Positions 1 through 64,000 of a DNA stretch of 64,000 bases are shown one piece after another (the first letter of the stretch is position 1; each line of letters begins with the position of its first letter). The stretch covers positions 76,902 to 140,901 of the forward strand of contig CAWHTD010000012.1 of NCBI GenBank assembly GCA_963832135.1, read 5' to 3'. The notes beneath the pieces were generated by a model that was not told the origin of the DNA, did not search any database, and saw only the letters and a list, made by a program, of their open reading frames with translations. This DNA is from Vicinamibacteria bacterium. Its GTDB lineage: Bacteria > Acidobacteriota > Vicinamibacteria > Vicinamibacterales > JAENWD01. The translations under genes and the position numbers were made by a program.

Positions 1-1008
1 GAGCACCTGCTGGCTCGACGCTACGACCTGCTGCTGATGGATCTGAACTATGCGCGCGATACGACATCGGGGCGGGAAGGCCTGGATCTGCTGGCTGAAG
101 TGCTCGGGCGAGATCCCCTGCTTCCCGTCATCGTCATGACTGGATGGGGAACGATCGAAACGGCTGTCGAGGCCATGCGACGAGGCGCACGCACGTTCGT
201 CCACAAGCCGTGGGACAACGATGAGCTCGTGCGCACCGTTCGGCGTGAAGTCGACGAGGGATCCGTGCGTCGCCGGACCGGCGCGATCGCAGCACGAGAG
301 CGGGAAGACGCACGGCTGATCCAGCGTGCGCTGCTGCCGTCGACGATGCCGGCAATCCCCGGCTGTGAGATCGCCGCACTCTGGGAGCCCGCGTCGGACT
401 TCGGTGGTGACTGCTACGACGTGCTCCGGCTCGGAGGCGGCCGCGTAGGCGTCTCAATCGCTGACGTCACCGGAAAGGGTCTTCCGGCGGCGTTTCTGAT
501 GTCCAACCTGCAGGCCTCGGTTCGCGCCTTTGCCGCGCAGCAGTCGAGTCCGCGCTACGTCGCGGAAGGCATCAACCGGGCGCTGTCCGGGAATCCCGCG
601 CTTCGGACGTTCGCGACCTTTTTCTACGCAGTCATCGACACTGTCACATGGACGCTGACCTACAGCAACGCCGGGCACAATCCTCCGATTCTGGCTCGAG
701 CGGACGGATCGGTGGAGCGCCTCTCGATCGGCGGGCTCGTGCTTGGTGTGAAAGCGAACGCTCTCTACGAACAGGGGGAGACGCGCATCGTTGCCGGTGA
801 TCGGATCGTGCTGTTCACGGACGGGTTCAATGAGGCGGAAAACGCCGCCGGTATCGATTTCGGAGACCACCAACTCGTTGAAACCGTCGTGTTGCATCGC
901 GGCCTGCCTGCTGCCGCATTGCTCGAGCAGGTATTTGCGCGGGTTCGCGAGTTTACAGGCGGTTGTTTCACGGACGATGCAACGCTCATCACGATTGCTA
1001 TTCGCTAG
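1..1008 (+). CDS. Response-regulator receiver domain fused to a PP2C/SpoIIE-type phosphatase (5' end cut by the window edge)
   Basis: Frame 1 is open from nt 1 (EHLLARRYDLLLMDLNY...), so the receiver 'DLLLMD' strand precedes the listed Met at 37. 'VHKPW' is receiver-like. The C-terminal half has SpoIIE/PP2C-like motifs (DFGGDCYD, ADVTGKG, LFTDG, TDDATLI). Confidence 0.85.
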   Translation, partial: EHLLARRYDLLLMDLNYARDTTSGREGLDLLAEVLGRDPLLPVIVMTGWGTIETAVEAMRRGARTFVHKPWDNDELVRTVRREVDEGSVRRRTGAIAAREREDARLIQRALLPSTMPAIPGCEIAALWEPASDFGGDCYDVLRLGGGRVGVSIADVTGKGLPAAFLMSNLQASVRAFAAQQSSPRYVAEGINRALSGNPALRTFATFFYAVIDTVTWTLTYSNAGHNPPILARADGSVERLSIGGLVLGVKANALYEQGETRIVAGDRIVLFTDGFNEAENAAGIDFGDHQLVETVVLHRGLPAAALLEQVFARVREFTGGCFTDDATLITIAIR

Positions 1009-1069
1009 CACGCTGGCGGCCGGCCACTTCGTGCGCGGGAAGCGACGAACTGGAGCGGAGAGCCATACA

Positions 1070-2098
1070 ATGGCGCGCATGACAGACTTTGCGATCCGTC
1101 GTCGCGATTTGCTGGCCCTCGGCGCGGCTCCGTGGCTGGTGAGTGGCCAAGCCGATGGCGTCAACGCGCCGCGCAGCGTCAGCGGACAATCAGGGCCGCC
1201 GGCTGACCGTCGTCGGGAGCTTTACGCGCTGCTCGGCAAGCTCCCGGAGCGGCATCGTCCCATCAACGCGGAGAAACTCGCAGAAGCCGAGCGGGACGGC
1301 TATGTCCTCGAGAGCTGGCGGTTCGACCTGAACGGCCTGGAGCCCGTGCCGGCGATCGTCGCCCGGCCGCGCAACGCCACGGGCAAGATGCCCGCCGTGC
1401 TGTTCAACCACTCGCACGGGGGCGGCTACACGATCGGCAAGAAAGAGTTCATCGAAGGTCGCAGCTACCTGCAGCCGGAGCCGTACGCCAAGACGCTGAC
1501 GGATCTCGGGTACGTGGCGATGGCCATCGACGCGTGGGTCTTCGGCGAACGGAGCCACGCAACGGAAGAGGACACGTTCAAGGCAATGCTCTGGGAGGGC
1601 CGGGTCCTCTGGGGAATGATGGTCTACGACAGCCTCCGGGCGCTCGATTGGCTGGTCACGAGGCCCGATGTCGATCCGACACGGGTCGCCACCCTGGGCA
1701 TGTCGATGGGCAGCACCGCCGCGTGGTGGATCGCCGCGCTCGACGAGCGGATCAAGGTCACGGTGGACATTAACTGCCTCACCGATTTCCAGGCGCTCAT
1801 CGATCACCATGGCCTCAAGCTGCACGGCATCTACTACTACGTTCCCGACCTGCTGACCCACTTCACCACGTCGCAGATCAACGCGCTCATCGCGCCGCGG
1901 CCGCACCTGGGCCTCGCAGGACTACGCGACGCGCTCACGCCGCTCGATGGACTCGACCGCGTCGATCGCCACCTGCAGCAGGTCTATGCGTCGATGGGCC
2001 ATGCCGACCGATGGCAATTACTCCGGTACGACGTCGAACACCAGGAAACCGCGGAAGGGCGTCAGGCGATCGTTGCCTTCCTGAAGCGTTGGCTCTGA
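1070..2098 (+). CDS. Alpha/beta hydrolase (dienelactone hydrolase / acetyl-xylan-esterase-like) with a Tat-like signal
   Basis: The likely start is the ATG at 1070 (MARMTDFAIRRRDLLALGAAPWLVSG, twin-Arg signal); the listed start at 791 overlaps the upstream gene. It has a nucleophile elbow GMSMGS and an HSHGGG oxyanion-like segment. Confidence 0.75.
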   Translation: MARMTDFAIRRRDLLALGAAPWLVSGQADGVNAPRSVSGQSGPPADRRRELYALLGKLPERHRPINAEKLAEAERDGYVLESWRFDLNGLEPVPAIVARPRNATGKMPAVLFNHSHGGGYTIGKKEFIEGRSYLQPEPYAKTLTDLGYVAMAIDAWVFGERSHATEEDTFKAMLWEGRVLWGMMVYDSLRALDWLVTRPDVDPTRVATLGMSMGSTAAWWIAALDERIKVTVDINCLTDFQALIDHHGLKLHGIYYYVPDLLTHFTTSQINALIAPRPHLGLAGLRDALTPLDGLDRVDRHLQQVYASMGHADRWQLLRYDVEHQETAEGRQAIVAFLKRWL

Positions 2099-2130
2099 CT
2101 CCGATCCGCCTCTTCTCCGCTTCGTGGGCG

Positions 2131-2667
2131 ATGACGAGGAGAACTATGAAAGCAGCAGCTGGTGTGCTTATCGTGGCGCTGACAGCGGCCGACGGTGCCT
2201 CGGCGCAGTCGACCGCTCGTGCGGAAGATAACCTGAAATTGAAGAACATCACACTGCCGGCGGCGCCGGCGCCAGTGGCAAACTACGTCACATCGGTGCG
2301 TGTCGGCAACCTGCTCTTTCTCTCGGGACACGGCCCGAGTTCGAACACGCCAGCTGGAAAGGTCGGAAAGGATCTATCCATCGAGCAGGGATATCAGGCC
2401 GCACGCGCGACCGGACTGAATCTTCTCGCAACGGCGCGCGCGGCGCTCGGCAGCCTCGATAGGGTCAAGCGTGTCGTGAAGGTGCTCGGAATGGTGAACT
2501 CGGCGTCTGGGTTCACGGATCAGCCGAAGGTCCTCAACGGTTTTTCTGATCTGATCGTCGAGGTGTTCGGCGAATCGATCGGTAAGCACGCGCGGTCGGC
2601 CGTCGGCATGGCGGAGCTGCCGAACAACATCCCCGTCGAGATTGAAATGATCCTTGAAGTCGAATAG
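2131..2667 (+). CDS. RidA/YjgF/L-PSP family protein with an N-terminal signal peptide
   Basis: The ATG at 2131 gives MTRRTMKAAAGVLIVALTAADGASAQ (signal-like). The body (LFLSGHGP..., ARSAVGMAELPNNIPVEIEMILEV) is typical of the RidA fold. Confidence 0.8.
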   Translation: MTRRTMKAAAGVLIVALTAADGASAQSTARAEDNLKLKNITLPAAPAPVANYVTSVRVGNLLFLSGHGPSSNTPAGKVGKDLSIEQGYQAARATGLNLLATARAALGSLDRVKRVVKVLGMVNSASGFTDQPKVLNGFSDLIVEVFGESIGKHARSAVGMAELPNNIPVEIEMILEVE

Positions 2668-2747
2668 GGGACAGTCCGTGAAATCGAGCAAACCCTTTGC
2701 GAAGCGTGACTTCGTCGAACGCCGCAAACCCAAGGAGCGCGCCCAGC

Positions 2748-3377
2748 ATGACCAATGAACCAATTCCGCTCTCGTTGCGTTTCTCAGAGGCGCTTCGTGG
2801 CGCCGCCGATCTCCATGCCAAGCAAGTCCGCAAGGGCACGAAGATCCCGTACATCGCGCACCTGCTCGGCGTCGCCTCGATCGCCCTCCATCACGGCGCC
2901 GACGAAGACGAGGCAATCGCGGCGCTGCTGCACGACGCGATCGAAGACGCGCCCACGGAGCTTGGCGCCAACTGGGTCCCTAATTGGTTGCGCTTCCGGT
3001 TCGGAGAGCGCGTCCTGGACATCGTGAAAGGGTGCACGGACGTCGACGTCAAGCCCAAGCCGCCGTGGCGCGCGCGCAAGGAGGCCTATGTCGCCCGCGT
3101 ACGCCAGGAACCCGCGTCAGTGGTGCTGGTGTCGGCGGCCGACAAGCTCCACAACGCGGGAGGCATCCTCTCCGACTATCGCGAGCTGGGGGACGCATTA
3201 TGGCCTCGGTTCAACAAGGACGCCGGGAAGGCTGGGACCGTCGGGTACTACCGCGGACTGGTAACGGCCTACCGGGCAACGGGGCATCATCCACGACTCG
3301 TGCGGGAACTGGACGCGGCGGTCGGGCAGATCGAAAAGGAAACAGGGCATCCTGGCGTCTGGCCGCTTCCGCAATAG
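2748..3377 (+). CDS. HD-domain protein, RelA/SpoT-type (p)ppGpp-hydrolase-like (small alarmone hydrolase-like)
   Basis: AHLLGVASIALHHGADEDEAIAALLHDAIEDA matches the HD metal-binding pattern of RelA/SpoT hydrolase domains. The ATG at 2748 is preferred over the listed start at 2697. Confidence 0.75.
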   Translation: MTNEPIPLSLRFSEALRGAADLHAKQVRKGTKIPYIAHLLGVASIALHHGADEDEAIAALLHDAIEDAPTELGANWVPNWLRFRFGERVLDIVKGCTDVDVKPKPPWRARKEAYVARVRQEPASVVLVSAADKLHNAGGILSDYRELGDALWPRFNKDAGKAGTVGYYRGLVTAYRATGHHPRLVRELDAAVGQIEKETGHPGVWPLPQ

Positions 3378-3976
3378 GTGGAACCTCATACGGCAGGACG
3401 CACGAACCGCCACTCCGTCCTCCTTTGGCCGATCGAATCTGTCGTGTGTCAACCGCCGGAGCGTGCTCGAAACGCGAGGTAGGCGAAGATGACGATGAGC
3501 GCCAAGAGAGCGAGTCGTGCCGCTCCCATCAGTCGGGTATGGGCGACGTGTCGCGTACCCTTCGGCTTGATACCGGTGATGGCAGCAAGGGCGGTGATGA
3601 GTACCTGCGAGGCCAAGCCACCCGAGCCAACTCATGACGAACGACAGCTTACACGCTGAGCCGACGCTGCGCGCCTTTTGGAAGAAAGAGACCGTCGGAG
3701 CTCGTGTAGCCCAGTACGCAGGTGTCAGCAGGCGACCGGAGTCCCGATGAGCGCAGGTTACGCGCTCGCGGGGGCGTGGCGTTCCCGGCCGCTTGACTGC
3801 AGACGATGAAAATTGGCGGGCACCGTGGCACGTGCGGATCGACGTGCCCCCAAATGTCATGCGTCAGGAGTCCTCCTCAGGACCTGCCGTCGATCGGTCC
3901 TGACCCGACGCAGACACTGACGTACTATCTGGGTCACCGGCAGTGTTGCCGGAGGTAAAACGACCAGGATCGTCGG

Positions 3977-6900
3977 ATGAGCAGTTCTGTTGCAGTTGAT
4001 GACATAACCGAGTCGCAGCCGGGCCGAAGCATAGAGTTGCTCGGTATTGAAAGGCTCGAAGAACATGCCAGGCGCCTCGCGGCGCTGTTCACCGTGGCAC
4101 GGCGGCCGCAGAATCGCGGGCGTACCCATCTGCGGCGTCTCAGCGGCAACATGCGCGCCCTGCGGACGACCTATCGCGCACTATCAGTCGATGCGAGCCG
4201 TGGCGAGCCGGCGTCGCCGGCAACGGAATGGCTACTCGATAACTTCCACGTCGCCACCGAGGCTGCGCGCGATATCGCCCGTGACTTGCCGCCGTCGTTC
4301 TTCAGGCGCCTACCAACCATCGTGGCGGATGAGTTCGAGGGCATGCCGCGCATTCATGCCTTAGCCCTTGAGCTGATTCGATCGAGCGCCGGCCACTTGG
4401 ACGCGCAACGTCTTTCGCGATTTATCGTGGCTTTTCAGTCGGTCAGTCCGCTGACGATTGGCGAGCTCTGGGCCTGGCCCAGCATGCTGAAGCTGGCTCT
4501 TCTCGAACACCTTCGTGGTCGAGGCGATGTCCTATCGGCCGCTCGAACCGAGCGCCAGCGCGCGGATCGCGTTGCCCGCGCCGTCGAATCCGCGCCTCAG
4601 GCGCCACCACGCGATTGGCCGGAACACGTTCATCCCGCCTTCGCAACGCGCTTACTTCAGCGCTGCCGGGAATATGGCGAGGCCGCATCGAGACTACGTC
4701 AGCAACTGTCCTCCGCGTTGGCGAGTGAAGGGCAGAGCATCGAAGACGCCATCCGGGAGGAGGGACAGCACCAGGCATCCGAGCACGCGTCGATTTCGAA
4801 TCTGATCGGGAGTCTCCGTCTGGTGTCGTCCTTCGACTGGAGTGAATTCTTCGAGAGCGTCAGTCTGGTCGAACAGATTCTTCACCGCGATCCCGCCGGT
4901 GTGTATGGCCAGATGGATTTTCGCAGCCGTGATCGCTATCGGCATGCTGTTGAAGAGTTGGCGGAGCCGACGGGTGAGGGACAGATTCGAGTCGCGCTGA
5001 AGGCTGTCGAGCGCGCGAGGCGTGTGGCGGAATCGACGGCCAAAGTGCGGGAGACGCACGTCGGTTACTACCTGATTGGCAACGGCCGCCGCCAGTTCGA
5101 GCGAAGCGTGGACTGGACTCCACTCCCTGCACAGCGCCTCAGGCGGTGGTTTTTTCGTTACGCGACGCCAGGCTATCTGGGCACGATTGGCGTCGGCACC
5201 GTGTTGCTCGTCCTGGTCGGTCTCCAGTATGCGTACGTGCATGGATGGCGGGGTGCGTCGCTCCTCGCGGTCGCGGCGTTAACGGTGGTTCCAGCCAGCG
5301 AGCTGGTCATTCAAATCATCCAGTACATCGTCAGTCGGCTGATCCCGCCCCGGCGGCTGCCGCGCCTCGAGCTCGACCTGGTGCCTGGCGATTGCCGCAC
5401 CATGGTCATCGTCCCCACGATTCTCGACAGTGCGACGCAGGCGCGCGAGCTGCTTGCGCACCTCGAGGTCCAGGCCCTTGGCAACGTGGACCCGCACATC
5501 CACTTCGCGTTGCTCGCCGATTTTCGAGATGCGGCCAGCGAGACATCGCCGCGCGACGCCGACATCCTGGCCGAGGCACGCGCCGGCATCAAGGCGTTGA
5601 ATGCGAAACACGCCGATGGCGGGAGCACCCGCTTTTTCCTCTTTCACCGTCAGCGCCAATGGAATGCGGGTGAGGCGGTGTGGATGGGGTGGGAGCGCAA
5701 GCGCGGGAAGATCGAGGAGTTCAACCGCCTGCTTCGCGGAGCGACCGATACCAGCTTTGTCGTGACCGAAGGCGACATGACCGTGCTGCAGCAGGTGCGC
5801 TACTGCATCACCCTCGACAGCGACACGCGCCTGCCCCGCGACGTGGCCCGGCAACTGATCGGCATCATCGCGCATCCACTTAACCGACCGATCTTCAACG
5901 CGAAGTTGGGTCGCGTCACCGAAGGGTACGGCATCCTCCAGCCACGGATCAGCGTCACGTTTGCGAGCGCAGCCGGATCGCTCTTCGCTCGACTGTATTC
6001 CGGCCATACGGGAGTCGACCCGTACACAACCGCGGTTTCCGACACCTACCAGGACCTCTTCGGCGAAGGCATTTTTACCGGCAAAGGCCTGTTCGACGTC
6101 GACTCGTTCAACGCGGCGCTGGCGGATTCAGTCCCCGAGAACGCCCTCCTGTCTCACGACCTGTTCGAAGGCCTCCACGTCAGGGCGGCGCTCGTCTCGG
6201 ATATCGAGCTCGTCGACGAATATCCGTCGAGTGTGCTCACGCATGCGCGCCGGCAATTTCGCTGGATTCGGGGTGATTGGCAGATTCTGTTTTGGCTCTT
6301 CCCCTTTGTGCCATCGCGGCGCGGATTGACGCGGAATACGCTGCCCCTCATCGCGCGCTGGAAGATCCTCGATAACCTGCGACGGAGCCTCCTCTTACCC
6401 GCGCTATTGGCGTTACTGGCAGCCGGCTGGACGGCGCTCCCGGGCGCTGACTGGGCATGGACGTCCGCGGTGATGGTCGTGCTGGCCTCGCAGCTGCTGC
6501 CGCTCGCCGCCAACCTCGTCACGGGACCAGGCCGCTCACAGTCAATACCGGTATTCCTGCGCAACCTGGCCCGTGACATCGCCGTCGCGATCATGCAGGT
6601 GGTTCTCAGCGTCACCTTTTTGGCGTTTCACGCGTTCGACGCATTGCACGCCATCAGCTTGACGTTGGTTCGGCTCATTGTGACCAGGCGGCGGCTGCTC
6701 CAATGGGAAACGGCGGCGACTACCGCCGCCAAAGCCGCAGGAATGGCCGGTCGCGGAGAGGTCTCCCGATTTTATGCGGCGATGATCGCCAGCCCCGTCA
6801 TTGCCGCTGGGCTTGCCGTCCTGTTCCTGTTCACGCGCACGGACGCGTGGGGCGCCGCGACACCTTTTCTGATTCTTTGGCTGTCCGCGCCGGTCATCGC

Positions 6901-9900
6901 GTATCGCCTCAGCGTGCCTGCAGGTGCACGTATGCGACCGCTCCGCTCCGCCGAGCGCGTGCGTCTTCGTCATACTGCGCGCAAGACGTGGCGGTATTTC
7001 GAGACGTTCGTCACGGCGGACGACGCCTGGCTGCCTCCTGACAACTATCAAGAAGACGACGGGGGCCGGGTCGCTCACCGCACGTCCCCGACCAATGTCG
7101 GGATGAGCCTGCTCTCGACGCTGGCAGCGCACGATCTTGGCTATCTCACGACGCCAACATTGCTCGAACGCCTCGACCGCACGTTGACAACGCTCGAGGG
7201 GTTGGAGCGTTATCGCGGGCACTTTTTCAATTGGTATGACACGAGAACCCTCGCGCCTCTGCATCCCCGGTATGTGTCCAGCGTCGACAGTGGAAACCTG
7301 GCGGCGTCCCTGATTGCGATTGCTGAGGGCCTTCGTCAGCTCGCAAGGCGTCCACAGACGACTGCGCAGCTCATCGCGGGCTTGCGCGACAATGCGAGCC
7401 TTCTGGCGATCGCATCGTCGGATCACGGAACGGAAGCTCCTGGAAGCTCCACTATCAGTCACATCGCCCGTTCGATCGCGACTGAAACGCAGGGCGAATT
7501 TGCCGATGCCGTCGCGCAGCGCCTGCGACTGCTCTCGACCGAGCTGTCAGCCGTTCCGACGTCTGACCCTGGCATCGGCTTCAATCCGGAAGGCGATGTC
7601 CAGTATTGGCGCGAGGCGGTGTTGCAAAGTATCGCTGCGCTCGACGCACCACGTCAGACCGACATCAACACGTGTGGAATGATTGCTGCGCGTGCCGCGG
7701 CGTTAGCCGATGACATGCGCTTTGAATTTCTTTACGACCGGCGCAAGCGGATCTTCGCGATCGGCTACCGGTTGGCCGATGCTGAGGGCCCAGGTCGGCA
7801 CGACGGCAGTTTCTACGATCTGCTGGCGTCAGAGGCCCGTCTCGTCAGCCTCGTGGCCATCTCCAAGGGCGACGTTCCACAGCATCATTGGTTTCACCTC
7901 GCCCGCCCGGTCACCAGCGTCCACGGCCGGGCGACCCTCGTCTCGTGGGGCGGGACGATGTTCGAGTACCTGATGCCGATGCTGCTTCTGCGCGCCTTCC
8001 CGGGCACGCTGCTCGATCAGAGCTGCCGAGCGAGTGTCGTTCGTCAAATCGATTACGGAAAACAGCGTGGCGTCCCCTGGGGCATCTCAGAATCGGCGTA
8101 TGCGTTCACCGACCGCGCCGGCAACTATCAATACCGTGCGTTCGGCGTACCCGGCCTCGGCTTGAAGCGTGGGTTGGCGGACGACCTGGTCGTCGCTCCC
8201 TACGCGACCGCCCTGGCCGCACAAGTAGATCCGGCGGCCGCGGCCGAAAACTTCATCCGGCTCGCCAAAGACGGGCTCGATGGCCGATTCGGTTTCTATG
8301 AAGCGCTCGACTACCGTCCGCGCAACCGCGATATCGATCAAGCACCCGACACCGCACCAGCGCCGGCAGTCGTCCGCGCGTTCTTCGCGCATCATCAGGG
8401 GATGTCGCTCGTCGCCCTCACGAACGTGATTTGCAACGATGCGTTCGTCGCCCGCTTTCATGCCGATCCACGAGTACAAGCGAGTGAACTGCTCCTGCAG
8501 GAGCGGGTACCGCGCGAGGCAATTCTGTCGGAGCCGCGGCCCGACGATGGCGCTGAGCGCGCTGCCACGGTGCCGTCCCCCTCGGTCTACGCGTCTCGGC
8601 GTTTCCGGTCGCCGCACACCGCGAGCCCCCACACACAGTTTCTCTCGAATGGCCGGTACACCTCAGCGTTAACGCATGCCGGGGGCGGCTACAGTGCCTG
8701 GGGCGGCCTGGCGATTACCCGGCAGCGCGAGGACCGAACCTCGGACGCGGGCTCCCACTTCATCTTCCTGCGCGATCCGTGGTCCGGGTACGTCTGGTCG
8801 CCCACCTATCAGCCCATCTGCCGCGAACCAGACCGCTATGACGTCACATTCGACCTCGACAAAGTCACCTTCGACGCGCGCAATGGTGATTTCGAAACGC
8901 ACCTTCAGATCAGCGTGTCGTCCGAAGATGACGTCGAAGTACGCCGGCTTTCGATCGTCAACCGCGGCGATCGCGCGCGCGAGATCGAAGTCACCAGTTA
9001 TGCGGAGATTGTCCTGGCGCCGCCTGCGGACGATTTCGCGCACCCGGCGTTCGGCAAGCTGTTCGTGGAGACCGCCATCGACACGCAGAGCGCTGGTCTC
9101 CTCTTCAGCCGACGACCACGCAGCACCGACGAACCGGCCGCCTGGGTCTTTCATGTCCTCGGGGTCGAGGGGCGCCTGGGGGGGGCCGTGGAATGGGAGA
9201 CGGATCGCGCCCGTTTCATCGGCCGCGGACGGTCGCCGGCGAATGCGCTGGCGTTGGATGGCCGTGCGTTGTCCAGTACAACGGGTGCGGTCCTCGATCC
9301 GATCGCGGCGCTGCGAGATAGGGTACGGCTGGCGCCTGGCGCGGTCGCGCGCGTGACCTTCGCCACGGGCGTTGCAACCGAACGAGATGCGGCGCTCACG
9401 TTGGCTCGCAAATACCGCGATGGCCATGTCGCCTCACGTGCGTTCTCGATGGCATTCACCCACGTGCACACAGCGCTGCAGCATCTCGGATTGACCGACG
9501 ACCAGGCGATTCTGTTCGACCGCCTGGCATCGCGGCTGTTTGCGGCCGATGTCTCCTGCATCAGCCCGGTGGACGTGGCGCACAACGCGCTGGGTCAATC
9601 CGACCTGTGGGGATACGGTATTTCGGGCGATCTCCCGATCGCCCTGGTCAGGGTCACCGAGGCGGACGGCTTGTCGTTGGTTCGGCAGCTCTTGCTGGCG
9701 CAGGAGTACTGGCGGGTCAAGGGGCTGCGCTCGGATGTGGTCGTCCTCAACGAGCATCCGGCCGAGTACCTGGACGAAACCCAGAATGCCCTCACGGCCC
9801 TTTTGCAGGAGGCACGATGGGCGAGCTGGAACAACCGTTCGGGAGGTATGTACCTCCTGCGCGCGGATGGCATGAGCGACGCCGATCGTCGACTGCTCGC

Positions 9901-12487
9901 GGCGGCTGCGCGCATGGTTCTGCGCGGCGGTCGCGGCGATTTGACAGCGCAGCTGGAACATCCGGCGCCCTGGCTGAACGATGACGACCTGGTGCCGGCG
10001 GAACCCCTTACCGTTCCACCTCCGGCGGCTGCGCCCGTTTCGATTCCGCCGCTCGTCATGGAGAACGGCATCGGGGGCTTCTCGCCCGATGGTCGGGAGT
10101 ATGTGGTGGTGCTTGAAGGCGACCGCGAAACCCCCTTACCGTGGTCGAACATCCTGGCAAATCCGGACTTCGGAACGATGGTGAGCGCCTCGGGTTCGGC
10201 CTTCACATGGGCTGAGAACAGCCGGGAACATCGGCTGACGCCGTTCGCCAACGACCCCCTCTCCGATCCCACCAGCGAAGCGATCTACATCCGTGACGAG
10301 GAAACGGGAGCAGTATGGGGTGCGACGCCAGGTCCCCTGCCTCGTCGCGCAGACGGCGGCCGCTGGGTGGTTCGCCATGCCGCCGGCGCTACCCGTTACC
10401 AGCACGCCGTCGCTGACGTGCGGCAGGAGCTTGCCGTGTGCGTGTCGCCCGACGACCCGGTGAAGCTCGCCATCTTGACCATCACGAATGGATCGTCCGT
10501 ACGGAAGCGCTTGAGCGTGTTCGGTTATGTGGAATGGTGCCTCGGTCCGCCGCGGATCGGCGAGCGCCGATTCGTGACCACAAGGCGCGAGACCAATGGC
10601 GCCCTTTTCGCCAGCAATACTTACGTCGCCGACTTTCGCGACCGTGTCGCCTTTTTTCACGCGACCGAACAAGCCCGCTCGCATACATGCGACCGCGCGG
10701 AGTTCATCGGTCGCAATCGCACCGCCAGCCGTCCGGCGGCGCTTTCTCGCCAGCGATTGACCGGAGCGTGCGGCGCCGGACTGGATCCCTGTGCAGCGCT
10801 GCATCTCGATCTCTCAATCGAACCAATGGCAAGCCGGCGCATCGCGTTCGTGCTCGGGGAAGGACGCGATCTCGATCACGCCCGCGAGCTCGCGGCGAAA
10901 TACTCTTCGTTGATTCGCGTTGACCTCGCGCTCGCGAACGCAGAGACCCAGTGGAACGATGCATTGGACGCCATTCGGATTCAGACGCCCGATGATTCGT
11001 TCGACCTGATCGTCAACCGCTGGCTACCGTATCAGACGCTGAGTTGCCGAATCTGGGCACGCAGTGGTCCGTACCAACCAGGCGGGGCGTTCGGATTTCG
11101 CGATCAACTGCAGGACGTGCTGGCCCTCGTGTACACGCGACCCGAGCTGTGCCGCGCGCACCTGCTGCGCGCCGCGGCGCGGCAGTTCGTCGAGGGCGAT
11201 GTGCAGCATTGGTGGCATCCGCCGAGCGGTCGAGGCACGCGGACCCGCTGCTCGGACGACCTCCTCTGGTTGCCCTACGGTGTTGCGGCATACGTGTCGC
11301 GGACCGGTGACCACTCGATTCTGGACGAGGTCGTACCATTCTTGCATGCACCACTCCTCGAACCTGGCCACTCCGAGGTGTACGACCTGCCCCAGATCTC
11401 CGCCGAGGCGGCACCGCTGTTCGAACACTGTCTGCGCGCGATTGCCCACGCCACACGGTACGGGGCACACGGACTCCCATTGATGGGATCCGGCGACTGG
11501 AACGACGGTATGAACCGCGTAGGCCACGAAGGCCGCGGTGAAAGCGTGTGGTTGGGATGGTTTCTGGTCCGTGTATTGACTGACTTCGCCAGCCTGTGCG
11601 CGAAGCGTCATCGCCCTGACCTGGAACAGAAATTCCTCCAAGATGTCCGTTGGCTTACCGGCATGCTCGAGTTGTCGTGGGACGGCCGATGGTATCGTCG
11701 CGCCTACTTCGACGACGGCACGCCACTGGGATCTGTGCAGAACGAGGAATGCAAGATCGATTCGCTGACGCAGTCGTGGGCCGTTTTGTCCGACGGTGCG
11801 CAACCGTTGCGAGCGAGGCAGTCCATGGAAGCGGTGCGAGCGCAGCTGCTCCGACGAGACGCACAGATCGTCCTACTGCTCACACCGCCCTTCGATCGCA
11901 CAACGCGTGATCCCGGCTACATCAAAGGCTATCTTCCCGGCATCCGCGAAAACGGCGGGCAGTACACGCATGCGGCACTCTGGGCCGTCATCGCGTTGAC
12001 ACGGCTCGGGCTCGGCGACGAAGCGATGGAGCTGTTTCACATGCTCAATCCGATCAACCATACGCGCACCGCTGAAGATGTCGAGCGCTATCAGGGCGAA
12101 CCGTATGTGGTCGCCGCGGATGTGTACGCGCATCCGATGCATGTTGGCCGCGTCGGCTGGACGTGGTATACGGGTTCCGCCGGATGGATGTACCAGGGAG
12201 CGATTGAAGGGATCCTTGGTTTCCGCCGCCAGGGGCCCACGTTCACCCTGAATCCTTGTATTCCGCCGATGTGGCCCGCCTTCTCTATGGAATGGAGAAT
12301 CGGCCGGACGCATTACCGGATCAACGTGACCAATCCCGAGCATCGTTCAGGCGGTGTAGCATCAGCGACCTTGGACGGTGTCGCAGTTAATCGCCACGCC
12401 ATTCCACTGACCGAGGACGGCCATTTACACAACATCGAAATCATCCTCGGTCGACAAGGCGCGCCGGTGCAGCAGGAATCCGCCTGA
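3977..12487 (+). CDS. ndvB: Cyclic beta-1,2-glucan synthase (NdvB/ChvB/Cgs-type; membrane GT84 domain plus C-terminal GH94 phosphorylase-like domain)
   Basis: An uninterrupted ORF of 2,836 aa, the size typical of Cgs/NdvB. It has a central glycosyltransferase region (ITLDSDTRLPRD, QPRI, RQFRWIRGDWQ) flanked by TM segments. The C-terminal GH94-like region includes NRWLPYQTLSCRIWARSGPYQPGGAFGFRDQLQD and GDWNDGMN. Confidence 0.85.
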   Translation: MSSSVAVDDITESQPGRSIELLGIERLEEHARRLAALFTVARRPQNRGRTHLRRLSGNMRALRTTYRALSVDASRGEPASPATEWLLDNFHVATEAARDIARDLPPSFFRRLPTIVADEFEGMPRIHALALELIRSSAGHLDAQRLSRFIVAFQSVSPLTIGELWAWPSMLKLALLEHLRGRGDVLSAARTERQRADRVARAVESAPQAPPRDWPEHVHPAFATRLLQRCREYGEAASRLRQQLSSALASEGQSIEDAIREEGQHQASEHASISNLIGSLRLVSSFDWSEFFESVSLVEQILHRDPAGVYGQMDFRSRDRYRHAVEELAEPTGEGQIRVALKAVERARRVAESTAKVRETHVGYYLIGNGRRQFERSVDWTPLPAQRLRRWFFRYATPGYLGTIGVGTVLLVLVGLQYAYVHGWRGASLLAVAALTVVPASELVIQIIQYIVSRLIPPRRLPRLELDLVPGDCRTMVIVPTILDSATQARELLAHLEVQALGNVDPHIHFALLADFRDAASETSPRDADILAEARAGIKALNAKHADGGSTRFFLFHRQRQWNAGEAVWMGWERKRGKIEEFNRLLRGATDTSFVVTEGDMTVLQQVRYCITLDSDTRLPRDVARQLIGIIAHPLNRPIFNAKLGRVTEGYGILQPRISVTFASAAGSLFARLYSGHTGVDPYTTAVSDTYQDLFGEGIFTGKGLFDVDSFNAALADSVPENALLSHDLFEGLHVRAALVSDIELVDEYPSSVLTHARRQFRWIRGDWQILFWLFPFVPSRRGLTRNTLPLIARWKILDNLRRSLLLPALLALLAAGWTALPGADWAWTSAVMVVLASQLLPLAANLVTGPGRSQSIPVFLRNLARDIAVAIMQVVLSVTFLAFHAFDALHAISLTLVRLIVTRRRLLQWETAATTAAKAAGMAGRGEVSRFYAAMIASPVIAAGLAVLFLFTRTDAWGAATPFLILWLSAPVIAYRLSVPAGARMRPLRSAERVRLRHTARKTWRYFETFVTADDAWLPPDNYQEDDGGRVAHRTSPTNVGMSLLSTLAAHDLGYLTTPTLLERLDRTLTTLEGLERYRGHFFNWYDTRTLAPLHPRYVSSVDSGNLAASLIAIAEGLRQLARRPQTTAQLIAGLRDNASLLAIASSDHGTEAPGSSTISHIARSIATETQGEFADAVAQRLRLLSTELSAVPTSDPGIGFNPEGDVQYWREAVLQSIAALDAPRQTDINTCGMIAARAAALADDMRFEFLYDRRKRIFAIGYRLADAEGPGRHDGSFYDLLASEARLVSLVAISKGDVPQHHWFHLARPVTSVHGRATLVSWGGTMFEYLMPMLLLRAFPGTLLDQSCRASVVRQIDYGKQRGVPWGISESAYAFTDRAGNYQYRAFGVPGLGLKRGLADDLVVAPYATALAAQVDPAAAAENFIRLAKDGLDGRFGFYEALDYRPRNRDIDQAPDTAPAPAVVRAFFAHHQGMSLVALTNVICNDAFVARFHADPRVQASELLLQERVPREAILSEPRPDDGAERAATVPSPSVYASRRFRSPHTASPHTQFLSNGRYTSALTHAGGGYSAWGGLAITRQREDRTSDAGSHFIFLRDPWSGYVWSPTYQPICREPDRYDVTFDLDKVTFDARNGDFETHLQISVSSEDDVEVRRLSIVNRGDRAREIEVTSYAEIVLAPPADDFAHPAFGKLFVETAIDTQSAGLLFSRRPRSTDEPAAWVFHVLGVEGRLGGAVEWETDRARFIGRGRSPANALALDGRALSSTTGAVLDPIAALRDRVRLAPGAVARVTFATGVATERDAALTLARKYRDGHVASRAFSMAFTHVHTALQHLGLTDDQAILFDRLASRLFAADVSCISPVDVAHNALGQSDLWGYGISGDLPIALVRVTEADGLSLVRQLLLAQEYWRVKGLRSDVVVLNEHPAEYLDETQNALTALLQEARWASWNNRSGGMYLLRADGMSDADRRLLAAAARMVLRGGRGDLTAQLEHPAPWLNDDDLVPAEPLTVPPPAAAPVSIPPLVMENGIGGFSPDGREYVVVLEGDRETPLPWSNILANPDFGTMVSASGSAFTWAENSREHRLTPFANDPLSDPTSEAIYIRDEETGAVWGATPGPLPRRADGGRWVVRHAAGATRYQHAVADVRQELAVCVSPDDPVKLAILTITNGSSVRKRLSVFGYVEWCLGPPRIGERRFVTTRRETNGALFASNTYVADFRDRVAFFHATEQARSHTCDRAEFIGRNRTASRPAALSRQRLTGACGAGLDPCAALHLDLSIEPMASRRIAFVLGEGRDLDHARELAAKYSSLIRVDLALANAETQWNDALDAIRIQTPDDSFDLIVNRWLPYQTLSCRIWARSGPYQPGGAFGFRDQLQDVLALVYTRPELCRAHLLRAAARQFVEGDVQHWWHPPSGRGTRTRCSDDLLWLPYGVAAYVSRTGDHSILDEVVPFLHAPLLEPGHSEVYDLPQISAEAAPLFEHCLRAIAHATRYGAHGLPLMGSGDWNDGMNRVGHEGRGESVWLGWFLVRVLTDFASLCAKRHRPDLEQKFLQDVRWLTGMLELSWDGRWYRRAYFDDGTPLGSVQNEECKIDSLTQSWAVLSDGAQPLRARQSMEAVRAQLLRRDAQIVLLLTPPFDRTTRDPGYIKGYLPGIRENGGQYTHAALWAVIALTRLGLGDEAMELFHMLNPINHTRTAEDVERYQGEPYVVAADVYAHPMHVGRVGWTWYTGSAGWMYQGAIEGILGFRRQGPTFTLNPCIPPMWPAFSMEWRIGRTHYRINVTNPEHRSGGVASATLDGVAVNRHAIPLTEDGHLHNIEIILGRQGAPVQQESA

Positions 12488-12530
12488 GGCGGACGATCGT
12501 CGCCTCGAGCGGCGCTGGCTGCGGGCGTGA

Positions 12531-13020
12531 CTATCTATCCGCTTGCGTCTGCCCTTGCTGCGCGAGACGTGCGAAGGTTGTGTGTCGGGTAGCGCGCCAT
12601 TCGCACTTTCGAGCCGCGAGCTCCTGATTGGTCTCTCTGTAGTACTCCGCGAGAATCCGGCATGCGTCTGGCACCAGGCTGTCGTCTCGATCCATGGAGT
12701 CTTCGACCAGGGCGATGCCCTTCGAGTCCATGCGATCAAGGAGCACGCGCCCGGCTGCCAGACTCGCTGCCGGGTGACCCTGTTCCGCGGCGGACTGATA
12801 GATCGGCAGCGCCTCGTCTGAACCCTCGAGGGTCTCGACCAGCTCCGCGCGCTTGAACAATTCGTCGGGGGTGGGACTCTCGAGGGCCGCCAACTGATCG
12901 AGCGCGGCTCTTCGATCGAGATACTCCACACGATGCTGATTCCAGGATTCGCCGTTCCTCGTGATCCATCCATGATCGAGCCGGCCGGCGAGCTCTTCGA
13001 GCTCCACACCGAGGGTTTCC
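12531..13020 (-). CDS. Acidic helical ORF, possibly the detached C-terminal part of the upstream M48 protease (frameshift) or a separate small gene
   Basis: Sequence with good coding character (EETLGVELEELAGRLDHGW...ALPIYQSAAEQGHPAASLAAGRVLLDRMD...) begins immediately after the M48 stop, offset by 1 nt. The N-terminal 40 aa of the listed 12531..13139 ORF overlap M48 and look non-coding. Confidence 0.4.
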
Positions 13021-13971
13021 TCACCTGCAGAGCAGCCGGCCGGCGGAGGCATCCTGTACCGGCTCGTCGAGGCGGGCAAAACGCTCGCGCAGCGAAGGAT
13101 GCGTGTCCTCGGGCTCGGTCTCGCGGGCGAAGAGCTCATTCAGCATGTCGGTCGACGTAATGCGAGCGTGCCACGTCAGCATCTGAGAGTACGGGCGGGG
13201 CGGCTCAGAGGCTGTTTGATGGCTGATCTGGATCGCCGGCCAATGAGTGTCATCCGCGAACCGCGCACCTGATTCGAAGACCACGAGCGCATCGGCAGCC
13301 GCGCGACTGCCGGCAACCTTCGCGGCGACACGGTCGGCAACGAGCTCGTGGCGACGGGCGACCTCCGCTGAGGCTGCGTTCAGCCGCGGCACATACCAGC
13401 GAATGAGCCAATAAACGTACACGGGAGTCGCCAGCCTTCGGTCCAGCGCCGCCCGGAGCGCGAGCCAGCTGCGACGAGTCCGGTAGACCCACGCCGCGAA
13501 GGCATCGTGGGCGTCCGAGAAATGCGCGAGCTCGTGCGCAATGACGGCGCGCAGCTCCGCCATCGACAGCGTGGTGAGCACCGGCAATCCGAGCACAACC
13601 GTACGGCGTCGGCGGAACCGCCACGGCGGCGAGTAGACCACCGCACTTGCATTGAAACCGCCAGTGATGATGATGTTGTCGATCGGCGGCGCATCGATGG
13701 CGCGCCGGATTTCTTCAACGAGTTCGTAAAGAGCGCGACCCTCGAACGGGGCGAGCAGTAGACCTTCGGGTGCGGGAATCCTGCAGAAGCACGCTCGGAT
13801 GGCGCTGACCGTGCTCCGGATCAATGGCACGGTGACAAACACCGCGACGAGACCGACGATGGGCCGACGAGACCAGAGGCCCCAGAACAGAATCGCGAGT
13901 TCGGCGACGAAGATCGCGAGGATACCGGCGAGATAGAGCTGGCCCTCGATGATGACCAGCAGGAGCTTCAT
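13021..13971 (-). CDS. M48-family zinc metalloprotease (HtpX-like), membrane-anchored
   Basis: It has two N-terminal TM helices and an HExxH motif (IAHELAHF). A THPSLRERFARL segment is typical of the M48 C-terminal region. Confidence 0.8.
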   Translation of the reverse strand: MKLLLVIIEGQLYLAGILAIFVAELAILFWGLWSRRPIVGLVAVFVTVPLIRSTVSAIRACFCRIPAPEGLLLAPFEGRALYELVEEIRRAIDAPPIDNIIITGGFNASAVVYSPPWRFRRRRTVVLGLPVLTTLSMAELRAVIAHELAHFSDAHDAFAAWVYRTRRSWLALRAALDRRLATPVYVYWLIRWYVPRLNAASAEVARRHELVADRVAAKVAGSRAAADALVVFESGARFADDTHWPAIQISHQTASEPPRPYSQMLTWHARITSTDMLNELFARETEPEDTHPSLRERFARLDEPVQDASAGRLLCR

Positions 13972-14178
13972 GAGTCGTCTTCGTCGTCTGCGCGGACGCC
14001 GAGTTTCTCCAGCGCCTTGAGCGTCTCTTCTGCGACCGTGTGATCGGGATCCAGCGCAAGCGCGCGCCGGTAGCTGCGCGCCGCCATCTTGACATCGCCC
14101 TTCCCCGCAAGCGCGTGTCCGAGATTCGTGTGCGCCATCGGCAATCGAGGGTCGAGCGTGATGGCGTGGGTCGCATCA
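13968..14178 (-). pseudogene. Out-of-frame continuation of the upstream TPR gene (about 66 codons of canonical TPR sequence after its stop)
   Basis: Shifting 1 nt at about 14176-14185 reads AIADATHAITLDPRLPMAHTNLGHALAGKGDVKMAARSYRRALALDPDHTVAEETLKALEKLGVRADDEDDS*. Its TGA (13968-13970) overlaps the M48 ATG (ATGA). Confidence 0.7.
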
Positions 14179-15297
14179 GCGATCGCGCAGATCGTGCTCG
14201 CCGTTCAGATAATAGGCGTAGGCGCGATTGGTGAAGGCGATGGGGTACTTCGCCCTGAGCTTGATGGCGCGGTTGTAACTCTCGATCGCGGCATCAAGGT
14301 CGCCTTTCTTCTGATAGGCCGTGCCGAGATTGCTGAACGCGGTCGCGAGCTTCGGGTTGACGGTCGTCGCGTACTTCAGCGCGTCAATCGAGCGATCGAA
14401 GTCGCCCTGCCTCAAGAAGTCGACCCCTCTGTTCATGTGCGCTTCGGCAGCGCGCGGAGAAAGCTCGGTGACTTTCCGAAAGTCCGCATCGGCACGATCC
14501 CCGTCCCCCAATTTCGAGTGCGCGATGCCGCGCAGGTTATAGAGGTCAGCCGACCGCGGTGAGAGGGCGATTGCCTGGTCGAGGTATTCGATGGCCTTCG
14601 AGGTGAAATTCTCGTTGTGGAGATAGAGCGTCGCCATTTTCGCGAGCCCGCTCGACTTGCTCGAGAGGATCGCCATCAGCACGGCCATGGGCACCATGAA
14701 CACTGAGGCGGCCATCGTGCCAACGAACGCCTCTGACCAGGGAGGATTCGCGCTGGCATAGAAGGCTCGTTGAAGGCCGGTCGCCGACCACGTGGAGAAT
14801 CCACCCAGCGGCAACGCAGCGAGCAGCCAGGCGTCCTCTGTTCGGATGAAGCCCGGATTGAGCGAGCCATAAATCAGTCCGATAAACAGACCGCCCCCAA
14901 CGCTCACCGTGTAAGCGAGCCAGACAGTTTCGATCCGGCTCCCCAACACTGCCACCATCGCCAGAAGAAATGACCAGAAGAAAGCCAGGACGGCCTGCCA
15001 CGCGACCGTTGGGCCGAGCAGTCGCGTGCTCAGGGGCTTGAGTGCGCGCAGGAGAAGAGCGCCGGCAATCAAGTAGCCGATGAAGATCACCCAGGAGGAT
15101 CGGACCTCGTCGCTGAACGTGAAGCCGCTGAAGGCGCCGGCAATTGCGGACACGAGGATGATCCACACCGCCGCGCCGATTCGCGACCCGCCGTGGAGGA
15201 GCGTCGGTTCCAGTGCCGCGGCTTGTTCGATCAACTCCTCATCGTCGATGTGGACGCTGAGGTCGTCGAACCATTCCGTCGGATCTTTCAATGTCAT
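14176..15297 (-). CDS. Multi-pass membrane protein with a C-terminal TPR repeat domain (apparently truncated by a frameshift)
   Basis: The N-terminal half has about 6 hydrophobic helices. The C-terminal half has repeated TPR consensus (AIALSPRSADLYNLRGIAHSKLGD, AIKLRAKYPIAFTNRAYAYYLNGE). Confidence 0.75.
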   Translation of the reverse strand: MTLKDPTEWFDDLSVHIDDEELIEQAAALEPTLLHGGSRIGAAVWIILVSAIAGAFSGFTFSDEVRSSWVIFIGYLIAGALLLRALKPLSTRLLGPTVAWQAVLAFFWSFLLAMVAVLGSRIETVWLAYTVSVGGGLFIGLIYGSLNPGFIRTEDAWLLAALPLGGFSTWSATGLQRAFYASANPPWSEAFVGTMAASVFMVPMAVLMAILSSKSSGLAKMATLYLHNENFTSKAIEYLDQAIALSPRSADLYNLRGIAHSKLGDGDRADADFRKVTELSPRAAEAHMNRGVDFLRQGDFDRSIDALKYATTVNPKLATAFSNLGTAYQKKGDLDAAIESYNRAIKLRAKYPIAFTNRAYAYYLNGEHDLRDR

Positions 15298-15597
15298 ATA
15301 CCACTCGTGAATCGGTCTGAGCGGCCATCCTCAATAGTCCTTCCTCGGACCAGATATCGAGCCGCGTCCGCAAGATTCTACGCCCCAAGGTTGCGACACC
15401 ATGGACACGACCGCCAGGGTGAGACGCGCACTGTCGCCCGACAATGGCGCCTGCGCCGGTTTGGACGCGCATTCACTCAGAATTTCCAGGGATTTCGAGT
15501 TTCTGGTCGCTAGGCAGAGACAATTTCAATCGCCTCCGCGTCGCGTTTACAATCGGGCTCGCAACAGATCGGTTCTATCTCGGCAAGAGGCGAAAGT

Positions 15598-16293
15598 ATG
15601 CGAATACCTCCGATGCGGCTCCTCTGTTTGAGCTCAGCGTTGCTGCTCGCAACTGCCTGGCTGACGGCTGGCGGTCCGCGCCAGGTGATCAGAGCCGACC
15701 GTACCAATCTCCTGACGCTCGCAATCAATCCAAGTTGCGAGGAATACACCTGGCCAAACGTGTCAATCACGTCCGCGACGCCCACGTCGCCGTGGCGCCT
15801 CGCCGCCGCAAAGCGAATCTGCGCGGTCCTGTCGGCCGACGGAGTCACACTTGGAGTAAGAACAGATGGCCTCGTTGCGAAAGTGAACGGTCAGCCCCAG
15901 AACGTCGAAACCTTCGTTGCCACGATGTACAGCGGTGCCTCCTTTCAAGCACGGGATACGCGGGTCGTCGTTCTCGCCTCTGGCGCTATGAGCTTCTCCC
16001 CAGCGTCCGCCGAGGCAACGCTTGTGTCGTTGCCGAGCGAGTTAGAGCGGGTCCGCCGACAGGTGCAATTCGTTCAGGCCCAGTACAACCTGGAGAAGAC
16101 GGTGACGGTAATTGACCTGAAAGTAGCCCGTGACGAATCGCTGGCGTTCGCTGGCCGAGCAGACCAATCAACGGAAGCCGCTGCCATGAGGGCGACATTC
16201 ATGGAATCGTGCCTGGCGCGATACTGGGACCTGCCCTACGAGCGTACGATTCTCTGCGGACTCGGTGCCGCAATGATCAGACTCACGCTGTGA
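15598..16293 (+). CDS. Secreted hypothetical protein (first gene of a 4-gene operon)
   Basis: It has a signal-peptide-like N-terminus (MRIPPMRLLCLSSALLLATAWLTAGG) and balanced composition. It lies 14 nt upstream of the next gene on the same strand. Confidence 0.55.
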   Translation: MRIPPMRLLCLSSALLLATAWLTAGGPRQVIRADRTNLLTLAINPSCEEYTWPNVSITSATPTSPWRLAAAKRICAVLSADGVTLGVRTDGLVAKVNGQPQNVETFVATMYSGASFQARDTRVVVLASGAMSFSPASAEATLVSLPSELERVRRQVQFVQAQYNLEKTVTVIDLKVARDESLAFAGRADQSTEAAAMRATFMESCLARYWDLPYERTILCGLGAAMIRLTL

Positions 16294-16307
16294 GCGCGGT
16301 GACATCC

Positions 16308-17063
16308 ATGCGCGCATCTCAGATCCTCAGGGCAGTCGCCGCGCTGCTGGTTTCCATTTTTCTCAGCGCGTGCAGTCTTGTCACCAGCATCGAGAAGTCC
16401 GAGATCAGGAGGCTGGAGATCCAGAGAGACGCTTTGAAGCAGCTCAAGACTGAGCTGCGCGACCCGAACTTCGCTGTCGACAAGCAGGACCTCACGCTCT
16501 TCGTGAGCGGATCCCTTTTGAACGCGGTGCTGGCAGGTGTCGACCAGACACAGGTGCCGGTGCCAGGCTCGACCACCGCTGTCCTGCAGGTCAACTCGAT
16601 TCGGTACAACGGCGAGGACGCCTCGGGGCTGTTACGGCTCGACGCTCAGGTCAGCGACACAAAATTCAACCTCGCGCTTAAGGTGCGGATCGTCGCCAGG
16701 ATCGTGCTGCAGGGGTCTGAGGACAAGACGAAGTTGATTGGCCGCGTCGTCGTCGAGAACATTGCGCCAGAGATCCAGTGGAACTGCGCGCGCTGGCGGG
16801 CCCTCACCCTGGCGCGGCGGGTTCTCACCGCCAAGGTGCAAGACTGGGCACTGAACCAGGTCAAGGTCGAAATCCCGCTGTCCCACGCCGTCGTGATTGA
16901 CGTTCCTGCTACCGACAAGCCCGTTGTGGTCCCAGTGCCAGCAGGCACGATCACCGGGCAACTAAAGGTGCCCGCATTCGAATACGAGGAGGTCGTCGCG
17001 ATCCGAGGCATATGGCTCCTGCGAGATGGCATACACGTTCTAGTCAAGTATGGAGCTTCCTAG
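16308..17063 (+). CDS. Putative lipoprotein, unknown function
   Basis: The ATG at 16308 gives MRASQILRAVAALLVSIFLSAC (a lipobox-like LSAC). Its stop is directly abutted by the next ATG (TAGATG at 17061-17066). Confidence 0.6.
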   Translation: MRASQILRAVAALLVSIFLSACSLVTSIEKSEIRRLEIQRDALKQLKTELRDPNFAVDKQDLTLFVSGSLLNAVLAGVDQTQVPVPGSTTAVLQVNSIRYNGEDASGLLRLDAQVSDTKFNLALKVRIVARIVLQGSEDKTKLIGRVVVENIAPEIQWNCARWRALTLARRVLTAKVQDWALNQVKVEIPLSHAVVIDVPATDKPVVVPVPAGTITGQLKVPAFEYEEVVAIRGIWLLRDGIHVLVKYGAS

Positions 17064-17960
17064 ATGAGATTCACGGGTCTCCTGTCCCTCGCGACGGTCC
17101 TGTCGTGTATGACGTCCCCGGCCTTCGCGCAGTCCAAGAAACAGCTCGAGCAGGAAGTCGCACAGTTGAAGCAGGACGTGAATCCGCTGGTGATCCCGCG
17201 GCTCGAGACAGCTGGTGTGAAAGTCGACGTTGCCATGGCGCCCGTTGAGCGGTTTTTCGCCTTTGTTCAGAGTCTGACTCCGGCGAAGCGCCGAGTCACG
17301 TGGGACATGACGAGGGCCACCGGGCAGCTCGTCGAGTGGCACGGCGAGTGCAAAATCGGCGACCTCAAGATCGGTGACCTGGCGACGTTCGCTGAGTTCG
17401 ATGGCGGGAACGTCAACGGCGGCGGCTTCGTGTATCGGCCGCGGGACGGGCTCGAAGGCATCCAGCTGCGGACGCTTGCGGCTGTCTGGGATGCCGTGCA
17501 CAGGCGAGTCACGATTAGAGTTGCGGCGGGCGCAGATTTCTCTCTGCCGACGGTGCGGCTCTTCGTGGACTTCGATTGCCTTGGCGGAGGGGAAGAGATC
17601 GGAAAGGTTGGACCGCTGACGCTGAAGACGGGCGCCAGCGCTGAGGCGACGCTCGGCATCGGACTGGGAAGCACGCAACTGTTCTCGGCAACCGCTCCGC
17701 TCCAATTGAACGGGGACGCGCAGCTCTGCGCGAGCTTCGGCTCCGTCGGCAGCCTTTGCATTCGCGTAGAACAGGCAGCGAACCTGAATCTCGCCTGGGA
17801 GTTCGGCGGGCCTGTCACAAGCGAGGGCACTATCGTGATTCCTGGCGGAGCGCAGCCGGTCACGAGAACCTACCAACTGAACCTCTCGAGACGCACAGCG
17901 GGCACGTGGGTGAGGGGCTATTCGCTGTCGATGACGCCAAGCATCGTCTGGCGTCCGTAG
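17064..17960 (+). CDS. Secreted hypothetical protein
   Basis: It has a signal peptide (MRFTGLLSLATVLSCMTSPAFAQ) followed by a short coiled-coil-like segment (KKQLEQEVAQLKQDV). I recognised no family. Confidence 0.6.
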   Translation: MRFTGLLSLATVLSCMTSPAFAQSKKQLEQEVAQLKQDVNPLVIPRLETAGVKVDVAMAPVERFFAFVQSLTPAKRRVTWDMTRATGQLVEWHGECKIGDLKIGDLATFAEFDGGNVNGGGFVYRPRDGLEGIQLRTLAAVWDAVHRRVTIRVAAGADFSLPTVRLFVDFDCLGGGEEIGKVGPLTLKTGASAEATLGIGLGSTQLFSATAPLQLNGDAQLCASFGSVGSLCIRVEQAANLNLAWEFGGPVTSEGTIVIPGGAQPVTRTYQLNLSRRTAGTWVRGYSLSMTPSIVWRP

Positions 17961-17975
17961 CTTACGGGGTTTCAC

Positions 17976-18674
17976 ATGACACGCGCCACAATCGCTGCCG
18001 CTGTTTTCATCCTCCTACACACCACCTCTGCGAGGGCGGGTCAGTACGGGTGCGGATCACAAGCGTCAATACCGCCTGCGGGCACCGACACGCCTTCGGT
18101 GCCTTCGATGGCTCCGCCCTCGCGTGTGGCCAGTGCCTACTCGTTCGGCTGGGGCGGAATTCATGGAAAGGGCGACTCGATTCCCGGGACCCTCGCAGTA
18201 AAGACCGAGAAGCCGTTTCTACTGTCCGGGCAGATCGAGCTTGCGCTTGCGAACAGGGTGGATGCAGTCCTGGGAGGCGGAATCCTTCGAGGCACACCCT
18301 TCACCACCAGTATCGGCGGCGGCAGCGGTCAAGGCGTAAGGTGGACCGCCCCCTTCGTTCTGGCGGGAGTGAGGTATGCCCTTACCGAAGGAAACATAGT
18401 GGATATCGGCCTTACTCCGCTGCTTGGAGCCGCCGCGAGAACCGTCCTGACTCTTGAGCGGGGCCCCGGCTTTGAGCCAGTGCGGTTGACCCCTTCCGGA
18501 GGACTGGGTACCGGATTCGAAACAGATCTCAGGTTCCCGGGCGGCCGTTGCCAGGGGGTGATAAGTGCTCAACTCAGCGTCCGTTATATGGCATGGCGCT
18601 GGCCGCTTGGGAACGGATCGAGGCTCGACGTCAGGCCTCTCACGATCGCGGTGGGCATCGTAATCCGGCACTGA
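17976..18674 (+). CDS. Secreted Gly-rich hypothetical protein (possible small beta-barrel / outer-membrane protein)
   Basis: It has a signal peptide (MTRATIAAAVFILLHTTSARA). Alternating hydrophobic/Gly-rich strands run through to the C-terminus. Confidence 0.5.
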   Translation: MTRATIAAAVFILLHTTSARAGQYGCGSQASIPPAGTDTPSVPSMAPPSRVASAYSFGWGGIHGKGDSIPGTLAVKTEKPFLLSGQIELALANRVDAVLGGGILRGTPFTTSIGGGSGQGVRWTAPFVLAGVRYALTEGNIVDIGLTPLLGAAARTVLTLERGPGFEPVRLTPSGGLGTGFETDLRFPGGRCQGVISAQLSVRYMAWRWPLGNGSRLDVRPLTIAVGIVIRH

Positions 18675-18879
18675 GCGACGACTCTTCGATCAGACCGACC
18701 GGTACATGACGCCGAGATGAAGCGAGATGACGAGATCGTCACTCAGGTCGTGAGCGAGAGTCGGGCGCTGTCGATGATGCACTCTGCGTCGCGGAAAGGC
18801 GGCACGAGTAGGCCGAGGCGGTTGCGGCCGGGCGAGTAGTACACTTAGCGCGGTTCAGTCGAATCGAAGGGACTGACTG

Positions 18880-20040
18880 ATGGGACTCATTTCACGTTAC
18901 GAATTTCTACAACGCACCGCGATGGCCGGCGCGGCCTGCCTGCTCTCATCAGTCGAAGGCTTTGCCACTGCGCAACAGAGGAAAATACGTGTTGGTGTGA
19001 TTGGGTGTGGAAGTGTATCCACGCAATATTTTCCTCACCTTTCAAAATCGCCCTATGTAGAGTTCGTCAGCACGTGCGACATCATTTACGAGCGAGCGCA
19101 GAAGCGAGGCGCCGAATACAACGTCCCGAACACCTTTCCTCATATCGACAAGATGCTGGCGGGGCCCGAGTTCGATCTGATGATCACGCTGACCGACATG
19201 CAGGAGCACGGCCGGCTCAACAAACAGGCCCTGAACGCGGGAAGGCATGTCTGGAGCGAAAAACCGCTGGCGAACACTTACAAGGAAGGCAAGGAACTGC
19301 TGGACCTGGCAAAGAGCAAAAAGCTACGCATCTGGGGCGCGCCCGCCGTCGTCAACAGTCCCCAGTTTGCGTTCATGTCGAAGACGATTCGCGAAGGCAA
19401 GCTTGGCAGGATTTCCAGCGCGCATGCCCAGTATGGGCATACGGGCCCGACGTGGTCGGCATTCTTCTATGAAAAGGGCGGCGGCAGCCTTCCCGATCTT
19501 GGCGTCTACAACCTGGCGACCTTGACCGGCCTGCTGGGTCCGGCCAAAGCCGTCATGGCCATGACCAGCATCGTCACGCCCGAACGCACGGTCGATAACA
19601 AGGGACGTATCAAGGTGGAAGCGGAAGACAACGCCATGGTGCTGATGGACCACGGCGAGGGCGTGATGTCGCACGTGCAGAGCGGCTTCAACTACTTCGA
19701 CCCGTATGGCCACCAGGGCAAGGGGCAGGACCAGCACACCATCACCATCTGGGGAACGCAGGGGAACATGGGATTGGTCGGCTACGACTGGGCGCCGTTC
19801 GGCGTCGATCTCGCCACGCACGATCACGAAGAGCCGCAGCGCTTCGTGCCCGACCCTGGCCCTTACGTGTGGCAGCAGGGCGCAAGTGTGATCGCCGAAT
19901 CGCTCGCCACGGAATCCGAGCCGCTCATCGCCGCGGAACACGCGCTGCATGTGTTGGAGATCATCGAAGCCGCGAGAGCATCTGGCAAGAGCGGACGGAA
20001 GGTCCCGTTGGTATCAACGTTCAAGTGGCCGGTGGTGTGA
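18880..20040 (+). CDS. Gfo/Idh/MocA-family NAD(P)-dependent oxidoreductase with a Tat-like signal
   Basis: The N-terminus is SRYEFLQRTAMAGAACLL, followed by a Rossmann motif (IRVGVIGCGSVS) and an EKPLA motif. Confidence 0.85.
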   Translation: MGLISRYEFLQRTAMAGAACLLSSVEGFATAQQRKIRVGVIGCGSVSTQYFPHLSKSPYVEFVSTCDIIYERAQKRGAEYNVPNTFPHIDKMLAGPEFDLMITLTDMQEHGRLNKQALNAGRHVWSEKPLANTYKEGKELLDLAKSKKLRIWGAPAVVNSPQFAFMSKTIREGKLGRISSAHAQYGHTGPTWSAFFYEKGGGSLPDLGVYNLATLTGLLGPAKAVMAMTSIVTPERTVDNKGRIKVEAEDNAMVLMDHGEGVMSHVQSGFNYFDPYGHQGKGQDQHTITIWGTQGNMGLVGYDWAPFGVDLATHDHEEPQRFVPDPGPYVWQQGASVIAESLATESEPLIAAEHALHVLEIIEAARASGKSGRKVPLVSTFKWPVV

Positions 20041-20050
20041 CACACAGCGA

Positions 20051-20076
20051 GATAGAGGTGCCAGATAGAGGTGCCA
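20051..20076 (+). repeat. Perfect tandem duplication of a 13-mer (GATAGAGGTGCCA x2)
   Basis: Read directly at 20051-20063 and 20064-20076. The second copy runs into the left arm of the adjacent hairpin. Confidence 0.9.
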
Positions 20077-20118
20077 GGCTTTGTTAAATGTTGCTCTCGA
20101 TTAACAAAGCCTGGCACC
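20070..20118 (+). terminator. Perfect 18-bp inverted repeat (hairpin) 30 nt downstream of the oxidoreductase stop
   Basis: GGTGCCAGGCTTTGTTAA (20070-20087), a 13-nt loop, then TTAACAAAGCCTGGCACC (20101-20118). No clear U-tract follows, so a terminator role is uncertain. Confidence 0.4.
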
Positions 20119-20360
20119 TTGATCGTTGATCGGCCCTCTACTGAAACGATTAAGCTCATCCGAGTGGTTTGACAACCTTCCGGGCCCCGCCTAAAATTTT
20201 TGACACCGTGGCGCCCTGAGAGCCGCGCTCGATCACTTCCCCCACGCCGGAGGGTGCCCGCCGGCGTGCCAATCGGAGCTCTTCGGCCCACGCTTCTTTC
20301 GTGATGCTTCTCTGTACGCAGGAACCGTAGAAAGCACGCACTTCTGGAAGGGTGGGACCC

Positions 20361-23300
20361 ATGCTTGCGAACTCTCGCGCGCGCATCTTGTGCGCTCCAT
20401 GCGCGCTGCTCTGCTGGATCTTTGCCGCGATGCCGGCCAGCGCTCAATATCGCGCCAGCCTTCAGGGCACCGTCACTGATCCGCAAGGCGCAGTCGTTCC
20501 CGGGGCTACGGTCACGCTGACGGACAAGGAAACGAACCGGACACTGGAGACCGTGTCGAATGACACAGGCGTTTATGTCTTCAATGCCCTGGCGGCGAGA
20601 GCGTACACGCTGACCGTCGAGCTGGCAGGCTTCAAGAAGAAGGTGCTCGACAACGTGCAGATCATTGCCGAGCAGTCGAACGCGTTGAATGTGGCGCTCG
20701 AGCTCGGGCAAGCCAACGAGACCGTTACCGTCACCAGCACGGCGGCGCTGATCGATACGGCGACGGGCAACATCAGCGGCACCATCACCGCCGCGCATCT
20801 TCAGACTCTGCCGTCGCTCGGACGGGATCCCCTGCAGCTGCTGCAGCTCGCGCCCGGCGCGTTCGGCGATGGCTCGCGGGCGGCCGGGGGCGGCACGCAG
20901 AACCTGCCGGCGACGACGATTGGCGGCAGCGGCAGCGGCATCTTCGCGACGGAGAACGGCGGACAGATCGTCGCCAACGGCGCCCGCACCGGCGAGAACA
21001 ACTACCAGATCGACGGCGTCGGCGTGACCAGCGTGTCCTGGGGCGGAACGACGGTGATCACGCCGAACGAGGATTCGATCAAGGAGATCAAGGTCGTCAC
21101 GAACAACTACGACGCCGAGAACGGCCGGTATCGCGGCGCGCAGGTCCAGATGATCTCGCAGAACGGCACCAACCAGTTGCACGGCAGCGCGTTTTTCAAG
21201 TGGGACAGGCCGGGCCTGAACGCCTTTCAGAAGTACAACGGCTACAGCAAGGCCGTGCAAAAGAACACTCAGGAGCAAAACGATATCGGAGGCACCGTCG
21301 GCGGCCCGATTCTCAAGGACAAACTCTTCGGATTCTTCTCGTACGAAACCCTCCGCCGCCCAGAGTCGCCCAATCCGGTGCAGGGCTGGTACCAGACGCC
21401 GCAATACATGGGCACGGCGGCACCGGCCGGGAGCGCCGCTGAGAAGTTTCTGACGTTCCCAGGCTCATCACCGAGCAGCGGCACCGTGCTCATGGGAGCG
21501 GGCGACGGCCACACGTGCGGTGACATCGGTCTCGTTCAGGGCGTCAACTGCAACTTCATCCCCGGGCAGGGTCTCGACCTCGGACGGCCGCTCACGCTCC
21601 CGGTCGGCACCCGCGATCCGTCGTTCGCCGGGCAGTTCGCGCCAGGCCTCGGCGGCGACGGCAGCGGCAGCCCCGCTAATCTCGACGGCGTCCCGGACCT
21701 GCTCTGGCTCGTCGCCGGCAATCCGCAGAAGAGCACAGCGACTCAGTACAACGTGCGCGTCGACTTCAACGCCACGGCGAAGGACCTGCTCGCGTTCAGC
21801 ATGTATCGCGTCCCGCAGAGCAGCGATTCGTTCAACGGCTCGACGCGCGAGATGAACGCATTTCACCACACGCAGGTCAACGAGGCCGAGACGATTCTGT
21901 GGAACCGCGTCTTCTCAGGTTCTCTCCTGAACGAGGCGCGGGCAAATGCGGCCGGCTGGCGGTGGCGGGATCTGGACAACAACCCCGACGGCCCGTGGGG
22001 ACTGCCGACTGTCTACGTTCAGGACGTGAGCGGAGCCAGCACGATCGGCACCATCCAGCCGAACAACCATCTTGACTTCGGCATCGGCGCGCCGGGAACC
22101 TTCGATCAGTGGACGTTCGCGTTCAAGAACACGCTCACGAAGGTATTGAAAAGCCATACGTTGAAAATGGGCGGCGAAGTGACACGCATGACGTTCGTGG
22201 ACAATGCGCCCTGGTCGGCGCGGCCCTCGTACTACTTCAACAACATGTGGGACTTCCTGAACGATGCGCCCTCAGCCGAGAACGCGTCCTTCGATCCGTT
22301 GACCGGCATGCCGACCGACTTCAGGAAGGACACGCGTCAGACAGTGGCCGGCATCTTCATCCAGGACGATTTCCGTGTCAGGTCGAATCTGACGCTCACG
22401 CTGGGCCTGCGCTGGTCGTACTTCGGATCGATTTCCGAGAACAGCGACGATCTGAGCTCCGTCGTGCTCGGATCGGGCAATGCCGCGCTGACCGGATTGT
22501 CGCTGCGGCTCGGCGGCAAGCTGTACGACGTGAGCAAGACGGACTTCGGACCTCAAGTCGGCTTCGCGTGGAGCCCGTCGCGGTTCAACGAGCGGCTCGT
22601 GATTCGTGGTGGCGCGGGTATCGCGTACAACGGCCTCGATCAAGCCATCTCGTTGAACGGACGCGGCAACGCGCCGTTCCTGTCGACGGCCGGCAATTTG
22701 ACGGGAAGTCAGATCCTCTACGGCGTGAACAGCTTCCCGGCGGACGTCAATTCGTTCTCGGGATACGCCTCGAATCCGGCGACGATCGCCAGCTTCGATC
22801 CGAATACGAATCTGCCGATTCCAGGAGGGGCGAACTTCGCGCAGATTTCGCTGAAGGGGTACCCGGCAGAGTGGCCCACGACCCGCGCCGTGCAGTACTC
22901 CGCCGAAGCCGAATACGATCTCGGCAATCAGTGGGTGGCGTCGCTCGGCTACCAGGGCAGCACGACGCGCCACTTGACTATCCGGCGGAACCTGAATCTC
23001 GTGCTCGCCGCCCAGGGCGTGCCGCTCAACCCGGTGGTCAATGATCTGGAGTTCTACTCGAACGACGGCAATGCGAGCTTCAACGCGCTCCTCGCCGGCA
23101 TCCGCCACCGCTTCAGCAACTCGTTCGAGCTGACCGGCCAGTATCGGCTCAGCCGAAGCCAGGACGATGGGTCGAACAACTTCTGGAACGACGCGTACGT
23201 TTACGACCCTGATGAGTCGTGGGGCCCTTCGGATTACGACGCCACGCACATGTTCAAGCTCTTTGGCGTCTGGTCGCCGACCATCTTCAAGGACCGGGGA

Positions 23301-23873
23301 TGGCTCGAGAAGACGCTCGGCGGCTGGACGATCAGCGGGATCTTCAACGCGCATTCGGGATTCCCCTGGACGCCGGTGTATGCAGGCCTCGGCTGCGGGG
23401 TCATCTATGCCGGGAGCCAAGGCAACTGCGATCTGCGCCCGGGCGCGTACCTTGGCGGCGCGCTCGAGGAGTTCAGCGACGATGCGTTCAAGAGGCCAGG
23501 CGGCAATTTCCCGGGAGGAGGCTCCGCGTTCTTCACGCCGCCTTCGCGCGTGGAGGGACCACCGTTCGCCGACGTCGCCTCTGGCGCGGCGGCGCCGGGA
23601 CCGGTCCCGGGACGGCCCGGCATCGAGCGCAATTCGTTCCGCGGCCCGAGGTATTTCAACATCGACGCCACGCTGAGCAAGGGGTTCGGCCTGCCCACGG
23701 CACCCGTGCTCGGCGAGGCGGCGAAGGTGGAGTTCCGGGCCAACTTCTTCAACCTGTTCAACCAGGTGAACCTGTTCAACGTGCAGAACAACGTTCTCGA
23801 TTCGCACTTCGGCGAGGCGCAGGAAGGACTGGCCGGACGGACAATCGAAATGCAGCTCAGGTTCAGCTTCTAG
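20361..23873 (+). CDS. TonB-dependent outer-membrane receptor with an N-terminal carboxypeptidase-regulatory-like domain
   Basis: The signal peptide ends in ASAQ. Then comes SLQGTVTDPQGAVVPGATVTLTDKETN (the CarboxypepD_reg pattern common in Acidobacteria). It has a long beta-barrel with a terminal aromatic residue (...EMQLRFSF*). The ATG at 20361 is preferred. Confidence 0.85.
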   Translation: MLANSRARILCAPCALLCWIFAAMPASAQYRASLQGTVTDPQGAVVPGATVTLTDKETNRTLETVSNDTGVYVFNALAARAYTLTVELAGFKKKVLDNVQIIAEQSNALNVALELGQANETVTVTSTAALIDTATGNISGTITAAHLQTLPSLGRDPLQLLQLAPGAFGDGSRAAGGGTQNLPATTIGGSGSGIFATENGGQIVANGARTGENNYQIDGVGVTSVSWGGTTVITPNEDSIKEIKVVTNNYDAENGRYRGAQVQMISQNGTNQLHGSAFFKWDRPGLNAFQKYNGYSKAVQKNTQEQNDIGGTVGGPILKDKLFGFFSYETLRRPESPNPVQGWYQTPQYMGTAAPAGSAAEKFLTFPGSSPSSGTVLMGAGDGHTCGDIGLVQGVNCNFIPGQGLDLGRPLTLPVGTRDPSFAGQFAPGLGGDGSGSPANLDGVPDLLWLVAGNPQKSTATQYNVRVDFNATAKDLLAFSMYRVPQSSDSFNGSTREMNAFHHTQVNEAETILWNRVFSGSLLNEARANAAGWRWRDLDNNPDGPWGLPTVYVQDVSGASTIGTIQPNNHLDFGIGAPGTFDQWTFAFKNTLTKVLKSHTLKMGGEVTRMTFVDNAPWSARPSYYFNNMWDFLNDAPSAENASFDPLTGMPTDFRKDTRQTVAGIFIQDDFRVRSNLTLTLGLRWSYFGSISENSDDLSSVVLGSGNAALTGLSLRLGGKLYDVSKTDFGPQVGFAWSPSRFNERLVIRGGAGIAYNGLDQAISLNGRGNAPFLSTAGNLTGSQILYGVNSFPADVNSFSGYASNPATIASFDPNTNLPIPGGANFAQISLKGYPAEWPTTRAVQYSAEAEYDLGNQWVASLGYQGSTTRHLTIRRNLNLVLAAQGVPLNPVVNDLEFYSNDGNASFNALLAGIRHRFSNSFELTGQYRLSRSQDDGSNNFWNDAYVYDPDESWGPSDYDATHMFKLFGVWSPTIFKDRGWLEKTLGGWTISGIFNAHSGFPWTPVYAGLGCGVIYAGSQGNCDLRPGAYLGGALEEFSDDAFKRPGGNFPGGGSAFFTPPSRVEGPPFADVASGAAAPGPVPGRPGIERNSFRGPRYFNIDATLSKGFGLPTAPVLGEAAKVEFRANFFNLFNQVNLFNVQNNVLDSHFGEAQEGLAGRTIEMQLRFSF

Positions 23874-23907
23874 TGGGGGTCTGATCGAGTTGACCGGGTT
23901 GATCGGA

Positions 23908-25104
23908 TTAGTTGGGTTGATGATTCAGGTCCAGGCGCGGAGGCTCGCTGGTCGCCTCTGACCCGGGCGGGTGGGTACCGCCCAGTCTGGCAAAGGCGGC
24001 GCGGGCACGGGCGGCGTCTTTCGGGCGTCCTGCTCTGGCGTAGGCGCTGCTGAGTGAAAACTGAAACTGCGGCTCGGTCGGCACCATCCGAGCCGCAGTT
24101 TGAAGCTCCTGGATCGCGCGGGCGACGTCGCGGGTGTCGAGATACAGCAGCCCCAGAAGATAATGGCCGAACGGGTAATCCGGTTCGAGCTTCACGACTT
24201 CCTGCACGTACGGGATTCCCGCGGACGAATCGACCCGGTAGTACGCGGCGGCGATCTGCATGCGCGCGCGCACATGGCGGGGGTTGTTGGCGATCTCTTC
24301 CTTGAACTGATCGATCGCTGCGCTGGTGTCGTCGACCGCCAGCAGAAATCTCCCGAACGCGTAGTGGATGTTCGGGAATTCGGGGAACTCGCGCGCCAGG
24401 TTGCCGTAGGCCGTTTTCGCCGCGTCCCACTGTAAGGCCAACCGACTCCGCTCGGCCTGACCGGTACGCAACACAATCTGACGCACCCGGGCGTCTTCCG
24501 TTGACGCCTCCTTCGGGCGAATCAGCAGGACGCCCAGCCCGAGCGCCGTGTCGAGATCATCGCCCTCGACGCCGTCTTCCACCAGCACCTTCAACGAGCC
24601 GATCGCGTCCTCGTAGCGGCCCTTGCGGAGCAAGAGCATCCCTTCGTGGTACTGAAGGACGCGAACCAGCTGCTGATCGTTCTTGACCCCCAACTGCTTC
24701 GCGGCTCGGATGTTCTCCAGGGCGCTCGCGTCCCGATTGAGCTGGTACTCGCAGAGAGCGAGCATCAGGTGTGCGGTGCCGTTCTTGGGATCGTAGGAAA
24801 GCAGGCGACGAAACGCCCGCGCGGCGGAGGCATGCGAGTTCTGGTCGTACAGGATGGTGCCCAGCGACCACCAGCCTTCCTGCCAACTGGGACGCAGTGC
24901 CAGGGCCTGCCGGTATAGAGGCGCAGCCTCATCCAGGCGGCCTCCATCCCGGGCGGCATCCGCCCTGGCGGAAAGCGTCGCGAAGCTCGGAGCCGTCGCT
25001 GCACGGTTTTGGGCATGAACTCGTGCGGCCCCGATAAGCCCGACGACCAGAAGCGCTGCCGCCGCCACTCTGCGCACACGAAGACATCGTGAGCGGTGTG
25101 GCAC
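23908..25104 (-). CDS. Secreted TPR-repeat protein
   Basis: Multiple TPR units are present (YRQALALRPSWQEGWWSLGTILYDQ, AIDQFKEEIANNPRHVRARMQIAAAYY, etc.). The probable GTG start at 25104 precedes the signal-like VRRVAAAALLVVGLIGAARVHAQ. The listed start at 25272 would overlap the neighbouring gene. Confidence 0.7.
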   Translation of the reverse strand: MPHRSRCLRVRRVAAAALLVVGLIGAARVHAQNRAATAPSFATLSARADAARDGGRLDEAAPLYRQALALRPSWQEGWWSLGTILYDQNSHASAARAFRRLLSYDPKNGTAHLMLALCEYQLNRDASALENIRAAKQLGVKNDQQLVRVLQYHEGMLLLRKGRYEDAIGSLKVLVEDGVEGDDLDTALGLGVLLIRPKEASTEDARVRQIVLRTGQAERSRLALQWDAAKTAYGNLAREFPEFPNIHYAFGRFLLAVDDTSAAIDQFKEEIANNPRHVRARMQIAAAYYRVDSSAGIPYVQEVVKLEPDYPFGHYLLGLLYLDTRDVARAIQELQTAARMVPTEPQFQFSLSSAYARAGRPKDAARARAAFARLGGTHPPGSEATSEPPRLDLNHQPN

Positions 25105-25216
25105 AACCTTGCCGAAGCTGCAGCCTTTGATCACAACCAGATTTTCAAGAATACCTTCGCAGTTTGGCGAGTTCAAACAACCCAGTTGAACTCTCTCGGT
25201 CGGAGTTGACGGCAGC

Positions 25217-26470
25217 TCAACCGCGTCTGACTCCGAGCAGCGGCTCCACGACGTTCCACAACCGCCGCCCAAAGACTTCAGTCGAGAAATGCTGCTGCAC
25301 GTGGTCCCGGCCGGCGCTGCCGAACCGCTGTGCGATGTCCGCGTGTGTCACCAGCGTCGACAAGGCGTCGGCGAAGGCGTGCGGGTCCGGCGGGCAGAGC
25401 CAGCCAGTGTGGCCATGGAGCACCGTCTCTGTCGGACCGCCGTGGTTCGTGGCGACCACCGGACGACCGGCGGCCATCGCCTCGAGCGGCACCAGCCCGA
25501 AATGCTCGGCGCGCGGCGTGTAGATCACCGCGCGGCAGCCTGCCAGCAGCCGGTCACGCTCCTCGGAGGACGGCGAGAGCACAAAGGCCACTTGCTCGGT
25601 GACACCGAGCTGTCCCGCCAACGCGCGCAGCGTCTGCAGCACGAGCCTTTGCTCGGGGAGCGTCGCGTCGTACCGTCCCGCCAAAACAAGCCTCACGCGG
25701 TCGAACACTGACAGCGGGACACGAGTGCGCAGGAGCGCCAGCGCCTCGACGGCCAATTCGAGGCCTTTTCGCGGATCGAACCGGCTCACCGAGAGCAGCA
25801 CGATCTCTGTCGGGTCCGTCGGGACTGGGGTGATCAGGCGCCGATCCGAGACGAACACGCCCGGATGCACGACGGTGAGCGCCGAGTCCCGAAGCGCTGG
25901 AAACGCGTCCCGCGCCTTCGCGGCGGTAAAGGCGCTGTTGACCACGATGCGGTCGGCCGCCAGCAGTCCTTCGGCCTCGAGCCGATCGATCGGCCGGCGG
26001 TACATCCGGTAGGCCAGGGACGCACGGCTCGCTTCAGGTGTCAGCAGACGATCGGGGTAGTGGCAAAAGAACAGGACCGGCCGTCGGGTGCGGCGTTTGA
26101 CAAGCGCGACGAGGTGGGAGGCGACGTCGCACACGACCAGATCGTGCATGACCGGGCCTCGTGCCAGGGCCCTGGCAGCCGTCGCGGTGCGGCCAATGGC
26201 CAGTGGCGTCTGGAGCCGGCCGCCGATGTGTGCCGGCAGCCACGTCGGGACCTCCTCCACCACAATCGCACCGCTGGCAACCTCCGGAAATTGGGGTGCC
26301 TCGAGCGTGCCGGGGATGAAGAAGCGTACGTGGCACCCGCGCCGCTGCAGCTCGGTCGCTGCATCGAGCACCAGGCGTTCGCTTCCACCGATTCCCAGGC
26401 GTGGGCGAAGAAACGCAACCGTTGGTGACCGACCGGCAATGCCCGTTGCCGAATGCACAGGTATCGCCAT
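25217..26470 (-). CDS. GT4 glycosyltransferase, ALG2-like (alpha-1,3/1,6-mannosyltransferase-like)
   Basis: The N-terminus VAFLRPRLGIGGSERLVLDAATELQRRGCHV mirrors the ALG2 N-terminal signature. The C-terminal GT-B region includes EHFGLVPLEAMAAGRPVVA (the EX7E motif). The start may be 26470 or 26512. Confidence 0.75.
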   Translation of the reverse strand: MAIPVHSATGIAGRSPTVAFLRPRLGIGGSERLVLDAATELQRRGCHVRFFIPGTLEAPQFPEVASGAIVVEEVPTWLPAHIGGRLQTPLAIGRTATAARALARGPVMHDLVVCDVASHLVALVKRRTRRPVLFFCHYPDRLLTPEASRASLAYRMYRRPIDRLEAEGLLAADRIVVNSAFTAAKARDAFPALRDSALTVVHPGVFVSDRRLITPVPTDPTEIVLLSVSRFDPRKGLELAVEALALLRTRVPLSVFDRVRLVLAGRYDATLPEQRLVLQTLRALAGQLGVTEQVAFVLSPSSEERDRLLAGCRAVIYTPRAEHFGLVPLEAMAAGRPVVATNHGGPTETVLHGHTGWLCPPDPHAFADALSTLVTHADIAQRFGSAGRDHVQQHFSTEVFGRRLWNVVEPLLGVRRG

Positions 26471-28306
26471 CGGGAGCCGAATGATATAACCAGCGCGGTG
26501 CATGGCGCTCACACCACGCTCGTAGAGAGCCGTCAGGCGTTCGGGCTGCTGTCTCTCGCGACACGCTGGCGCTGGGTGGGGCTGCTGCCGTTCGCCTTGG
26601 CGGGTGCCGCGGCGGAAGCGGTCGGCGCGCTCGCCGTCTTCGCCCTCTTACGCGTGATTGTCGATCCCGCCGCCGCCGAGCGAATTCCGGTTGGCATTGT
26701 GCGCCGCTATGTGTCTACGGGCGGCAGCTCACCACTCATCTCCTTCGCGGCGCTCGTCGCCGTGATTTACCTTGCGCGAAACGCCTTGCTCACCGCGAGC
26801 GCGTGGGCGCGCGCACGGATGGTCCATGGCTCGGTCGCTGAGCTGTCGCGCCGCAGCTACACCGCGTACCTCCGCGCCTCCTTCGCCCTCTCGGGGGCGC
26901 GAAATTCAGCCGACATGATCCAGCGCGTGCAACGAGCCTCGCAGGTCGTGCCCACGCTGGTATTGGCGTCCGTCCTCAATTTGATCGCGGAAGTACTCGT
27001 GGTGGCTGGCCTCGTGCTGCTGCTCGCCTTCACCGCGCCGCTGGTCACGTTGGTAGCCGTTTCCGGCACCGCCCTGTTGCTGCTCGTGCCCGGATTCGTT
27101 ACGTCGCCCATCTTCAACCGCTGGGGCCGTGAAGAACGTCGGCTGGAGATCGACCTCCTCCGTCAGGTGAACGAAGGACTCGGTGGTCTCAAGGAGGTCA
27201 AACTCAACGAGCGGGAAAGGTATTTCGAAGCACGCTTTGCGTCACTCCGCCACCAGCTCTCGGCAATCCAGAGGAGGCGGGATGTTCTCAACGAAGGATT
27301 GCGCGTCGGCGTCGAGACGGCCTTCGCGCTGATTCTGGTGCTGGTAATCATCGTGGTCACGCGAAGCGGCGGACAGGGCAGCGACGTTGTGTCGCTGCTC
27401 GGCCTGTACGCGTATGCCGGCTTTCGTCTGATCCCTTCGATCAATCGCATCACGCTCAACCTCACCAGCCTGCGGCACGGGCTGCCCTTCGGCTCCGATC
27501 TCGTCCACGAGCTCGCGGCGCTGGAGCGCGCGACTCCGGATCGCCGCGAGGGCGATGAGACGGTGACCTTCTCGAGCGCTATCGTGTTCAACCACGTGAG
27601 CTATGCCTATGCGCAGGGCAGCCGGCCGGCGATCACCGACGTGGAGCTGACAATCGAGCGAGGCGAGTCGGTCGGAATCATAGGACCGACCGGCGCCGGC
27701 AAGAGCACCCTGCTTGACCTTCTGCTGGGGCTCATCGCGCCCACGAGCGGCCGCGTCCTCGTCGACGATCATGACATCAGCCAGGCGTCGCGCGCCTGGC
27801 AGCGACAGATCGGGTATGTGAGCCAGACGCCCTACCTGCTGGACGACAGCCTGCGACGCAACGTGGCGTTCGGTCTGCCCGGCGACACAGTGGACGACGA
27901 CCGTGTGCGGATGGCGGTCTCCGCCGCCCAGCTCGACGAGGTCGTCGAGCTCCTGCCGCAAGGTCTCGATACGACAGTCGGGGATCGGGGCGCCCGCCTG
28001 TCGGGGGGGCAACGACAGCGCGTCGCGATCGCGCGTGCGCTTTACCGCGATCCGGCCGTGCTCGTCCTGGACGAAGCGACCGCGGCTCTCGATCTGGAGA
28101 CCGAGCGCGAGGTTACTCGTGCGATCGAGTCGCTCCACGGCACACGCACGGTCATCGTCGTTGCGCATCGACTGTCAACCGTTCGCCACTGCGATCGCAT
28201 CATCGTGCTTCGTGAGGGACGAATCGCCGCGAGCGGCTCGTACGCCGACCTGCTGGCGAAGGACGAGGGGTTCCAGCGGCTGGTCGACGCCAACAATGCG
28301 GGGTGA
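26453..28306 (+). CDS. Fused TMD-NBD ABC exporter (MsbA/PglK-like; candidate lipid-linked oligosaccharide flippase)
   Basis: It has six predicted TM helices. The NBD carries Walker A (GPTGAGKST), the signature LSGGQRQR and Walker B (VLVLDEAT). The start is uncertain (ATG 26453 or GTG 26498). Confidence 0.85.
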   Translation: MHRYRHREPNDITSAVHGAHTTLVESRQAFGLLSLATRWRWVGLLPFALAGAAAEAVGALAVFALLRVIVDPAAAERIPVGIVRRYVSTGGSSPLISFAALVAVIYLARNALLTASAWARARMVHGSVAELSRRSYTAYLRASFALSGARNSADMIQRVQRASQVVPTLVLASVLNLIAEVLVVAGLVLLLAFTAPLVTLVAVSGTALLLLVPGFVTSPIFNRWGREERRLEIDLLRQVNEGLGGLKEVKLNERERYFEARFASLRHQLSAIQRRRDVLNEGLRVGVETAFALILVLVIIVVTRSGGQGSDVVSLLGLYAYAGFRLIPSINRITLNLTSLRHGLPFGSDLVHELAALERATPDRREGDETVTFSSAIVFNHVSYAYAQGSRPAITDVELTIERGESVGIIGPTGAGKSTLLDLLLGLIAPTSGRVLVDDHDISQASRAWQRQIGYVSQTPYLLDDSLRRNVAFGLPGDTVDDDRVRMAVSAAQLDEVVELLPQGLDTTVGDRGARLSGGQRQRVAIARALYRDPAVLVLDEATAALDLETEREVTRAIESLHGTRTVIVVAHRLSTVRHCDRIIVLREGRIAASGSYADLLAKDEGFQRLVDANNAG

Positions 28307-28309
28307 CGA

Positions 28310-29524
28310 TCAGGAGTTCGCGGCAACCTGCTCGACGATCTCCCGGAAGGTCGAGACGAACCGCTCGACCGAAAACAGCTGCGCGCGCGTCTTGAGCATC
28401 TCACGGAGAGTGTGCTGCTCGGCCGGGTCGCTCATGATTCTGGTGATCGCCGCGACAGCGCCGTCAATGGTCTCGTAGACGAGCCTGGGATCGCTCCCGA
28501 CGATCTCGACCTGCCCGCCCCCACTCGGCACGAACACGATGCAGCCGGCCGACGCCATCTCGGCCGGCGCGATGCCGAAGTGCTCCGCTGACATACCGTG
28601 GATCCCATAACGGAAGCTCGGGATCAGCTCGAGCAGCTCTGCTCGGGAAAGGTTTTCGTTGAGGCTGAGCCACCCACCTGCGGCACGCACGCGATCCCTC
28701 AGGTGCCGGTAATAGGTGGTCGGCCCTCGTGTACCCACCAGGCAAAGGGTGGCGTGCGGAACCGAACGCCGAACGCCCGCCACGATATCGATCACGCGAT
28801 CGAGCTCCTTCTCCGGGGCGAAGCGCCCAATGCAGATGAAGCCCTCACGTCGCTGCGACCACGGCACGTCTGGAAATCGAGTCGCCACGGGCGGATACAG
28901 TGTGCGACTGCGAATACCGTAGAGCCGCTGCATCACACGGCCGGTCCAGTCAGAGTTCGTCAGCGTGACGTTTCGCTTCATCCGGTCCACCGAGAAGCCG
29001 TCGAGCCGATCGGCCAGCCAGTAGTACAAAGGCAGCAGCAGCGGGATAGCGTGGTACCAGCGAAGGTCAGTGGCGGGTCGGGGTCTCAGATGCGTCGGAT
29101 AATGGATGTACTGAACGCCGGCGCGTCCGAGGTCAGCCTCATTGCTGGCGCTAACAACCACATCGTACCGCCCGGCAACGGTTACCGCGGCGCGCCACAA
29201 GAGCGCGTGTTTGACGAGATTGACGCGACCCGGCAGGACCTTCGCGGCCGCCTTCATCCAGGCGGGCAAAGGCTCGACGATGACATCCTCTCGCCGCAGC
29301 GAGGTGCCGTAGAACCGATTCAGATCCCGCAGGTCGAGCTTCGTCCACGAAAGAACAGCCAGATCGTGCCGTCCGCGGATCGCGTCCAGCATCCACGCAG
29401 CCACGCCATTGCCGCCGCCTGGCGGCTGAAACGACGGCTGGATCACGAGCACGCGGCGCCGAGTGCTCGGAGCGGCCCCACCTGATGAACTGTGATGAAT
29501 AGCTGATAGCCTACACGAGTGCAC
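28310..29524 (-). CDS. GT4 glycosyltransferase, ALG11-like
   Basis: QPSFQPPGGGNGVAAWML resembles the ALG11 N-terminal GGGGE region. LTNSDWT resembles the ALG11 'NSSWT' motif, and EHFGIAPAEMASAGCIVFV is an EX7E motif. The start is uncertain (GTG 29524 or GTG 29452). Confidence 0.65.
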   Translation of the reverse strand: MHSCRLSAIHHSSSGGAAPSTRRRVLVIQPSFQPPGGGNGVAAWMLDAIRGRHDLAVLSWTKLDLRDLNRFYGTSLRREDVIVEPLPAWMKAAAKVLPGRVNLVKHALLWRAAVTVAGRYDVVVSASNEADLGRAGVQYIHYPTHLRPRPATDLRWYHAIPLLLPLYYWLADRLDGFSVDRMKRNVTLTNSDWTGRVMQRLYGIRSRTLYPPVATRFPDVPWSQRREGFICIGRFAPEKELDRVIDIVAGVRRSVPHATLCLVGTRGPTTYYRHLRDRVRAAGGWLSLNENLSRAELLELIPSFRYGIHGMSAEHFGIAPAEMASAGCIVFVPSGGGQVEIVGSDPRLVYETIDGAVAAITRIMSDPAEQHTLREMLKTRAQLFSVERFVSTFREIVEQVAANS

Positions 29525-30343
29525 GACTCGCGTCAGGGACTCGAGTTCGCCAACGCGCCGATGCTGCGGTTACTCAACCTCGGCCGCCACGTCGTTCCGG
29601 CGGCATGGCGCGCTCGCCTTCGGAACGTGCTTTTTCCGATTCGGGGCCTGACCTTCACACGACCATCCGGCGTCCGCCTTCGGATTGCGAACGACACCGA
29701 TTGGACGGTCTACACAGAAGTGTTCCGGAAAGGCGAGTACGATACGGCCATCAGTCGTGCGGTCACATCGGCGCGCGCCGGCCGGCTCTGCATCGTCGAT
29801 CTGGGAGCAAACGTCGGATTCTTCACGCTGCGTGTGATCGATACGATCCGAACCCTCGAGAGTCGATCGCTCGAAGTCGAAATCATCGCCGTCGAGGGGA
29901 GCCCTAGACGGGTCGAGGCATTCCGATCGCGCGTGATCGACGAGAACGGACTGAGGGATCAGGTTCGCCTGATCGGCGGGCTCGTTGGCAATCGTTCCGG
30001 GTCCGCGGCGCTCTATGAAGGCCGGACCCACGGCGACAGCAGTCTGTTCAAGCGCGCATCGTCGTCAGCCGTCGTCGAGGAGCTCGCGTTCGTCGACCTG
30101 TCGCCGCTCGTCGCATCCGAGCCGGCCATTCATCTGCTCAAGTGCGATATCGAGGGCGCCGAGCTGCAGTTCATCCGGACGTATCGCGACCTGCTGCTGA
30201 AGACAGAGGTTGCGGTGTTCGAGCTTCACGACGAGTTGTGCGACACGGCGGCCTGCCGTCGGCTCCTTCGGGACTATGGCTTCGGTCACGAGACCGTAGT
30301 CCGCCGCATGGGACCGTACGAAATCTACTGCGTCTGGCGCTGA
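29519..30343 (+). CDS. FkbM-family SAM-dependent methyltransferase
   Basis: It has VDLGANVGFFTL (SAM-binding loop) and HLLKCDIEGAELQF, as in FkbM-type methyltransferases. The alternative start is the ATG at 29561. Confidence 0.7.
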   Translation: MHDSRQGLEFANAPMLRLLNLGRHVVPAAWRARLRNVLFPIRGLTFTRPSGVRLRIANDTDWTVYTEVFRKGEYDTAISRAVTSARAGRLCIVDLGANVGFFTLRVIDTIRTLESRSLEVEIIAVEGSPRRVEAFRSRVIDENGLRDQVRLIGGLVGNRSGSAALYEGRTHGDSSLFKRASSSAVVEELAFVDLSPLVASEPAIHLLKCDIEGAELQFIRTYRDLLLKTEVAVFELHDELCDTAACRRLLRDYGFGHETVVRRMGPYEIYCVWR

Positions 30344-32625
30344 CCCTCCGGCCTAAGGGACCGCTCGTAAATCTGCACGAGCGCGGGGCCGAATCGGCTT
30401 CCGCTTGCCGGCAGCTGCCCGAGTGATCGAAATACCTGGCGGTATTCAGGCAGTGCTTCCAGCGGGACGCAGCTGGTTAACGGATCGGGGCTCGCGATTC
30501 GCCAATGTCCGGCCGGCCGGCTGGCGATGAACCGGGTCGCCTCCTCATAACTTGCAAAAGCCCTCTCGCCTGCAAGTCGCTTCACGCGGCGCCCGCCTCG
30601 TTCGTGATCGGTCCAGGAGACCGCTGTCACCGATGATGGCGTCATGGCGCGTCCGCCAAACGCATACAAGCGCACGGCCATGGTCCGGTAATACTTTGGA
30701 AAACAGTACAGGCGCGCACGCGACGCCATGCCGTCATCGGGTAATTCGACTTGCTGACAATAGTCCGATGGCGTCCTTCCGGCTGCCAGCGCGATTGCCG
30801 CGAAGAATCCGTCCTGGTCGTTGCGGCGGCCAACGAGCCGCGCCTGCAGCCGGGCATCGACGATGATGTAGCGCGAGCCGAGCACGTCGAGAACCGTTGA
30901 GGCCTCTGTCGGGCTCTCCGCGAGCAGGAACGACGCAACCTTTTTCGCCTGAGTCTGCCTCGGGTTCGTGTTGGGAACCCTGCGAGCGACACGGATGATG
31001 AAGTAGCCGTAATCCCACCACGCCAGAACGCCGTAAGCGCTGGCAGGCCGATTGGCGCCGGGCCCGATGTCGAAATCGGTTCGATAGTAGGCGTCTCGGT
31101 CGTTGAAGGGCTCCGGAGTGTTCGCATTCAGCCACTGCAGCGCGTCGGACCAATCGTCCGACAAGCCGCTTTCCTTGTGCCGTTCGCTCTGGATACGTCC
31201 GGCCAGCGGCATGGTGACGAGCAGGGCAAGGACCAGACCAAGTGCCCACGGAGCAACGGCGCTACCGCGGCGTCGCGCCGCGGTGGTCGATATCGTCGGA
31301 TCCAAGGCGTCTTGTGATGGACGTCCGTAGAGCTCGACACGCCGGATCAACGCGTCGCACGCGAACCCGGCGAGCAGCGCCACATTTACTCCGAGGTAGT
31401 ACGTGAAACGCACCTGCGCAAACGTGGCGGCGATGAAGACACCTGTCCAGACCGCCAGCAGCGCGCCTCGCGCCGACGTGACTCGTGGCCGTGCCAGAAA
31501 CCAGGCGCCGCCAACGACCGCCAGGAACAGGCACGGGCCGAATTCGTTCCAGAGCGGCAGCGGATATCGCGCGTCGGACTGCAGGAGCGGCAAGGCTTCA
31601 CTCACATAGGCCACGCGCCCCCAGGGCAACAGCCGTCGCATCTCGAGGCCAAATCCGCTCCACCCACCGCGGGCGGTGTAGGCAAGCGAGAGAACCATTG
31701 TCGCGCCGGCCGCCATCCCTGCCAGATAGACCGCGCGATTGTGCCTGTAGGAGGCCGTCGCGTTGCCCCACGCCTGAACGGCGCACAGCACCAGCAAGCC
31801 GAGCACCAGTGACGCGACGTGGTACACGAAGTAAGGCCTCGCGCCAACCCATGGAACAACCACGCCCGCCGCCACGCCGAGTGCGGGCGTGACGAGGAGC
31901 GGCAGGTTCTCGACCGGTCGGCCGCGGAGCCGTTGAAAGATGAGGCTCGTGCCGGCCGCCGCCACCACGACGAGCACGAAGAGGCTGCCGCCGCTCCAGG
32001 TCAGAAGGTAGCAGCCAAGCGTCACGCCGCCGATGCCAGACAGCCACAGCCTCCTGCCGAACGGCCGCGACGGGTCCAGCGCCAGCACGATCCACATCAG
32101 TGCCGTTGTGCTCAAGAGCGTCTCTGCGCAGTGGTGATCGGTGAACCCGAGCTGCGATCGAATCAGCGTCTGACTGGGAACCACCGCGACGAGGAACGCC
32201 GCCCACCTCCCGGCCCGGCGAGAGCAGAGCTCGCGGCCGAGCACATAGACAGGAGCGCACAGCAGCGCGCCCATGACGGCGGGGACATACGCCCCGACTA
32301 CATCAACGAGGCGAGACGATGGCGAGCCAAGGCCGAGGAGCAGCGCAACGCCGGCGATCACCCAGTCGAAGAAGGGACCGGCATCGACTGGTTCCCCTCC
32401 GGGATGCACGAGATACGGATCGAACCAGAGCCGCTGCGGGAAGTGACGGAGCGTCGCATCCACCAGACGCATGTGATACCACGCGTCGTTCTCGACAAAC
32501 CTGATAGTGTCGTGTCCGAACACGGCGTCGTAGGTGATGCCAATCCTCACGGCCAGAGCGACACCGAACAACGCGAGCAACCACGCGGCCGTTTGGAGAG
32601 GGACGCTGAACCCGGGGCGCCTCAT
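30325..32625 (-). CDS. Oligosaccharyltransferase catalytic subunit, STT3/AglB/PglB family
   Basis: It has the WWDYG motif (nt 31006-31020), an N-terminal loop acidic motif (ENDAWYHMR), a GFTDHH..E motif (D-x-H type as in archaeal AglB) and about 13 TM helices before a soluble C-terminal domain (SRYIIVD...). The ATG at 32625 overlaps the upstream stop (ATGA). Confidence 0.85.
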   Translation of the reverse strand: MRRPGFSVPLQTAAWLLALFGVALAVRIGITYDAVFGHDTIRFVENDAWYHMRLVDATLRHFPQRLWFDPYLVHPGGEPVDAGPFFDWVIAGVALLLGLGSPSSRLVDVVGAYVPAVMGALLCAPVYVLGRELCSRRAGRWAAFLVAVVPSQTLIRSQLGFTDHHCAETLLSTTALMWIVLALDPSRPFGRRLWLSGIGGVTLGCYLLTWSGGSLFVLVVVAAAGTSLIFQRLRGRPVENLPLLVTPALGVAAGVVVPWVGARPYFVYHVASLVLGLLVLCAVQAWGNATASYRHNRAVYLAGMAAGATMVLSLAYTARGGWSGFGLEMRRLLPWGRVAYVSEALPLLQSDARYPLPLWNEFGPCLFLAVVGGAWFLARPRVTSARGALLAVWTGVFIAATFAQVRFTYYLGVNVALLAGFACDALIRRVELYGRPSQDALDPTISTTAARRRGSAVAPWALGLVLALLVTMPLAGRIQSERHKESGLSDDWSDALQWLNANTPEPFNDRDAYYRTDFDIGPGANRPASAYGVLAWWDYGYFIIRVARRVPNTNPRQTQAKKVASFLLAESPTEASTVLDVLGSRYIIVDARLQARLVGRRNDQDGFFAAIALAAGRTPSDYCQQVELPDDGMASRARLYCFPKYYRTMAVRLYAFGGRAMTPSSVTAVSWTDHERGGRRVKRLAGERAFASYEEATRFIASRPAGHWRIASPDPLTSCVPLEALPEYRQVFRSLGQLPASGSRFGPALVQIYERSLRPEGQRQTQ
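31006..31020 (-). other. WWDYG catalytic signature codons of the oligosaccharyltransferase
   Basis: The reverse complement of 31006-31020 is TGG TGG GAT TAC GGC, which encodes W-W-D-Y-G. Confidence 0.9.
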
Positions 32626-33623
32626 GGCACCTCCATCGTCAGCAACGCGATGGCCGAGCACAGCACCATCAAGGCATAGAGAGCGAGCACCGCCGCGCGG
32701 TGCGAGAAGCCGAGCCGGAGCAGACGGTGATGAATATGCGCGCCATCTGCCGAGAAGATTCGCTCGACGGCTCCGGCGAGGCTCGCCAGCCCACGCTGCG
32801 GTGCGGGGTCACGTACCAACAGGCGGCGCGCAATTGCGACGACGGTGTCGGCAAGCGGCAGCGCGAAAATCAGGAGCGGCATCCCGACTGCCAGCGTCGT
32901 CGCGCCTTTCTGCTGTCCGGTGATGGCAGTGGCCGCCAGCAGGAAGCCGGCGAGGAGACTGCCCGAATCACCGAGAAAGATTCTGGCCGGGTGAAAGTTG
33001 TACGCGAGAAATCCGAGCACGGCACCGACAAGCGACACCAGCAGCATGGCACTCGGCTGCTGATCGCGGGCGATCAACACCGTGGCACAGGTCGTGGCCG
33101 CGATCGCAACCAGGCCGCCAGCGAGCCCATCGAGGCCGTCCATCAGGTTGAAAGCGTTGGTGACGACGAGGACCCACAGCATGGCGGCCGGGATTGCAAG
33201 CCATCCGAGGTCGTGCGTCGTGCCAAAAATCGTGACGCGCGTGATCGTCAGGCCGGCCGCGATGACGATGGCCGCGGCCGCACTTTCGACGAACAGCTTC
33301 AGCCGCGGCCCGACGGGATGCAGGTCGTCCCAGGCGCCGATCGCGAAGACGAGGGTGGCGCCGGCGATGATCGGCAACAGGCTCCGGAGATTGGGTTTCG
33401 GATCCGTGTCAGCGTAAGTCTCGATGATCACGGCGACGACGAGCGAGATGGCAAGGCCGAACGCGATCGCCACGCCGCCCAGCCTCGGAATGGGGGTCGT
33501 ATGCACTTTGCGGGCGCCAGGAGGGTCGAGGAGACCCAGACGATGGCAGGTGCGAACAATCGGAGGCGTAATCGCCAGCGAACTCACCAGCGCGGTCACG
33601 AACAGCGTTAGATAGACGACCAT
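32622..33623 (-). CDS. Polyprenyl-phosphate HexNAc-1-phosphate transferase (MraY/WecA family; ALG7-equivalent initiating enzyme)
   Basis: It has RKVHTTPIPRLGGVAI, NAFNLMDGLDGLAGG (the family DG.DGLA motif) and about 10-11 TM helices. The ATG at 33623 overlaps the upstream gene by 16 nt. Confidence 0.85.
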   Translation of the reverse strand: MVVYLTLFVTALVSSLAITPPIVRTCHRLGLLDPPGARKVHTTPIPRLGGVAIAFGLAISLVVAVIIETYADTDPKPNLRSLLPIIAGATLVFAIGAWDDLHPVGPRLKLFVESAAAAIVIAAGLTITRVTIFGTTHDLGWLAIPAAMLWVLVVTNAFNLMDGLDGLAGGLVAIAATTCATVLIARDQQPSAMLLVSLVGAVLGFLAYNFHPARIFLGDSGSLLAGFLLAATAITGQQKGATTLAVGMPLLIFALPLADTVVAIARRLLVRDPAPQRGLASLAGAVERIFSADGAHIHHRLLRLGFSHRAAVLALYALMVLCSAIALLTMEVP

Positions 33624-34714
33624 CGCTCCTGCATCACTCGCTCGCAGTCCCGGACGATCTGCGCCGCGGCCTCGGGGGTGGCGAATGCGCGCGCGGCGGA
33701 AGACATGGCAGTCCACTTCAAGGGCTGTCGCAGCACGTCGACGATGCGGGTCGCGATCGCGTCGGCATCCCAATCGCGCTCGCGGACCCACAACGCGGCC
33801 CCCCGAGACGCGAACGCCGCGGCATTCTCTGCCTGATGATCGCCTGCCGCGTCGGCCAGGGGGACCAGCAGCGCGGGCAGACCGGCGAGCGCCAGTTCGG
33901 ACAGCGTGCCTGCTCCGGCACGCGCGACAATCATATCGGCCCAGTCATATTGTTCGGACAGGTCGTCGAGGAAGGGAAGCACCTGCGCCGTGACGCCAAG
34001 TCGCAGGTACTGCTGTTCCAGAGCGCCCGGATCGAGCGAGGTCACCTGATGCCGTACTTCGGCGGGAATACCCACGGCCAGGAGCCGGGCGACGAGCGAC
34101 GGAACCGTCGCGGCCAGAAACGCGTCACCACGCGATCCCCCCGTGATGAACAGTCGTACGGCGCGGTCGGACGCAGGCGGCGTTCGCTCGCGCATCAGCC
34201 GTGCGCGTGACGCGAGGAGTGGCAGGCCTGTCTTCAGCGTCCGTCCGGCCGGAAACCGCCTCGCGGTTTCGTCGAACATGACGTAGGCGCGCTCGGCGAT
34301 TCGACTGAGCAACCCATTCGCCAGTCCGGGACTGGCGTTTGGCTCCACGATCGCGGTCGGCAGTCCAAGGCTGCGCGCCGCCAGCACGACGCCACCTGAC
34401 GCCGAACCCCCCGTGCCGATGACGAGCCTGATGCCGCGCTGCCGCAGCACGCGCCGCGCCAGCGTGAATGTGGGGATCACACGCATTGCGCCCGCCAGCC
34501 GTCCGATCGGACCTACGCGCACCAGCTGTGTCGACGGGACGAAGAACAGCGACTGGCCGGCGTCGGGAAGCAGGCGGCGCGCCCAGTCCGATTCGCCCGC
34601 CAGAAAGGTCACCTCGACACCCTCACAGGCACGGCGGTACGCGTCGGCGATGGCCATCGCGGGAAGCACGTGACCGGCCGTGTCGCCGACGACCATCGCA
34701 ATCCGCCGTATCAT
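33608..34714 (-). CDS. MurG-fold GT28 glycosyltransferase (ALG13/ALG14-equivalent second HexNAc transferase candidate)
   Basis: The N-terminal G-loop (VVGDTAGHVLPAMAIA) is the MurG GGTGGH-type. The C-terminal half has ARAGAGTLSELALAGLPALLVPL...DHQAENA, as in MurG. Confidence 0.8.
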   Translation of the reverse strand: MIRRIAMVVGDTAGHVLPAMAIADAYRRACEGVEVTFLAGESDWARRLLPDAGQSLFFVPSTQLVRVGPIGRLAGAMRVIPTFTLARRVLRQRGIRLVIGTGGSASGGVVLAARSLGLPTAIVEPNASPGLANGLLSRIAERAYVMFDETARRFPAGRTLKTGLPLLASRARLMRERTPPASDRAVRLFITGGSRGDAFLAATVPSLVARLLAVGIPAEVRHQVTSLDPGALEQQYLRLGVTAQVLPFLDDLSEQYDWADMIVARAGAGTLSELALAGLPALLVPLADAAGDHQAENAAAFASRGAALWVRERDWDADAIATRIVDVLRQPLKWTAMSSAARAFATPEAAAQIVRDCERVMQERWSSI

Positions 34715-34813
34715 GATTGGCGCGCCAGCCTACCATGCATGCCTGATTCTCCTGATCGCGCGACGCATGACCCGGCACTGCAGGCATGAATCGCGACGGA
34801 GCCCGTTAGCCGC
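34715..34813. promoter_or_regulatory. Divergent intergenic region between the MurG-like operon and the ALG1-like gene
   Basis: A 99-bp gap separates two divergent starts. It contains an 8-bp inverted repeat, CATGCCTG (34738-34745) and CAGGCATG (34781-34788). I could not assign promoter boxes. Confidence 0.3.
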
Positions 34814-36061
34814 GTGAGAGCCGTCGTCGTCGTGCTCGGTGACCTCGGACGCAGCCCCCGCATGCTGTTCCACGCCCGCTCGCTGGCAGCAGAAGGCCTC
34901 GAGGTCGACCTGATTGGCACGGCGGCGTCCGACTTGCCGGCATTCATTGCCGGCGACCGGCGCATTGTCGTTCACACGATCGCAGACCACGCGCCCCACG
35001 CTGGTGTGTCTTCAGCGAGGCTCCGGTATCTCCTGAGGACGGTGTTGCGAGGGGCGCGACTCCTGATGGCGCTCGCGAGCCTGCTCTGTTGGCGCCTGAG
35101 CCGTCCCGACGTGATCCTCGTTCAGAACCCGCCCGGCGCGCCCACGATGGCGGTGGCCTGGCTGGCTGCGAGGTTGCGGTCGGCTCGGCTCGTTGTGGAC
35201 TGGCACAACCTGACCAGTGCGATGCTCGCCGTGCGGCACGGTCCAGGCCATCCGCTCGTGAAAGTGATTGCGCAGTACGAGGCGCTCTTCGGCAGGGCGG
35301 CGGATGTGAACCTGTTCGTGTCGTCGCACATGCAGGAGATGCTTGGCCGCCGATTCCGGGTGCGGGGGACAGTGTTCCGCGATCGACCGGCTGACACGTT
35401 TGCTCCGCTTGCGGCCGACGAGCGCGACCGCGCTCGCACCCGACTGTTTGCCATGTTCGCCCGGCCGACGATGCGTGAAATCGCGCTGCTCGTCAGTCCC
35501 ACGAGTTGGACGGCCGATGAACACCTCGATCTGTTCCTCGAGGCGTTGACGCAATATGACGCGAGAACGCGAGCCGACCACGGCCCGAACCGGTTGCCTT
35601 TTCTCGCCGTGCTGATTACCGGGCAGGGACCGCTGAAACGTGCCTTCGAGGAGCGAGCTCGGGACAACCCGCTCGAGTACGTACACATCCAGACCGGCTG
35701 GCTCGAGCCGGACGATTACGCCCGAGCGATCGCGGCCGCCGATCTGGGGATCTGCTGCCACGTGTCCGCGTCAGGAGTCGACCTCCCGATGAAAATCGTC
35801 GACATGTTCGGGGCGGGTGTTCCCGTGTGTGCCTACGACTACGGACCGTGTCTCCAGGAACTCGTAACCCCCGGCGTCAACGGTGTGCTCTTCACGACCG
35901 CTGAGAACTGCTGCGACCGTCTCGAGAACCTGTTACGTGGGCTGCCGGCCTCGAATCCGGTTCTCGAACGACTGCGGAAAGGCGCTGCCGAATCGGCGCC
36001 CAGGACGTGGGGCGAAGGCTGGATCGCCGAGGCTCGCTCGGCGCTAATCCCGAGCCGCTGA
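34814..36061 (+). CDS. ALG1-like beta-1,4-mannosyltransferase (GT33-like)
   Basis: The N-terminus VVVLGDLGRSPRMLFHARSLAAEGLEVDLIG closely mirrors the ALG1 signature (VLGD-G-SPRM-YHA-SLA). The C-terminal part (LPMKIVDMFGAGVPVCA) is also ALG1-like. It starts with GTG. Confidence 0.8.
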   Translation: MRAVVVVLGDLGRSPRMLFHARSLAAEGLEVDLIGTAASDLPAFIAGDRRIVVHTIADHAPHAGVSSARLRYLLRTVLRGARLLMALASLLCWRLSRPDVILVQNPPGAPTMAVAWLAARLRSARLVVDWHNLTSAMLAVRHGPGHPLVKVIAQYEALFGRAADVNLFVSSHMQEMLGRRFRVRGTVFRDRPADTFAPLAADERDRARTRLFAMFARPTMREIALLVSPTSWTADEHLDLFLEALTQYDARTRADHGPNRLPFLAVLITGQGPLKRAFEERARDNPLEYVHIQTGWLEPDDYARAIAAADLGICCHVSASGVDLPMKIVDMFGAGVPVCAYDYGPCLQELVTPGVNGVLFTTAENCCDRLENLLRGLPASNPVLERLRKGAAESAPRTWGEGWIAEARSALIPSR

Positions 36062-36091
36062 TGACCAGCCGCAATACGGCAATATTGGAAC

Positions 36092-37757
36092 ATGCCAGAC
36101 CCTCACCTGATCGGTCCCGTCGCGCGAGCGACTTCCTCCAAGGCGACGTCCTCTCAGGGACGCCAACTCCCCGACGACTTGCTCAGGGATGCGTCACGCC
36201 GGTTGGGAATCATGTCGCTTGTGGCGGCAGCGCTATGGACGCTCGCAACTCTCTTTGGTCACCTCGCGGTGCGGTCGATGAGTCAGGGCGATCCCCACTG
36301 GCTCCGGCTGGGCGTACCCGACGCCATCGCCGGCTCGAGCGTGATCGCGTCCGTCCTGCTGTTTCTCTACACACGAAAACCGGACCGCGATCCTAGGCGC
36401 ATTCTGGACCTGGGACTCGCCTACATGGTACTGACCGCGGTTGACCTCGGGTTGACGTTCCATTGGGAACTGATGCCGATCGATCGGCCCGTCACCCCTG
36501 AGATCTCGTGGATCGGGGCCGTCGTGCTGATGTTCGCCGCCATCGTCCCGAGCACGCCCGCGAAAACGCTGGTCGCCGCGTTCATCGCGGTGTCCATGAA
36601 CCCCCTTGCCATGTTGCTGGCCCGTGCCAGGGGCACGTGGAATTTCAACTCCGCGACGGATGCCTTGTTGATGCACTATCCCGACTACCTGCTCGTCGGG
36701 GTCGCCGTTGTCATTTCGCACGTCGTGACGTCCCTGGGCCAGCAGGTCGCCAAGGCGCGGGCGATGGGGAGCTATCAGCTCGGCGAACTGCTCGGCCGCG
36801 GTGGGATGGGAGAAGTCTACAAGGCGACCCATCGCATGCTCGCGCGGCCCGCGGCGATCAAATTGATTCGGCCCGAGGTGATCAGCGCAGGCGATCCCGC
36901 CGGCGCGCAGCTGGCGGTGGCCCGGTTTCGTCGTGAAGCGGAATCGGCGGCCACCCTGCGCTCGCCGCACACCGTGGAGCTCTACGATTTCGGGGTGACC
37001 GACGATCAGACGCTCTACTTCGTCATGGAGCTGCTGGAGGGAATGGACCTCGAATCACTGGTGCGACAGCACGGTCCGGTGCCTCCCACCAGAGTGGTCC
37101 ACATCCTTCGCCAGACGTGCGCCTCGCTGGAGGAGGCGCATGTGCGCGGCCTGGTGCATCGTGATATCAAGCCGGCAAACATCCACTTGGGGAGGCTGGG
37201 CCTGGTCTACGACTTCGTGAAAGTGCTCGACTTCGGCCTCGTGAAGCCCATCGCCGAGCGACGCGGCGAACAATCGCTGGCCACTCAGGCCGGGCTGCTC
37301 ATCGGAACGCCCGGTTACATGGCGCCGGAGATGGCGCTCGGCGATCAAGTTGATGGCCGGGCAGACATCTACGCGCTCGGGTGCGTCGCGTACTACCTCC
37401 TGACTGGCCATCAGGTCTTCGATGGCGCCACGCCGATGCAGCTGCTGTCCAAACACCTTCAGGCCGCGCCTGTGCCGCCGTCGCAGCGAGTGGCGGCAAA
37501 CATTTCAACGGGTCTCGATCAGGTCTGTACTCGCCTGCCTCGCGAAGACTCCGGACGACAGGCCGCAGAGCGCCGCCGAAGTCGCCAGGCTGCTCGCGGC
37601 ACTCAATCTCGAACCTTGGACCGACAGCCAGGCCAGGGATTGGTGGTTGACGGTGCCCCTTGTCAGTGGCGATCTGCGCAACACCAACAACACACACCCG
37701 CGAGTCGCCTCCTCCGGCAGCGACGAGACGCGGGCTGAGAATGCAGGCGCGCCTTGA
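36092..37757 (+). CDS. Ser/Thr protein kinase (Hanks-type) with an N-terminal multi-TM domain; frameshifted near 37526
   Basis: Kinase motifs are present: GRGGMGEVYKA, AIK, HRDIKPANI, DFG and GTPGYMAPE. Subdomain XI (VLACLAKTPDDRPQSAAEV) lies in another frame (ORF 37422..37757). Confidence 0.85.
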
Positions 37758-38148
37758 ATCAAGGGCCTCGGCGCTCAGCGCTCAACCCGAGCGAGCCAGG
37801 CACTGACCGCGCCCGCGATCTCGCGTGGCGTGTCGTCGGGCGCGCGGTGACCCGCGGCGCCCATGGGCCATCGCGCGGGCCATTCGGGAGCGCGCCTAGA
37901 ACGTGAATCCGATTCGTGCGCTGAGGTACGACTGATGCGGCGTGCGTCCTCATTCTGGTGCTGAGCGTCGCCCGGCAGTTCTCGAGGTGAGCCGCACGCA
38001 GTCTTCCCGACAGTCGTGCCCCAGCGAGCGTGGCTCAATATGCACGGCTCGACGGTCATCTCCGCGCCGTCGCCGCGCGACGAAGGCACATCAATCTCCC
38101 GGCCCCTCGGTCTATGATGCGTGGTGTTCCGGCCCTGACACGAAAAGG

Positions 38149-39573
38149 ATGCACATGTACCCGAAGCCGACGAGCACCCGCCGACAGTTCATCGCGACAA
38201 CCGCCGCCGCCGCAGCTGGATTCACCATCGTGCCCCGACACGTCCTGGGGGGCCCCCGTTTCGTCGCCCCGAGTGACAAGGTGAACGTGGCAGTCATCGG
38301 CGCCGGCGGCCAGGGCCGGACCAACGCGCGTGCCCTCTTCCAGGAGGAGGACTGTCAGATCATCGCGCTCGCCGATCCGGCGGAGGAATGGGACCTCTCG
38401 CAGTGGTACTACACCGGCCTGTCGGGCCGCGGGCCGGTGAAAAAGGAGATCGAAACACACTACGCCGCCAAGACGCCTAACTTCGCGTGTACGGCTTACG
38501 AGGACTTCCGCGTCATGCTCGAGAAGGAGAAGGCCATAGACGCCGTCCTCATCGCCACGCCCGACCACCTGCACGCCTATATCTCGATCCTCGCGATGAA
38601 GGCGGGCAAGCACGTCTACTGCGAAAAGCCGCTCACGCACAACATCCGCGAGGCGCGGCTGGTCGCACGCGTCGCGAAGGAGACGGGGGTCGCCACGCAG
38701 ATGGGCAACTATGGCCGCTCGGGCGAAGGGCATCGCCAGACCGTGGAGTGGCTCACCGACGGCGCGATCGGCGCCGTGAAGGAGGTGCACGGCTGGAGCG
38801 GCAATCCGCGCACCGCCGGGTCCACCTGGCCGGGCCAGGGTCCGGCTGTCAAGCCGGCGGGTCTCAACTGGGACCTCTGGCTGGGCCCGCGAACCGAACG
38901 GCCCTACAGCGGGAAGCTTGCGCCATTTGTCTGGCGCTGGGCGTGGGACTTCGGCAACGGCACCATGCCCGACATGTCGCCGCACCATTTCGATCCCGCG
39001 TTCAATGCGCTCGGCCTCGACGCGCCGGTCACGGTGAAGGCGACGGCCTCGTTCGTCGATCCCCAGGTGACCCTGGGAAGCAACCTGGTCGTCTATCAGT
39101 ACGACGCACGCGGGAACCGCGGGCCCTTGACGCTCTTCTGGTACGACAACGGCCTCAGACCGCCGACGCCGCTCGGCATCGATCCGGACGACCCGCAGCA
39201 GCGGCTTGGCGAGGGCGACAACGGCCTCATGCTCGTCGGCGAGAAGGGAATTCTCACGTGCGCGGGCTGGTCGGGGATGCCCCGCCTGCTCCCGATGGAG
39301 CTGCACCGCTCGTACAAGCGTCCGCCGAAGACGCTTCCCCGGGTCGCAGGGCATCATGCCGACTGGCTGCAGGCCTGCAAGGGCGGCACCCCGGCGTGCA
39401 GCAACTTCGAGTACGGCGCGCGACTCACCGAGTTCGTGCTCCTCGGTACGCTCGCCCTGAAAACGGGCAAGGTCGTGAAGTGGGACGCCGAGGGCTTGAG
39501 GGCGACCAACGTGCCCGAGGCCCAGCCCTTCATAGAGGGCAGCTACCGCAAGGGGTGGGAACTGCCGATCTAA
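38149..39573 (+). CDS. Gfo/Idh/MocA-family oxidoreductase with a Tat signal
   Basis: It has a Tat signal (TSTRRQFIATTAAAAAGFTIVP), a Rossmann motif (VNVAVIGAGGQG) and CEKPLTH. The start is ATG 38149 or 38155; the listed 37942 start adds non-coding-looking sequence. Confidence 0.85.
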   Translation: MHMYPKPTSTRRQFIATTAAAAAGFTIVPRHVLGGPRFVAPSDKVNVAVIGAGGQGRTNARALFQEEDCQIIALADPAEEWDLSQWYYTGLSGRGPVKKEIETHYAAKTPNFACTAYEDFRVMLEKEKAIDAVLIATPDHLHAYISILAMKAGKHVYCEKPLTHNIREARLVARVAKETGVATQMGNYGRSGEGHRQTVEWLTDGAIGAVKEVHGWSGNPRTAGSTWPGQGPAVKPAGLNWDLWLGPRTERPYSGKLAPFVWRWAWDFGNGTMPDMSPHHFDPAFNALGLDAPVTVKATASFVDPQVTLGSNLVVYQYDARGNRGPLTLFWYDNGLRPPTPLGIDPDDPQQRLGEGDNGLMLVGEKGILTCAGWSGMPRLLPMELHRSYKRPPKTLPRVAGHHADWLQACKGGTPACSNFEYGARLTEFVLLGTLALKTGKVVKWDAEGLRATNVPEAQPFIEGSYRKGWELPI

Positions 39574-39616
39574 TCGGGTCGTCTTGAAGAATGGCGAGGT
39601 GGGAGGAGACTTCATT

Positions 39617-40099
39617 ATGGCGTTGAGCGCCAGTTCGAAAATTTTCACGCATCTCTGGTACGCGAACGAAGCGGAGGAGGCGGCAAGCTTCTATGCCTCC
39701 GTCTTCCCCGATTCGAGGGTCGACCGGGTCTGGTCGATGCCCAGCGACTCACCGAGCGGGCCAGCCGGCACTGTCAAGGTCGTCGACTTCACGCTGTTCG
39801 GCCAGCGGTTCCAGGCCATCACCGCAGGGCCTCATCATGAGTTCAATGACGCCATCTCGATCGTCGTGCTCTGCGACGACCAGACGGAGCTGGACCGCTA
39901 CTGGAATGCCCTCCTCCAGGGAGGAGGCAAGCCGCAGGCATGCGGGTGGCTGATGGACAGGTTCGGTCTGAGGTGGCAAATCGTCCCCAAGATCCTCGAC
40001 GAGCTGATGCGCGACAAGGACACGGCTCGTGCCAAGCGGGTCACCGATGCCATGCTGAAGATGGTAAAGCTGGACATCGCCGCGCTCCAGACGGCGTAG
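39617..40099 (+). CDS. VOC-superfamily protein (PhnB / 3-demethylubiquinone-9 3-methyltransferase-domain-like)
   Basis: It has KIFTHLWYANEAEEAASFYASVFPDS and CGWLMDRFGLRWQIVP, both characteristic of this small family. Confidence 0.75.
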   Translation: MALSASSKIFTHLWYANEAEEAASFYASVFPDSRVDRVWSMPSDSPSGPAGTVKVVDFTLFGQRFQAITAGPHHEFNDAISIVVLCDDQTELDRYWNALLQGGGKPQACGWLMDRFGLRWQIVPKILDELMRDKDTARAKRVTDAMLKMVKLDIAALQTA

Positions 40100-40131
40100 C
40101 ATTCGCGAGCAGTGAGACGGTGTTGGCAGAC

Positions 40132-40626
40132 ATGACGCTCTTTCAGGCCGTGTTGATATCGGCAGCGTTTCTCTGTTCTCTGGTTGCCGGTTTTCTGTTT
40201 GCCTTTGCGGCCGTGGTGATGCCGGGCATCGGGAGCCTTGACGATCGCGATTTCATCCAGGCATTCAAGATGATCGATCGTGTGATCCAGAACAATCAGC
40301 CGCTGTTTGTCGTCGTGTGGATGGGTTCGGTCCTGGCGGCGGGAACGGCGGCTCTGTTGGGAGTGTGGGAGCTCAGAGGAGCTGATCGCGCGCTCGCGAT
40401 TGTCGCGGCGGTCGTCTATCTGCTCGGCGTGCAGCTGCCCACGCTCACGATCAACATCCCGTTGAACAACGAGCTTCAGAAGCTGGAGCTCGGCACCATG
40501 AGCGAGGCGACGTGGAAGCGCGCGCGGGAGGACTTCGAGCCCCGTTGGAATCGATGGAACGTGATCAGGACCGCCTGCGCGAGCCTGGTCGCTCTCTTGT
40601 TTTTGCTCCTCATCCGCAGAGTGTGA
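40132..40626 (+). CDS. DUF1772-like (anthrone-oxygenase family) 4-TM membrane protein
   Basis: The ATG at 40132 gives MTLFQAVLISAAFLCSLVAGFLFAF. It has four hydrophobic helices and an INIPLNNEL motif. Confidence 0.6.
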   Translation: MTLFQAVLISAAFLCSLVAGFLFAFAAVVMPGIGSLDDRDFIQAFKMIDRVIQNNQPLFVVVWMGSVLAAGTAALLGVWELRGADRALAIVAAVVYLLGVQLPTLTINIPLNNELQKLELGTMSEATWKRAREDFEPRWNRWNVIRTACASLVALLFLLLIRRV

Positions 40627-40643
40627 TCGTCACTCCCGGCCCG

Positions 40644-42725
40644 ATGACACAGGCCACCACTCGATACGTCGGCGTGTGCCTGCTCGTGATGATGTGCGCG
40701 ACCGCGGCCGCGCAGCACGACACCTGGAAGGCCGACAACGGCAACGGCACGTTCTCGAACCCCCTCTTCTACGACGAGTTCTCCGACTGCGATCTGATCC
40801 GGGTCGGCCGCGATTTCTATTTGACCGGGACGACCATGCACAGCATGCCCGGACTGCCAATCCTGCATTCGCGCGATCTCGTGAACTGGCGGTTTCTCGC
40901 CTACGCGTTCGACCGGCTCGATCTGAGCCCGGCGTTTCGCCTCGAGCAGGGGCAGAACGTCTACGGTCAAGGGATCTGGGCGCCGAGCTTCCGCCATCAC
41001 GACGGCGTCTTCTACATCTTCAGCAATGTGAACGGCCAAACGACGCAACTGTTCCGGGCGACCAATCCCGCCGGGCCATGGACGCGCACGGCCATGAAAC
41101 GGTCGTTCCACGACGTGTCGGTGCTGTTCGACGATGACGGCAAGGCGTACGTGGTGTGGGGCTACCGAGGCATCCGGCTGGCACAGCTCACCGACGATCT
41201 GCTGGACCTCGTCCCGGGTTCGGAGCGCGAGATTATCGCGTCTTCCGCGGGCATGGGCGAGGGCCTGCATCTCTACAAGATTCGGGGCAAGTACTACCTG
41301 ACGAGCGCGTGGTTCCTGGACGAAATGCGAATGCCGACGGCGCGCGCCGATCGTCTTACCGGCCCATGGGAAGTCAATCAGGACGTCAGCCGCGGTGAAG
41401 ACTTCGGCTTCGCCGAAGGCTATCGGCTGGATGCACCTGCCGGCGCCGTCCAGCCGCCGTTTCACGTGCGACCTGGGAATCTCGAGTTGCCCGGCCGTCT
41501 CGCCATTCATCAGGGCGGCATCGTCGATACTTCCATGGGCGAATGGTGGGGCTTCTCGATGATGGATGCGAACTCGGTCGGACGGTTGACGGCGTTGTCG
41601 CCGGTGACGTGGACGGATGGATGGCCGTACTTCGGGCTGCCCGGCAATCTTGGACGATCGCCGCGCATCTGGGTGAAACCGCGCACCGAAGCCACCCAGC
41701 CGCTGGCCGCACCATATGTGCGCAGCGATCGCTTTTCAGCGGCGAAACTGCAGCCGGTGTGGCAATGGAACCATGTCCCGGTCGACGGGAAGTGGTCGCT
41801 TAGCGAGCGTCCAGGCTACCTTCGGCTGCATGCGATGAGGGCGGCGGACCTGCTGACCGCGCGCAATACGCTGACGCAGCGGGCCGTCGGGCCGCGGTCG
41901 ACGCCGACGGTATTGATTGACGCCTCCGGATTGGTGCCGGGCGACGTTGCCGGATTTGCCCTGTTCAATCGTCCTTATGCATGGCTCGGCGTCGTGGTGG
42001 ACGACGAAGGTCCCGCGCTGACGTACGCCACCGAAGAGCTCGGCGCTGTGACGCGCGTGCCGCTTCGATCGCGGAGAGTCTGGCTGCGTGCGTCGTGCGA
42101 TTTCCTGACGGAGCAGGCGCAATTCAGCTACAGCACCGATGGCCAGTCGTTTCAGCGCATCGGCGAGCCGTTTCGGATGGTGTTTCAGCTGATGACCTTC
42201 CAAGGCGTCCGCTACGCACTTTTCAGCTTCAACCAGCGTGACGGCGGCGGCTTCGCGGACTTCGACGCGATTGAGGTCGAGGAACCGAACCCGCGCGGGT
42301 TGACGCGACCGATCCCGTACGGCAAGGCCGTGCGATTCGTGACCGACGGAGCCATCAAGAAATGGTGGAGTGCGGAGTCAGGCGATACGCTGCGGGGGTT
42401 GGAAGGGCGAGGCACCGATTTCACGGTGGTCGACCGCGGGCTTGGTCGTGTGGCGCTTCGCTCTGCGCATTGCCTGGCGTCCACTGGCCGTGATGGGCGG
42501 CTCTCGCTCCGCCACGTCGCCCCCGGGCCCGCCGAAACCTTCCAGTGGATCGAGACGTTCACCGGCGAACTCATTCTGATGTCGCTCTCCACACATCGCT
42601 ACGTTCGCCTGGAGGGAGACACAGGCGTGCTCCGCGCCGATAGCCGCGGGCCGCACCCCAACCGACGCGACGGCGTGCGGTGGGTTTGGAGCCCAGCCGC
42701 GTCGAGGGCGGCACGTGCGAAGTAG
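40644..42725 (+). CDS. Glycoside hydrolase family 43 (beta-xylosidase/arabinofuranosidase-like) with C-terminal accessory domains
   Basis: It has a signal peptide. NPLFYDEFSDCDLIRVGRDFYLTGTTMHSMPGLPILHSRDLVNW and GIWAPSFRHHDGVFYI are typical of the GH43 five-bladed propeller. Confidence 0.85.
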   Translation: MTQATTRYVGVCLLVMMCATAAAQHDTWKADNGNGTFSNPLFYDEFSDCDLIRVGRDFYLTGTTMHSMPGLPILHSRDLVNWRFLAYAFDRLDLSPAFRLEQGQNVYGQGIWAPSFRHHDGVFYIFSNVNGQTTQLFRATNPAGPWTRTAMKRSFHDVSVLFDDDGKAYVVWGYRGIRLAQLTDDLLDLVPGSEREIIASSAGMGEGLHLYKIRGKYYLTSAWFLDEMRMPTARADRLTGPWEVNQDVSRGEDFGFAEGYRLDAPAGAVQPPFHVRPGNLELPGRLAIHQGGIVDTSMGEWWGFSMMDANSVGRLTALSPVTWTDGWPYFGLPGNLGRSPRIWVKPRTEATQPLAAPYVRSDRFSAAKLQPVWQWNHVPVDGKWSLSERPGYLRLHAMRAADLLTARNTLTQRAVGPRSTPTVLIDASGLVPGDVAGFALFNRPYAWLGVVVDDEGPALTYATEELGAVTRVPLRSRRVWLRASCDFLTEQAQFSYSTDGQSFQRIGEPFRMVFQLMTFQGVRYALFSFNQRDGGGFADFDAIEVEEPNPRGLTRPIPYGKAVRFVTDGAIKKWWSAESGDTLRGLEGRGTDFTVVDRGLGRVALRSAHCLASTGRDGRLSLRHVAPGPAETFQWIETFTGELILMSLSTHRYVRLEGDTGVLRADSRGPHPNRRDGVRWVWSPAASRAARAK

Positions 42726-42728
42726 GCG

Positions 42729-43221
42729 TTAGGCGTCGAGGAAGAACGTCATCCCATAGCGCGGGGGCCGCCTCCGCATACCGAGCCCCCACTTCGGCGA
42801 GATTGTCGGGGCAAGTCTGCCGCAGATCATGGCAGCACTCGAGGGTCTCCTCGAAGAACTTCTCGATCCCGGCCGGCGTGAATGTGAGGATCATCCGCAC
42901 CGGATTCTCGGAGAGGTTGCGGAAGCAGTGGAGGACGCCCTTCGGCACGTTCACGAAGTCGCCGGGTCCGGCGACAATCCGCTCGTCGCCCAGACGGAAG
43001 GTCGGCGTGCCGTCGAGGACGTAGAAGGTCTCGCTCTCATTGAGGTGGATATGGGGGGGCGGGCCGCCCTGCGGCGGAACGATCGCCAGCATCGAGAAGT
43101 ACGCCCCGCCCGACTCCTCGCCGGTGACGAGGAACGTGTAGAGGTCCCCCGGCCCCCAGAACGATCGCCCCTCCGCATGCCGCCGGTGAAACACCCTCGT
43201 CTGCCTCAGATTCTGCGTCAT
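42729..43221 (-). CDS. Cupin-domain protein (3' end apparently frameshifted near 42762)
   Basis: The cupin core is PPHIHLNESETFYVLDGTPTFRLGD...GDFVNVPKGVLHCF. The listed ORF runs on to 42571 as Arg-rich junk overlapping GH43. Skipping one nt yields ...AEAAPRYGMTFFLDA* with a stop at 42729-42731. Confidence 0.7.
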
Positions 43222-43785
43222 GTCTCCACCCTTTCATCGACGCCCGGAGGCGATAGGCTCCGCATCGGACGCAAAACACACGACGCAGGTCTAAAGACCT
43301 GGCCCCATGCATCGTTGCGAGACGGAGTATCTGAGCCGGACGAATTCCCTGTCAAGTTGACGGCTACCGCCCGGTCCCGAGTGGGCGACTCTCGCACCAG
43401 GAGTCTCACGGCTTGGGTTTGAGAACATTTGGACAGGTGGAGGGCACGCTACGCCCGCAGAGCGCGTCCCGTTTCGGTCGGTGCGCCCGCCATCTCCAGC
43501 GCCTGCTGCACCTGCTCCCGCTCCACTCGCAACTCAACCCTGGTGATGTCCGGTCGGTCCGACCAGGAGTGGGGTCGGCAAGAAAGAGGCCGCGTTGGAT
43601 CGCGGCCCAGGCCGGAGAGTGAGACCTCGCTCACACTCGCGCTGGTCGAGCTGTGTGCGCATCGGTGCGCAGTGTGTGCGTAGTGTTTCAGTGGACAGCC
43701 GCCGTGCCGCGATGCGCTCAGGGCCTGTTCGCTCGAGGACCGCATGGCGCTCTGTTTGCTCTAATGGCCGAGAGGTCAGAGTGTC

Positions 43786-44745
43786 ATGAAGATTTTCATT
43801 GCCGGCGGGACCGGCGTCGTCGGTCGCCGCGCGATTCCGATCCTCCGCGACGCTGGTCATGACGTAACCGGTGTGGTGCGCTCATCCATGGGCCGTGCGC
43901 AGCTTGCGCGTCTGGGCGCGAAGACGATCGATCTCGATCTTTTCGACCCGGCCTCGGTGCGTCGGGCTGTAGCGGGTCACGACATCGTACTGAACCTCGC
44001 GACGCACATCCCACGTTCGACGGTGCAGATGTTTCTGCCCTGGGCGTGGCGCGAGAACGATCGATTGCGTCGTCTCGGATCGGCGACGCTCGTCGACGCC
44101 TCGATTGCCGAGGGCGTGTCTGGCTTCGTCCAGGAGTCGTTCGCGCCCGCGTACCCGGACTGCGGCGATCGATGGATCGACGAAACCCAGCCCATCGAGC
44201 CGGTCCGTTACAACCGCACAATCGCCGATGCGGAAGCTGCGGCAGCTCGCTTCTCAGAGAGCGGCGGTCGTGGCGTCGTCGTGCGGTTCGGGTCGTTCTA
44301 TGGACCCGACGCCATGCAAACGATCGCCATGATTGATGCGGTGCGCAAGGGATGGGCTCCGTTGCCAGGCCCCCCGACGGCTTTTGTTTCCTCCGTGTCT
44401 CATGACGATGCGGCGTCGGCCGTGGCTGCGGCCGTCACGTTGGCGCCCGGTATCTACAACGTCGTCGACGATGAGCCAGTCACGCATCGTGAGTTCTTCT
44501 CATCTTTGGCCGCTGCACTGGAGGTCAGGTCACCGCGGCTACCGCCCGGCTGGGTGACGCCGCTGTTCGGGTCCGTTGGCGAGATGGCGGCGCGATCACT
44601 GAGGATCTCGAACCGGAAGCTGCGAGCAGCGTGCGACTGGGCTCCCAAGTACCCGAGCGTCCGCCGAGGGTGGCCTGCTGCCGTCGCCCAGATACGTGCG
44701 GGAAACACCCCCGCGCAGCCCGCGACGGCCTCGACAGGGTCCTGA
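43786..44745 (+). CDS. NAD(P)-dependent epimerase/dehydratase-family (extended/atypical SDR) protein
   Basis: It has MKIFIAGGTGVVGRRAIPILRDAGHDVTGVVRS (a Rossmann GxxGxxG motif). Confidence 0.8.
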   Translation: MKIFIAGGTGVVGRRAIPILRDAGHDVTGVVRSSMGRAQLARLGAKTIDLDLFDPASVRRAVAGHDIVLNLATHIPRSTVQMFLPWAWRENDRLRRLGSATLVDASIAEGVSGFVQESFAPAYPDCGDRWIDETQPIEPVRYNRTIADAEAAAARFSESGGRGVVVRFGSFYGPDAMQTIAMIDAVRKGWAPLPGPPTAFVSSVSHDDAASAVAAAVTLAPGIYNVVDDEPVTHREFFSSLAAALEVRSPRLPPGWVTPLFGSVGEMAARSLRISNRKLRAACDWAPKYPSVRRGWPAAVAQIRAGNTPAQPATASTGS

Positions 44746-45070
44746 GCCGACTGACAACGCGGGCTTCTCGCACGGGCTGATCGCGGGCTGACGCCGCAGC
44801 TGCTGCGCACGCGCGAGGGGCTCTCGCCGGCCCGGCCCTTGAGCACGCCGGTCGCACGCGACAGACGAGGAATGCGCCGCCGGGCCGAGTCCGGGCCGGA
44901 GACGGCCCGCTGTGGACAAGACCCAGAACGTATTCCTGCGGCGTCGCGAGCGGGACGCGCCGACGAGAGCCCGGCGCGCGGGACCGCGAGTCGTGATAGC
45001 TTGCCACTTGCGTTTTCCGCGGCAGTATTGGCGCCGATGCCACAGTCGACGTGGCACGCGTGATCGCGTC

Positions 45071-46591
45071 ATGAACGACCTCCGAGACCGCTCCCCACAA
45101 CAAGCCGGCGAGGACGCCCGCGATTTGCGGGCACTGGGCTATGGGCAGGAGCTCTTTCGGACGATGGGCGGATTCTCCAATTTCGCCATCTCGTTCTCGA
45201 TTATCTCCATCCTCACCGGCGCGGTGACGTTGTACGAGCACGGCCTCACCATGGGCGGCCCCGCCGAAATGGCGTTCGGCTGGCCGCTCGTCTCGCTCTT
45301 CACGCTGGCGGTTGCCCTGAGCATGGCGGAGCTCGCGTCGTCGCTGCCGACGTCCGGCACGATGTATCACTGGGCATCCCGGCTCGGTGGCAAGGGCTGG
45401 GGCTGGTTCACGGCGTGGTTCAACATCGCGGGCCAGCTTTCAGCGCTCGCGGCCATCGACTATGGATGCGCGCTGTTTGTCACGCCGCTCCTGGGCCTGC
45501 CGACGACGACAGAATGGCTGTTCCTCGTCTATGCGGCCATTTTGTTGTCGCACGCGCTGATCAACCACTTCGGCATCCGCCTGGTGGCCAGGCTCAACGA
45601 CTTCAGCGTGACGGTGCACGTTGTGGGTGTGATGGTCATCGTCGGCGCGTTGCTCTTCTTTGCGCCGAAACAGCCAGTCGGGTTTTTCTTTGCACGGGTG
45701 ACGTCCAACAACGAGGGCTGGCCGTACTGGTGGGCGTTCGTCGTCGGGCTGCTCCAGGCCCAGTGGACGTTCACGGGCTACGACGCGTCCGCGAGCGTGT
45801 CAGAAGAGACCGTCGATCCGCGGCGGCGCGCGCCGTGGGGAATCGTCCTGGCCGTCGTCGTCTCGAGCATCGTCGGCTATCTGCTGCTGATTGGCTTGAC
45901 GTTGGCGATCAGAGACATTCCCTCGGTGCTGAATGCGCGTGACGCCGGCGGCAACGAAATCCCGGCCGTGATCGCGATCCTGGTTGGTGCGCTCGGCGAG
46001 CGCGTCGGTGGTCTGTTCACCGCGCTCGCGGCGATGGCGATGTGGTTCTGTGGATTGTCCGTCGTCACCTGGAGCTCGCGAACAATTTACGCGTTCGCGC
46101 GCGACGACGGCATGCCCGGCTCGAGGTTGTGGAAGCAGGTGAGCGCGAAACACCTCACGCCGGCGGCCGCCGTGTGGCTCTCGGTCCTGGTCGCCATCGT
46201 GGCGACGCTCAGCGGCGGAGCATACGCGGTCGTGACGTCGATCAGCGTGATTGGCCTCTATCTGTCGTACATCATCCCGGTGTATCTCGGCTGGCGTGCG
46301 AGAGGCACAGTCGCCGAAACCCCGCGAGGCCCCTGGCATCTCGGCCGATACGGATGGGCGATCAATCTCATCGCCGTCCTGTGGGTCGTGTTCATCACGA
46401 TCATCCTCAGCACTCCGGACAATATGCGCGCGGGCAAGACGATGGCGGTGTTGACGCTGCTCCTCAGCGCCTGGTATTTGGTACGCGAACGACATCGGTT
46501 CCGTGGGCCTGCGTGGGCTTCAGCGCGCAACGATACCGCGACGCCGGTGCCTCCGACGAGCGAGCGTGTAGTGTCCGGAGAGTATCGGTGA
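45071..46591 (+). CDS. APC-superfamily amino acid/polyamine permease
   Basis: About 12 TM helices are present. FSNFAISFSIISILTG and AELASSLPTSGTMYHW are typical of APC transporters. The ATG at 45071 is preferred. Confidence 0.85.
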   Translation: MNDLRDRSPQQAGEDARDLRALGYGQELFRTMGGFSNFAISFSIISILTGAVTLYEHGLTMGGPAEMAFGWPLVSLFTLAVALSMAELASSLPTSGTMYHWASRLGGKGWGWFTAWFNIAGQLSALAAIDYGCALFVTPLLGLPTTTEWLFLVYAAILLSHALINHFGIRLVARLNDFSVTVHVVGVMVIVGALLFFAPKQPVGFFFARVTSNNEGWPYWWAFVVGLLQAQWTFTGYDASASVSEETVDPRRRAPWGIVLAVVVSSIVGYLLLIGLTLAIRDIPSVLNARDAGGNEIPAVIAILVGALGERVGGLFTALAAMAMWFCGLSVVTWSSRTIYAFARDDGMPGSRLWKQVSAKHLTPAAAVWLSVLVAIVATLSGGAYAVVTSISVIGLYLSYIIPVYLGWRARGTVAETPRGPWHLGRYGWAINLIAVLWVVFITIILSTPDNMRAGKTMAVLTLLLSAWYLVRERHRFRGPAWASARNDTATPVPPTSERVVSGEYR

Positions 46592-47980
46592 GCGACGCCG
46601 CAATCGAGCGCAAAGGAACGCTGACCCTGGATCAGCTCCGCGAGCGGGTGTCTCGCGGCGACGTCGAGACCGTGATTGTGGGCTTCACGGATCACTACGG
46701 CCGCCTGCTTGGAAAGCGGTACGCGGCCGACTTCTTCCTCGAGGAGGCCGCCGCGCACGGCACGCACGGGTGCAATTACCTGCTGACGACCGACATGGAG
46801 ATGGAGCCCGTTCCCGGGTACCGCTTCGCCAGCTGGGAGCAGGGATATGGCGATTTTCGTCTCGTGCCGGACCTGGCCACCTTGATCGTTGCGAGCTGGC
46901 TGGAAAAAACGGCCCTGGTGCTGTGCGACGTGGTCGGCAACCAGGAACCCGGAGCACGTGCGGGTTGCGCCGCGCTCTGTGCTGCGGCATCAGGTTGAGG
47001 CCGCGACCGCGCTTGGCTTCACGACCTTTGCCTCATCGGAGCTGGAATACTACGTGTTTCACGACAGCTATCGGAAGGCTGCGGAGCTCGAGTACCGCGG
47101 GCTTCAGCCGGCCGGCTGGTATCTGGAGGACTATCACATTCTCCAGGGGACGCGGACAGAGACGTTCACGGCCGCAGTCCGGCGCCACTTGAAGGAGTCG
47201 GGCGTTCCGGTCGAGAGCTCGAAAGGCGAATGGGGTCTCGGGCAGCACGAACTGAACATTCGATATGCCGAGGCGCTGCAGATGGCGGACCGGCACGTCG
47301 TGTTCAAGCAATGCCTGAAGGAGATGGCCGATCGGGCGGGGCTCTCCGTCACGTTCATGGCGAAGTTCGCGCAGGATCGCGCCGGCTCGAGCTGCCACAT
47401 TCATCTCAGCCTGTGGCGGGACGGGAGGAATGCGTTCGCCGGCGATTCGGAGCTCGGTCCGGTGAAGTGTTCAGATTGCTTCCGCTGGTTTCTCGGCGGC
47501 TGGATCGCGCACGCGCCGGACGTGATGGTGCTCTACGCACCGACGATCAATTCCTACAAGCGATACGTGGACGCGTCGTGGGCGCCGACGCGGCTCGCCT
47601 GGAGCTACGACAATCGCACGGCCGGCTTCCGCGTCGTGGGAGAAGGGCCGAGCCTCCGGATCGAGTGCCGGATTCCCGGGGCGGACTGCAATCCCTATCT
47701 CGCCTTCGCCGCGTCGATCGCATCTGGCCTTGAAGGGGTCCGCAACCGCGTCGAGCCGCCAGAGTGCTTCACCGGCGATATCTATGCCGCGCGGCATCTG
47801 CCGCGCGTGCCGCATACCTTGAGGGAAGCCACCGACGCCTTTGCGGCGAGCGGATTCGCGAAGCGCGTCTTCGGCGAAGAGGTCGTCGAGCACTACACCC
47901 ATTTCTTCAGGACCGAAGAGGCCGCTTACAGCGTGGCGGTCACCGATTGGGAACGCCGGCGATACTTCGAACGGATTTGA
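46588..47980 (+). CDS. Glutamine synthetase family protein (gamma-glutamyl-amine synthetase, PuuA-like), split by a frameshift near 46951
   Basis: The N-terminal beta-grasp part (VETVIVGFTDHYGRLLGKRY...) is in the frame of ORF 46042..46998. The catalytic part (SELEYYVF, GEWGLGQHE, SCHIHLSLW, NPYLAFAASIASGLEG) is in ORF 46889..47980. The GTG at 46588 overlaps the permease stop (GTGA). Confidence 0.8.
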
Positions 47981-47982
47981 TC

Positions 47983-48762
47983 ATGCCAAGACGGCTCGAG
48001 GACAAAGTCGCCCTCATCACGGGTGCAGGCAGCGGCATCGGAAGAGAATCGGCGGTCCTGTTTTCCGCGGAAGGCGCGGCAGTCGTGGTCGTGGACCGCG
48101 ACGACAAAGGCGGCCATGAGACGGCCGAGGCGGTCAAGGCCGCAGGCGGCCGAGCCGTGTTCGTCCACGCCGATGTGTCTCGCAACGACGACTGCGCACG
48201 AATGGTCGGCGCGGCGGAAGGGGAGTTCGGCCACTTGCACGTGCTGTTCAACAACGCCGGCATCATGGACAGCCGCGATGACGACGCCGTGTCGACCGAC
48301 GAGAGCGTGTGGGATCTCACGATGAACGTCAATGCGAAAGGGGTCTTCCTCGGGTGCAAGCATGGTATTCCGGCATTGCGGCGCGCAGGAGGCGGCAGCA
48401 TCATCAACACCGCGTCGTTCGTCGCCGTTCTCGGCGCGGCGACGCCACAGATCGCCTACACGGCGAGCAAGGGCGCGGTGCTGGCGCTGACCCGGGAACT
48501 GGCGGTCGTGCACGCCCGCGAAAAGATCCGGGTGAACGCGCTGTGCCCTGGGCCGCTGCGTACGGAGATGCTGATGAAGTTTCTCGACACGGAGCAGAAG
48601 AAGCAGCGGCGTCTGGTCCACATCCCTATCGGCCGCTTTGGTGCTGCACGCGAGATCGCGCAGGCCGCGCTGTTCCTGGCGTCGGATGAATCGTCCTTCG
48701 TAACGGGAACGGATTTTCTCGTCGATGGCGGCATTACCGCCGCCTACGTCACGCCTGAGTAG
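47983..48762 (+). CDS. Short-chain dehydrogenase/reductase (classical SDR)
   Basis: It has TGAGSGIGRE, NNAG and YTASKGAV (YxxxK). The ATG lies 2 nt after the GS stop. Confidence 0.9.
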   Translation: MPRRLEDKVALITGAGSGIGRESAVLFSAEGAAVVVVDRDDKGGHETAEAVKAAGGRAVFVHADVSRNDDCARMVGAAEGEFGHLHVLFNNAGIMDSRDDDAVSTDESVWDLTMNVNAKGVFLGCKHGIPALRRAGGGSIINTASFVAVLGAATPQIAYTASKGAVLALTRELAVVHAREKIRVNALCPGPLRTEMLMKFLDTEQKKQRRLVHIPIGRFGAAREIAQAALFLASDESSFVTGTDFLVDGGITAAYVTPE

Positions 48763-48770
48763 GCAAGCAG

Positions 48771-50168
48771 ATGCCAGGAGCGATTCAGCAGACGATCAGT
48801 CCCATTGACGGGTCGATCTACGCCGAGTACGAGCTGGCGTCGGATCAGGCGATCGAAGCGGCGCTCGAGCGTGCGGCCGTCGCACAACGCCATTGGAGGC
48901 GGGTGCCCGTGGCCGAACGGGCCACCATCTGCCGTCGCACCGTGGCGCTGATGGTCGAACGCGCCGACCAGCTCGCCACCGAGCTGACCTGGCAGATCGG
49001 CCGGCCTATCGCGCAAACGCCATTCGAGATCCGTCGCGGGTTTCAGGAGCGCGCGAACTACATGATCGACATCGCGCCCGCCATGCTGGCCGACGTCGGT
49101 CTCGAGCCGCGCGACGGGTTTCAGCGCTTCATCCGCCGCGAACCACTCGGCGTCGTGCTGGTGCTGGCGCCGTGGAACTATCCGTATCTCGCCTCAGTGA
49201 ACGCGGTCATACCGGCACTCATGGCGGGCAACAGCGTAATCCTGAAAATCTCGGAGCAGACGCCGCTCGTCGCCGACAGGTATGCGGAGGCCTTCGCTGA
49301 GGCGGGCCTCCCGAGCGACGTGTTCCAGTATCTGCACGTGAGCCACGACGACGTTGCGCGCATGATTGGCGATCGGCGCATCGCCTTCGTGTCGTTCACC
49401 GGTTCGGTCGCGGGTGGTCACGCCGTGCAGCAGGCGGCCAGCACGCGTTTCATCTCGGCGAACCTCGAGCTTGGCGGCAAGGATCCTGGCTACGTGCGTC
49501 CGGACGCGCCGCTCGAGTCGACCATCGAAAACCTGGTGGATGGCGCGTATTTCAACGCCGGCCAGTCGTGCTGCGCGGTCGAGCGCATCTACGTGCATCA
49601 GGATGTCTACCGCGACTTCGTCGATGGCTTCGTCGAGTTGACGCGACAGTACCGGCTCGGTAATCCCCTGATGCCGGACACGACCCTGGGACCGATGGTT
49701 CGAAGAACCGCCGCCACCTTCGTCAGAGATCAGGTCAAGGAAGCGGAGCGGCAGGGCGCAAGAAGGCTCATTGATCCGCGTGAGTTTTCGGCCGATGTGG
49801 AGGGCACTCCCTATCTCGCGCCACAGGTGCTCGTCGATGTCGATCACCGGATGCGAGTGATGACGGAGGAAACCTTCGGTCCCGTCGTCGGTCTTATGCC
49901 CGTGAAAGACGATGACGAGGCCATCGTCCTGATGAACGACAGCCGGTACGGGCTCACCGCCTCGATCTGGACGAGCGATGTGGACGCGGCCATCCGGATC
50001 GGTGACCGCGTCGAGACGGGTACGTGGTTCCTGAACCGGTGTGATTATCTCGATCCGGCGCTGGCGTGGACCGGCGTCAAGGATTCCGGGCGTGGATGTT
50101 CCCTCTCGCATCTGGGATTCGATGCGCTCACTCGACCGAAGTCGTTCCACCTGCGCCTGAATCCGTAA
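48771..50168 (+). CDS. NAD(P)-dependent aldehyde dehydrogenase
   Basis: It has ELGGKDP and the catalytic-Cys region FNAGQSCCAVERIYV; EETFGPV is also present. Confidence 0.9.
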   Translation: MPGAIQQTISPIDGSIYAEYELASDQAIEAALERAAVAQRHWRRVPVAERATICRRTVALMVERADQLATELTWQIGRPIAQTPFEIRRGFQERANYMIDIAPAMLADVGLEPRDGFQRFIRREPLGVVLVLAPWNYPYLASVNAVIPALMAGNSVILKISEQTPLVADRYAEAFAEAGLPSDVFQYLHVSHDDVARMIGDRRIAFVSFTGSVAGGHAVQQAASTRFISANLELGGKDPGYVRPDAPLESTIENLVDGAYFNAGQSCCAVERIYVHQDVYRDFVDGFVELTRQYRLGNPLMPDTTLGPMVRRTAATFVRDQVKEAERQGARRLIDPREFSADVEGTPYLAPQVLVDVDHRMRVMTEETFGPVVGLMPVKDDDEAIVLMNDSRYGLTASIWTSDVDAAIRIGDRVETGTWFLNRCDYLDPALAWTGVKDSGRGCSLSHLGFDALTRPKSFHLRLNP

Positions 50169-50180
50169 GCCCGCTCCGCT

Positions 50181-50199
50181 GATCGGCGCCGATCCTTTT
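50181..50199. terminator. Weak palindrome plus T-run between convergent genes
   Basis: The palindrome GATCGGCGCCGATC (50181-50194) is followed by CTTTT. The stem is short, so support is low. Confidence 0.25.
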
Positions 50200-50255
50200 A
50201 CCCCATTTGTCACCTGGTCTCGAGCTGCGCACGCCTGCGGCGGCGCGCTGAACGC

Positions 50256-51185
50256 CTACGGTCTCAGCGCGCTGGGATCGCCGGTCGGAGGCGGCGCCAG
50301 ATCGATCGCTGCCGGCGGGCCGAGCAACTCCAGAAAGATCGGCTTCAACGCGTCCGCCCAAATCTGGTACCCCGTGAGCGTCGGATGCAGCTTGTCACGC
50401 TCGTTCAACACGCCCTCGAGCGCCCTGCCGTCGTTGTCGGCGAGACGGTCATTGATGTTGAGGAACCGCACCTTCGTCCCATCGGCGATTCCGGCGAGCC
50501 GGGCGTTGATCTGCGTGATGGAGGGCATGACCGCCATGTTGTCGTTGCGCGGAAAGATGGCTGTCAGGATGATCGTGGCGCTCGGGGCTTTCTCGCGGCA
50601 GAGATCGGCGATCGCTTTCACCCCGCGCGCGATCTCGGCAACCCTGGCCTCATCCCCAGGCTCGGCGCCGACGTTGTTCGTCCCGGCAAGCAATACGATC
50701 ACCTTGGGATGGATCCCATCGAGCTCGCCGTTCTGGAGCCGCCACAAGATGTGCTGCGTGCCATCTCCGCCCCAGCCGAAGTTCGCCGCATTCCACCCAT
50801 AGAAGTTCTTCTTCCAGTTGGCGAGGAAATCGGGGTAATCGGTCGCGCCCCACCGGCGGACGATCGAATCGCCTTCGAAATAGATATCGATTCTGCCCTG
50901 CTTTGCCTTCTGAAGTAACTGCGCGTGCGCCGCCGCCGAATTCTGATCGGTCCGTGGGACCGCTTGGTCGGCGGGCAGGGTGTCGAGCAGCGCTGCGGCC
51001 GGCGTGGGGGAGGCTGGCGCAGGCGTCGCTTGCGGCGTCGGCGTTGCCTGCGCGGATGCAATAGGCCAGACGAACGCCGACAGGATCAGCGCGACGTGAG
51101 CGAGCGCGGTGCCCGCGCTCAGGACGCGGTTGGCGATCAGCCGGGCCTCGCGTTCGCGCTTCGGCGTCCGTCGCTGATCTCTCAC
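50256..51185 (-). CDS. Secreted SGNH/GDSL-family hydrolase (PAF-acetylhydrolase/sialate-O-acetylesterase-like)
   Basis: It has a signal peptide. Block I is FEGDSIVRRWG, block III LLAGTNNVG and block V DKLHPTLTGYQIWA. The GTG start overlaps the stop of the upstream large gene (GTGA at 51182-51185). Confidence 0.8.
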   Translation of the reverse strand: MRDQRRTPKREREARLIANRVLSAGTALAHVALILSAFVWPIASAQATPTPQATPAPASPTPAAALLDTLPADQAVPRTDQNSAAAHAQLLQKAKQGRIDIYFEGDSIVRRWGATDYPDFLANWKKNFYGWNAANFGWGGDGTQHILWRLQNGELDGIHPKVIVLLAGTNNVGAEPGDEARVAEIARGVKAIADLCREKAPSATIILTAIFPRNDNMAVMPSITQINARLAGIADGTKVRFLNINDRLADNDGRALEGVLNERDKLHPTLTGYQIWADALKPIFLELLGPPAAIDLAPPPTGDPSALRP

Positions 51186-52879
51186 ACCGCCGACTCGTAG
51201 ATCTGGTCGAAGACGAGGCCGCTCGAGCCTTCACCGCGGCCCGTGGGCGACGATCGCCCAATCCACAGGAACGTCCGTCCGTCGGTCCAGCGTGCGCGAT
51301 GGAAGGTGCGCGTCACGGTTCGGCCGGCGCGCGGGACTTCTTCTTCCGCGATGAAGTACGGCGCCTGGACGTTGAGGATCTCGCCGAGCGGCTGCGGCGG
51401 CTGGCCCGGCATCCGCGCGCGCTGCAGGCGGATGCTGCGCGTGGAGCCCGGGACATGCGCCGGCACGAAGGGCCGCCAGTTGGAAGGAACGGTCGTGCCC
51501 AGGGTGTAGCGGGCGCTGGCGTCCGTCGCCGGCGTCGTCGGCGGCATGTGGTCAATCTGCGGATCGAACGGGTCGCCCAGTTTCGACGGCAGTCGCTGCT
51601 CGACGGCCCAGACCATGTTGGCCATCTCGTCGCGCAGGAACTCCACACGCTCGATAGGAGGCGATTCGACGGTGGCGGTCAGCGCCGGCGTCAGAAACAG
51701 GCCCATACGCTCGCCTGCATCCCCCTGGAGGCGAAACATCGACCAGCGCTGCCAGTCGGCGTCCCCGCCGCGGCCGGCGGCTCGGACGAGCGTCTGATCG
51801 CCGAAGACGTCGGTGACCAGGAGGCCTTCGATCCGCGTGAAGCTGCCGACGCGGAGCTCCAGCGGCAGCAGGCACCAGTCGTTCGAGTACTGCAGCACGA
51901 ACTCGGCGAGCAGCAGCTTCGCGAGATCGTTGGGCTCGACGTCGAGGCGCCCGAAGTCGGTCTTCCCGTCCTCCATTTCCCAATAGCGCTCGTTCGGCAT
52001 GCCGGTGAACTGAATCGCCGTCGGCAGAAACGACAACCCGGTCGCCGGCGGTGCCGGGGGTGGTGCGGTGAGGCTCGCAGGCACCTCGAAGGCGTGCCAG
52101 TCGAGATCGCCGCCCCGATGATTCGCCGCGCTGAGTTGGACGGTGCCCGAGTCTGTTCCGCAGGCAAAGCGATAGTCGAGCCTCTCAGGCTGCCACGCCG
52201 ACGGATCATCGCCGGACTGAGAGTAGGTTCGCTCGTACCAGGCCACGAGCGCGCGGCCGGCGTCGACCAGATCGTTCTCTTCTGCCGCGCCCAGTCCCTG
52301 AAAGCCCTGAATCTTCGTCGCATGCGAGCCGTTACGCACCACCCTGATGAGCGCTGCCGCGTCGAACAGGAAGCGTCTGCCGGCGTGGAAGAGCGCGCGA
52401 GCTTCGTCCGTGTCGGCGCCAACGACGCCCGTGTCGTAGTCGAGCGCGAAGAGCGCGACGTAGTCGTCGAGCCGGGAGGCATGCCCCTTCGCCCGGAGCA
52501 GGCGCTCGAACACCCGCGCCGCCTGCATATGCAGCATCAGATCGAACGGCACTGCCTCCCGCTCGATCCGTACCTCCAGCGGCATCGTCGGGTCGTAAGG
52601 ACGGCGATCGTTGCCGACGGTGTAGCTGTCGAGGACCATCGTCTGATACGCGATGCGCGCATCGATGGGCGACCCGGCATCCTCGCCCTCGAACTCGCCG
52701 TACTGCCATTGCCGCGTGAGGAACCAGAGCGGATCGCGGACCTCGGCGCGCAGGCTGCGTTGGAAGTCTTCCGTTCTCTGGCGGCCCTCGAGACGGTTCC
52801 AGCCGCGGATGAGCGGCATGGCATTCCGAGAGCCGAGCGTGAATTGGTAGACGGCGGCGGCGCGATCGTTTGGAGGCAT
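51182..52879 (-). CDS. Large hypothetical protein D (about 565 aa) of the giant-protein operon
   Basis: The long ORF has good coding character. The ATG at 52879 lies 7 nt after the upstream stop. I recognised no signal peptide or catalytic motif. A distinctive segment is RDPLWFLTRQWQYGEFEGEDAGSP. Confidence 0.6.
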   Translation of the reverse strand: MPPNDRAAAVYQFTLGSRNAMPLIRGWNRLEGRQRTEDFQRSLRAEVRDPLWFLTRQWQYGEFEGEDAGSPIDARIAYQTMVLDSYTVGNDRRPYDPTMPLEVRIEREAVPFDLMLHMQAARVFERLLRAKGHASRLDDYVALFALDYDTGVVGADTDEARALFHAGRRFLFDAAALIRVVRNGSHATKIQGFQGLGAAEENDLVDAGRALVAWYERTYSQSGDDPSAWQPERLDYRFACGTDSGTVQLSAANHRGGDLDWHAFEVPASLTAPPPAPPATGLSFLPTAIQFTGMPNERYWEMEDGKTDFGRLDVEPNDLAKLLLAEFVLQYSNDWCLLPLELRVGSFTRIEGLLVTDVFGDQTLVRAAGRGGDADWQRWSMFRLQGDAGERMGLFLTPALTATVESPPIERVEFLRDEMANMVWAVEQRLPSKLGDPFDPQIDHMPPTTPATDASARYTLGTTVPSNWRPFVPAHVPGSTRSIRLQRARMPGQPPQPLGEILNVQAPYFIAEEEVPRAGRTVTRTFHRARWTDGRTFLWIGRSSPTGRGEGSSGLVFDQIYESAV

Positions 52880-52886
52880 GGTCGGG

Positions 52887-55800
52887 TCAGGGTTGAGGCT
52901 GTGCGAGCGCGGTGGCCACAACTGATGCGAAGTCGATATTAGCCAGCCGCCCTTCGGTGAACTCGCTGAGAATGGCCGGCAGAAACTGGAAGTACGCGCC
53001 GCTCGGCGCCGGGTCGTTGACGTCGCGGCCGATGAGCGACTCGAGCTCGACGGCGCGCATCTTCGCCAGGTCGAGCGCTTCGTGCACCGAGCCGACCAGA
53101 TCGTCGAACGTCCAGTGCCCGCGCAGCTCCGGCGTGACGGCTACGAGCACCGCCTGCGGCGCGACGGCGTTGGGTCGATTGAAGTTGAACGCCACTCCGG
53201 TTGTCTCGCGATCTTCGGGCACCGTCTCCGTCCAGTCGTCGATCAACAACCCTGCCTGGAGCGGACGCGCCGCGGCTTCGGCATTCACGACGACTATCGA
53301 CAGCCACTCTCCAGTGGGAAGCGCGTCACCGAACGTGCCGCCGATCCAGGGCGTCCCGGCACGATGGGGGAACTGAACGACGGCGGGGTCGGCGATTGGA
53401 TGCCCGCTCCAGCGAGTTGACGCGAACGCCCAGGCGAGGTCGGCAACGGACGGCCGTACACGACAGGCGGAGAGCAGCCATTCGTCGGTGGCCGTGCCGT
53501 CGGCAACGGGTGCCGCAAGCGACTGCGCGAGCTCGCTCGACTGATCCGGCGGGAGCGTGAAAAGAGGCAGCACCGGGAACGCCGGTCCGAAGATCGCCTT
53601 CGCCGCATCCAGACGGCGTTGCCGCACGACGTCATTCCGGCGTGCCTGTTCGAACGTGCGCGCGGGCTCCTCGGCCGGGAGGGCATCGCTAAAGGCCGGC
53701 GCGAGGAGTTCGGCGGCCTGTCGGAGGCGATCTTCGGCGATCTTCGACACGACGATCCCCTGGCGTAGGAGCCGATCGACGAGCGCGCTCGACACCGTCA
53801 CCCCGTCAGCGGGCAGCGCTTCGGGCACGCCATAGGGAACCACTGCGAACAGCGCGGATCGCAGGCCGTTCAGTGTTCCCGTCCACGCCGGATTCGCGAT
53901 CGTGCCGGGATCGGTCTCGAGCGACGCTATTAGCGGTGCCAGCGCGGTCAGCGCCGACTCGAGGACACCGAGGGCGTGCGTCAGTCCGTCCTTTGCGGAT
54001 TCGAGATGGTCGGTCAGGTCCTTGAACTCTTCCAGTCTTGGATGCCCGCTCGCGGACCCCGTCGGATCGCCGGGAGCCGACTGCGATTCGTCGGCGGAGC
54101 GACGCCAGTCTGCGGCATGGGCGGCACGAGATCGGATGACGAGACGCCGCAAGCGCATCAGCAGCGGCTGCAACGTGGCCAGACTCGTCCGCCCGGCGGA
54201 GGCTTTCGAGAAATCGGCCTCTACGACGACGTCGTCCACCACGGCGTGCGCGAAGCGGAACTGACGAATCAGGAAGCGCTCGAGCTCGCTCGAGCGATCG
54301 CCGAGCCGATCGCCGCTCATCAGGATCAGGTCGAGCGGTTCGAGCCCAAGATCCGCGAGCGATTCGACGGCAGGCGCAGAGGTTCCAGCGCGAACCGTCC
54401 ACTGGATCTGCGCCGGCGGCGGCAGCAGACCGGACAGCCAGTGATTGAGGGGTGCGCTGGCGCGGGCGCGCGGCGAGAGCGTGCTGGTCCAGCCGGCGAC
54501 GGCATCCGCATCCAGTGCGAGCGCGAGACGGAACGTCAGCACGCGCCCGCTCCGTGGCGTCCGGACGATGTCCGGCTCCGGCGGCGGCGCGGGAGAGGTC
54601 AGCGCCTGCTGCGCCGCCTGCGTTCTCGTGACGTTGCCCTGGACCACCTGGTGCACGCCTTCCGCGAGCAGGACATCGGAGACCGCGTCGAGTGCGTCGC
54701 GCAGGCGATCGATTTCGAAGGCGATGGCCGCCGCTTCCGGCGATCCTGCGGCGGGCAGGCCGCCGATGCCATACGCGTAGGCCTGGTTCGCGGTCGCCTC
54801 GACCAATGCGAGGCCGTCGACCACGTTGCGCGCCTCGATGACGTCCGCCGTGGTGCCCGGCGGCAGGTCGGTGAGTCGGCCCGAGAGGAGCGGAAAGCGA
54901 TCGCGGAGCGTGTAGATGTGTTGATCGAGCTCGAGGCCCACGTGACCCTCGTGCAGTCCGCGCTCGAACTGGTAGCCGAGCAGCGCGGCGATTGCCTGGC
55001 CGGAGCGCACGCCGTCGGCGAGCGCCATCGCGTCGCGCACGCGTCCCGACGACAGGTTCACCGCAAAGGTCTGCGGCTGATCCGAACCGGCGTGCGACAG
55101 ATATCCGTTCCGCAGGACGGCCGCAGTCGCCGCCTGCATCAGCGAGGGCGCGTGCACATAGCCGCCGTTCGTGGCGTCGTCGAACACCGCGGGGCCGGCC
55201 ACGTCGCGGAGCGATTCGGGGATGGCATCCGGAGGCAACGGGGTTCGGTCGGCGGTCGCCGGTCGGAGGTTTTCAATCCATCCGAACGCACCAAGGTGCA
55301 GTCCAGGAGCCGGATGCCGCTCCTTCAGCAACGCCAGTCGCTGGGAGTACAGCGCCGTAATCCAGGCGTCGAGCCGGAACGAGCAGAGATCGACGTGTTC
55401 TGTCAGCAGCCGTTCGAGCCGCGCCGTTGGCAGGCCGGCCAGCGCGGCGATTGCGTCGTTGACCTCGGCGAGGCGCTCGGCGGCTGAGGGACGCGTCGGC
55501 CGCGGCAGCCGCGACGCGTCAAGCGTCCAGTCGACGAGCGCCTGGGGCGACCGGGCGAGCCCAAGCTTCGCGGCGTCGATTTCGAGATAGTCGCGGCGCT
55601 GGACGTGCTGCGCGTCCCCGATGTTGGCGATCAGCGGGTCGCGGTCGACGACATCGAAATGCTGCGCGCCGCGGTCGCCAGCGATCTCCAGCGCGACGCT
55701 CTCGAGTGCGGCGAGCAGCGCGTTCCGCAGCATGAAGTAGAGGAGCGCGGTGGGCGCGGGAATCTGCGTGCCGGAGGCGTTCAGGAAGCGCTGGCCGGTC

Positions 55801-57788
55801 AAATCGGCGCGCGACGCCTGCGTCAGCCACCAGAGATAGTTGTGCTGACCGTCATAGGGTGCGATCGCGCTGGTTTCGGACAGCGCGACCAGCGGATCGC
55901 GATCGATCAGGGGCAGCCGCCAATCACTCGTCTCACGCTGGTACACGAGATAGATCAGCAGCGGATCGGTGCTCGTGCCGCCAGGCGGAAAGTGGATGCC
56001 GGTGAGGCTGTCGCCACGCACGCCTTCCAGCTGCGAGAACCACTGCTGGAGTCCGGGCGCCGTCGCGCCGCGGAAGGTCAGCCACTGCACCACCGAGATA
56101 TCCGAAATGGCGCGCCGCGATACGAACTCGCGCGAGCTGGCCAGCTGCCCGATGATGCGCAGAAGACGCTGAAACGGATCCCCGCTCGGCTGCGCGGCGT
56201 GCGGCGCGAACCGCGCGAGCGTTTGCCACTGAAACCGATGCTGGGCAATCTGGTCGTAGAGCTTCTGTGTGATGTCGGGCGGCGCACTCGGCGTCGTGCT
56301 CGGCAGAGGCTTCCATGCGCCCCAGGCGCTTGTGACGACGATGCCATATGGCTGGCGGCCGATGCGCAAGGCGGGGTAATGGCCGCGACCGGTCACCCAT
56401 GTCACGAAGAAACTATGCAGGTCGGCAGCAGTCTGCGGGCTGACCAGTCCCTTCAGGAAGCCCTCGACGTAGTAGTCGAGCGTGCCTGGCGTGGCCGCAC
56501 GGTTCATCACCAGGGCTTCGGCGACATCGGTGCGTGTGGCGTTCGGCAGGCGTCGCACGAACTCGCGGCCGAGCCCGAGCAGATCGCCCAGGCGTGTTCC
56601 ATCCGGCATGCCCAGCATGCCGTCCGCCGGCGTGACATCCGGCGGTGAGTCCTCGATGGCGAAGAGCTGCTGCGCATCGGCTGACGGCGGCTGCCAGCCG
56701 CTCGGCGTGTCGGCGTTATTGGTGGGCGTCCCGAGTGGCACGAGCCCGAATCCATCGCCGAAGCGATGCTTCGAGAAAAGCGACTGTAGCGCCGCCGAAG
56801 CATCTTCCGGTGGCGTCGCACTCCGGACGCCAATCGCCAGCACCCGATCGAAGCCGAAGGTGTCGTGTGGATGTGTCAATGGAATCCGCAGCGCCATCCC
56901 GACCGCGACCGCCGCGTCAAAATCGACCATCCACTTGAGCGCGTCGGGGACGATCAGCCGTCCCGTGGCCTCGTCTCTCGACATCCACGAGTCGGGCTGA
57001 TCGCCTTCCGACGCCAGCATGAGATTGTCTGGAATCGGTGCGCCAATGGCACGGTTCACTTCCCGCATCGCGCGCGTAGTCGGATCGGCGGTGTAGGTGA
57101 TCACGACGAACCGATCGGGCAGCAGATCGGCTCGCGCGACTGGCGGCTCGTCGGGAGCGATTGGATCCGCGAAGTGCAGATCGCCCGGTGCCGCATCGGG
57201 GTTCTGCGGCGCGGTTGCCCGGACGATGAAGCTGGCGCGATACGCTCCTGTCTGGGTGGCGAGCGCCGTCCAGGCGCCTTCGTACGCCCGCCGCTTCGCG
57301 TCGTTGCCCGCGGCGTGCCGCGCGGCAGCGCGCGCCTTCCAGTAGGCGACGCCAAGCACGCGCTCCGCTTCTGACACCGGGCTGAGCGGTGCGGCGATGC
57401 TGATGTCGTCCGGGAAGAAACGCACGCGCAAGTCGGCGCCGGTACTGGTACGAACGAACTTCGTTTCAATCCGGATTGGCAGCAGCACGAAGGGCAGATC
57501 GTCGCTGCACGCCTCGACGATTTGCTCGGGCGTCTGCGCCAGCCAGTCGACGAGGGTGCCGAATGCGTCGTCGCGCAGTCGCGCATAGGCGGCGCGTGCA
57601 CTGGCCCCAGCCTGTTCGGCCTCGTGGCGTTCGCGGCGGAGCCGCCTGGCGTCCTGTTGCTGGCCGGCGCGATCGGCACGCGCAATCGCGGCGTCGAGGC
57701 CGCGGATATGCTCGTCGGCGGCAATCGCCGATCGAAGCGCGGCATCGCGGTTGGCGCGTGCCCGTGAGATGTCCTGCGGCTGTGGCAT
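52887..57788 (-). CDS. Giant hypothetical protein C (1,633 aa)
   Basis: The 4.9-kb ORF is uninterrupted. It has a charged coiled-coil-like N-terminus (RARANRDAALRSAIAADEHIRGLDAAIARADRAGQQQDARRLRRERHEAEQAG) followed by LPFVLLPIRIETKF. I noticed no Walker A, HExxH or signal peptide. Confidence 0.65.
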   Translation of the reverse strand: MPQPQDISRARANRDAALRSAIAADEHIRGLDAAIARADRAGQQQDARRLRRERHEAEQAGASARAAYARLRDDAFGTLVDWLAQTPEQIVEACSDDLPFVLLPIRIETKFVRTSTGADLRVRFFPDDISIAAPLSPVSEAERVLGVAYWKARAAARHAAGNDAKRRAYEGAWTALATQTGAYRASFIVRATAPQNPDAAPGDLHFADPIAPDEPPVARADLLPDRFVVITYTADPTTRAMREVNRAIGAPIPDNLMLASEGDQPDSWMSRDEATGRLIVPDALKWMVDFDAAVAVGMALRIPLTHPHDTFGFDRVLAIGVRSATPPEDASAALQSLFSKHRFGDGFGLVPLGTPTNNADTPSGWQPPSADAQQLFAIEDSPPDVTPADGMLGMPDGTRLGDLLGLGREFVRRLPNATRTDVAEALVMNRAATPGTLDYYVEGFLKGLVSPQTAADLHSFFVTWVTGRGHYPALRIGRQPYGIVVTSAWGAWKPLPSTTPSAPPDITQKLYDQIAQHRFQWQTLARFAPHAAQPSGDPFQRLLRIIGQLASSREFVSRRAISDISVVQWLTFRGATAPGLQQWFSQLEGVRGDSLTGIHFPPGGTSTDPLLIYLVYQRETSDWRLPLIDRDPLVALSETSAIAPYDGQHNYLWWLTQASRADLTGQRFLNASGTQIPAPTALLYFMLRNALLAALESVALEIAGDRGAQHFDVVDRDPLIANIGDAQHVQRRDYLEIDAAKLGLARSPQALVDWTLDASRLPRPTRPSAAERLAEVNDAIAALAGLPTARLERLLTEHVDLCSFRLDAWITALYSQRLALLKERHPAPGLHLGAFGWIENLRPATADRTPLPPDAIPESLRDVAGPAVFDDATNGGYVHAPSLMQAATAAVLRNGYLSHAGSDQPQTFAVNLSSGRVRDAMALADGVRSGQAIAALLGYQFERGLHEGHVGLELDQHIYTLRDRFPLLSGRLTDLPPGTTADVIEARNVVDGLALVEATANQAYAYGIGGLPAAGSPEAAAIAFEIDRLRDALDAVSDVLLAEGVHQVVQGNVTRTQAAQQALTSPAPPPEPDIVRTPRSGRVLTFRLALALDADAVAGWTSTLSPRARASAPLNHWLSGLLPPPAQIQWTVRAGTSAPAVESLADLGLEPLDLILMSGDRLGDRSSELERFLIRQFRFAHAVVDDVVVEADFSKASAGRTSLATLQPLLMRLRRLVIRSRAAHAADWRRSADESQSAPGDPTGSASGHPRLEEFKDLTDHLESAKDGLTHALGVLESALTALAPLIASLETDPGTIANPAWTGTLNGLRSALFAVVPYGVPEALPADGVTVSSALVDRLLRQGIVVSKIAEDRLRQAAELLAPAFSDALPAEEPARTFEQARRNDVVRQRRLDAAKAIFGPAFPVLPLFTLPPDQSSELAQSLAAPVADGTATDEWLLSACRVRPSVADLAWAFASTRWSGHPIADPAVVQFPHRAGTPWIGGTFGDALPTGEWLSIVVVNAEAAARPLQAGLLIDDWTETVPEDRETTGVAFNFNRPNAVAPQAVLVAVTPELRGHWTFDDLVGSVHEALDLAKMRAVELESLIGRDVNDPAPSGAYFQFLPAILSEFTEGRLANIDFASVVATALAQPQP

Positions 57789-57800
57789 GTCGCGTCCCGC

Positions 57801-60800
57801 TTACGCCGGCGGCGTCAGGTTCTTGAGCATGTGCCGGCCGTGTACCGCCACGAGCACGGGATCCTGATAGAGGACGTATGCCATGTCCGCGGCATGCGTT
57901 CCCCAGGACACGCCGCCCGTGTCCGTGCCGGCCGGCTGAGAGACGAATGCCTTCGACACATCGATGGCATGGCCGCCCGTGAGATCGACGTTCTCCCAGG
58001 CGAGGTTGTCCCACGTCTGTGCCGAGGGCTCGACAGGGGCCGCCACGTCGAGCCCGAAGCGAGGCTCGCCGACGGCTTCCTGAATCACGAAAAACCAGCC
58101 GGTGTTATCGCCGACCGTGGCGCGCGCTTCCGCGGTTTCGTCCAGTCGAGTGTCGCCGCGGACCTCTTCGAAGGTCAGGTCGAAGCCAAGAAAGTGAACG
58201 TCGGGCGCAATACGCGCCTTGTAGAGGGGGAACCGGAGCCGCGGATCCTGAGGCGTGGTCGCAAAGAGCTCGCCCGTCTCGTCGCTCAGCACCAACCGGT
58301 TCGCGCGAAGGCCAGTGCCCCACATCGCTTTCTGCGCGTAGATGAACGTGTTGGGGTAGCGCTTCAGCAGATCGCCGCGGATGACCAGCACCACCTGTTT
58401 CTTGTCGCCCTGCGGGTTGCGGTGATTGTGCGCGCCGAGCGCCGTGTCGGTGGCCCACTCGTGCAATGGGGGAACGTCCTTGAGGTCCTCTGCCAGTTCC
58501 TTCGGACCGCGGCCCTCGAGATCGACGAAGCTCGACACGTCCCAGAACTGCCGGAAAGAGCTGCCACGCTGATCGGTCGGAAACTCGCGCCACAACAGCT
58601 CGCGTGCCAGCTCGTGATTGAGGCCGGCGAGATACGCCTCGATAAACGGCTGATTGGCTCGCAGCAGCGACAGGGTGTTGTTGGGAATCAGCTTCAGATT
58701 GGGCAGAAAGTACTCGCTCGAGATCGCCTCGAGCGGCGCGTACATCGCGTCCTTGATGTCGGGATAGCTCATGACTTCCTGAAGCGTCTCGGACGGAGCA
58801 TCGGGTGTCGCGTTGGCATAGTGAGTGTTTACGAACGTCAGCACGTCGACGCCGCCTACACGGAAGAGCGGCGCGAACCGTGCGGCCACCGCGCGGTGCG
58901 GCTCCAGCGCCGTCAAGGCCTTCTCGTGCACGAACGCCGTGTCGAGTGCCGGCTTCGGCAGGAGCGGCTCGACGCGGACCGACAGCGCCTCGCCGAACGC
59001 GATCAGCGCGCGCCGCATGTCGTCGGCCGGCGTGTTGTCGCCGTTGACGACTGGCCTGCCAGGGCGGGGCACGGTCGACGGTCGAAACGTCGTGTCGGTT
59101 GCCGCACCCTCGAAGCGAAATGCCGGTCGCGCAGGCGTGCTCACGATCGCCGTTGCCGTCAGCTCGCTGTCGGAGAGCAGGCGAACCACGAGGCCAGCGT
59201 CGGACTCGCGACGCCGTGAGGGGCGTGCTCGCGTCGGGCGATCCGTCGCGGCGACAGTCTCGCTGATCCGCTCGACCGTCGCGCCGCCCGGCGCGGGCAC
59301 AGGTGGCGCCGCCGACAACTGACCCGCGCCCGCCCCGCCGACGACCGAGGCCAGCGCGTTCGCGCGGATCTCCGGCTCGAGCACGTGGCGGGCAAGCCGT
59401 CCCTGAGGCCGAAGCTGCTTCCGAAGCGCTGGTGAAATGGCAGCACGCGGCAGACGGCTCGCCTTCACGACCAACGCGAGCGTCGTCGGGCTCGCGAGCA
59501 CTTTGCTGAAGACCGGCGAGGCCAAAGCAAGCGCGCGCTCGCGGGGAAGCGGCGCGAACGACTTGAGAAAAAGCGCCGAGGCGGCCTTGGTCGCGAGTTG
59601 CGCGCGCCGAATCTGCCGGTTGACGCTGATGACGTCGCCGATCTGTTCCCAGGCGATGCGCATGTACTTTTCCTGATGGGCGCGCACGACGCGCGCGCCC
59701 AGACCGGCGACGGCGCGGTAGCGCGGGTCCAGATTGAGCGCGTCAACCCAGTGACCGGCACTGGCGCTGTGATCGACGCGCTCGACACGGGCATGCCAGC
59801 AGCCGTAGATCGGCGGCACGACCAGTGGATCGCCTGCGCCGCCCTCACGCGCGTCAGCCGCCGCGTTCAGGACGGGCTCGACTTGCGGCGTGAACGTGTT
59901 GCCCGCGGCCAGGCCCCGCGGCACCGTGGTCGGCGCCAGCAGCGCGCCTTCGAGGGCCACCGTGTCATCCGGTGGATTCGTGACCGTGTTTACGCCGAAC
60001 CCCGGGTGGGCGATCTCCATGTCGCGGATGCCCACGCGCGGGTCCATGTCGCGCGGCACGAGGGCGCGCACCAGCGATTCGAAGTCGCCCTCGATACCAG
60101 TCCGGAATCGCCACTCGAAGTAAATCGGGAACTCGTCGGCCGGCCCCGCCCACGCCTGTGCCGTCCCATCGTCCGTATCCGCCACCGGCTCGCCGAGTCC
60201 GGCCTTCCGTCCGGTCTCGAACGTCGGCACGAGAAACGCCGCGTAGCTGGTGTTCGGCTCGAGCTTCCGCGGACAGACGATGCGGCTGTACGACACGTCC
60301 GGGTTGGCGGCCACCGCGGCGGCGAGCTGATTGAGATCGGGCGCCGCGGGCGTGCCGCCGAGCGGAACGTTGACGTGCACGTGCGCCCAGGCCCATTCCT
60401 GACCGGCCGCGGGGAAGATGTCGGCGCGGCGCGCCTGGCTGTTCAGCACGAAGGACGGCAAAGGGCGATCGGGTACCTGTTTGCGCGAGCACTCGTCCTC
60501 GCTCAGGACGACGAGCATCAGCCAAGGCAGCAGACGGTGCGTGGCGCTGTCGGGCGATACCGGCGAATAGCGCCAGGGAAAATCCTCGTCATAGAAGTCG
60601 ACCGCTGCGAGATAGTTGGGCTCGAAGTCACTGACCCCTGCCCGCGGCTCGGTGCGGATGATCTGTTGCGACTGAAGGCCCGTGATGTCGCCGGGACCGA
60701 CGAGCCGCACGGTGACCGGTGGCAGATCTTTCCGCTCCTCATCCGATGCGACGGCAAGGGTGACCGTCGCAGTCGCCCGGGTGGCGCCGGCGCCGGCGGC

Positions 60801-60866
60801 GGTGCCGAGGTGATTGGAAATCCCTCGGCGCAGCCAGGGAAGGAAGGTGTACGTCGCGATCGCCAT
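57801..60866 (-). CDS. Giant hypothetical protein B (1,021 aa)
   Basis: The ORF is uninterrupted. GGAGGTG lies 10 nt upstream of its ATG, inside the 3' end of the preceding gene. The N-terminus is MAIATYTFLPWLRRGISN. I recognised no family. Confidence 0.65.
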   Translation of the reverse strand: MAIATYTFLPWLRRGISNHLGTAAGAGATRATATVTLAVASDEERKDLPPVTVRLVGPGDITGLQSQQIIRTEPRAGVSDFEPNYLAAVDFYDEDFPWRYSPVSPDSATHRLLPWLMLVVLSEDECSRKQVPDRPLPSFVLNSQARRADIFPAAGQEWAWAHVHVNVPLGGTPAAPDLNQLAAAVAANPDVSYSRIVCPRKLEPNTSYAAFLVPTFETGRKAGLGEPVADTDDGTAQAWAGPADEFPIYFEWRFRTGIEGDFESLVRALVPRDMDPRVGIRDMEIAHPGFGVNTVTNPPDDTVALEGALLAPTTVPRGLAAGNTFTPQVEPVLNAAADAREGGAGDPLVVPPIYGCWHARVERVDHSASAGHWVDALNLDPRYRAVAGLGARVVRAHQEKYMRIAWEQIGDVISVNRQIRRAQLATKAASALFLKSFAPLPRERALALASPVFSKVLASPTTLALVVKASRLPRAAISPALRKQLRPQGRLARHVLEPEIRANALASVVGGAGAGQLSAAPPVPAPGGATVERISETVAATDRPTRARPSRRRESDAGLVVRLLSDSELTATAIVSTPARPAFRFEGAATDTTFRPSTVPRPGRPVVNGDNTPADDMRRALIAFGEALSVRVEPLLPKPALDTAFVHEKALTALEPHRAVAARFAPLFRVGGVDVLTFVNTHYANATPDAPSETLQEVMSYPDIKDAMYAPLEAISSEYFLPNLKLIPNNTLSLLRANQPFIEAYLAGLNHELARELLWREFPTDQRGSSFRQFWDVSSFVDLEGRGPKELAEDLKDVPPLHEWATDTALGAHNHRNPQGDKKQVVLVIRGDLLKRYPNTFIYAQKAMWGTGLRANRLVLSDETGELFATTPQDPRLRFPLYKARIAPDVHFLGFDLTFEEVRGDTRLDETAEARATVGDNTGWFFVIQEAVGEPRFGLDVAAPVEPSAQTWDNLAWENVDLTGGHAIDVSKAFVSQPAGTDTGGVSWGTHAADMAYVLYQDPVLVAVHGRHMLKNLTPPA

Positions 60867-60873
60867 ACTCTGT

Positions 60874-63800
60874 CTACACCTCCGCGAGGGTGAGCGCGGC
60901 TGTTGACATCACCTGCACCGTGCCAGACAGCTCGGGATGCTCCGCAAGCGCGCGCCTCAGGGCCACGTCGGCCTCGAACGCGGTTTCGAAGATCGAGTCG
61001 ACCGTGTGCAGCGACAGGTCGTCGGTCGACACGACAGCGTACCGGTCGCGAACGATGGCCACGTGTTCGCTCAGGGCTGATGACGACGTGCTGGCGTGCG
61101 ACAGCGGCGATCGCGATATCGCGGCGCCGGCAATCGAGAAGCTCGCCAGGCCCGACGAAATTGCGTACTTCGGCCGCACGGGATGTCGTTCGGGCAGATA
61201 AATCACTTCGTAGGCGACCTCGCGCTGCCGCATGAAGTCGGTGCGCGGCATCGGGTCGCCGCCGATGGCCACGCCGGAGTCGAATTCGGCGAACGACGGC
61301 CGAGAGAGCTTCTCGGCGTCGCTCATCTCGAAGAACTGCGCCGGCGCGAACTCTTCACGCGTAGGGGCGGTCGGAGCCATCGCTCCGCCGACCATGCAAT
61401 CCACGATGGTGAAGACAGTGCCGCGCGCGGGCCTGGCCGATCCGACGAGCTGAATCGGGATGCCGAGCGGCGCGAGCTTCTGCGACACGTCGAGGAAGCC
61501 GTACGGGTGCAGCACCAGCGTCTCGGTTGGATTGGGCAGCGCGCGCAGCGTGACCGACTGGCTGGAGCCGACGGGCAGCCGCGGGATCCAGTTGCCGGAA
61601 TTGGCAAGGGCCCCGGCGAGCTCGGCGAGCACGTCCAGCGGCGCCAGCACCGACGGCAGCCCCGGCCGAATGGTCACGTTGAACCGCACGCGGATCGTGA
61701 CGGTGAACACGAAGCCAATCTCGAACGAGCCCGAGCCTTTCGCGTGAAGCGGCAGTGGCCCCTCGAGCGTCAGCTCGAGTCGAATCGAGAACAGGACGCG
61801 GCCGCCGGTGCGGACGGCGATCATGCCGGCGATCTCGGCAATGAAGTGGAACGGGCTGCGCGTGATCAGGACGTCGAGGCTGAGGAAGCCCTTCACGCTG
61901 AAGATGCTGAAGCTGTAAGCCAGCTCCAGCCGCCCGCCGAACTGAATCGTGTTCGCGGTGACGGCGAAGTAGGCCTCGGCGCGGATGTCGGGATTGCCGT
62001 CGCTGAGGACGATGCTGAGCCTCGCCAGTTGCCGCAGGTTCATCGGCGGCGGCGTGTACGCCGGATTGAAACCGCCGACGGTCAGCAGGAGATTGGCGTT
62101 CGCCTTCCAGTAGAAGCGCACGGCCATATCACCCGTGAGCGTGAAGTTGAGCACGCGCGAGTCGTAGAGCGTCGCGTCGAACTCGAGCTGTCCCGACTCG
62201 AAGTCGACGGTCCCGAAGAAGTTCACCTGCAGGCGCAGAATCGCCGCGTCTTCGGCGGGGAGCGCCGCGCGCAGGACGCCGATGAACGCGAATCCGAGGC
62301 GGGGGAGCTGGAGAAAAACGCCGGCCTTCAGCCGAATCAACGGCGGCGTCGCCCACGTGATATCGGCCATGGGCCCGACGAGGAACGTGCCAGGTTGTAC
62401 CGGGAACACGCGCTGGAGATCGCCAATGAGGCGCGGGGCGTTGGCGACGACGTCCTTCGGAAACAGCACGCTGTCGAACGATCCATCGGTGAGCCCGGCC
62501 AGGAGCGTCTCGCGCTTGTAGGTGCGGTTCAGCGCCAGGAGACCGCCGACGCCTCGGAGCGTGAATCCAAACGGCAGCTGGATAGGCGGCGTGTCGGAGG
62601 TGATCAGAATCAGGATCGAGAAGCCGTCGCCGCCCTCGGGCAGCTTCGTGGTGACGATGCCGAGCGCGGCGACGTTGAGGGTGCCCTTGAACACCAGTTC
62701 GAGGCCGCCGGCATACTCGCCCTTCTCGCGATCGAAGATCAGGAAGCCGCCGCCGGTGAAACCCGCGGCATCGATCGCGAGGCCGGCGCCGTTCGGTGGC
62801 TTGAACCCGAGATCGAGGTCGAACGGCCCGGCGTTCCCGGGCTGGAACGCCACGTCCATGCCGACGCCGACGCCCTCCAGCAGGAATTGGAGCGGGCCGA
62901 GCTTGCCAGAAACGCCTGCACCGAGTTCGAGGCGGATCTTCGGCGCGCCGTCGGACGCCGCCGCCAGGCGCACCATCACGTCGTCGACCCGCACCGGCCC
63001 GAGCTGCAGGTGCGGATGCAGCGTGACCTCGAACGCGGCGCTGCCTTTGAAGCGAAGTCCCGTCCCCTTCTTCCATTCGATACCGAGCGGCACGTCGACG
63101 GCCACGGGCGACTCGCCGATGATCGTGCTGAGGAACGTGTCGCCCTCGCGCGCCGCAATCACGAGCTTGAGCCCGAGAAGATCGGCAGTCAGCGCAAGCG
63201 ACGTGTCCGTACCAGCCACGTCTGCCGCCAACCCGGCGGCGATCGATGCGAGCTCGATGCGTGAGGCTTCCGGATCTCCGATGAGCGTGACAGGCGACGC
63301 GGGCGCGTATGTGAAGCCGACACCGATGCCGGCGGCCGGTGGCGGCGTGCCCGGTGCGAGCGGATACCGGATCTCGACCAGATCCGGAGGGCGGAGCGTG
63401 ATGCCAAAGAGCTGGCCGACGTTGCTCCCCGCCCGCACGTTCATCGTCACCGAGGGACCGAGCTGAAACTCGAGCGGCATCTCGGAGGGAAGCCGCGGTT
63501 CCAGGATCAGCCCCGGCATCGCGCTGCCCTGTGCGGGCAATCGCTGGAGTGCGATCGCGCCCTCGACCGTTCCGCCGGGCGTGTTCGCGTAGAAGAATGG
63601 GAGGACGACGGCACGTTCGGGCGGTGGCGGCACCACGTTCGTCAGCCCGAGGTATCCGGCGAGCGCGTTTTCATCACCCCGCCGGTAGGAAACAGGCAGG
63701 CCGAGCGTGAGCCCCAGCGTGGCGACATGTTCGAGCAGGAGCCCATCATCGAAGTCCATGCGGCCCCAGCCGTAGACGCGCTCTGGCAGTCCCTGCGGCT

Positions 63801-64000
63801 CGCTCACGATCTTGGGGAATTCTTCCCAGCGGAAGCGCGTCCGCACGTGCGAGGGCCGCGTCGGGGTCGCCGGGACGCTCTCGACCGTGATCACTTTCAG
63901 CATCGAGAGCGCGTTGTAGGCAGCGGGCTGTGCGGCCGCCAGGTAGTCCGTCAACAGCAGCTCGAAGAGCCGCTCGCCGACCTCCTGCGCGTAGGCCGCG
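60874..64000 (-). CDS. Giant hypothetical protein A (more than 1,041 aa; N-terminus lies beyond the window edge)
   Basis: The frame stays open from the listed TTG at 63954 to nt 64000 (AAYAQEVGERLFELLL|TDYLAAA...). It has a long Gly/hydrophobic beta-strand-like region (GFTGGGFLIFDREKGEYAGGLELVFKG...GFTLRGVGGLLALNRT). Confidence 0.65.
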   Translation of the reverse strand, partial: AAYAQEVGERLFELLLTDYLAAAQPAAYNALSMLKVITVESVPATPTRPSHVRTRFRWEEFPKIVSEPQGLPERVYGWGRMDFDDGLLLEHVATLGLTLGLPVSYRRGDENALAGYLGLTNVVPPPPERAVVLPFFYANTPGGTVEGAIALQRLPAQGSAMPGLILEPRLPSEMPLEFQLGPSVTMNVRAGSNVGQLFGITLRPPDLVEIRYPLAPGTPPPAAGIGVGFTYAPASPVTLIGDPEASRIELASIAAGLAADVAGTDTSLALTADLLGLKLVIAAREGDTFLSTIIGESPVAVDVPLGIEWKKGTGLRFKGSAAFEVTLHPHLQLGPVRVDDVMVRLAAASDGAPKIRLELGAGVSGKLGPLQFLLEGVGVGMDVAFQPGNAGPFDLDLGFKPPNGAGLAIDAAGFTGGGFLIFDREKGEYAGGLELVFKGTLNVAALGIVTTKLPEGGDGFSILILITSDTPPIQLPFGFTLRGVGGLLALNRTYKRETLLAGLTDGSFDSVLFPKDVVANAPRLIGDLQRVFPVQPGTFLVGPMADITWATPPLIRLKAGVFLQLPRLGFAFIGVLRAALPAEDAAILRLQVNFFGTVDFESGQLEFDATLYDSRVLNFTLTGDMAVRFYWKANANLLLTVGGFNPAYTPPPMNLRQLARLSIVLSDGNPDIRAEAYFAVTANTIQFGGRLELAYSFSIFSVKGFLSLDVLITRSPFHFIAEIAGMIAVRTGGRVLFSIRLELTLEGPLPLHAKGSGSFEIGFVFTVTIRVRFNVTIRPGLPSVLAPLDVLAELAGALANSGNWIPRLPVGSSQSVTLRALPNPTETLVLHPYGFLDVSQKLAPLGIPIQLVGSARPARGTVFTIVDCMVGGAMAPTAPTREEFAPAQFFEMSDAEKLSRPSFAEFDSGVAIGGDPMPRTDFMRQREVAYEVIYLPERHPVRPKYAISSGLASFSIAGAAISRSPLSHASTSSSALSEHVAIVRDRYAVVSTDDLSLHTVDSIFETAFEADVALRRALAEHPELSGTVQVMSTAALTLAEV

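Follow-up and report, generated by a model that had tools for sequence, protein, structure and literature searches.

An AglB-type oligosaccharyltransferase gene in a conserved glycosylation-type cassette of Vicinamibacteria

The window analysed here is a 64,000-nucleotide stretch of DNA from a soil bacterium of the Vicinamibacteria (Acidobacteriota), which carries an oligosaccharyltransferase (OST) gene flanked by glycosyltransferase, methyltransferase and ABC transporter genes (Table 1). The minus-strand open reading frame runs without interruption over 30325..32661 and would give 778 aa when counted from a GTG. Translation almost certainly begins with the ATG at 32625 instead, because this codon forms an ATGA overlap with the upstream stop codon, is preceded by GGAGG 4 nt upstream and yields a protein of 766 aa, the length of the database copy (P0001). 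An identical 4-nt overlap of the WecA-like stop and OST start was found in the Luteitalea locus (L081), and the two matches overlap by 1 nt in locus L001. A previous sequence-only reading had placed a WWDYG motif at nt 31006-31020, which is exact, and at residues 548-552, which holds for a count from the GTG; numbered from the ATG, as are all residues below, the motif occupies 536-540. The stretches ENDAWYHMR (residues 45-53), GFTDHHCAE (160-168) and SRYIIVD (584-590) were also present as reported.

Table 1. Genes and sequence features of the OST locus (positions in the window)
Feature	Position	Strand	Remark
GT4 glycosyltransferase GT4_a	25217..26512	-	not kept in all relatives
ABC half-transporter, MsbA/PglK type	26453..28306	+	candidate lipid-linked oligosaccharide flippase
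GT4 glycosyltransferase GT4_b	28310..29524	-	accessory
FkbM-family methyltransferase	29519..30343	+	convergent with OST gene; accessory; among relatives only in the closest, L001
AglB-type OST gene	30325..32625	-	766 aa from ATG; ORF reaches GTG at 32661
Variant DK-motif region D590..I611	30793..30858	-	beta-strand, low-confidence inserted loop, helix
WWDYG, residues 536-540	31006..31020	-	aligns with A. fulgidus AglB 550-554
R406	31408..31410	-	aligns with A. fulgidus AglB Arg426
TIXE-equivalent Y340-V-S-E343, external loop 5	31597..31608	-	Glu invariant; Tyr/Phe in place of Thr throughout the Vicinamibacteria clade
Second DXD motif D163-H164-H165, external loop 2	32131..32139	-	aligns with A. 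fulgidus AglB Asp161-His-His163
First DXD motif E45-N46-D47, external loop 1	32485..32493	-	D47 aligns with A. fulgidus AglB metal ligand Asp47 (G-N-D47)
Shine-Dalgarno GGAGG (32630-32634) and ATGA start/stop overlap (32622-32625)	32622..32634	-	couples WecA-like gene to OST gene
WecA/MraY-family polyprenyl-phosphate HexNAc-1-P transferase	32622..33626	-	Pfam Glycos_transf_4 9e-41
MurG paralogue (GT28)	33608..34714	-	donor-site motifs kept, acceptor-site motifs changed
GT4 glycosyltransferase GT4_c	34814..36061	+	divergently transcribed

Profile and fold comparisons confirmed that the gene encodes a genuine OST of the STT3/AglB family and of the euryarchaeal AglB type. The protein matched the Pfam profiles STT3 (1e-21) and AglB_core-like (2e-21), and the NCBIfam model of the euryarchaeal AglB subfamily, TIGR04154, aligned to residues 15-755 (model positions 3-740 of 831) with 479.4 bits (E 2.4e-143), above its curated whole-protein cut-off of 450 bits, which bears out the earlier description of the enzyme as archaeal-flavoured. 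The best PDB sequence match was AglB-L of Archaeoglobus fulgidus (hereafter AfAglB; E 7.5e-53, residues 22-594), and no PglB chain appeared among the PDB sequence matches at E<=10. The AlphaFold2 (AF2) model (pLDDT 91.2, pTM 0.91) displayed the GT-C layout of a multi-pass N-terminal transmembrane domain followed by a C-terminal periplasmic globular domain. The objection that WWDYG might be fortuitous failed, as the motif of the model lies at the boundary of these domains, directly after the last transmembrane helix (449-482) and where the periplasmic domain begins (strand 532-534, helix 537-547). When the model was searched with Foldseek, the top 19 matches were all OST catalytic subunits, with TM scores of 0.69-0.74 for AfAglB (best E 1e-33), 0.56-0.66 for STT3 and 0.53-0.55 for PglB, against at most 0.39 for ArnT, so that the protein groups with AglB ahead of STT3 and PglB and does not group with ArnT/PMT. 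Membership of the PglB branch was rejected, since PglB ranked below AglB and STT3 by fold, gave no sequence match and has an MxxI layout that the OST lacks; the pattern used was MxxIxxx(I/V/W) for the MI motif, which belongs to PglB (PMC3703281).

Alignment with known OSTs showed that the N-terminal acidic residues coincide with the metal ligands of AfAglB, which are Asp47, Asp161 and His163 (PMC8342417). D163 and H165 meet the latter two and are invariant in the family, and the proposed match of a D-x-H motif to archaeal AglB ligands was thus upheld. The AfAglB counterpart of R406 lies near the lipid-phosphate site (PMC8342417). D47, D163, H165, E343 and R406 were invariant across 59 relatives, and among the nearest representatives at 50% identity, 143 in number, the same sites showed at least 99% conservation (D47 in 141 of them). 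As predicted from these aligned conserved residues, the OST is apparently catalytically competent. E168, shortly after the second DXD motif, is likewise invariant, and the position of AfAglB His81 is Asp or Asn in the bacterial OST alignment.

WWDYG is part of the Ser/Thr(+2) pocket, and it is relaxed in roughly half of the Vicinamibacteria relatives (WWNYG, CWEYG, WWSSG, LWDYG), with D538 changed to N, E or S and W536 to L, C or F. The TIXE motif reads [Y/F]VxE in the Vicinamibacteria clade, its first position being Y, F, V or N and never Thr (0/36), against a Thr in 83 of 86 Dehalococcoidia sequences (T[IV]xE) and in all eight archaeal ones. A clean DxxK is absent from the DK region, as had been noticed from the sequence, and in the alignment with relatives this region appears to follow a variant DK layout with insertion rather than MxxI. 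The variant DK motif, E<>KXXX(M/I/P), was defined for Archaeoglobi, Halobacteria and Methanomicrobia (PMC3703281). In the alignment, F607 (nt 30805-30807) occupies the position at which the archaeal and Dehalococcoidia motif G-K-F-x-A-M/I/P has its signature Lys, with G-F-F-A-A-I in the OST against G-K-F-x-A-M in relatives; this Lys was found in 75 of 86 Dehalococcoidia sequences and in none of the 36 of the Vicinamibacteria clade, which carry Phe, Leu, Ile or Val instead. In all PglBs and some AglBs the second signature position is normally hydrophobic and belongs to an Ile-type pocket (PMC3703281), and a residue such as Phe607 is therefore compatible with sequon recognition. In characterised OSTs the Thr of TIXE and the Lys of the DK motif both belong to the sequon-binding site; as this clade has replaced both and its WWDYG is relaxed in relatives, the acceptor specificity, even the acceptor class, could nonetheless differ.

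The WecA-like gene has an uncertain start: its open reading frame extends to 33791, and the Met at 33626 gives 334 aa, like the orthologues. It scored 108 bits against the WecA model, below the cut-off of 326, and its PDB matches were MraY and DPAGT1; the catalytic NxxNxxDGLDGL and H[IL]HH were kept in seven of seven orthologues, the window copy having HIHH. The GT28 neighbour is a probable MurG paralogue that falls short of the MurG equivalog, with 209.8 bits against the equivalog model TIGR01133 (cut-off 250.25) and E 9e-46 to P. aeruginosa MurG. Its donor motifs RAGAGT..GDHQxxNA are retained, and its acceptor motifs are altered from GGTGGH to GDTAGH, from GGY to GGS and from HEQN to VEPN; HEQN was absent from all 119 of its nearest homologues. 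In MurG, HEQN and the G-loops constitute the proposed lipid-acceptor site (PMC8993221). The ABC exporter gave 301 bits with the MsbA model and 267 bits with that of PglK, both under cut-off with MsbA slightly better, matched the PglK structure 5c73 with E 6e-70 and adjoins the OST in loci L001 and L003. The sequence-only reading had called the neighbours ALG-like glycosyltransferases, an apt name for their predicted roles (Alg7, Alg13/14, Alg2/11) and a wrong one for their ancestry, which is bacterial (WecA/MraY family, MurG family and GT4). No archaeosortase or exosortase was seen among ORFs of >=200 aa across the window, nor any PGF-CTERM context.

The order MurG-like, WecA-like, OST was kept with tight spacing in seven Vicinamibacteria loci (45-69% OST identity), in six of which GT4_c is also syntenic, and MurG-like and/or GT4_c genes lie near STT3-family genes in three more distant loci (L082, L086, L088). 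The ABC exporter, GT4_a, GT4_b and FkbM genes are patchy and missing from some relatives. By its gene content, the OST locus appears to comprise a full N-glycosylation-type gene set that is conserved in Vicinamibacteria.

It is likely that the single-subunit AglB-type OST carries out the final step of a periplasmic N-glycosylation pathway encoded around it. From family membership, fold, conserved catalytic residues and conserved gene linkage, we infer an enzymatic activity, lipid carrier, sugars, flippase and acceptors as follows. The WecA-like enzyme would transfer HexNAc-1-P, probably GlcNAc-1-P, onto undecaprenyl phosphate at the cytoplasmic face, and the co-transcribed MurG paralogue, with its UDP-GlcNAc donor site kept and its acceptor site changed, would add a second GlcNAc to give a chitobiose-like Und-PP-GlcNAc2 core, paralleling the job of Alg13/14 and Agl24. 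The GT4 enzymes would lengthen the chain, the FkbM methyltransferase may methylate the glycan, and the MsbA/PglK-like ABC exporter would flip the lipid-linked oligosaccharide (LLO). Finally, the OST, with a metal bound by D47, D163 and H165 and with E343 and R406, would move the glycan en bloc to Asn of exported proteins, the acceptor being recognised by WWDYG and the remodelled pocket with [Y/F]VxE for TIXE and Phe607 for the DK-motif Lys.

It seems unlikely that an active OST draws its donor from elsewhere while its WecA-like, MurG-like and GT4 neighbours serve the synthesis of an unrelated glycan of the envelope (O-antigen, ECA-like or capsule-like), the linkage then being that of a general envelope-glycan neighbourhood. 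WecA-type initiators, GT4s and ABC exporters are indeed generic polysaccharide genes, the Dehalococcoidia relatives of the OST occur without the cassette, and the accessory genes differ among Vicinamibacteria. However, the ATGA overlap between the WecA-like stop and the OST start with its Shine-Dalgarno site, the tightly spaced gene order shared by seven genomes whose OSTs are as little as 45% identical, and the MurG-like and/or GT4_c orthologues near STT3-family genes in three further loci all argue against this reading. The Pfam scan of ORFs from 13 kb to 43 kb showed no Wzy polymerase, chain-length regulator or ligase.

The perfect WWDYG of the window copy and the invariance of the metal ligands and of D47 and E343, the proposed Asn-amide activators, also speak for N-glycosylation and against a GT-C enzyme of OST ancestry that has abandoned N-X-S/T for another acceptor (a residue, a specific protein, a lipid or a glycan) or that mainly hydrolyses LLO to free periplasmic oligosaccharide. 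Such a change would agree with the loss of the TIXE Thr and DK Lys throughout the clade, with the variable WWD of relatives and with the acceptor-free LLO hydrolysis known for OSTs (PMC8342417). Nevertheless, the contact of TIXE with the sequon consists of main-chain hydrogen bonds (PMC8342417) and a hydrophobic second signature position is usual in PglBs and some AglBs (PMC3703281), and we regard a changed acceptor as improbable.

The OST had been described as unusual in a bacterial genome, which is true of the literature and not of the databases, where it belongs to a large bacterial clade: a scan of GTDB species genomes gave 273 loci encoding a relative, the best 80 of which come mostly from Dehalococcoidia, plus Vicinamibacteria. 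Other Vicinamibacteria, MAGs as well as the completely sequenced Luteitalea sp. TBR-22, carry orthologues that are 45-69% identical, the Dehalococcoidia form a large sister group at 30-36% identity, and the archaeal proteins found share only 26-30%; the Vicinamibacteria clade has 100% bootstrap support. On the same contig lie bacterial genes for a CarboxypepD_reg outer-membrane barrel, an MsbA-like exporter and a PknB-like kinase, and GC is flat over the locus (0.64-0.66). As orthologues are present in other Vicinamibacteria, a closed genome included, the OST is neither a contaminant nor a recent transfer, and the idea that it is archaeal contamination of a bacterial bin, a gene gained from archaea very recently or a decaying relic, suggested by the match to an NCBIfam model made for Euryarchaeota, is effectively refuted by these data together with the intact ORF and the full set of catalytic residues. 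In the best explanation, bacteria would have taken up the OST long ago from a euryarchaeal-type AglB.

To our knowledge, experimental work on OST-dependent N-glycosylation in bacteria has been confined to the PglB systems of Campylobacterota and some Desulfobacterota. A literature search found no paper describing this bacterial AglB-type system and no biochemical or glycoproteomic data for any member of the clade. The locus points to protein N-glycosylation by a so far unstudied system, beyond the few bacterial groups known to have one, and suggests a second, AglB-derived OST lineage that is widespread in soil Vicinamibacteria and subsurface or marine Dehalococcoidia, both environmentally important groups. 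More tentatively, and with doubt outweighing belief, Vicinamibacteria might possess a third, independent bacterial general N-glycosylation, in which an AglB of archaeal descent, its sequon pocket remodelled, modifies periplasmic or outer-membrane targets with glycans that have a eukaryote-like GlcNAc-GlcNAc (chitobiose) reducing end; a WecA-type enzyme and a MurG paralogue taken over from peptidoglycan synthesis would build this end on undecaprenyl pyrophosphate, with the Dehalococcoidia relatives N-glycosylating envelope proteins as archaea do. An AglB wired to such a bacterial WecA and MurG-paralogue route would give a HexNAc2 core as in eukaryotes and Crenarchaeota. If true, this would be a natural experiment in the adaptation of an OST when both its lipid carrier and its envelope are new, the recruitment of MurG for an Alg13/14-type reaction would bear on the debate about how the eukaryotic pathway arose, and candidate enzymes would be at hand for the bacterial glycoengineering of GlcNAc2-based glycans. 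The cassette is carried by an isolate with a complete genome, Luteitalea sp. TBR-22, which makes the system directly testable.

Among known enzymes, AfAglB (AF_0380; PDB 3WAJ/3WAK/5GMY/7E9S) is the closest by sequence and fold. The metal-site Asp (EL1), Asp-His-His (EL2), EL5 Glu, Arg and WWDYG are all aligned, and the OST appears to share with the variant-DK AglBs an insertion in the kinked-helix region. In contrast, its host is a diderm bacterium, the Foldseek identity is 21-22%, Tyr replaces the TIXE Thr and Phe the signature Lys, and the bacterial OST is about 100 aa shorter and lacks AglB_L1 (PF18079), a domain of its archaeal relatives. The TIGR04154 subfamily is named archaeosortase A system-associated, whereas the host here is bacterial. 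The partner genes predict an undecaprenyl pyrophosphate-linked donor instead of dolichol monophosphate; the donor of AfAglB is a monophosphate (PMC8342417), and this contrast with the pyrophosphate-linked product of a WecA-type initiator counts against the best explanation. The uncharacterised AglB-like proteins of Dehalococcoidia (Chloroflexota) are of the same length class, without PF18079 and with the same catalytic residues, but mostly keep T[IV]xE and the signature Lys; their genomes often have several OST paralogues, and they lack the WecA/MurG-like cassette. In one related metagenome locus, L085, genes for a Wzx-type flippase, DegT and DUF1616 stand in its place.

The locus resembles the Campylobacter pgl locus in combining a single-subunit periplasmic OST with an initiating phosphoglycosyltransferase, GT4s and an ABC flippase candidate, and the hydrophobic second signature position of the Ser/Thr pocket recalls the MI motif of PglB. 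However, the OST stands on a different branch of the superfamily (TM 0.53-0.55 for PglB versus 0.73 for AglB), with DHH in EL2 where PglB has an acidic D-x-D; the initiator is a polytopic enzyme of WecA rather than PglC type, the locus includes a MurG paralogue but showed no genes for bacillosamine, and the host belongs to Acidobacteriota instead of Campylobacterota or Desulfobacterota. The eukaryotic and crenarchaeal chitobiose-core pathway (Alg7 and Alg13/14 or Agl24, then STT3/AglB) is predicted to open with the same two reactions, namely a GPT-family HexNAc-1-P transferase followed by a GT-B enzyme of the MurG/Alg13-14/Agl24 kind and then a GT-C OST. Enzymes of that kind transfer GlcNAc from UDP-GlcNAc onto a lipid-PP-HexNAc acceptor (PMC8993221). 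The sugars of the Vicinamibacteria route are predicted ones, and its second enzyme derives from bacterial MurG instead of Alg13/14 or Agl24.

The oligosaccharyltransferase (OST) is translationally coupled to its upstream gene. It lies in one long minus-strand ORF running from 32661 (GTG) to 30325, and its translation likely starts at the ATG at 32625, since this codon and the preceding gene's stop overlap as ATGA, a GGAGG stands ahead of it at 32630–32634, and it yields the length of an identical database protein (P0001, 766 aa). The sequence-only reading had placed the WWDYG motif at nucleotides 31006–31020, which is exact; its residue numbers of 548–552 were counted from the GTG and become 536–540 from the ATG, the numbering used here. 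ENDAWYHMR (45–53), GFTDHHCAE (160–168), and SRYIIVD (584–590), the other motifs it named, are all present.

Pfam assigned an STT3 N-terminal domain (1.1e-21) and an AglB core domain (2e-21) to the OST with PMT_2 under threshold, and its sole NCBIfam match was TIGR04154 ('oligosaccharyl transferase, archaeosortase A system-associated'), covering nearly the full protein length at 479.4 bits (curated cut-off 450). Among all PDB sequences, the top match was Archaeoglobus fulgidus AglB-L (AfAglB; 3WAJ/5GMY; E 7.5e-53, residues 22–594), human STT3A was marginal (E 0.6), and PglB was not among the matches. AlphaFold2, run on an alignment of 59 sequences, gave a confident model (mean pLDDT 91.2, pTM 0.91), and Foldseek against the PDB ranked AfAglB first (7E9S/3WAK; E about 1e-33, TM 0.73–0.74), followed by yeast and human STT3 (TM 0.56–0.66), C. 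lari PglB (TM 0.53–0.55), and then DPY19, ArnT, AftA, and PMTs. Clustering with ArnT/PMT-like GT-C enzymes, a possibility raised earlier, is excluded by these Pfam, NCBIfam, PDB sequence, and Foldseek results, in the last of which AfAglB, STT3, and PglB all rank above ArnT/PMT-like enzymes (TM no higher than 0.39). The OST, which is not a PglB, is a member of the STT3/AglB/PglB superfamily and by HMM score falls within the euryarchaeal AglB subfamily.

The metal-ligand pattern is D-x-D in PglB and D-x-E in STT3. D-x-H, which the sequence-only reading had matched to archaeal AglB, is borne out for AfAglB by its ternary complex (PMC8342417), from which the motif definitions and ligand assignments were taken. 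HMMER alignment placed E45-N46-D47 of the OST on Gly-Asn-Asp47 of AfAglB (first DXD), D163-H164-H165 on Asp161-His-His163 (second DXD), E343 on Glu360 of TIXE (EL5 Glu), R406 on Arg426 close to the phosphate site, and WWDYG 536–540 on 550–554. D47, D163, H165, E168, E343, and R406 are invariant in 59 relatives, and their conservation is 99% or higher among the nearest representatives at 50% identity, 143 in number, from a 1.84-billion-protein library.

The DxxK motif reported missing after SRYIIVD is indeed absent. In the AglBs of Archaeoglobi, Halobacteria, and Methanomicrobia, the DK motif takes a variant form, E<>KXXX(M/I/P), and the kinked helix has an insertion (PMC3703281); these are the classes that the OST resembles most. 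Alignments gave G-K-F-x-A-(M/I/P/L) for the DK region of archaeal and Dehalococcoidia relatives and G-(F/L/I/V/Y)-F-x-x-(I/V/M) for the Vicinamibacteria clade; in the OST the region is D605-G-F607-F-A-A-I611, and the alignments and AlphaFold2 model place ahead of it a low-confidence 14-residue loop that itself follows strand 584–590. By alignment, F607 would be spatially equivalent to K618 of AfAglB. Lys occupies position 607 in 75/86 Dehalococcoidia, 6/9 intermediate-clade, 4/8 archaeal, and 0/36 Vicinamibacteria proteins. Position 340, the first residue of TIXE, is Thr in 83/86, 7/9, 8/8, and 0/36 of these groups, respectively (Tyr in 15 and Phe in 13 of the last), as counted outside the 143-representative alignment, where the TIXE column is gap-shifted. 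The Lys-607 and Thr-340 counts show that two sequon-contacting elements have been remodelled in the Vicinamibacteria clade, which predicts a changed acceptor preference. Considering that a hydrophobic second signature residue is normal in PglB and some AglBs ('Ile-type pocket'; PMC3703281), the remodelled pocket is compatible with activity of the OST. WWDYG, perfect in the window protein, is relaxed in about half of its Vicinamibacteria relatives.

The window is bacterial DNA; among the genes on it are those for an outer-membrane beta-barrel protein with CarboxypepD_reg, a PknB-like kinase, an ABC exporter of MsbA-like type, a glutamine synthetase, and a cyclic-glucan-synthase-like GH94 giant, the architecture of which resembles cyclic beta-1,2-glucan synthase. 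The four large ORFs that follow one another in the same direction may together form a multi-protein system not yet characterised, and tRNA and Rfam scans of the 64-kb window were both empty.

Features of the OST locus and the rest of the window
Feature	Coordinates	Strand	Position or content
GH94 giant	3977–12487	+	2836 aa; GH94 supersandwich and catalytic domains, glucoamylase-like domain
Four ORFs in a row	15444–18674	+	223–298 aa; no Pfam match
CarboxypepD_reg/OMP beta-barrel protein	20352–23873	+	
Glycosyltransferase GT4_a	25217–26512	-	downstream of OST
ABC half-transporter	26453–28306	+	downstream of OST
Glycosyltransferase GT4_b	28310–29524	-	downstream of OST
FkbM methyltransferase	29519–30343	+	downstream of OST
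OST, AglB-type	30325–32625	-	766 aa
WecA/MraY-family gene	32622–33626	-	upstream of OST, overlapping/nearly abutting
MurG-like (GT28) gene	33608–34714	-	upstream of OST, overlapping/nearly abutting
Glycosyltransferase GT4_c	34814–36061	+	divergent from MurG-like and WecA-like genes
Four large co-directional ORFs	51182–63954	-	579, 1633, 1021, 1026 aa; first three no Pfam match, last a DUF6603 protein (E 2e-124)

Scanning the GTDB species, each through a single genome, turned up 273 loci that encode relatives. The family is large: at E<=1e-3 it comprises 2,809 representatives, of which 772 remain at E<=1e-30. The closest homologues (45–69% identity) belong to Vicinamibacteria/Vicinamibacterales MAGs and to Luteitalea sp. 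TBR-22, whose genome (AP024452.2; 6.47 Mb, complete) carries the cassette at about 5.731–5.737 Mb. Among the best 80 of the 273 loci, six are from Acidobacteriota, mostly labelled Vicinamibacteria, and nearly all the remainder are from Dehalococcoidia and other Chloroflexota (30–36% identity), in which several OST paralogues per MAG are frequent (L021, L025, and L030 in MAG W281, for example). The nearest archaeal proteins found are only 26–30% identical and carry an extra AglB_L1 domain; archaeal relatives include those of Methanothrix and Halocatena and one on a contig carrying a TFB gene. A neighbour-joining tree (712 columns, free of any PglB or STT3 outgroup) recovered the Vicinamibacteria clade with 100% bootstrap, this clade plus the intermediate clade nearest to it with 88%, the Dehalococcoidia clade with 68%, and an all-bacterial clade with only 48%. 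Contamination or recent horizontal transfer as the source of the OST is ruled out by the even GC content across the locus (0.64–0.66), the Vicinamibacteria orthologues including Luteitalea, and the tree, and the picture is instead that of an archaeal-type AglB lineage that has long resided in bacteria. Previous work mentioned no more than 'a few bacterial homologues within the euryarchaeal clade' and already inferred, in general terms, two or more transfers of the gene from archaea to bacteria (Lombard 2016, PMC4973528).

The Dehalococcoidia OSTs have the canonical T[IV]xE and DK Lys, and the WecA/MurG-like cassette is absent from their loci. Cultured Dehalococcoidia are not known to have peptidoglycan, and their surface layer is made of protein; N-glycosylation of the envelope in archaeal style would fit with this. 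At a related metagenome locus (L085), the OST is surrounded by GT4, DegT, GFO/IDH, DUF1616, and a Wzx-type flippase.

The gene order MurG-like/WecA-like/OST is kept in seven Vicinamibacteria loci, Luteitalea included, across 45–69% OST identity. GT4_c is present in six of the seven, the exception being L005, where it went undetected; two of the seven also have the ABC exporter and GT4_a. MurG-like and/or GT4_c orthologues also adjoin STT3-family genes in distant bacteria (L082, L086, and L088). On L088 ('Deltaproteobacteria' MAG contig JACQEL010000556.1, 1–9909), GT4_a, GT4_c, and the MurG paralogue all have orthologues (40–45% identity), located 4 kb from an STT3-family gene that is more divergent and encodes 908 aa; the MurG-paralogue/GT4 pair therefore accompanies OSTs from more than a single lineage. 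In Luteitalea (L081), a Methyltransf_5 (RsmH/MraW-type) gene at 12266–13150 is directly downstream of and convergent with the OST, with no other dcw genes within the 10 kb shown.

A CarboxypepD_reg plus OMP beta-barrel protein stands about 3–7 kb from the cassette in the window, in L081 (951–4307), and in L005 (5825–6778), and is a candidate OST acceptor. Given how abundant such proteins are in Acidobacteriota, this proximity may be due to chance. In the intermediate-clade soil contig L086, the gene directly after the OST (3374–8455) encodes a protein of 1693 aa that contains Flg_new_2 and copper-binding domains and is possibly a secreted acceptor.

The WecA-like protein scored under the cut-offs for both WecA and MraY, and its distance to MraY is about the same as that to human DPAGT1. 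The family motif NxxNxxDGLDGL and H[IL]HH are conserved in 7/7 orthologues; HIHH is presumably the UDP-GlcNAc-recognition motif of E. coli WecA, and is only a lead for this protein. The MurG-like protein clearly descends from MurG (P. aeruginosa MurG matched with E 9e-46), but it falls short of the murG equivalog (209.8 bits, cut-off 250.25). Alignment to three solved MurGs showed that it keeps the C-terminal UDP-GlcNAc site RAGAGT...GDHQxxNA and has GDTAGH for GGTGGH, GGS for GGY, and VEPN for HEQN, the replaced motifs having been proposed for MurG lipid-acceptor binding (PMC8993221). HEQN occurs in 0/119 of the nearest MurG-like homologues; the paralogue family reads GDTAGH together with [VIL]EPN or HEAN. 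The homologue search with this protein listed only the paralogue family and no separate housekeeping murG, so the case for paralogy is made by score, motifs, and context. The simplest reading is that a MurG paralogue would transfer GlcNAc to an Und-PP-linked acceptor other than that of MurG. Since its partner is of WecA type, it would act on Und-PP-GlcNAc, and the added GlcNAc would complete a chitobiose-like core.

The ABC half-transporter, a candidate flippase, scored under the NCBIfam cut-offs of both MsbA (301 bits) and PglK (267 bits) and matched the PglK structure with E 6e-70. No PDB sequence match was found for GT4_b or GT4_c, and 'ALG2/ALG11-like' reflects their GT4 Pfam membership alone. 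The cassette predicts a pyrophosphate donor, at odds with the monophosphate donor of AfAglB (PMC8342417). In the HMMER alignment, the bacterial proteins have Asp/Asn where AfAglB has His81 close to the phosphate, which may reflect a monophosphate-to-pyrophosphate donor switch.

The sequence family is not unknown, since pipelines already annotate the OST in Vicinamibacterales MAGs as 'oligosaccharyl transferase, archaeosortase A system-associated'. Our literature search, in which subscription literature was thinly covered and which is therefore not proof, covered AglB, STT3, and oligosaccharyltransferase in Acidobacteria, Vicinamibacter, Chloroflexi, and Dehalococcoidia and found no paper on the combination of a bacterial AglB lineage, a WecA/MurG-paralogue cassette, peripheral-domain loss, and a remodelled sequon pocket. 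As a system it would work like PglB, being a single-subunit OST of the bacterial periplasm with an LLO pathway encoded at its own locus. The first two steps of the cassette resemble the eukaryotic/crenarchaeal pathway, and the reaction proposed for the MurG paralogue would resemble those of Alg13/14 and Agl24.

Follow-up and report, generated by a model that had tools for sequence, protein, structure and literature searches.

Conserved start-stop overlaps in a probable MurG-like, WecA-like and AglB-type oligosaccharyltransferase operon of a Vicinamibacteria bacterium

Three overlapping minus-strand genes of a soil acidobacterium, which code for a MurG-like glycosyltransferase, a WecA-like transferase and an archaeal-type oligosaccharyltransferase (OST), probably form one operon with junctions coupled by termination-reinitiation, where the single transcript and the reinitiation mechanism are the parts that we infer. 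The genes are situated in the window, i.e. the whole 64,000-nt stretch of DNA that was analysed, on contig CAWHTD010000012.1 of the Vicinamibacteria bacterium assembly GCA_963832135.1. The features discussed below are the following.

33608..34714, minus strand: MurG-like GT28 glycosyltransferase gene, first of the three (368 aa; start ATG, stop TAA at 33610-33608)
32622..33623, minus strand: WecA/GPT-like polyprenyl-phosphate HexNAc-1-phosphate transferase gene, middle (333 aa; ATG 33623-33621, TGA 32624-32622)
30325..32625, minus strand: archaeal-type STT3/AglB OST gene, last (766 aa; ATG 32625-32623)
33608..33623, minus strand: junction 1, 16-nt overlap of the MurG-like and WecA-like genes, ATGGTCGTCTATCTAA
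32622..32625, minus strand: junction 2, WecA-like stop and OST start, sequence ATGA, -4 spacing
32628..32634, minus strand: GGAGGTG, Shine-Dalgarno-like (SD) motif before the OST gene, in the last WecA-like codons (Met-Glu-Val)
33626..33630, minus strand: AGGAG before the WecA-like ATG, ending 2 nt ahead of it
34727..34735, minus strand: extended -10-like element TGGTAGGCT, 12 nt ahead of the ATG of the MurG-like gene
34715..34813, no strand: divergent intergenic region of 99 bp, separating the MurG-like from the ALG1-like gene
34814..36061, plus strand: ALG1-like gene, across the divergent region from the MurG-like gene

The initial annotation had described three overlapping minus-strand genes, and this arrangement proved exact to the base, with overlaps of 16 nt (33608-33623) and 4 nt (ATGA, 32622-32625). 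The rest of the pathway in the window (ALG1-, ALG2- and ALG11-like genes and an ABC exporter) is organized in separate units on alternating strands. Overlaps as such are frequent in this genome. According to a crude, purpose-written gene caller based on codon usage, which was run with and without an SD term and gives approximate numbers, 18% of the same-strand pairs overlap by any length, 402-427 of about 4000 such pairs (about 10%) overlap by 4 nt, 7-9 of about 4000 overlap by 16 nt, and two or more overlapping junctions follow one another in 106 runs. The same crude caller finds the -4 overlap to be the commonest junction here, as it is the commonest spacing in prokaryotes generally (PMC10666635, PMC12548453). 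Within one genome, the overlap pattern is thus not beyond chance; the overlaps are real but ordinary, being the commonest bacterial way to pack and co-translate operon genes. An overlap found in about 10% of pairs could also persist irrespective of coupling, since any indel in it would damage one of two proteins.

Conservation in homologous loci, which the initial annotation had named as a way of checking its proposal, was found at both junctions, namely a start-stop overlap at junction 1 in 17/17 related loci and NTGA at junction 2 in 8/8 loci where the WecA-like gene directly precedes the OST gene. As a conserved character, the overlaps appear to go beyond chance, because they persist across loci whose proteins are merely 45-57% identical, while the adjacent OST codons diverge.

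At junction 1, the WecA-like ATG falls within conserved Arg-Trp codons (CGATGG) at the C-terminus of the MurG-like protein. Three forms occur among the 17 loci: a 4-nt GTGA (n=7), a 7-nt ATGGTGA or ATGGTAG (n=6) and the 16-nt form (n=4). In the tree of the loci, the outer clades carry GTGA, and only an inner clade of eight rows contains the 16-nt form; because of this clade placement, the direction of change reads from 4 to 7 to 16 nt, with GTGA (a junction of the type CGCTGGTGA) as the ancestral form and the longer forms as derived. The 16-nt junction hence represents a degraded GTGA junction. The first step was the gain of an ATG at the preceding codon (CGC to CGA); in the second step, WecA-like codon 2 changed, by which the TGA disappeared and the MurG-like protein grew by three residues (from RW-stop to RWSSI-stop). 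On a small scale, this series cleanly illustrates the origin of a long out-of-phase overlap from a canonical GTGA, the route being start gain plus stop loss. The AGGAG in front of the WecA-like ATG is not conserved in L006 (CGACAGCG), L007 (CCGAACG) and L011 (GATTCGCG), and its spacing of 2 nt to the ATG is below the typical SD spacing. The frame of the WecA-like gene is shifted by -1 against that of the MurG-like gene, from which the idea of a programmed -1 frameshift fusing both proteins arose; it was rejected, as a slippery heptamer is absent around GCAGGAGCGATGG and 0/17 loci have a fused homologue.

Junction 2 reads ATGA in the window, L006, L007, L055 and L056, and GTGA in L009, L010 and L011. 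Moreover, the OST start overlaps the preceding gene in 11/11 loci, even where the upstream transferase differs: the spacing is -4 after the WecA-like gene, -8 (ATGCGTGA) after an ALG1-like gene and -11 or -20 after an ALG2-like gene. Such other arrangements place the OST gene behind an ALG2-like gene (L008) or, on the other strand, behind an ALG1-like gene (L064, L066), and in these three loci an ALG11-like transferase gene takes the place of the OST gene behind the WecA-like gene. In three loci of an outer clade, the next gene starts +6, +7 or +14 nt after the WecA-like gene. OST loci of Dehalococcoidia/Chloroflexi (L012-L049) gave no adjacent MurG-like or WecA-like matches and thus do not contribute to the junction counts. 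The GGAGG core of the SD-like motif ends 4 nt ahead of the OST ATG; with this strong motif of its own in the window, independent initiation of the OST gene is possible. GGAGGTG is retained in L006, L008 and L009, and it is replaced by GGACGTG in L007, L011, L055 and L056 and by CAGACG in L010. A requirement of the SD motif for junction 2 was discarded, because the motif is lost in these last five loci while NTGA stays. NTGA is thus invariant, while both the SD motif and the adjacent N-terminal OST codons diverge.

These junctions suggest the following scenario. One mRNA with little or no leader would start at the conserved -10-like element that closely precedes the MurG-like gene. Intergenic space is absent, such that a ribosome ending the MurG-like gene would stop 13-16 nt beyond the WecA-like AUG, and a ribosome ending the WecA-like gene would stop at a UGA sharing two bases with the OST AUG. 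Local restart of the terminating ribosome, i.e. termination-reinitiation, is the most likely mechanism. Synthesis of the WecA-like protein and the OST would then be expected to depend on, and scale with, the translation of the preceding gene, and the glycan-starting enzyme, the second-sugar enzyme and the transferase would be made together. Coupling is reported to require overlaps or very short gaps (PMC10666635), and 13/14 overlapping pairs that have been assayed were strictly coupled (PMC6728339). With its -4 spacing, the textbook value for this mechanism, junction 2 falls into the termination-reinitiation spacing class (-4, -1 or -8). Junction 1 is -16 here, but -4 in seven and -7 in six related loci; the -16 overlap belongs to the rare 'phase 2' class (-7, -10, -13, -16), which has not been assayed for coupling (PMC10666635).

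It might also be that the genes are co-transcribed and translated independently, the overlaps being the result of neutral compaction and start/stop drift without regulatory role. This explanation, which we regard as unlikely while giving it the most weight among the alternatives, would fit the high frequency of overlaps and overlapping runs in this genome, the length of junction 1 that wanders between 4, 7 and 16 nt as if drifting rather than tuned, the short gaps behind the WecA-like gene in the outer clade, and the strong GGAGGTG ahead of the OST start. However, a start-stop overlap was never lost at junction 1 (17/17), at junction 2 (8/8) or at the OST start (11/11), the SD motif is gone in five of the eight loci with the OST gene directly behind the WecA-like gene, and coupling was the rule in assayed pairs of this geometry (PMC6728339). 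These points argue for coupled translation. Another form of coupling, in which RNA unfolding would free a structure-masked start, was dropped, because the folds are no better than shuffled sequences: 101-nt folds were no stabler than shuffles at either junction (z = -0.77 and +1.33), and the same applies to the leader fold.

Regarding transcription, the element TGGTAGGCT is the sole TGnTAnnnT on the operon strand that precedes one of the three starts. It is invariant in 6/7 aligned loci and differs by one base in L008 (TGCTAGGCT), such that all seven share the TG, the TAGGCT hexamer and the distance between them; the divergent intergenic region around it is otherwise poorly conserved. Genome-wide, the 0-40 nt ahead of called starts are enriched in extended -10-like elements. 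We therefore regard TGGTAGGCT as a candidate promoter of the operon, from which the leader would be very short or absent. Terminator-like matches numbered three, compared to 3.1 expected from shuffles, and were taken as chance; the one at 33250-33233 is situated in the WecA-like RVTIFG codons, which are variable among the orthologues. Promoters inside the MurG-like or WecA-like coding sequences could drive the WecA-like and OST genes separately, in which case co-expression would not be obligatory. The promoter rules of the phylum are poorly known and a TATGAT hexamer exists within the MurG-like gene (33935-33930), which leaves this option some room; it is nevertheless improbable, given that a scan of 29800-35300 for the sigma-70 consensus gave zero matches and that an extended -10-like element was found upstream of neither the WecA-like nor the OST start, the sole conserved one lying before the first gene.

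The longest open reading frames begin further upstream (GTG 33791 for the WecA-like and GTG 32661 for the OST gene), hence the assigned starts are not an artefact of choosing the longest frame, and these upstream starts were dismissed by the comparison with related loci. The gene caller, with or without its SD term, independently chose 33623 and 32625, and alignments of homologues put both starts at equivalent positions. ATG 34714 is the first possible start of the MurG-like frame in the window, L006 and L011; in the orthologous WecA-like frames of L008 and L011, no possible start precedes the position of ATG 33623; and the OST frame of L009 has no possible start before the GTG of GTGA. Seven WecA-like orthologues align over their full length, beginning at M1/V2 and ending with ...TM(E/D/Q)(V/T)P, with no N-terminal gap. 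Downstream alternatives, which according to the initial annotation would remove the overlaps, found no backing in the related loci, and GTG 33599 was rejected. That the overlaps are unreal, with true starts downstream such as the WecA-like GTG 33599-33597, is hardly credible: this GTG at codon 9 does lie 8 nt past the MurG-like stop and AGGAG is too near to ATG 33623 for SD function, but codon 9 is no start codon in L011 (GTC) and L008 (GCC), the N-terminal MV(V/I)Y... is kept from residue 1 or 2 across all orthologues, the overlap ATG/GTG at junction 1 is the first start of the frame in L008, L011 and L069, and a downstream start would cut into the conserved first transmembrane segment.

The family assignments of the three genes were upheld. 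The MurG-like protein matches both GT28 halves above the gathering score (PF03033, 71.4 bits; PF04101, 103.8 bits), its N-terminus reads MVVGDTAGH and contains the G-x-x-G-H loop of the GT28 fold family, and its closest solved structures are MurG 3s2u and 1f0k. On TIGR01133, the equivalog model for MurG as lipid II synthase, it reaches 209.8 bits, below the cut-off of 250.25, and a second MurG, 36% identical to it, is encoded near a MraY homologue on contig C9, where the housekeeping MraY and MurG genes are mutually non-adjacent. Because of this score and the separate MurG, the gene is best classified as a GT28 paralogue of the housekeeping murG, not as the murG equivalog. The WecA-like protein matches PF00953 (Glycos_transf_4; 140.5 bits, 6e-41) and scores 109 bits on TIGR02380 (WecA), below the cut-off of 326; its solved relatives are MraY and DPAGT1, and it is assigned to the PF00953 superfamily as a putative sugar-1-phosphate transferase. 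For the OST, matches to PF02516 (78.2 bits) and PF22627 (76.8 bits) were obtained, TIGR04154 gives 479.4 bits above its cut-off of 450, the closest solved structure is Archaeoglobus AglB (3waj/5gmy; 3waj at E = 8e-53), and the STT3 membrane domain and AglB core, with the WWDYG motif (WWDYGYF), place it in this family. The first two genes are predicted to start a lipid-linked sugar chain, which the OST probably attaches to proteins; the enzyme specificities of the three predicted proteins are those that we infer from these families.

All three genes are jointly present in the same 4/14 genus-mates and absent in the remainder. The initial annotation had taken the overlaps as support for one functional unit. 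This notion is sound given the co-occurrence and the conserved junctions, but the overlap itself is weak evidence of shared function, and it is synteny and co-occurrence that carry the argument. Its further statement that the arrangement hard-wires co-expression holds as far as one unit with probable coupling is concerned; it is overstated in view of L008, L064 and L066, where the OST gene follows other genes. Overlaps of this kind are routine in operons and tell nothing new on translation. Combined with the conserved gene order and the joint presence or absence of the MurG-like, WecA-like and AglB-type OST genes, they identify the three as a single expression unit, which strengthens the case that the acidobacterial cluster represents a functioning pathway of protein glycosylation rather than a chance neighbourhood. 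In practical terms, the three genes should be transferred as a single block with intact junctions for heterologous expression.

Regarding known systems, the junctions resemble the NTGA pairs with termination-reinitiation in E. coli and Haloferax volcanii (PMC6728339, PMC10666635; reviewed in PMC12548453) in that the genes are co-directional, ATGA shares two bases, the upstream gene contains an SD-like motif of variable conservation at its 3' end, and related loci retain the junction. In contrast to those pairs with assayed coupling, the present junctions are known from sequence and the first one is of the 16-nt phase-2 type.

The pgl locus of Campylobacter jejuni is the classic bacterial N-glycosylation cluster, containing pglB and glycan assembly genes. 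As in that locus, a single-subunit OST is tightly clustered with enzymes for the lipid-linked glycan and an ABC flippase. However, the present OST belongs to the archaeal AglB type (TIGR04154), the initiator is a polytopic WecA/GPT-type transferase versus the PglC type, and a GT28 MurG-like enzyme is predicted to act next, alongside ALG1-, ALG2- and ALG11-like transferases. The archaeal agl set of Sulfolobus acidocaldarius (aglH, agl24, aglB) likewise combines a GPT-type initiator, a GT-B GlcNAc transferase and AglB; there, the genes are scattered over the genome (PMC8993221), whereas here they are united in one overlapping operon, and the GT-B enzyme is a true GT28 relative of MurG, unlike the Agl24 type (GT115).

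Finally, MraY-MurG (lipid I/II) and the eukaryotic Alg7-Alg13/14 use the same two folds successively on a polyprenyl-diphosphate sugar, and both are described as interacting pairs in a passage of PMC8993221 that cites Lu et al. 2012. The present pair differs from them in being paralogous and patchily distributed, and in its layout, with the MurG-like gene ahead of the WecA-like gene and overlapping it. It is conceivable, if rather doubtful, that this invariably overlapping pair represents a bacterial counterpart of the Alg13/14-Alg7 initiation complex, with the junction serving matched or co-translational assembly and the OST, which is in every case the overlapped distal gene after an enzyme of the lipid-linked glycan, being dosed to pathway output. 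If true, the junctions would belong functionally to a bacterial N-glycosylation module of eukaryote-like type and not be a matter of packing.

The MurG-like, WecA-like and OST genes, the last encoding an AglB-type oligosaccharyltransferase, very probably form one operon with coupled translation, and the comparison of related loci indicates that they behave as a single evolutionary unit. The ORF list and the sequence place them as follows:

33608..34714, minus strand: MurG-like gene, ATG start, stop codon TAA at 33610-33608
ATG at 33623-33621 to TGA at 32624-32622, minus strand: WecA-like gene
ATG at 32625-32623 to the end at 30325, minus strand: OST gene

The initial annotation was exact on both overlaps, which measure 16 nt (ATGGTCGTCTATCTAA) at the first junction and 4 nt (ATGA) at the second. 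Translations and profile searches bear out its gene names at the family level. The MurG-like protein contains both GT28 halves and scores 209.8 bits, below the murG equivalog cut-off of 250.25; the WecA-like protein matches PF00953 and stays far under the WecA equivalog cut-off, and the OST protein has the STT3 and AglB core with WWDYG and exceeds the cut-off of TIGR04154, an archaeal-type STT3 family. Solved structural relatives agree, namely MurG for the first, MraY/DPAGT1 for the second and Archaeoglobus AglB for the third gene. Since the genome has a second MurG (36% identical) near a MraY homologue on another contig, the MurG-like gene here is regarded as a dedicated paralogue. The OST gene shares its last 19 nt (30325-30343) with the 3' end of an FkbM-type methyltransferase gene that runs towards it (29519..30343), therefore either transcript must end within the other gene.

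The overlaps hinge on the choice of start codons, because the longest ORFs begin farther upstream, at GTG 33791 (WecA-like) and GTG 32661 (OST). The same genes were compared in six other Vicinamibacteria genome loci and eleven metagenome loci. The alignment of seven WecA-like orthologues is gap-free from M1/V2 through the last residue. In the genome loci L008 and L011, the WecA-like ORF has no start codon before the overlapping ATG, and in L009 the OST ORF has none before the GTG of GTGA. Moreover, our own simple codon-usage gene caller, applied to the whole genome, chooses 33623 and 32625 with or without a Shine-Dalgarno (SD) bonus. Both starts are regarded as well supported. The downstream WecA-like GTG at codon 9 was rejected as true start, because this codon is no start codon in L008 or L011.

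The overlap between the MurG-like stop and the WecA-like start is conserved in 17/17 loci, in these forms:

4 nt, CGCTGGTGA (GTGA): L009, L060, L064, L066, L067, L069, L070
7 nt, ATGGTGA or ATGGTAG: L008, L010, L011, L055, L056, L058
16 nt, form as in the window: window, L006, L007, L057

In the maximum-likelihood tree of the WecA-like protein, every outer clade has the GTGA state. A single starred clade of 11 rows holds the ATG-bearing forms, and within it the 16-nt form occurs only in a subclade of 8 rows, hence the 16-nt overlap is derived. An ATG was gained in conserved Arg-Trp codons (CGC TGG to CGA TGG). A change in WecA-like codon 2 (GTG to GTC, GGC or GCC) then removed the TGA, which extended the MurG-like frame by three codons. 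The 16-nt form had either one origin followed by reversal or two independent origins.

Conservation also holds for the second junction, where NTGA is found in all eight loci with adjacent WecA-like and OST genes (ATGA in five, GTGA in three). In the DNA alignment its T, G and A are invariant and its N is always A or G; the OST codons just after it are poorly conserved, and the SD-like GGAGGTG is gone in five of these eight loci. L008 has a further gene between the two, orthologous (52% identical) to the ALG2-like gene of the window; this gene has a GTGA start, and its overlap with the OST start is 11 or 20 nt. The metagenome contigs L064 and L066 show an alternative layout, in which OST and the MurG-like/WecA-like genes are on different strands, OST coming after the ALG1-like gene with an 8-nt overlap (ATGCGTGA, spacing -8). 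The gene after WecA-like in the outer clade is orthologous (48% identical) to the window's transferase at 28310-29452; six loci have a spacing of -4 there, one has -1, and three have +6, +7 and +14. The MurG-like gene is missing from the locus of the relative G019. In that locus (L135, contig C13, ~4204-4205) and in L063 (3139-3140), likewise without it, the ALG1-like (minus) and WecA-like (plus) genes stand back to back, so close that their first aligned residues fall on adjoining or shared bases, and there is no divergent intergenic region to house a promoter between them. The OST start overlaps the preceding gene in 11/11 loci, and this gene differs among loci. Tight packing as a style of the operon is conserved; the specific WecA-like/OST link is conserved only inside the window's clade.

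Little is conserved in the 99 bp of divergent intergenic sequence that precede the MurG-like gene, apart from one element:

34727-34735, minus strand: TGGTAGGCT, extended -10-like element, 12 nt upstream of the MurG-like ATG

Six of the seven aligned loci have exactly this sequence; in L008 (TGCTAGGCT) the one base between the TG and the hexamer differs. The TG and the TAGGCT hexamer, at this distance from each other, do not vary in any of the seven loci, and the whole reads as an extended -10 element. Genome-wide, TGnTAnnnT elements and hexamers such as TATAAT, TATACT and TAGAAT show strong enrichment in the 40 nt before called starts (18-34% of their occurrences lie there, against about 1.6% expected by a rough estimate), which suggests that many mRNAs in this organism have short leaders or none. 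The choice of the MurG-like start sets the leader after the element, 12 nt for ATG 34714, the earliest start codon of the ORF, where six loci align from residue 1, or 30 nt for the second ATG (Met7) at 34696, which the crude caller favours. An 84-aa minus-strand ORF (34711-34965) terminates in ATGA upon the MurG-like start codon; it is antisense to the ALG1-like 5' end, was not chosen by the codon-usage caller and is probably spurious. Scanning the operon strand revealed no further extended -10-like element upstream of the WecA-like or OST start, a sigma-70 scan of the region gave no consensus match, and terminator-like matches there did not exceed the shuffle level. Together, these results favour a single transcript for the three genes, short of proof.

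In a survey of 61 genomes (the window's own and 60 relatives), OST and close WecA-like and MurG-like orthologues co-occur in the same four of the 14 genomes in the genus; the other ten lack them, as do the five further genomes of the family. This patchy distribution suggests that the whole block was gained or lost. The initial annotation's reading of a co-expressed functional unit is partly supported, mainly by synteny and co-occurrence; however, the overlaps by themselves carry little evidential weight, because they are an everyday operon feature. Among ~4000 same-strand neighbour pairs, for which our crude gene caller gives approximate counts, 18% overlap, with 402-427 overlaps of 4 nt, 61-68 of 1 nt, 31-34 of 8 nt and 7-9 of 16 nt, and the genome has 106 runs with at least two consecutive overlapping junctions. 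The three-gene arrangement is not unusual. These counts agree with published surveys, which report gene-pair overlap of ~15% in most groups (PMC6728339), -4 as by far the commonest spacing, followed by -1 and -8, and long overlaps in phase -7/-10/-13/-16 as a rare class (PMC10666635). SD motifs are infrequent in the genome: the share of genes with one in front is 24% for leading genes and 38% for genes at -4 junctions, with a background of 10%. The wider significance lies in the surrounding ALG-like N-glycosylation cluster, which this analysis covered by family assignments and orthology.

At the 16-nt junction, the terminating ribosome's footprint covers the WecA-like AUG, and restart would need a short backward movement; reinitiation at close upstream starts was reportedly described by Adhin and van Duin (1990). 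Coupling may be weaker here than at the ancestral GTGA. Because complex subunits are enriched for short overlaps (PMC10666635) and the proteins of both the MurG-MraY and the Alg13/14-Alg7 pair are said to interact (PMC8993221), a complex of the MurG-like and WecA-like proteins is a reasonable hypothesis. Among overlapping pairs of E. coli and H. volcanii, 13 of 14 tested were strictly coupled, the SD contribution differing gene by gene (PMC6728339), and coupling collapsed when the stop was shifted ~20 nt away (PMC10666635). The WecA-like/OST junction has the geometry of the pairs tested in these two organisms. Folding revealed no stable RNA structure around either junction, which makes reinitiation by the terminating ribosome more likely than the unmasking of a folded start.

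Follow-up and report, generated by a model that had tools for sequence, protein, structure and literature searches.

Among the closest described counterparts of the operon analysed here are the Tc (ABC) toxins of Photorhabdus, Yersinia and Serratia, whose giant, soluble, signal-less subunits are encoded in one operon, with a large β-sheet element paired with an enzyme, a payload that varies by locus (the toxin being carried by TcC) and receptor-binding-type domains that decorate a subunit. The eCIS, tailocins and T6SS likewise join a conserved structural block to variable effector genes, do without Sec signals and carry binding domains on their tail fibres. Intracellular conflict systems (STAND/Avs, ternary and Death-like-domain systems) employ interchangeable proteases and phosphoesterases as effectors, have an adaptor-like domain in common between unrelated effectors and spread horizontally (PMC8195603). 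Long amphipathic antiparallel β-meanders, finally, occur in giant single-chain β-barrel and β-belt proteins such as SlpA, LptD, the ushers, SprA and ApoB100.

Here we describe a gene cassette with a swappable enzyme slot that is widespread and unstudied in bacteria and haloarchaea and that probably encodes an unrecognised enzyme-carrying or enzyme-delivering machine. Its four giant proteins, A to D, resemble the Tc toxins in being signal-less, soluble and encoded in one operon, in combining a large β-sheet element with a payload that differs between loci, and in the receptor-binding-type domains attached to a subunit; in one A homologue a cargo-like domain is even fused C-terminally, as the toxin is in TcC. 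By contrast, A–D show no sequence or fold match to Tc proteins, the payload is encoded by a gene of its own upstream and takes the form of secreted-type hydrolases or oxidases instead of classic intracellular toxins, the conserved families number four and not three, and the module also occurs in archaea. Indeed, no VRP1, neuraminidase-like, TcA_TcB_BD, SpvB or RHS/YD domain was found by Pfam in A–D or in members sampled broadly from families B, C and D (nor by NCBIfam in A–D), and Tc structures are missing from the 50 Foldseek PDB matches listed for A. With the eCIS, tailocins and T6SS the module shares its mobile, patchy distribution, abundant in soil Actinomycetota and Bacteroidota, and its lineage-specific collagen and LamG fusions recall the binding domains of tail fibres, but a sheath, tube, baseplate, spike and AAA+ ATPase are all missing from it; the called genes around two loci (L001 and L002) comprise no tail genes, and A–D matched no relevant Pfam family.

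Results

Four giant genes in an invariant order

The window, by which we mean the whole 64,000-nt stretch of DNA analysed, holds the genes listed in Table 1. When we re-read the minus strand, the four co-directional ORFs described by a sequence-only reading reappeared with the same sizes and with spacers of 7, 12 and 7 nt, transcribed from A through B and C to D starting from the window edge, and the GGAGGTG that it had seen embedded near the 3' end of A was confirmed. A full-length protein of 1,146 aa (P0312) is identical to A over the visible fragment, so that about 105 aa of A lie outside the window.

Table 1. Features of the operon in the window.
Feature	Coordinates	Strand	Basis
Gene A, partial (1,041 of 1,146 aa)	60874..>64000	minus	Translation; frame open at window edge
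Gene B, 1,021 aa	57801..60866	minus	Translation
Gene C, 1,633 aa	52887..57788	minus	Translation
Gene D, 565 aa	51182..52879	minus	Translation; ATG at 52879
DUF6603 domain of A (aa 330-895, visible fragment)	61315..63012	minus	Pfam match
SD-like GGAGGTG in end of A, 10 nt before B ATG	60877..60883	minus	Read from sequence

To judge from the more than 3,600 homologues of B, the 4,909 representative clusters of D and the conservation of gene order across phyla, A–D are evidently genuine genes rather than spurious reading frames such as high GC content can produce. The order A-B-C-D was kept in 56 out of 56 public loci in which all four genes were detected, within a sample of 74 non-redundant loci; elsewhere detection was limited by contig ends or broken reading frames. 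Median gaps between A/B, B/C and C/D are −1, 16 and 4 nt, and A and B overlap by ATGA in 26 loci. Co-occurrence, which had been suggested as a check on the packed operon of giants, is thus strict, and the four families keep company across genomes.

The module spans about ten bacterial phyla and extends to the haloarchaea, including on megaplasmids, and is once flanked by tyrosine recombinases; families B, C and D have thousands of members each, in soil, freshwater and hypersaline organisms. Its cultivable carriers include Streptomyces sp. NBC_00133, Spirosoma arboris, Larkinella rosea and Microvirga massiliensis. In the window the neighbours of A–D are metabolic genes, on which ground we rejected a defence island. 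A phage origin was also rejected: the sole record labelled 'phage' in which the operon occurs, MT835531.1, is flagged UNVERIFIED and its GC content is 75%, and no B relatives were found among the 2.9 million viral contigs of IMG/VR.

Family assignment and conserved features of A–D

A matches Pfam DUF6603 (PF20248) with 416.5 bits (gathering score, 27 bits; E=1.8e-124) across profile positions 2–501 of 502, and PF20248 is present in all A homologues. DUF6603, a family without known function, is the sole named family matched among A–D, and our searches found no literature on it and no relevant work on the cassette at large. B, C and D matched no entry of Pfam, NCBIfam, PHROGs or PADLOC and no PDB sequence, and thus show no sequence similarity to a solved structure, despite thousands of members each. 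All four proteins gave zero matches at E≤0.1 against PADLOC-DB v2 (5,027 models) and nothing credible against PHROGs, where a weak match was seen for D only (E=0.09). Single-sequence and profile searches of the PDB with each protein returned coiled-coil and designed-helix noise only, and a Pfam scan of diverse members (42 of B, 28 of C and 40 of D) revealed no recurring family, a T6SS_TssG match in one C member (E=0.018) being judged noise.

The sequence-only reading had been unable to name a family and had seen no familiar signature; in agreement with this, profile searches assigned none of the four proteins to a characterised family, A–D have no recognisable catalytic motif, and Walker A, HExxH, lipobox and RHS/YD repeats are all absent from them. 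Domains typical of an NTPase, a nuclease or a known sensor were not detected in A–D either, and we found neither a Sec/Tat signal peptide nor a sortase, SLH or PGF-CTERM-type anchor, nor any convincing transmembrane helix, the single hydrophobic peak being at aa 1272-1290 of C. The four proteins belong to families unrelated to one another and are not paralogues, and internal repeats are absent from A.

Alignments of B, whose more than 3,618 homologues are without exception annotated as hypothetical, showed a highly conserved extreme N-terminus (Y-S/T-F-L-P-W-L-R-R-G) and the highly conserved motifs WAWAHVH and GLNHEFARELLWREYPTDQRGS. C has a helical region at about aa 1200-1400, and its first ~80 aa are charged (Ala/Arg/Asp/Glu-rich) and helical, as had been noted, but unconserved among homologues. 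D, with 4,909 representative clusters at 50% identity, is conserved in an acidic/Trp-rich motif near the N-terminus and in a C-terminal RGEGSSGLxFD motif; RDPLWFLTRQWQYGEFEGEDAGSP, which had been singled out by eye as distinctive, proved to be the best-conserved stretch of the family. Lineage-specific fusions add LTD (two domains), LamG lectin, collagen repeats or HHH_3 to D, FG-GAP/VCBS repeats are attached to B in some lineage, and a haloarchaeal C homologue of 2,322 aa is annotated with a BGTF surface domain, so that B, C and D have acquired extracellular-type modules independently in separate lineages. Median Cys content is 0.09-0.33% in A–D versus 0.6-2.5% in the cytoplasmic proteins of the window. 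A model of B from a 29-sequence alignment was poor (pLDDT 59, pTM 0.41), and its Foldseek result (best E 1.3) is meaningless.

The giant β-sheet of A

The N-terminal region of A is variable and helical, and after it comes the giant β-sheet domain, DUF6603. In its AlphaFold2 model (pLDDT 81.1) the Gly/hydrophobic β-rich region that had been recognised by eye takes shape, after a helical bundle, as ~37 long strands, 25 of the 37 strongly amphipathic, with a long antiparallel β-meander as the core. Foldseek listed as best PDB matches SlpA, LptD, the PapC/FimD ushers, SprA and the ApoB belt (E=7e-6 to 1e-3), with the S-layer base protein SlpA of Deinococcus at the top (E=6.6e-6, TM-score 0.16). 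Since TM-scores to these proteins are at most 0.18 (identity 7-11%, rmsd ~20-30 Å), describing A as a shell or barrel is a statement of fold class only; no global superposition on an outer-membrane barrel was obtained. Like the giant β-barrel and β-belt proteins A is predicted to be a long amphipathic antiparallel β-meander, a likeness of fold class and not of family, but it differs from them in having no signal peptide and a helical bundle at its N-terminus (P0312), and in occurring also in monoderm Actinomycetota and in archaea, which are without an outer membrane (homologues in Streptomyces and haloarchaea). A search of the BFVD viral structures with the A model returned nothing, with TM-scores of at most 0.12.

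A variable enzyme gene precedes A

The gene directly upstream of A on the same strand, which lies beyond the window, encodes a variable enzyme in the loci of relatives. This enzyme is trypsin-like in 15 loci, an M64-like zincin in 13, a subtilase (S8) in 11, galactose/glyoxal-oxidase-like and accompanied by a PpoB2 copper chaperone in 7, and PhoD-like (phosphatase) in 6; in nine loci its place is taken by a protein of 379 aa in which a His/Cys pair is invariant, and one Streptomyces plasmid has a protein with a PG_binding_1 domain. Catalytic motifs were intact in all enzymes checked (GDSG 20/20, S8 triad 7/7, HExxH 15/15, GDQIY 5/5), and none of the upstream enzymes has a signal peptide. The subtilases have propeptide-like N-termini. 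The 379-aa Saprospiraceae partner has no Pfam or PDB match and may be caspase-like, as its invariant SHGN...GCKIG His/Cys pair would suggest. One locus (L078) has no annotated gene on the strand of A in this upstream position, the adjacent gene lying on the opposite strand. For the genome studied here the upstream enzyme, outside the window, is most likely an M64-like zinc protease, judging by the closest relatives L001 (67%) and L076 (78%). Taken as a set, the enzyme classes (possibly caspase-like, trypsin-like, phosphoesterase) also look like the effectors that conflict systems use inside the cell (PMC8195603), which counts against the extracellular reading set out below.

Three observations link the enzyme to A. 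First, trypsin-like and S8 enzymes have a ~120-aa helical C-terminal domain in common (hhalign probability 98.8%, E=5e-17); no adaptor domain common to the enzymes and A–D was found. Second, at matched core identity the first ~330 residues of A are more similar among loci of one enzyme class (for example 0.40 versus 0.25), a comparison that is uncorrected for shared ancestry. Third, one A protein (P0337) has a Kelch/glyoxal-oxidase-like propeller fused at its C-terminus. The four-component unit of the sequence-only reading stands as regards the co-occurrence of A–D, but has to be enlarged to five components, the upstream enzyme being one of them.

Discussion

We propose that A–D and the upstream enzyme are a self-contained, horizontally mobile five-component module and, with a probability of about 0.4, that they form an extracellular enzyme-carrying or enzyme-delivery complex that is Tc-toxin-like but unrelated to the Tc toxins. 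The giant, cysteine-poor and signal-less A–D would assemble into one large particle that acts outside the producer cell and carries, presents or delivers the enzyme. A would hold the enzyme via its variable N-terminal region, its giant amphipathic β-sheet acting as a shell or as a membrane- or lipid-contacting element, while B and C would constitute the conserved body of the particle and D its exposed, target-binding end. The extracellular role is suggested by the extracellular-type domain fusions in B, C and D together with the low Cys content of A–D. It speaks against this reading that nothing in the module accounts for an exit from the cell, no signal peptide or transmembrane helix and no ATPase, lysis or secretion genes having been found in it; release would presumably be by lysis or some other route. 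The multi-subunit, toxin- or injection-like structural assembly envisaged by the sequence-only reading gains support from the swappable enzyme, the extracellular-type fusions and the amphipathic sheet of A, whereas nothing phage-tail-like or secretion-like was found, and which of the toxin-like, envelope and conflict versions applies is something that we infer.

With its strict synteny of four giants and its plug-in enzyme slot, in a cassette that moves between bacterial phyla and has reached the archaea, the module bears the signature of an autonomous molecular machine. If delivery or display outside the cell is correct, the module would represent a new protein-export or toxin-delivery route and a programmable chassis whose payload gene is naturally exchangeable. 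On a bolder view, possible if doubtful, it would define a previously unrecognised class of bacterial and archaeal protein machine, in which a four-subunit particle of ~4,400 residues loads interchangeable enzymes and exports them to a target, be it a competitor, prey, polymer or surface. Such a particle would be built round a giant single-chain amphipathic β-sheet, without Sec/Tat signals, ATPases or phage-tail ancestry, and would embody a new principle of export or delivery, represented in soil microbiomes by thousands of members.

The alternative that survives best, although we regard it as rather unlikely, is a conflict system that acts inside the cell, in anti-phage defence or programmed cell death. 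Here A–D would be a giant sensor or scaffold through which infection activates the adjacent enzyme, to act as an effector of suicide or degradation; an immune system without an NTPase would imply a new sensing principle. The patchy spread across phyla and domains, shaped by horizontal transfer, of a module located on plasmids and beside recombinases or transposases is in keeping with this, as are the absence of signal peptides and transmembrane segments, the adaptor-like C-terminal domain common to two protease classes, and the swappable effectors, which comprise proteases of three or four classes as well as a phosphoesterase and are like the sets described for such systems (PMC8195603). However, the module has no NTPase core, nuclease, known sensor or EAD/Death-like adaptor domain, A–D match none of the PADLOC models, and the surroundings in the window are ordinary metabolism. 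Moreover, the accreted domains (collagen, LamG, LTD, BGTF surface, FG-GAP/VCBS and PG_binding_1) are of extracellular type, A–D are strongly Cys-depleted, and a copper radical oxidase-like partner with its copper chaperone as well as propeptide-like subtilases would better suit secreted enzymes.

Alternatively, A–D could build a superstructure of the cell envelope or surface, akin to an S-layer or to a scaffold of the outer layer, with the enzyme only maturing or remodelling them by proteolysis, cross-linking or dephosphorylation. SlpA as the top Foldseek match of A and the BGTF surface annotation of an archaeal C argue in its favour, tight translational coupling would suit subunits needed in fixed proportions, and among assembly proteases the replacement of one class by another is known. 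Yet the TM-score to SlpA is just 0.16, A–D have no export signal or surface anchor of the types searched for, a single shared maturation step does not readily accommodate oxidases and phosphatases as partners, and such a structure would be expected to be inherited vertically whereas the module is sporadic and plasmid-borne, all of which makes this explanation distinctly improbable. Least credible, with only a slight chance of being right, is a cytoplasmic cage in which A–D form a giant shell sequestering a dangerous enzyme, as in encapsulins or self-compartmentalising proteases: the enzyme gene adjoins shell-like genes, two enzyme classes have a docking-like C-terminal domain in common, export signals are absent and the large sheet of A could form a wall, but Pfam, PHROG and Foldseek gave no shell-protein match (no encapsulin, HK97-fold, BMC or vault-like hit), that docking-like domain is common to only two cargo classes, four different giant subunits are atypical of a cage, and the lectin, collagen, LTD and VCBS fusions together with Cys depletion point outward.

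Cultivable carriers of the module are found among Streptomyces, Actinoplanes, Spirosoma, Larkinella, Chitinophaga and Microvirga.

Four giant proteins of mutually unrelated families

The four genes run A-B-C-D inwards from the window edge on the minus strand, with gaps of 7, 12 and 7 nt at A/B, B/C and C/D, and the ATG of B is preceded at 10 nt by a GGAGGTG embedded in the final codons of A. A 1,146-aa protein encoded on a 785-kb contig (P0312) is 100% identical to the visible part of A, so that about 105 codons of this gene lie beyond the window. No Walker A, HExxH or lipobox motif and no convincing transmembrane helix was found in A to D. Every detail of the four ORFs given in the sequence-only reading holds.

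Features of the window, with positions counted from its first nucleotide
Feature	Position	Strand	Description
A	60874..>64000	-	1,041 aa visible, frame open at edge
B	57801..60866	-	1,021 aa
C	52887..57788	-	1,633 aa
D	51182..52879	-	565 aa, ATG at 52879
GDSL/SGNH lipase-acylhydrolase	50256..51185	-	Pfam Lipase_GDSL_2 (E=5e-24), clear signal peptide
2,836-aa ORF	3977..12487	+	GT2, glucoamylase-like and GH94 domains
Gene run	44912..50168	+	Amino-acid permease, glutamine-synthetase-like protein, short-chain dehydrogenase, aldehyde dehydrogenase

Profile searches placed A in the Pfam family DUF6603 (PF20248; E=1.8e-124), which is without known function and of which we found no mention in the searched part of the literature. 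B, C and D had no match in Pfam, NCBIfam, PHROGs and PADLOC, no recurrent Pfam family emerged when diverse members were scanned singly (42 of B, 28 of C and 40 of D), and comparing single sequences and profiles with all PDB sequences returned nothing real. No family had been named for the four proteins from sequence, and these searches placed none of them in a characterised one, A alone carrying a DUF number. A, B, C and D are mutually unrelated; the homologues of B number more than 3,618, every one annotated as hypothetical, and the D profile retrieved 4,909 representative 50%-identity clusters (1,837 at E<=1e-30). The extreme N-terminus of B (residues 5-15, YTFLPWLRRGI) is near-invariant across all phyla as Y-S/T-F-L-P-W-L-R-R-G. 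Near-invariance at the very start is unusual for a protein, and the motif could be an assembly or export signal.

Conservation and mobility of the operon

Scanning one genome per GTDB species with the B profile yielded 74 non-redundant loci in Beta- and Alphaproteobacteria, Acidobacteriota, Gemmatimonadota, Verrucomicrobiota, Nitrospirota, Ignavibacteria, Limnocylindrales, Actinomycetota (Streptomyces, Actinoplanes, Actinomadura, Kribbella, Frankiaceae, Acidimicrobiia) and Bacteroidota (Spirosoma, Larkinella, Chitinophaga, Saprospiraceae, Lewinellaceae). Co-occurrence of the four families in other genomes, on which their description as one operon depended, was borne out: the order A-B-C-D is kept in 56/56 loci in which all four were detected, detection in the remainder being limited where a contig stops or the frames are disrupted, and all four are intact full-length ORFs in 44 loci. 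A and B overlap as ATGA in 26 loci, and the median A/B, B/C and C/D gaps are -1, 16 and 4 nt. Frames of A-D are broken or truncated in L073 (an Ilumatobacteraceae MAG) and at L040, L043, L045, L056, L066 and L069; most of these loci are 'MFD' assemblies, and assembly frameshifts and real pseudogenes are both possible.

The module is carried by megaplasmids of four haloarchaea and by plasmids in Streptomyces, Gemmatirosa and Rhizobium, among others, it is flanked by tyrosine recombinases in S. europaeiscabiei, and its flanking genes vary between loci, those in the window being ordinary metabolic genes. Judged by these plasmid and recombinase settings and varying flanks, the module is self-contained and moves horizontally. 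Cultivable strains that have it include Streptomyces sp. NBC_00133, S. longwoodensis, Spirosoma arboris, Larkinella rosea and Microvirga massiliensis. The relatives nearest to the window module, at 67-78% identity, are from uncultured betaproteobacteria. An UNVERIFIED 'Bacteriophage sp.' record from human faecal samples (MT835531.1, positions 1-40042, 75% GC) has B, C and D together with the final part of A at its 3' end, and most likely represents a bacterial (actinobacterial-like) contig that was misclassified, not a phage.

Exchange of the enzyme encoded upstream of A

When the ORFs surrounding the module were clustered into families, no conserved gene was found downstream of D, and the one or more same-strand genes immediately preceding A fell into a handful of unrelated families.

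Protein families encoded directly upstream of A
Family	Loci	Remarks
Trypsin-like serine proteases	15	NAL1_N-like N-terminus, often two paralogues
M64-like zincins	13	Including all closest relatives of the window (L001, L076)
S8 subtilases	11	
379-aa Saprospiraceae protein	9	
Galactose/glyoxal-oxidase-like Kelch proteins	7	Preceded by PpoB2 copper chaperone and DUF1326
PhoD-like phosphatases	6	Plus Salinigranum locus
1,519-aa protein with PG_binding_1 domain	1	S. longwoodensis

Catalytic motifs were intact in all enzymes checked (GDSG in 20/20, the S8 Asp/His/Ser in 7/7, HExxH in 15/15 and GDQIY in 5/5), and the invariant His/Cys pair of the 379-aa protein (SHGN...GCKIG) suggests a putative caspase-like peptidase. 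A signal peptide was found at the start of none of the upstream partner proteins. The trypsin-like partners (L005:4542-6560; L016, L022, L025 and others) match NAL1_N of plant NARROW LEAF 1 (E=4.8e-5), a similarity suggesting that NAL1-type proteases may have bacterial relatives in this cassette. An enlarged variant on a Streptomyces longwoodensis plasmid (L080; NZ_CP107814.1, 110869-140107) encodes, in order, the 1,519-aa PG_binding_1 protein, a 1,328-aa DUF6603 protein, a 1,709-aa B with FG-GAP/VCBS repeats, C and D; it adjoins an opposite-strand RHS-repeat toxin gene, with plasmid primase genes nearby.

Several features link the enzymes with one another and with A. The trypsin-like and S8 enzymes have in common a helical C-terminal domain of about 120 aa (hhalign probability 98.8%, E=5e-17) with the motif NRRV..VWxRNGGPxLV, which resembles a shared docking unit joined to catalytic domains that are themselves unrelated. 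A is least conserved in its first ~330 residues. When loci with equal DUF6603-core identity are compared, this stretch is more similar where the enzyme class is the same (0.32 versus 0.22 in the 50-60% bin, and 0.40 versus 0.25 in the 60-70% bin), a comparison that ignores phylogeny and is suggestive of covariation between the A N-terminus and enzyme class. In a 1,512-aa protein from a JGI metagenome (P0337), a complete DUF6603 protein is naturally fused at its C-terminus to a Kelch/glyoxal-oxidase-like beta-propeller, an enzyme class that is encoded by a separate upstream gene at L017, L020, L021 and related loci. No domain common to the enzymes and A-D was found.

Predicted structure of A

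An AlphaFold2 model of full-length A from a 119-sequence alignment (mean pLDDT 81.1, pTM 0.55) opens with a helical bundle (1-140) and a small alpha/beta region, continues with about 37 beta strands between 234 and 882, mostly of 10-17 residues and broken once by a helical insert (601-636), and closes with a mixed C-terminal segment. Of the 37 predicted strands, 25 are strongly amphipathic, with an aliphatic/aromatic face opposite a polar/charged one. The best Foldseek PDB matches were Deinococcus SlpA (E=6.6e-6), LptD, PapC/FimD ushers, SprA and ApoB100, all giant single-chain beta-barrels or belts, with TM-scores of 0.18 or less, and BFVD gave no meaningful match. We read the model as resembling these proteins in fold class, a long antiparallel amphipathic meander, and not in family. 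The lack of a signal peptide in A and its presence in monoderms and archaea set it apart from conventional outer-membrane proteins. For B, a shallow alignment gave a poor model that told us nothing.

Site of action and competing models

The conserved subunits have gained domains independently, lineage by lineage, and these are modules typical of extracellular proteins: two lamin-tail domains in D of Salinigranum, a LamG/ConA lectin domain (P0412), collagen triple-helix repeats (P0468) or a ComEA-like HHH_3 domain (P0426, P0444) in other D proteins, a BGTF surface domain, by annotation, in C of Salinigranum, and FG-GAP/VCBS repeats in B of S. longwoodensis. Cysteine is strongly depleted from A-D in all taxa (medians of 0.09-0.33%, versus 0.6-2.5% in cytoplasmic proteins of the window). 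Subtilases, M64 peptidases, PhoD and copper radical oxidases usually work outside the cell. Domain gains, Cys depletion and partner enzyme classes thus speak in favour of an extracellular role; against it counts that the module was found to have neither a signal peptide nor a transmembrane segment, and no genes for an ATPase, for lysis or for secretion.

The sequence-only reading had suggested a multi-subunit structural assembly, possibly toxin- or injection-like, an envelope assembly or a conflict system; this finds partial support, and the variable enzyme encoded as a fifth component just outside the window makes it more precise. The best-supported model, to which we assign a probability of roughly 40%, is that A-D assemble into a large hetero-oligomeric particle by which the exchangeable enzyme is carried or delivered outside the producer; release would occur by lysis, assumed by analogy only. 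Such a particle would resemble Tc toxins and tailocin/eCIS particles in its giant signal-less subunits, variable payload and decoration with binding domains, but every defining feature of these systems that was tested is absent from the module, which is a member of neither. The main rival, an intracellular conflict system whose effectors are interchangeable, draws on the resemblance of the upstream enzymes to a known effector repertoire of trypsin, caspase and phosphoesterase (PMC8195603), but the module has no NTPase, no PADLOC match and no defence-related neighbourhood, and its extracellular-type fusions and Cys depletion also argue against this explanation, which we consider rather unlikely. 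An envelope superstructure with a maturation enzyme is improbable, and a cytoplasmic cage more improbable still. The cassette is undescribed in four HMM libraries, the PDB sequences, two structure libraries and the searchable part of the literature; it is assignable to no known kind of system, and the mechanism itself is one that we infer.

Other genes in the window

The longest ORF of the lipase-acylhydrolase has a GTG start that overlaps the D stop codon, with no terminator-like site between them, and the gene is missing downstream of D in 76/76 related loci; it is thus a neighbour specific to the window, and may be co-transcribed. The 44912..50168 run resembles a cluster for amine or polyamine catabolism of the gamma-glutamylation type. 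By its domain architecture, the 2,836-aa ORF is a predicted cyclic beta-1,2-glucan synthase (NdvB/Cgs-like).
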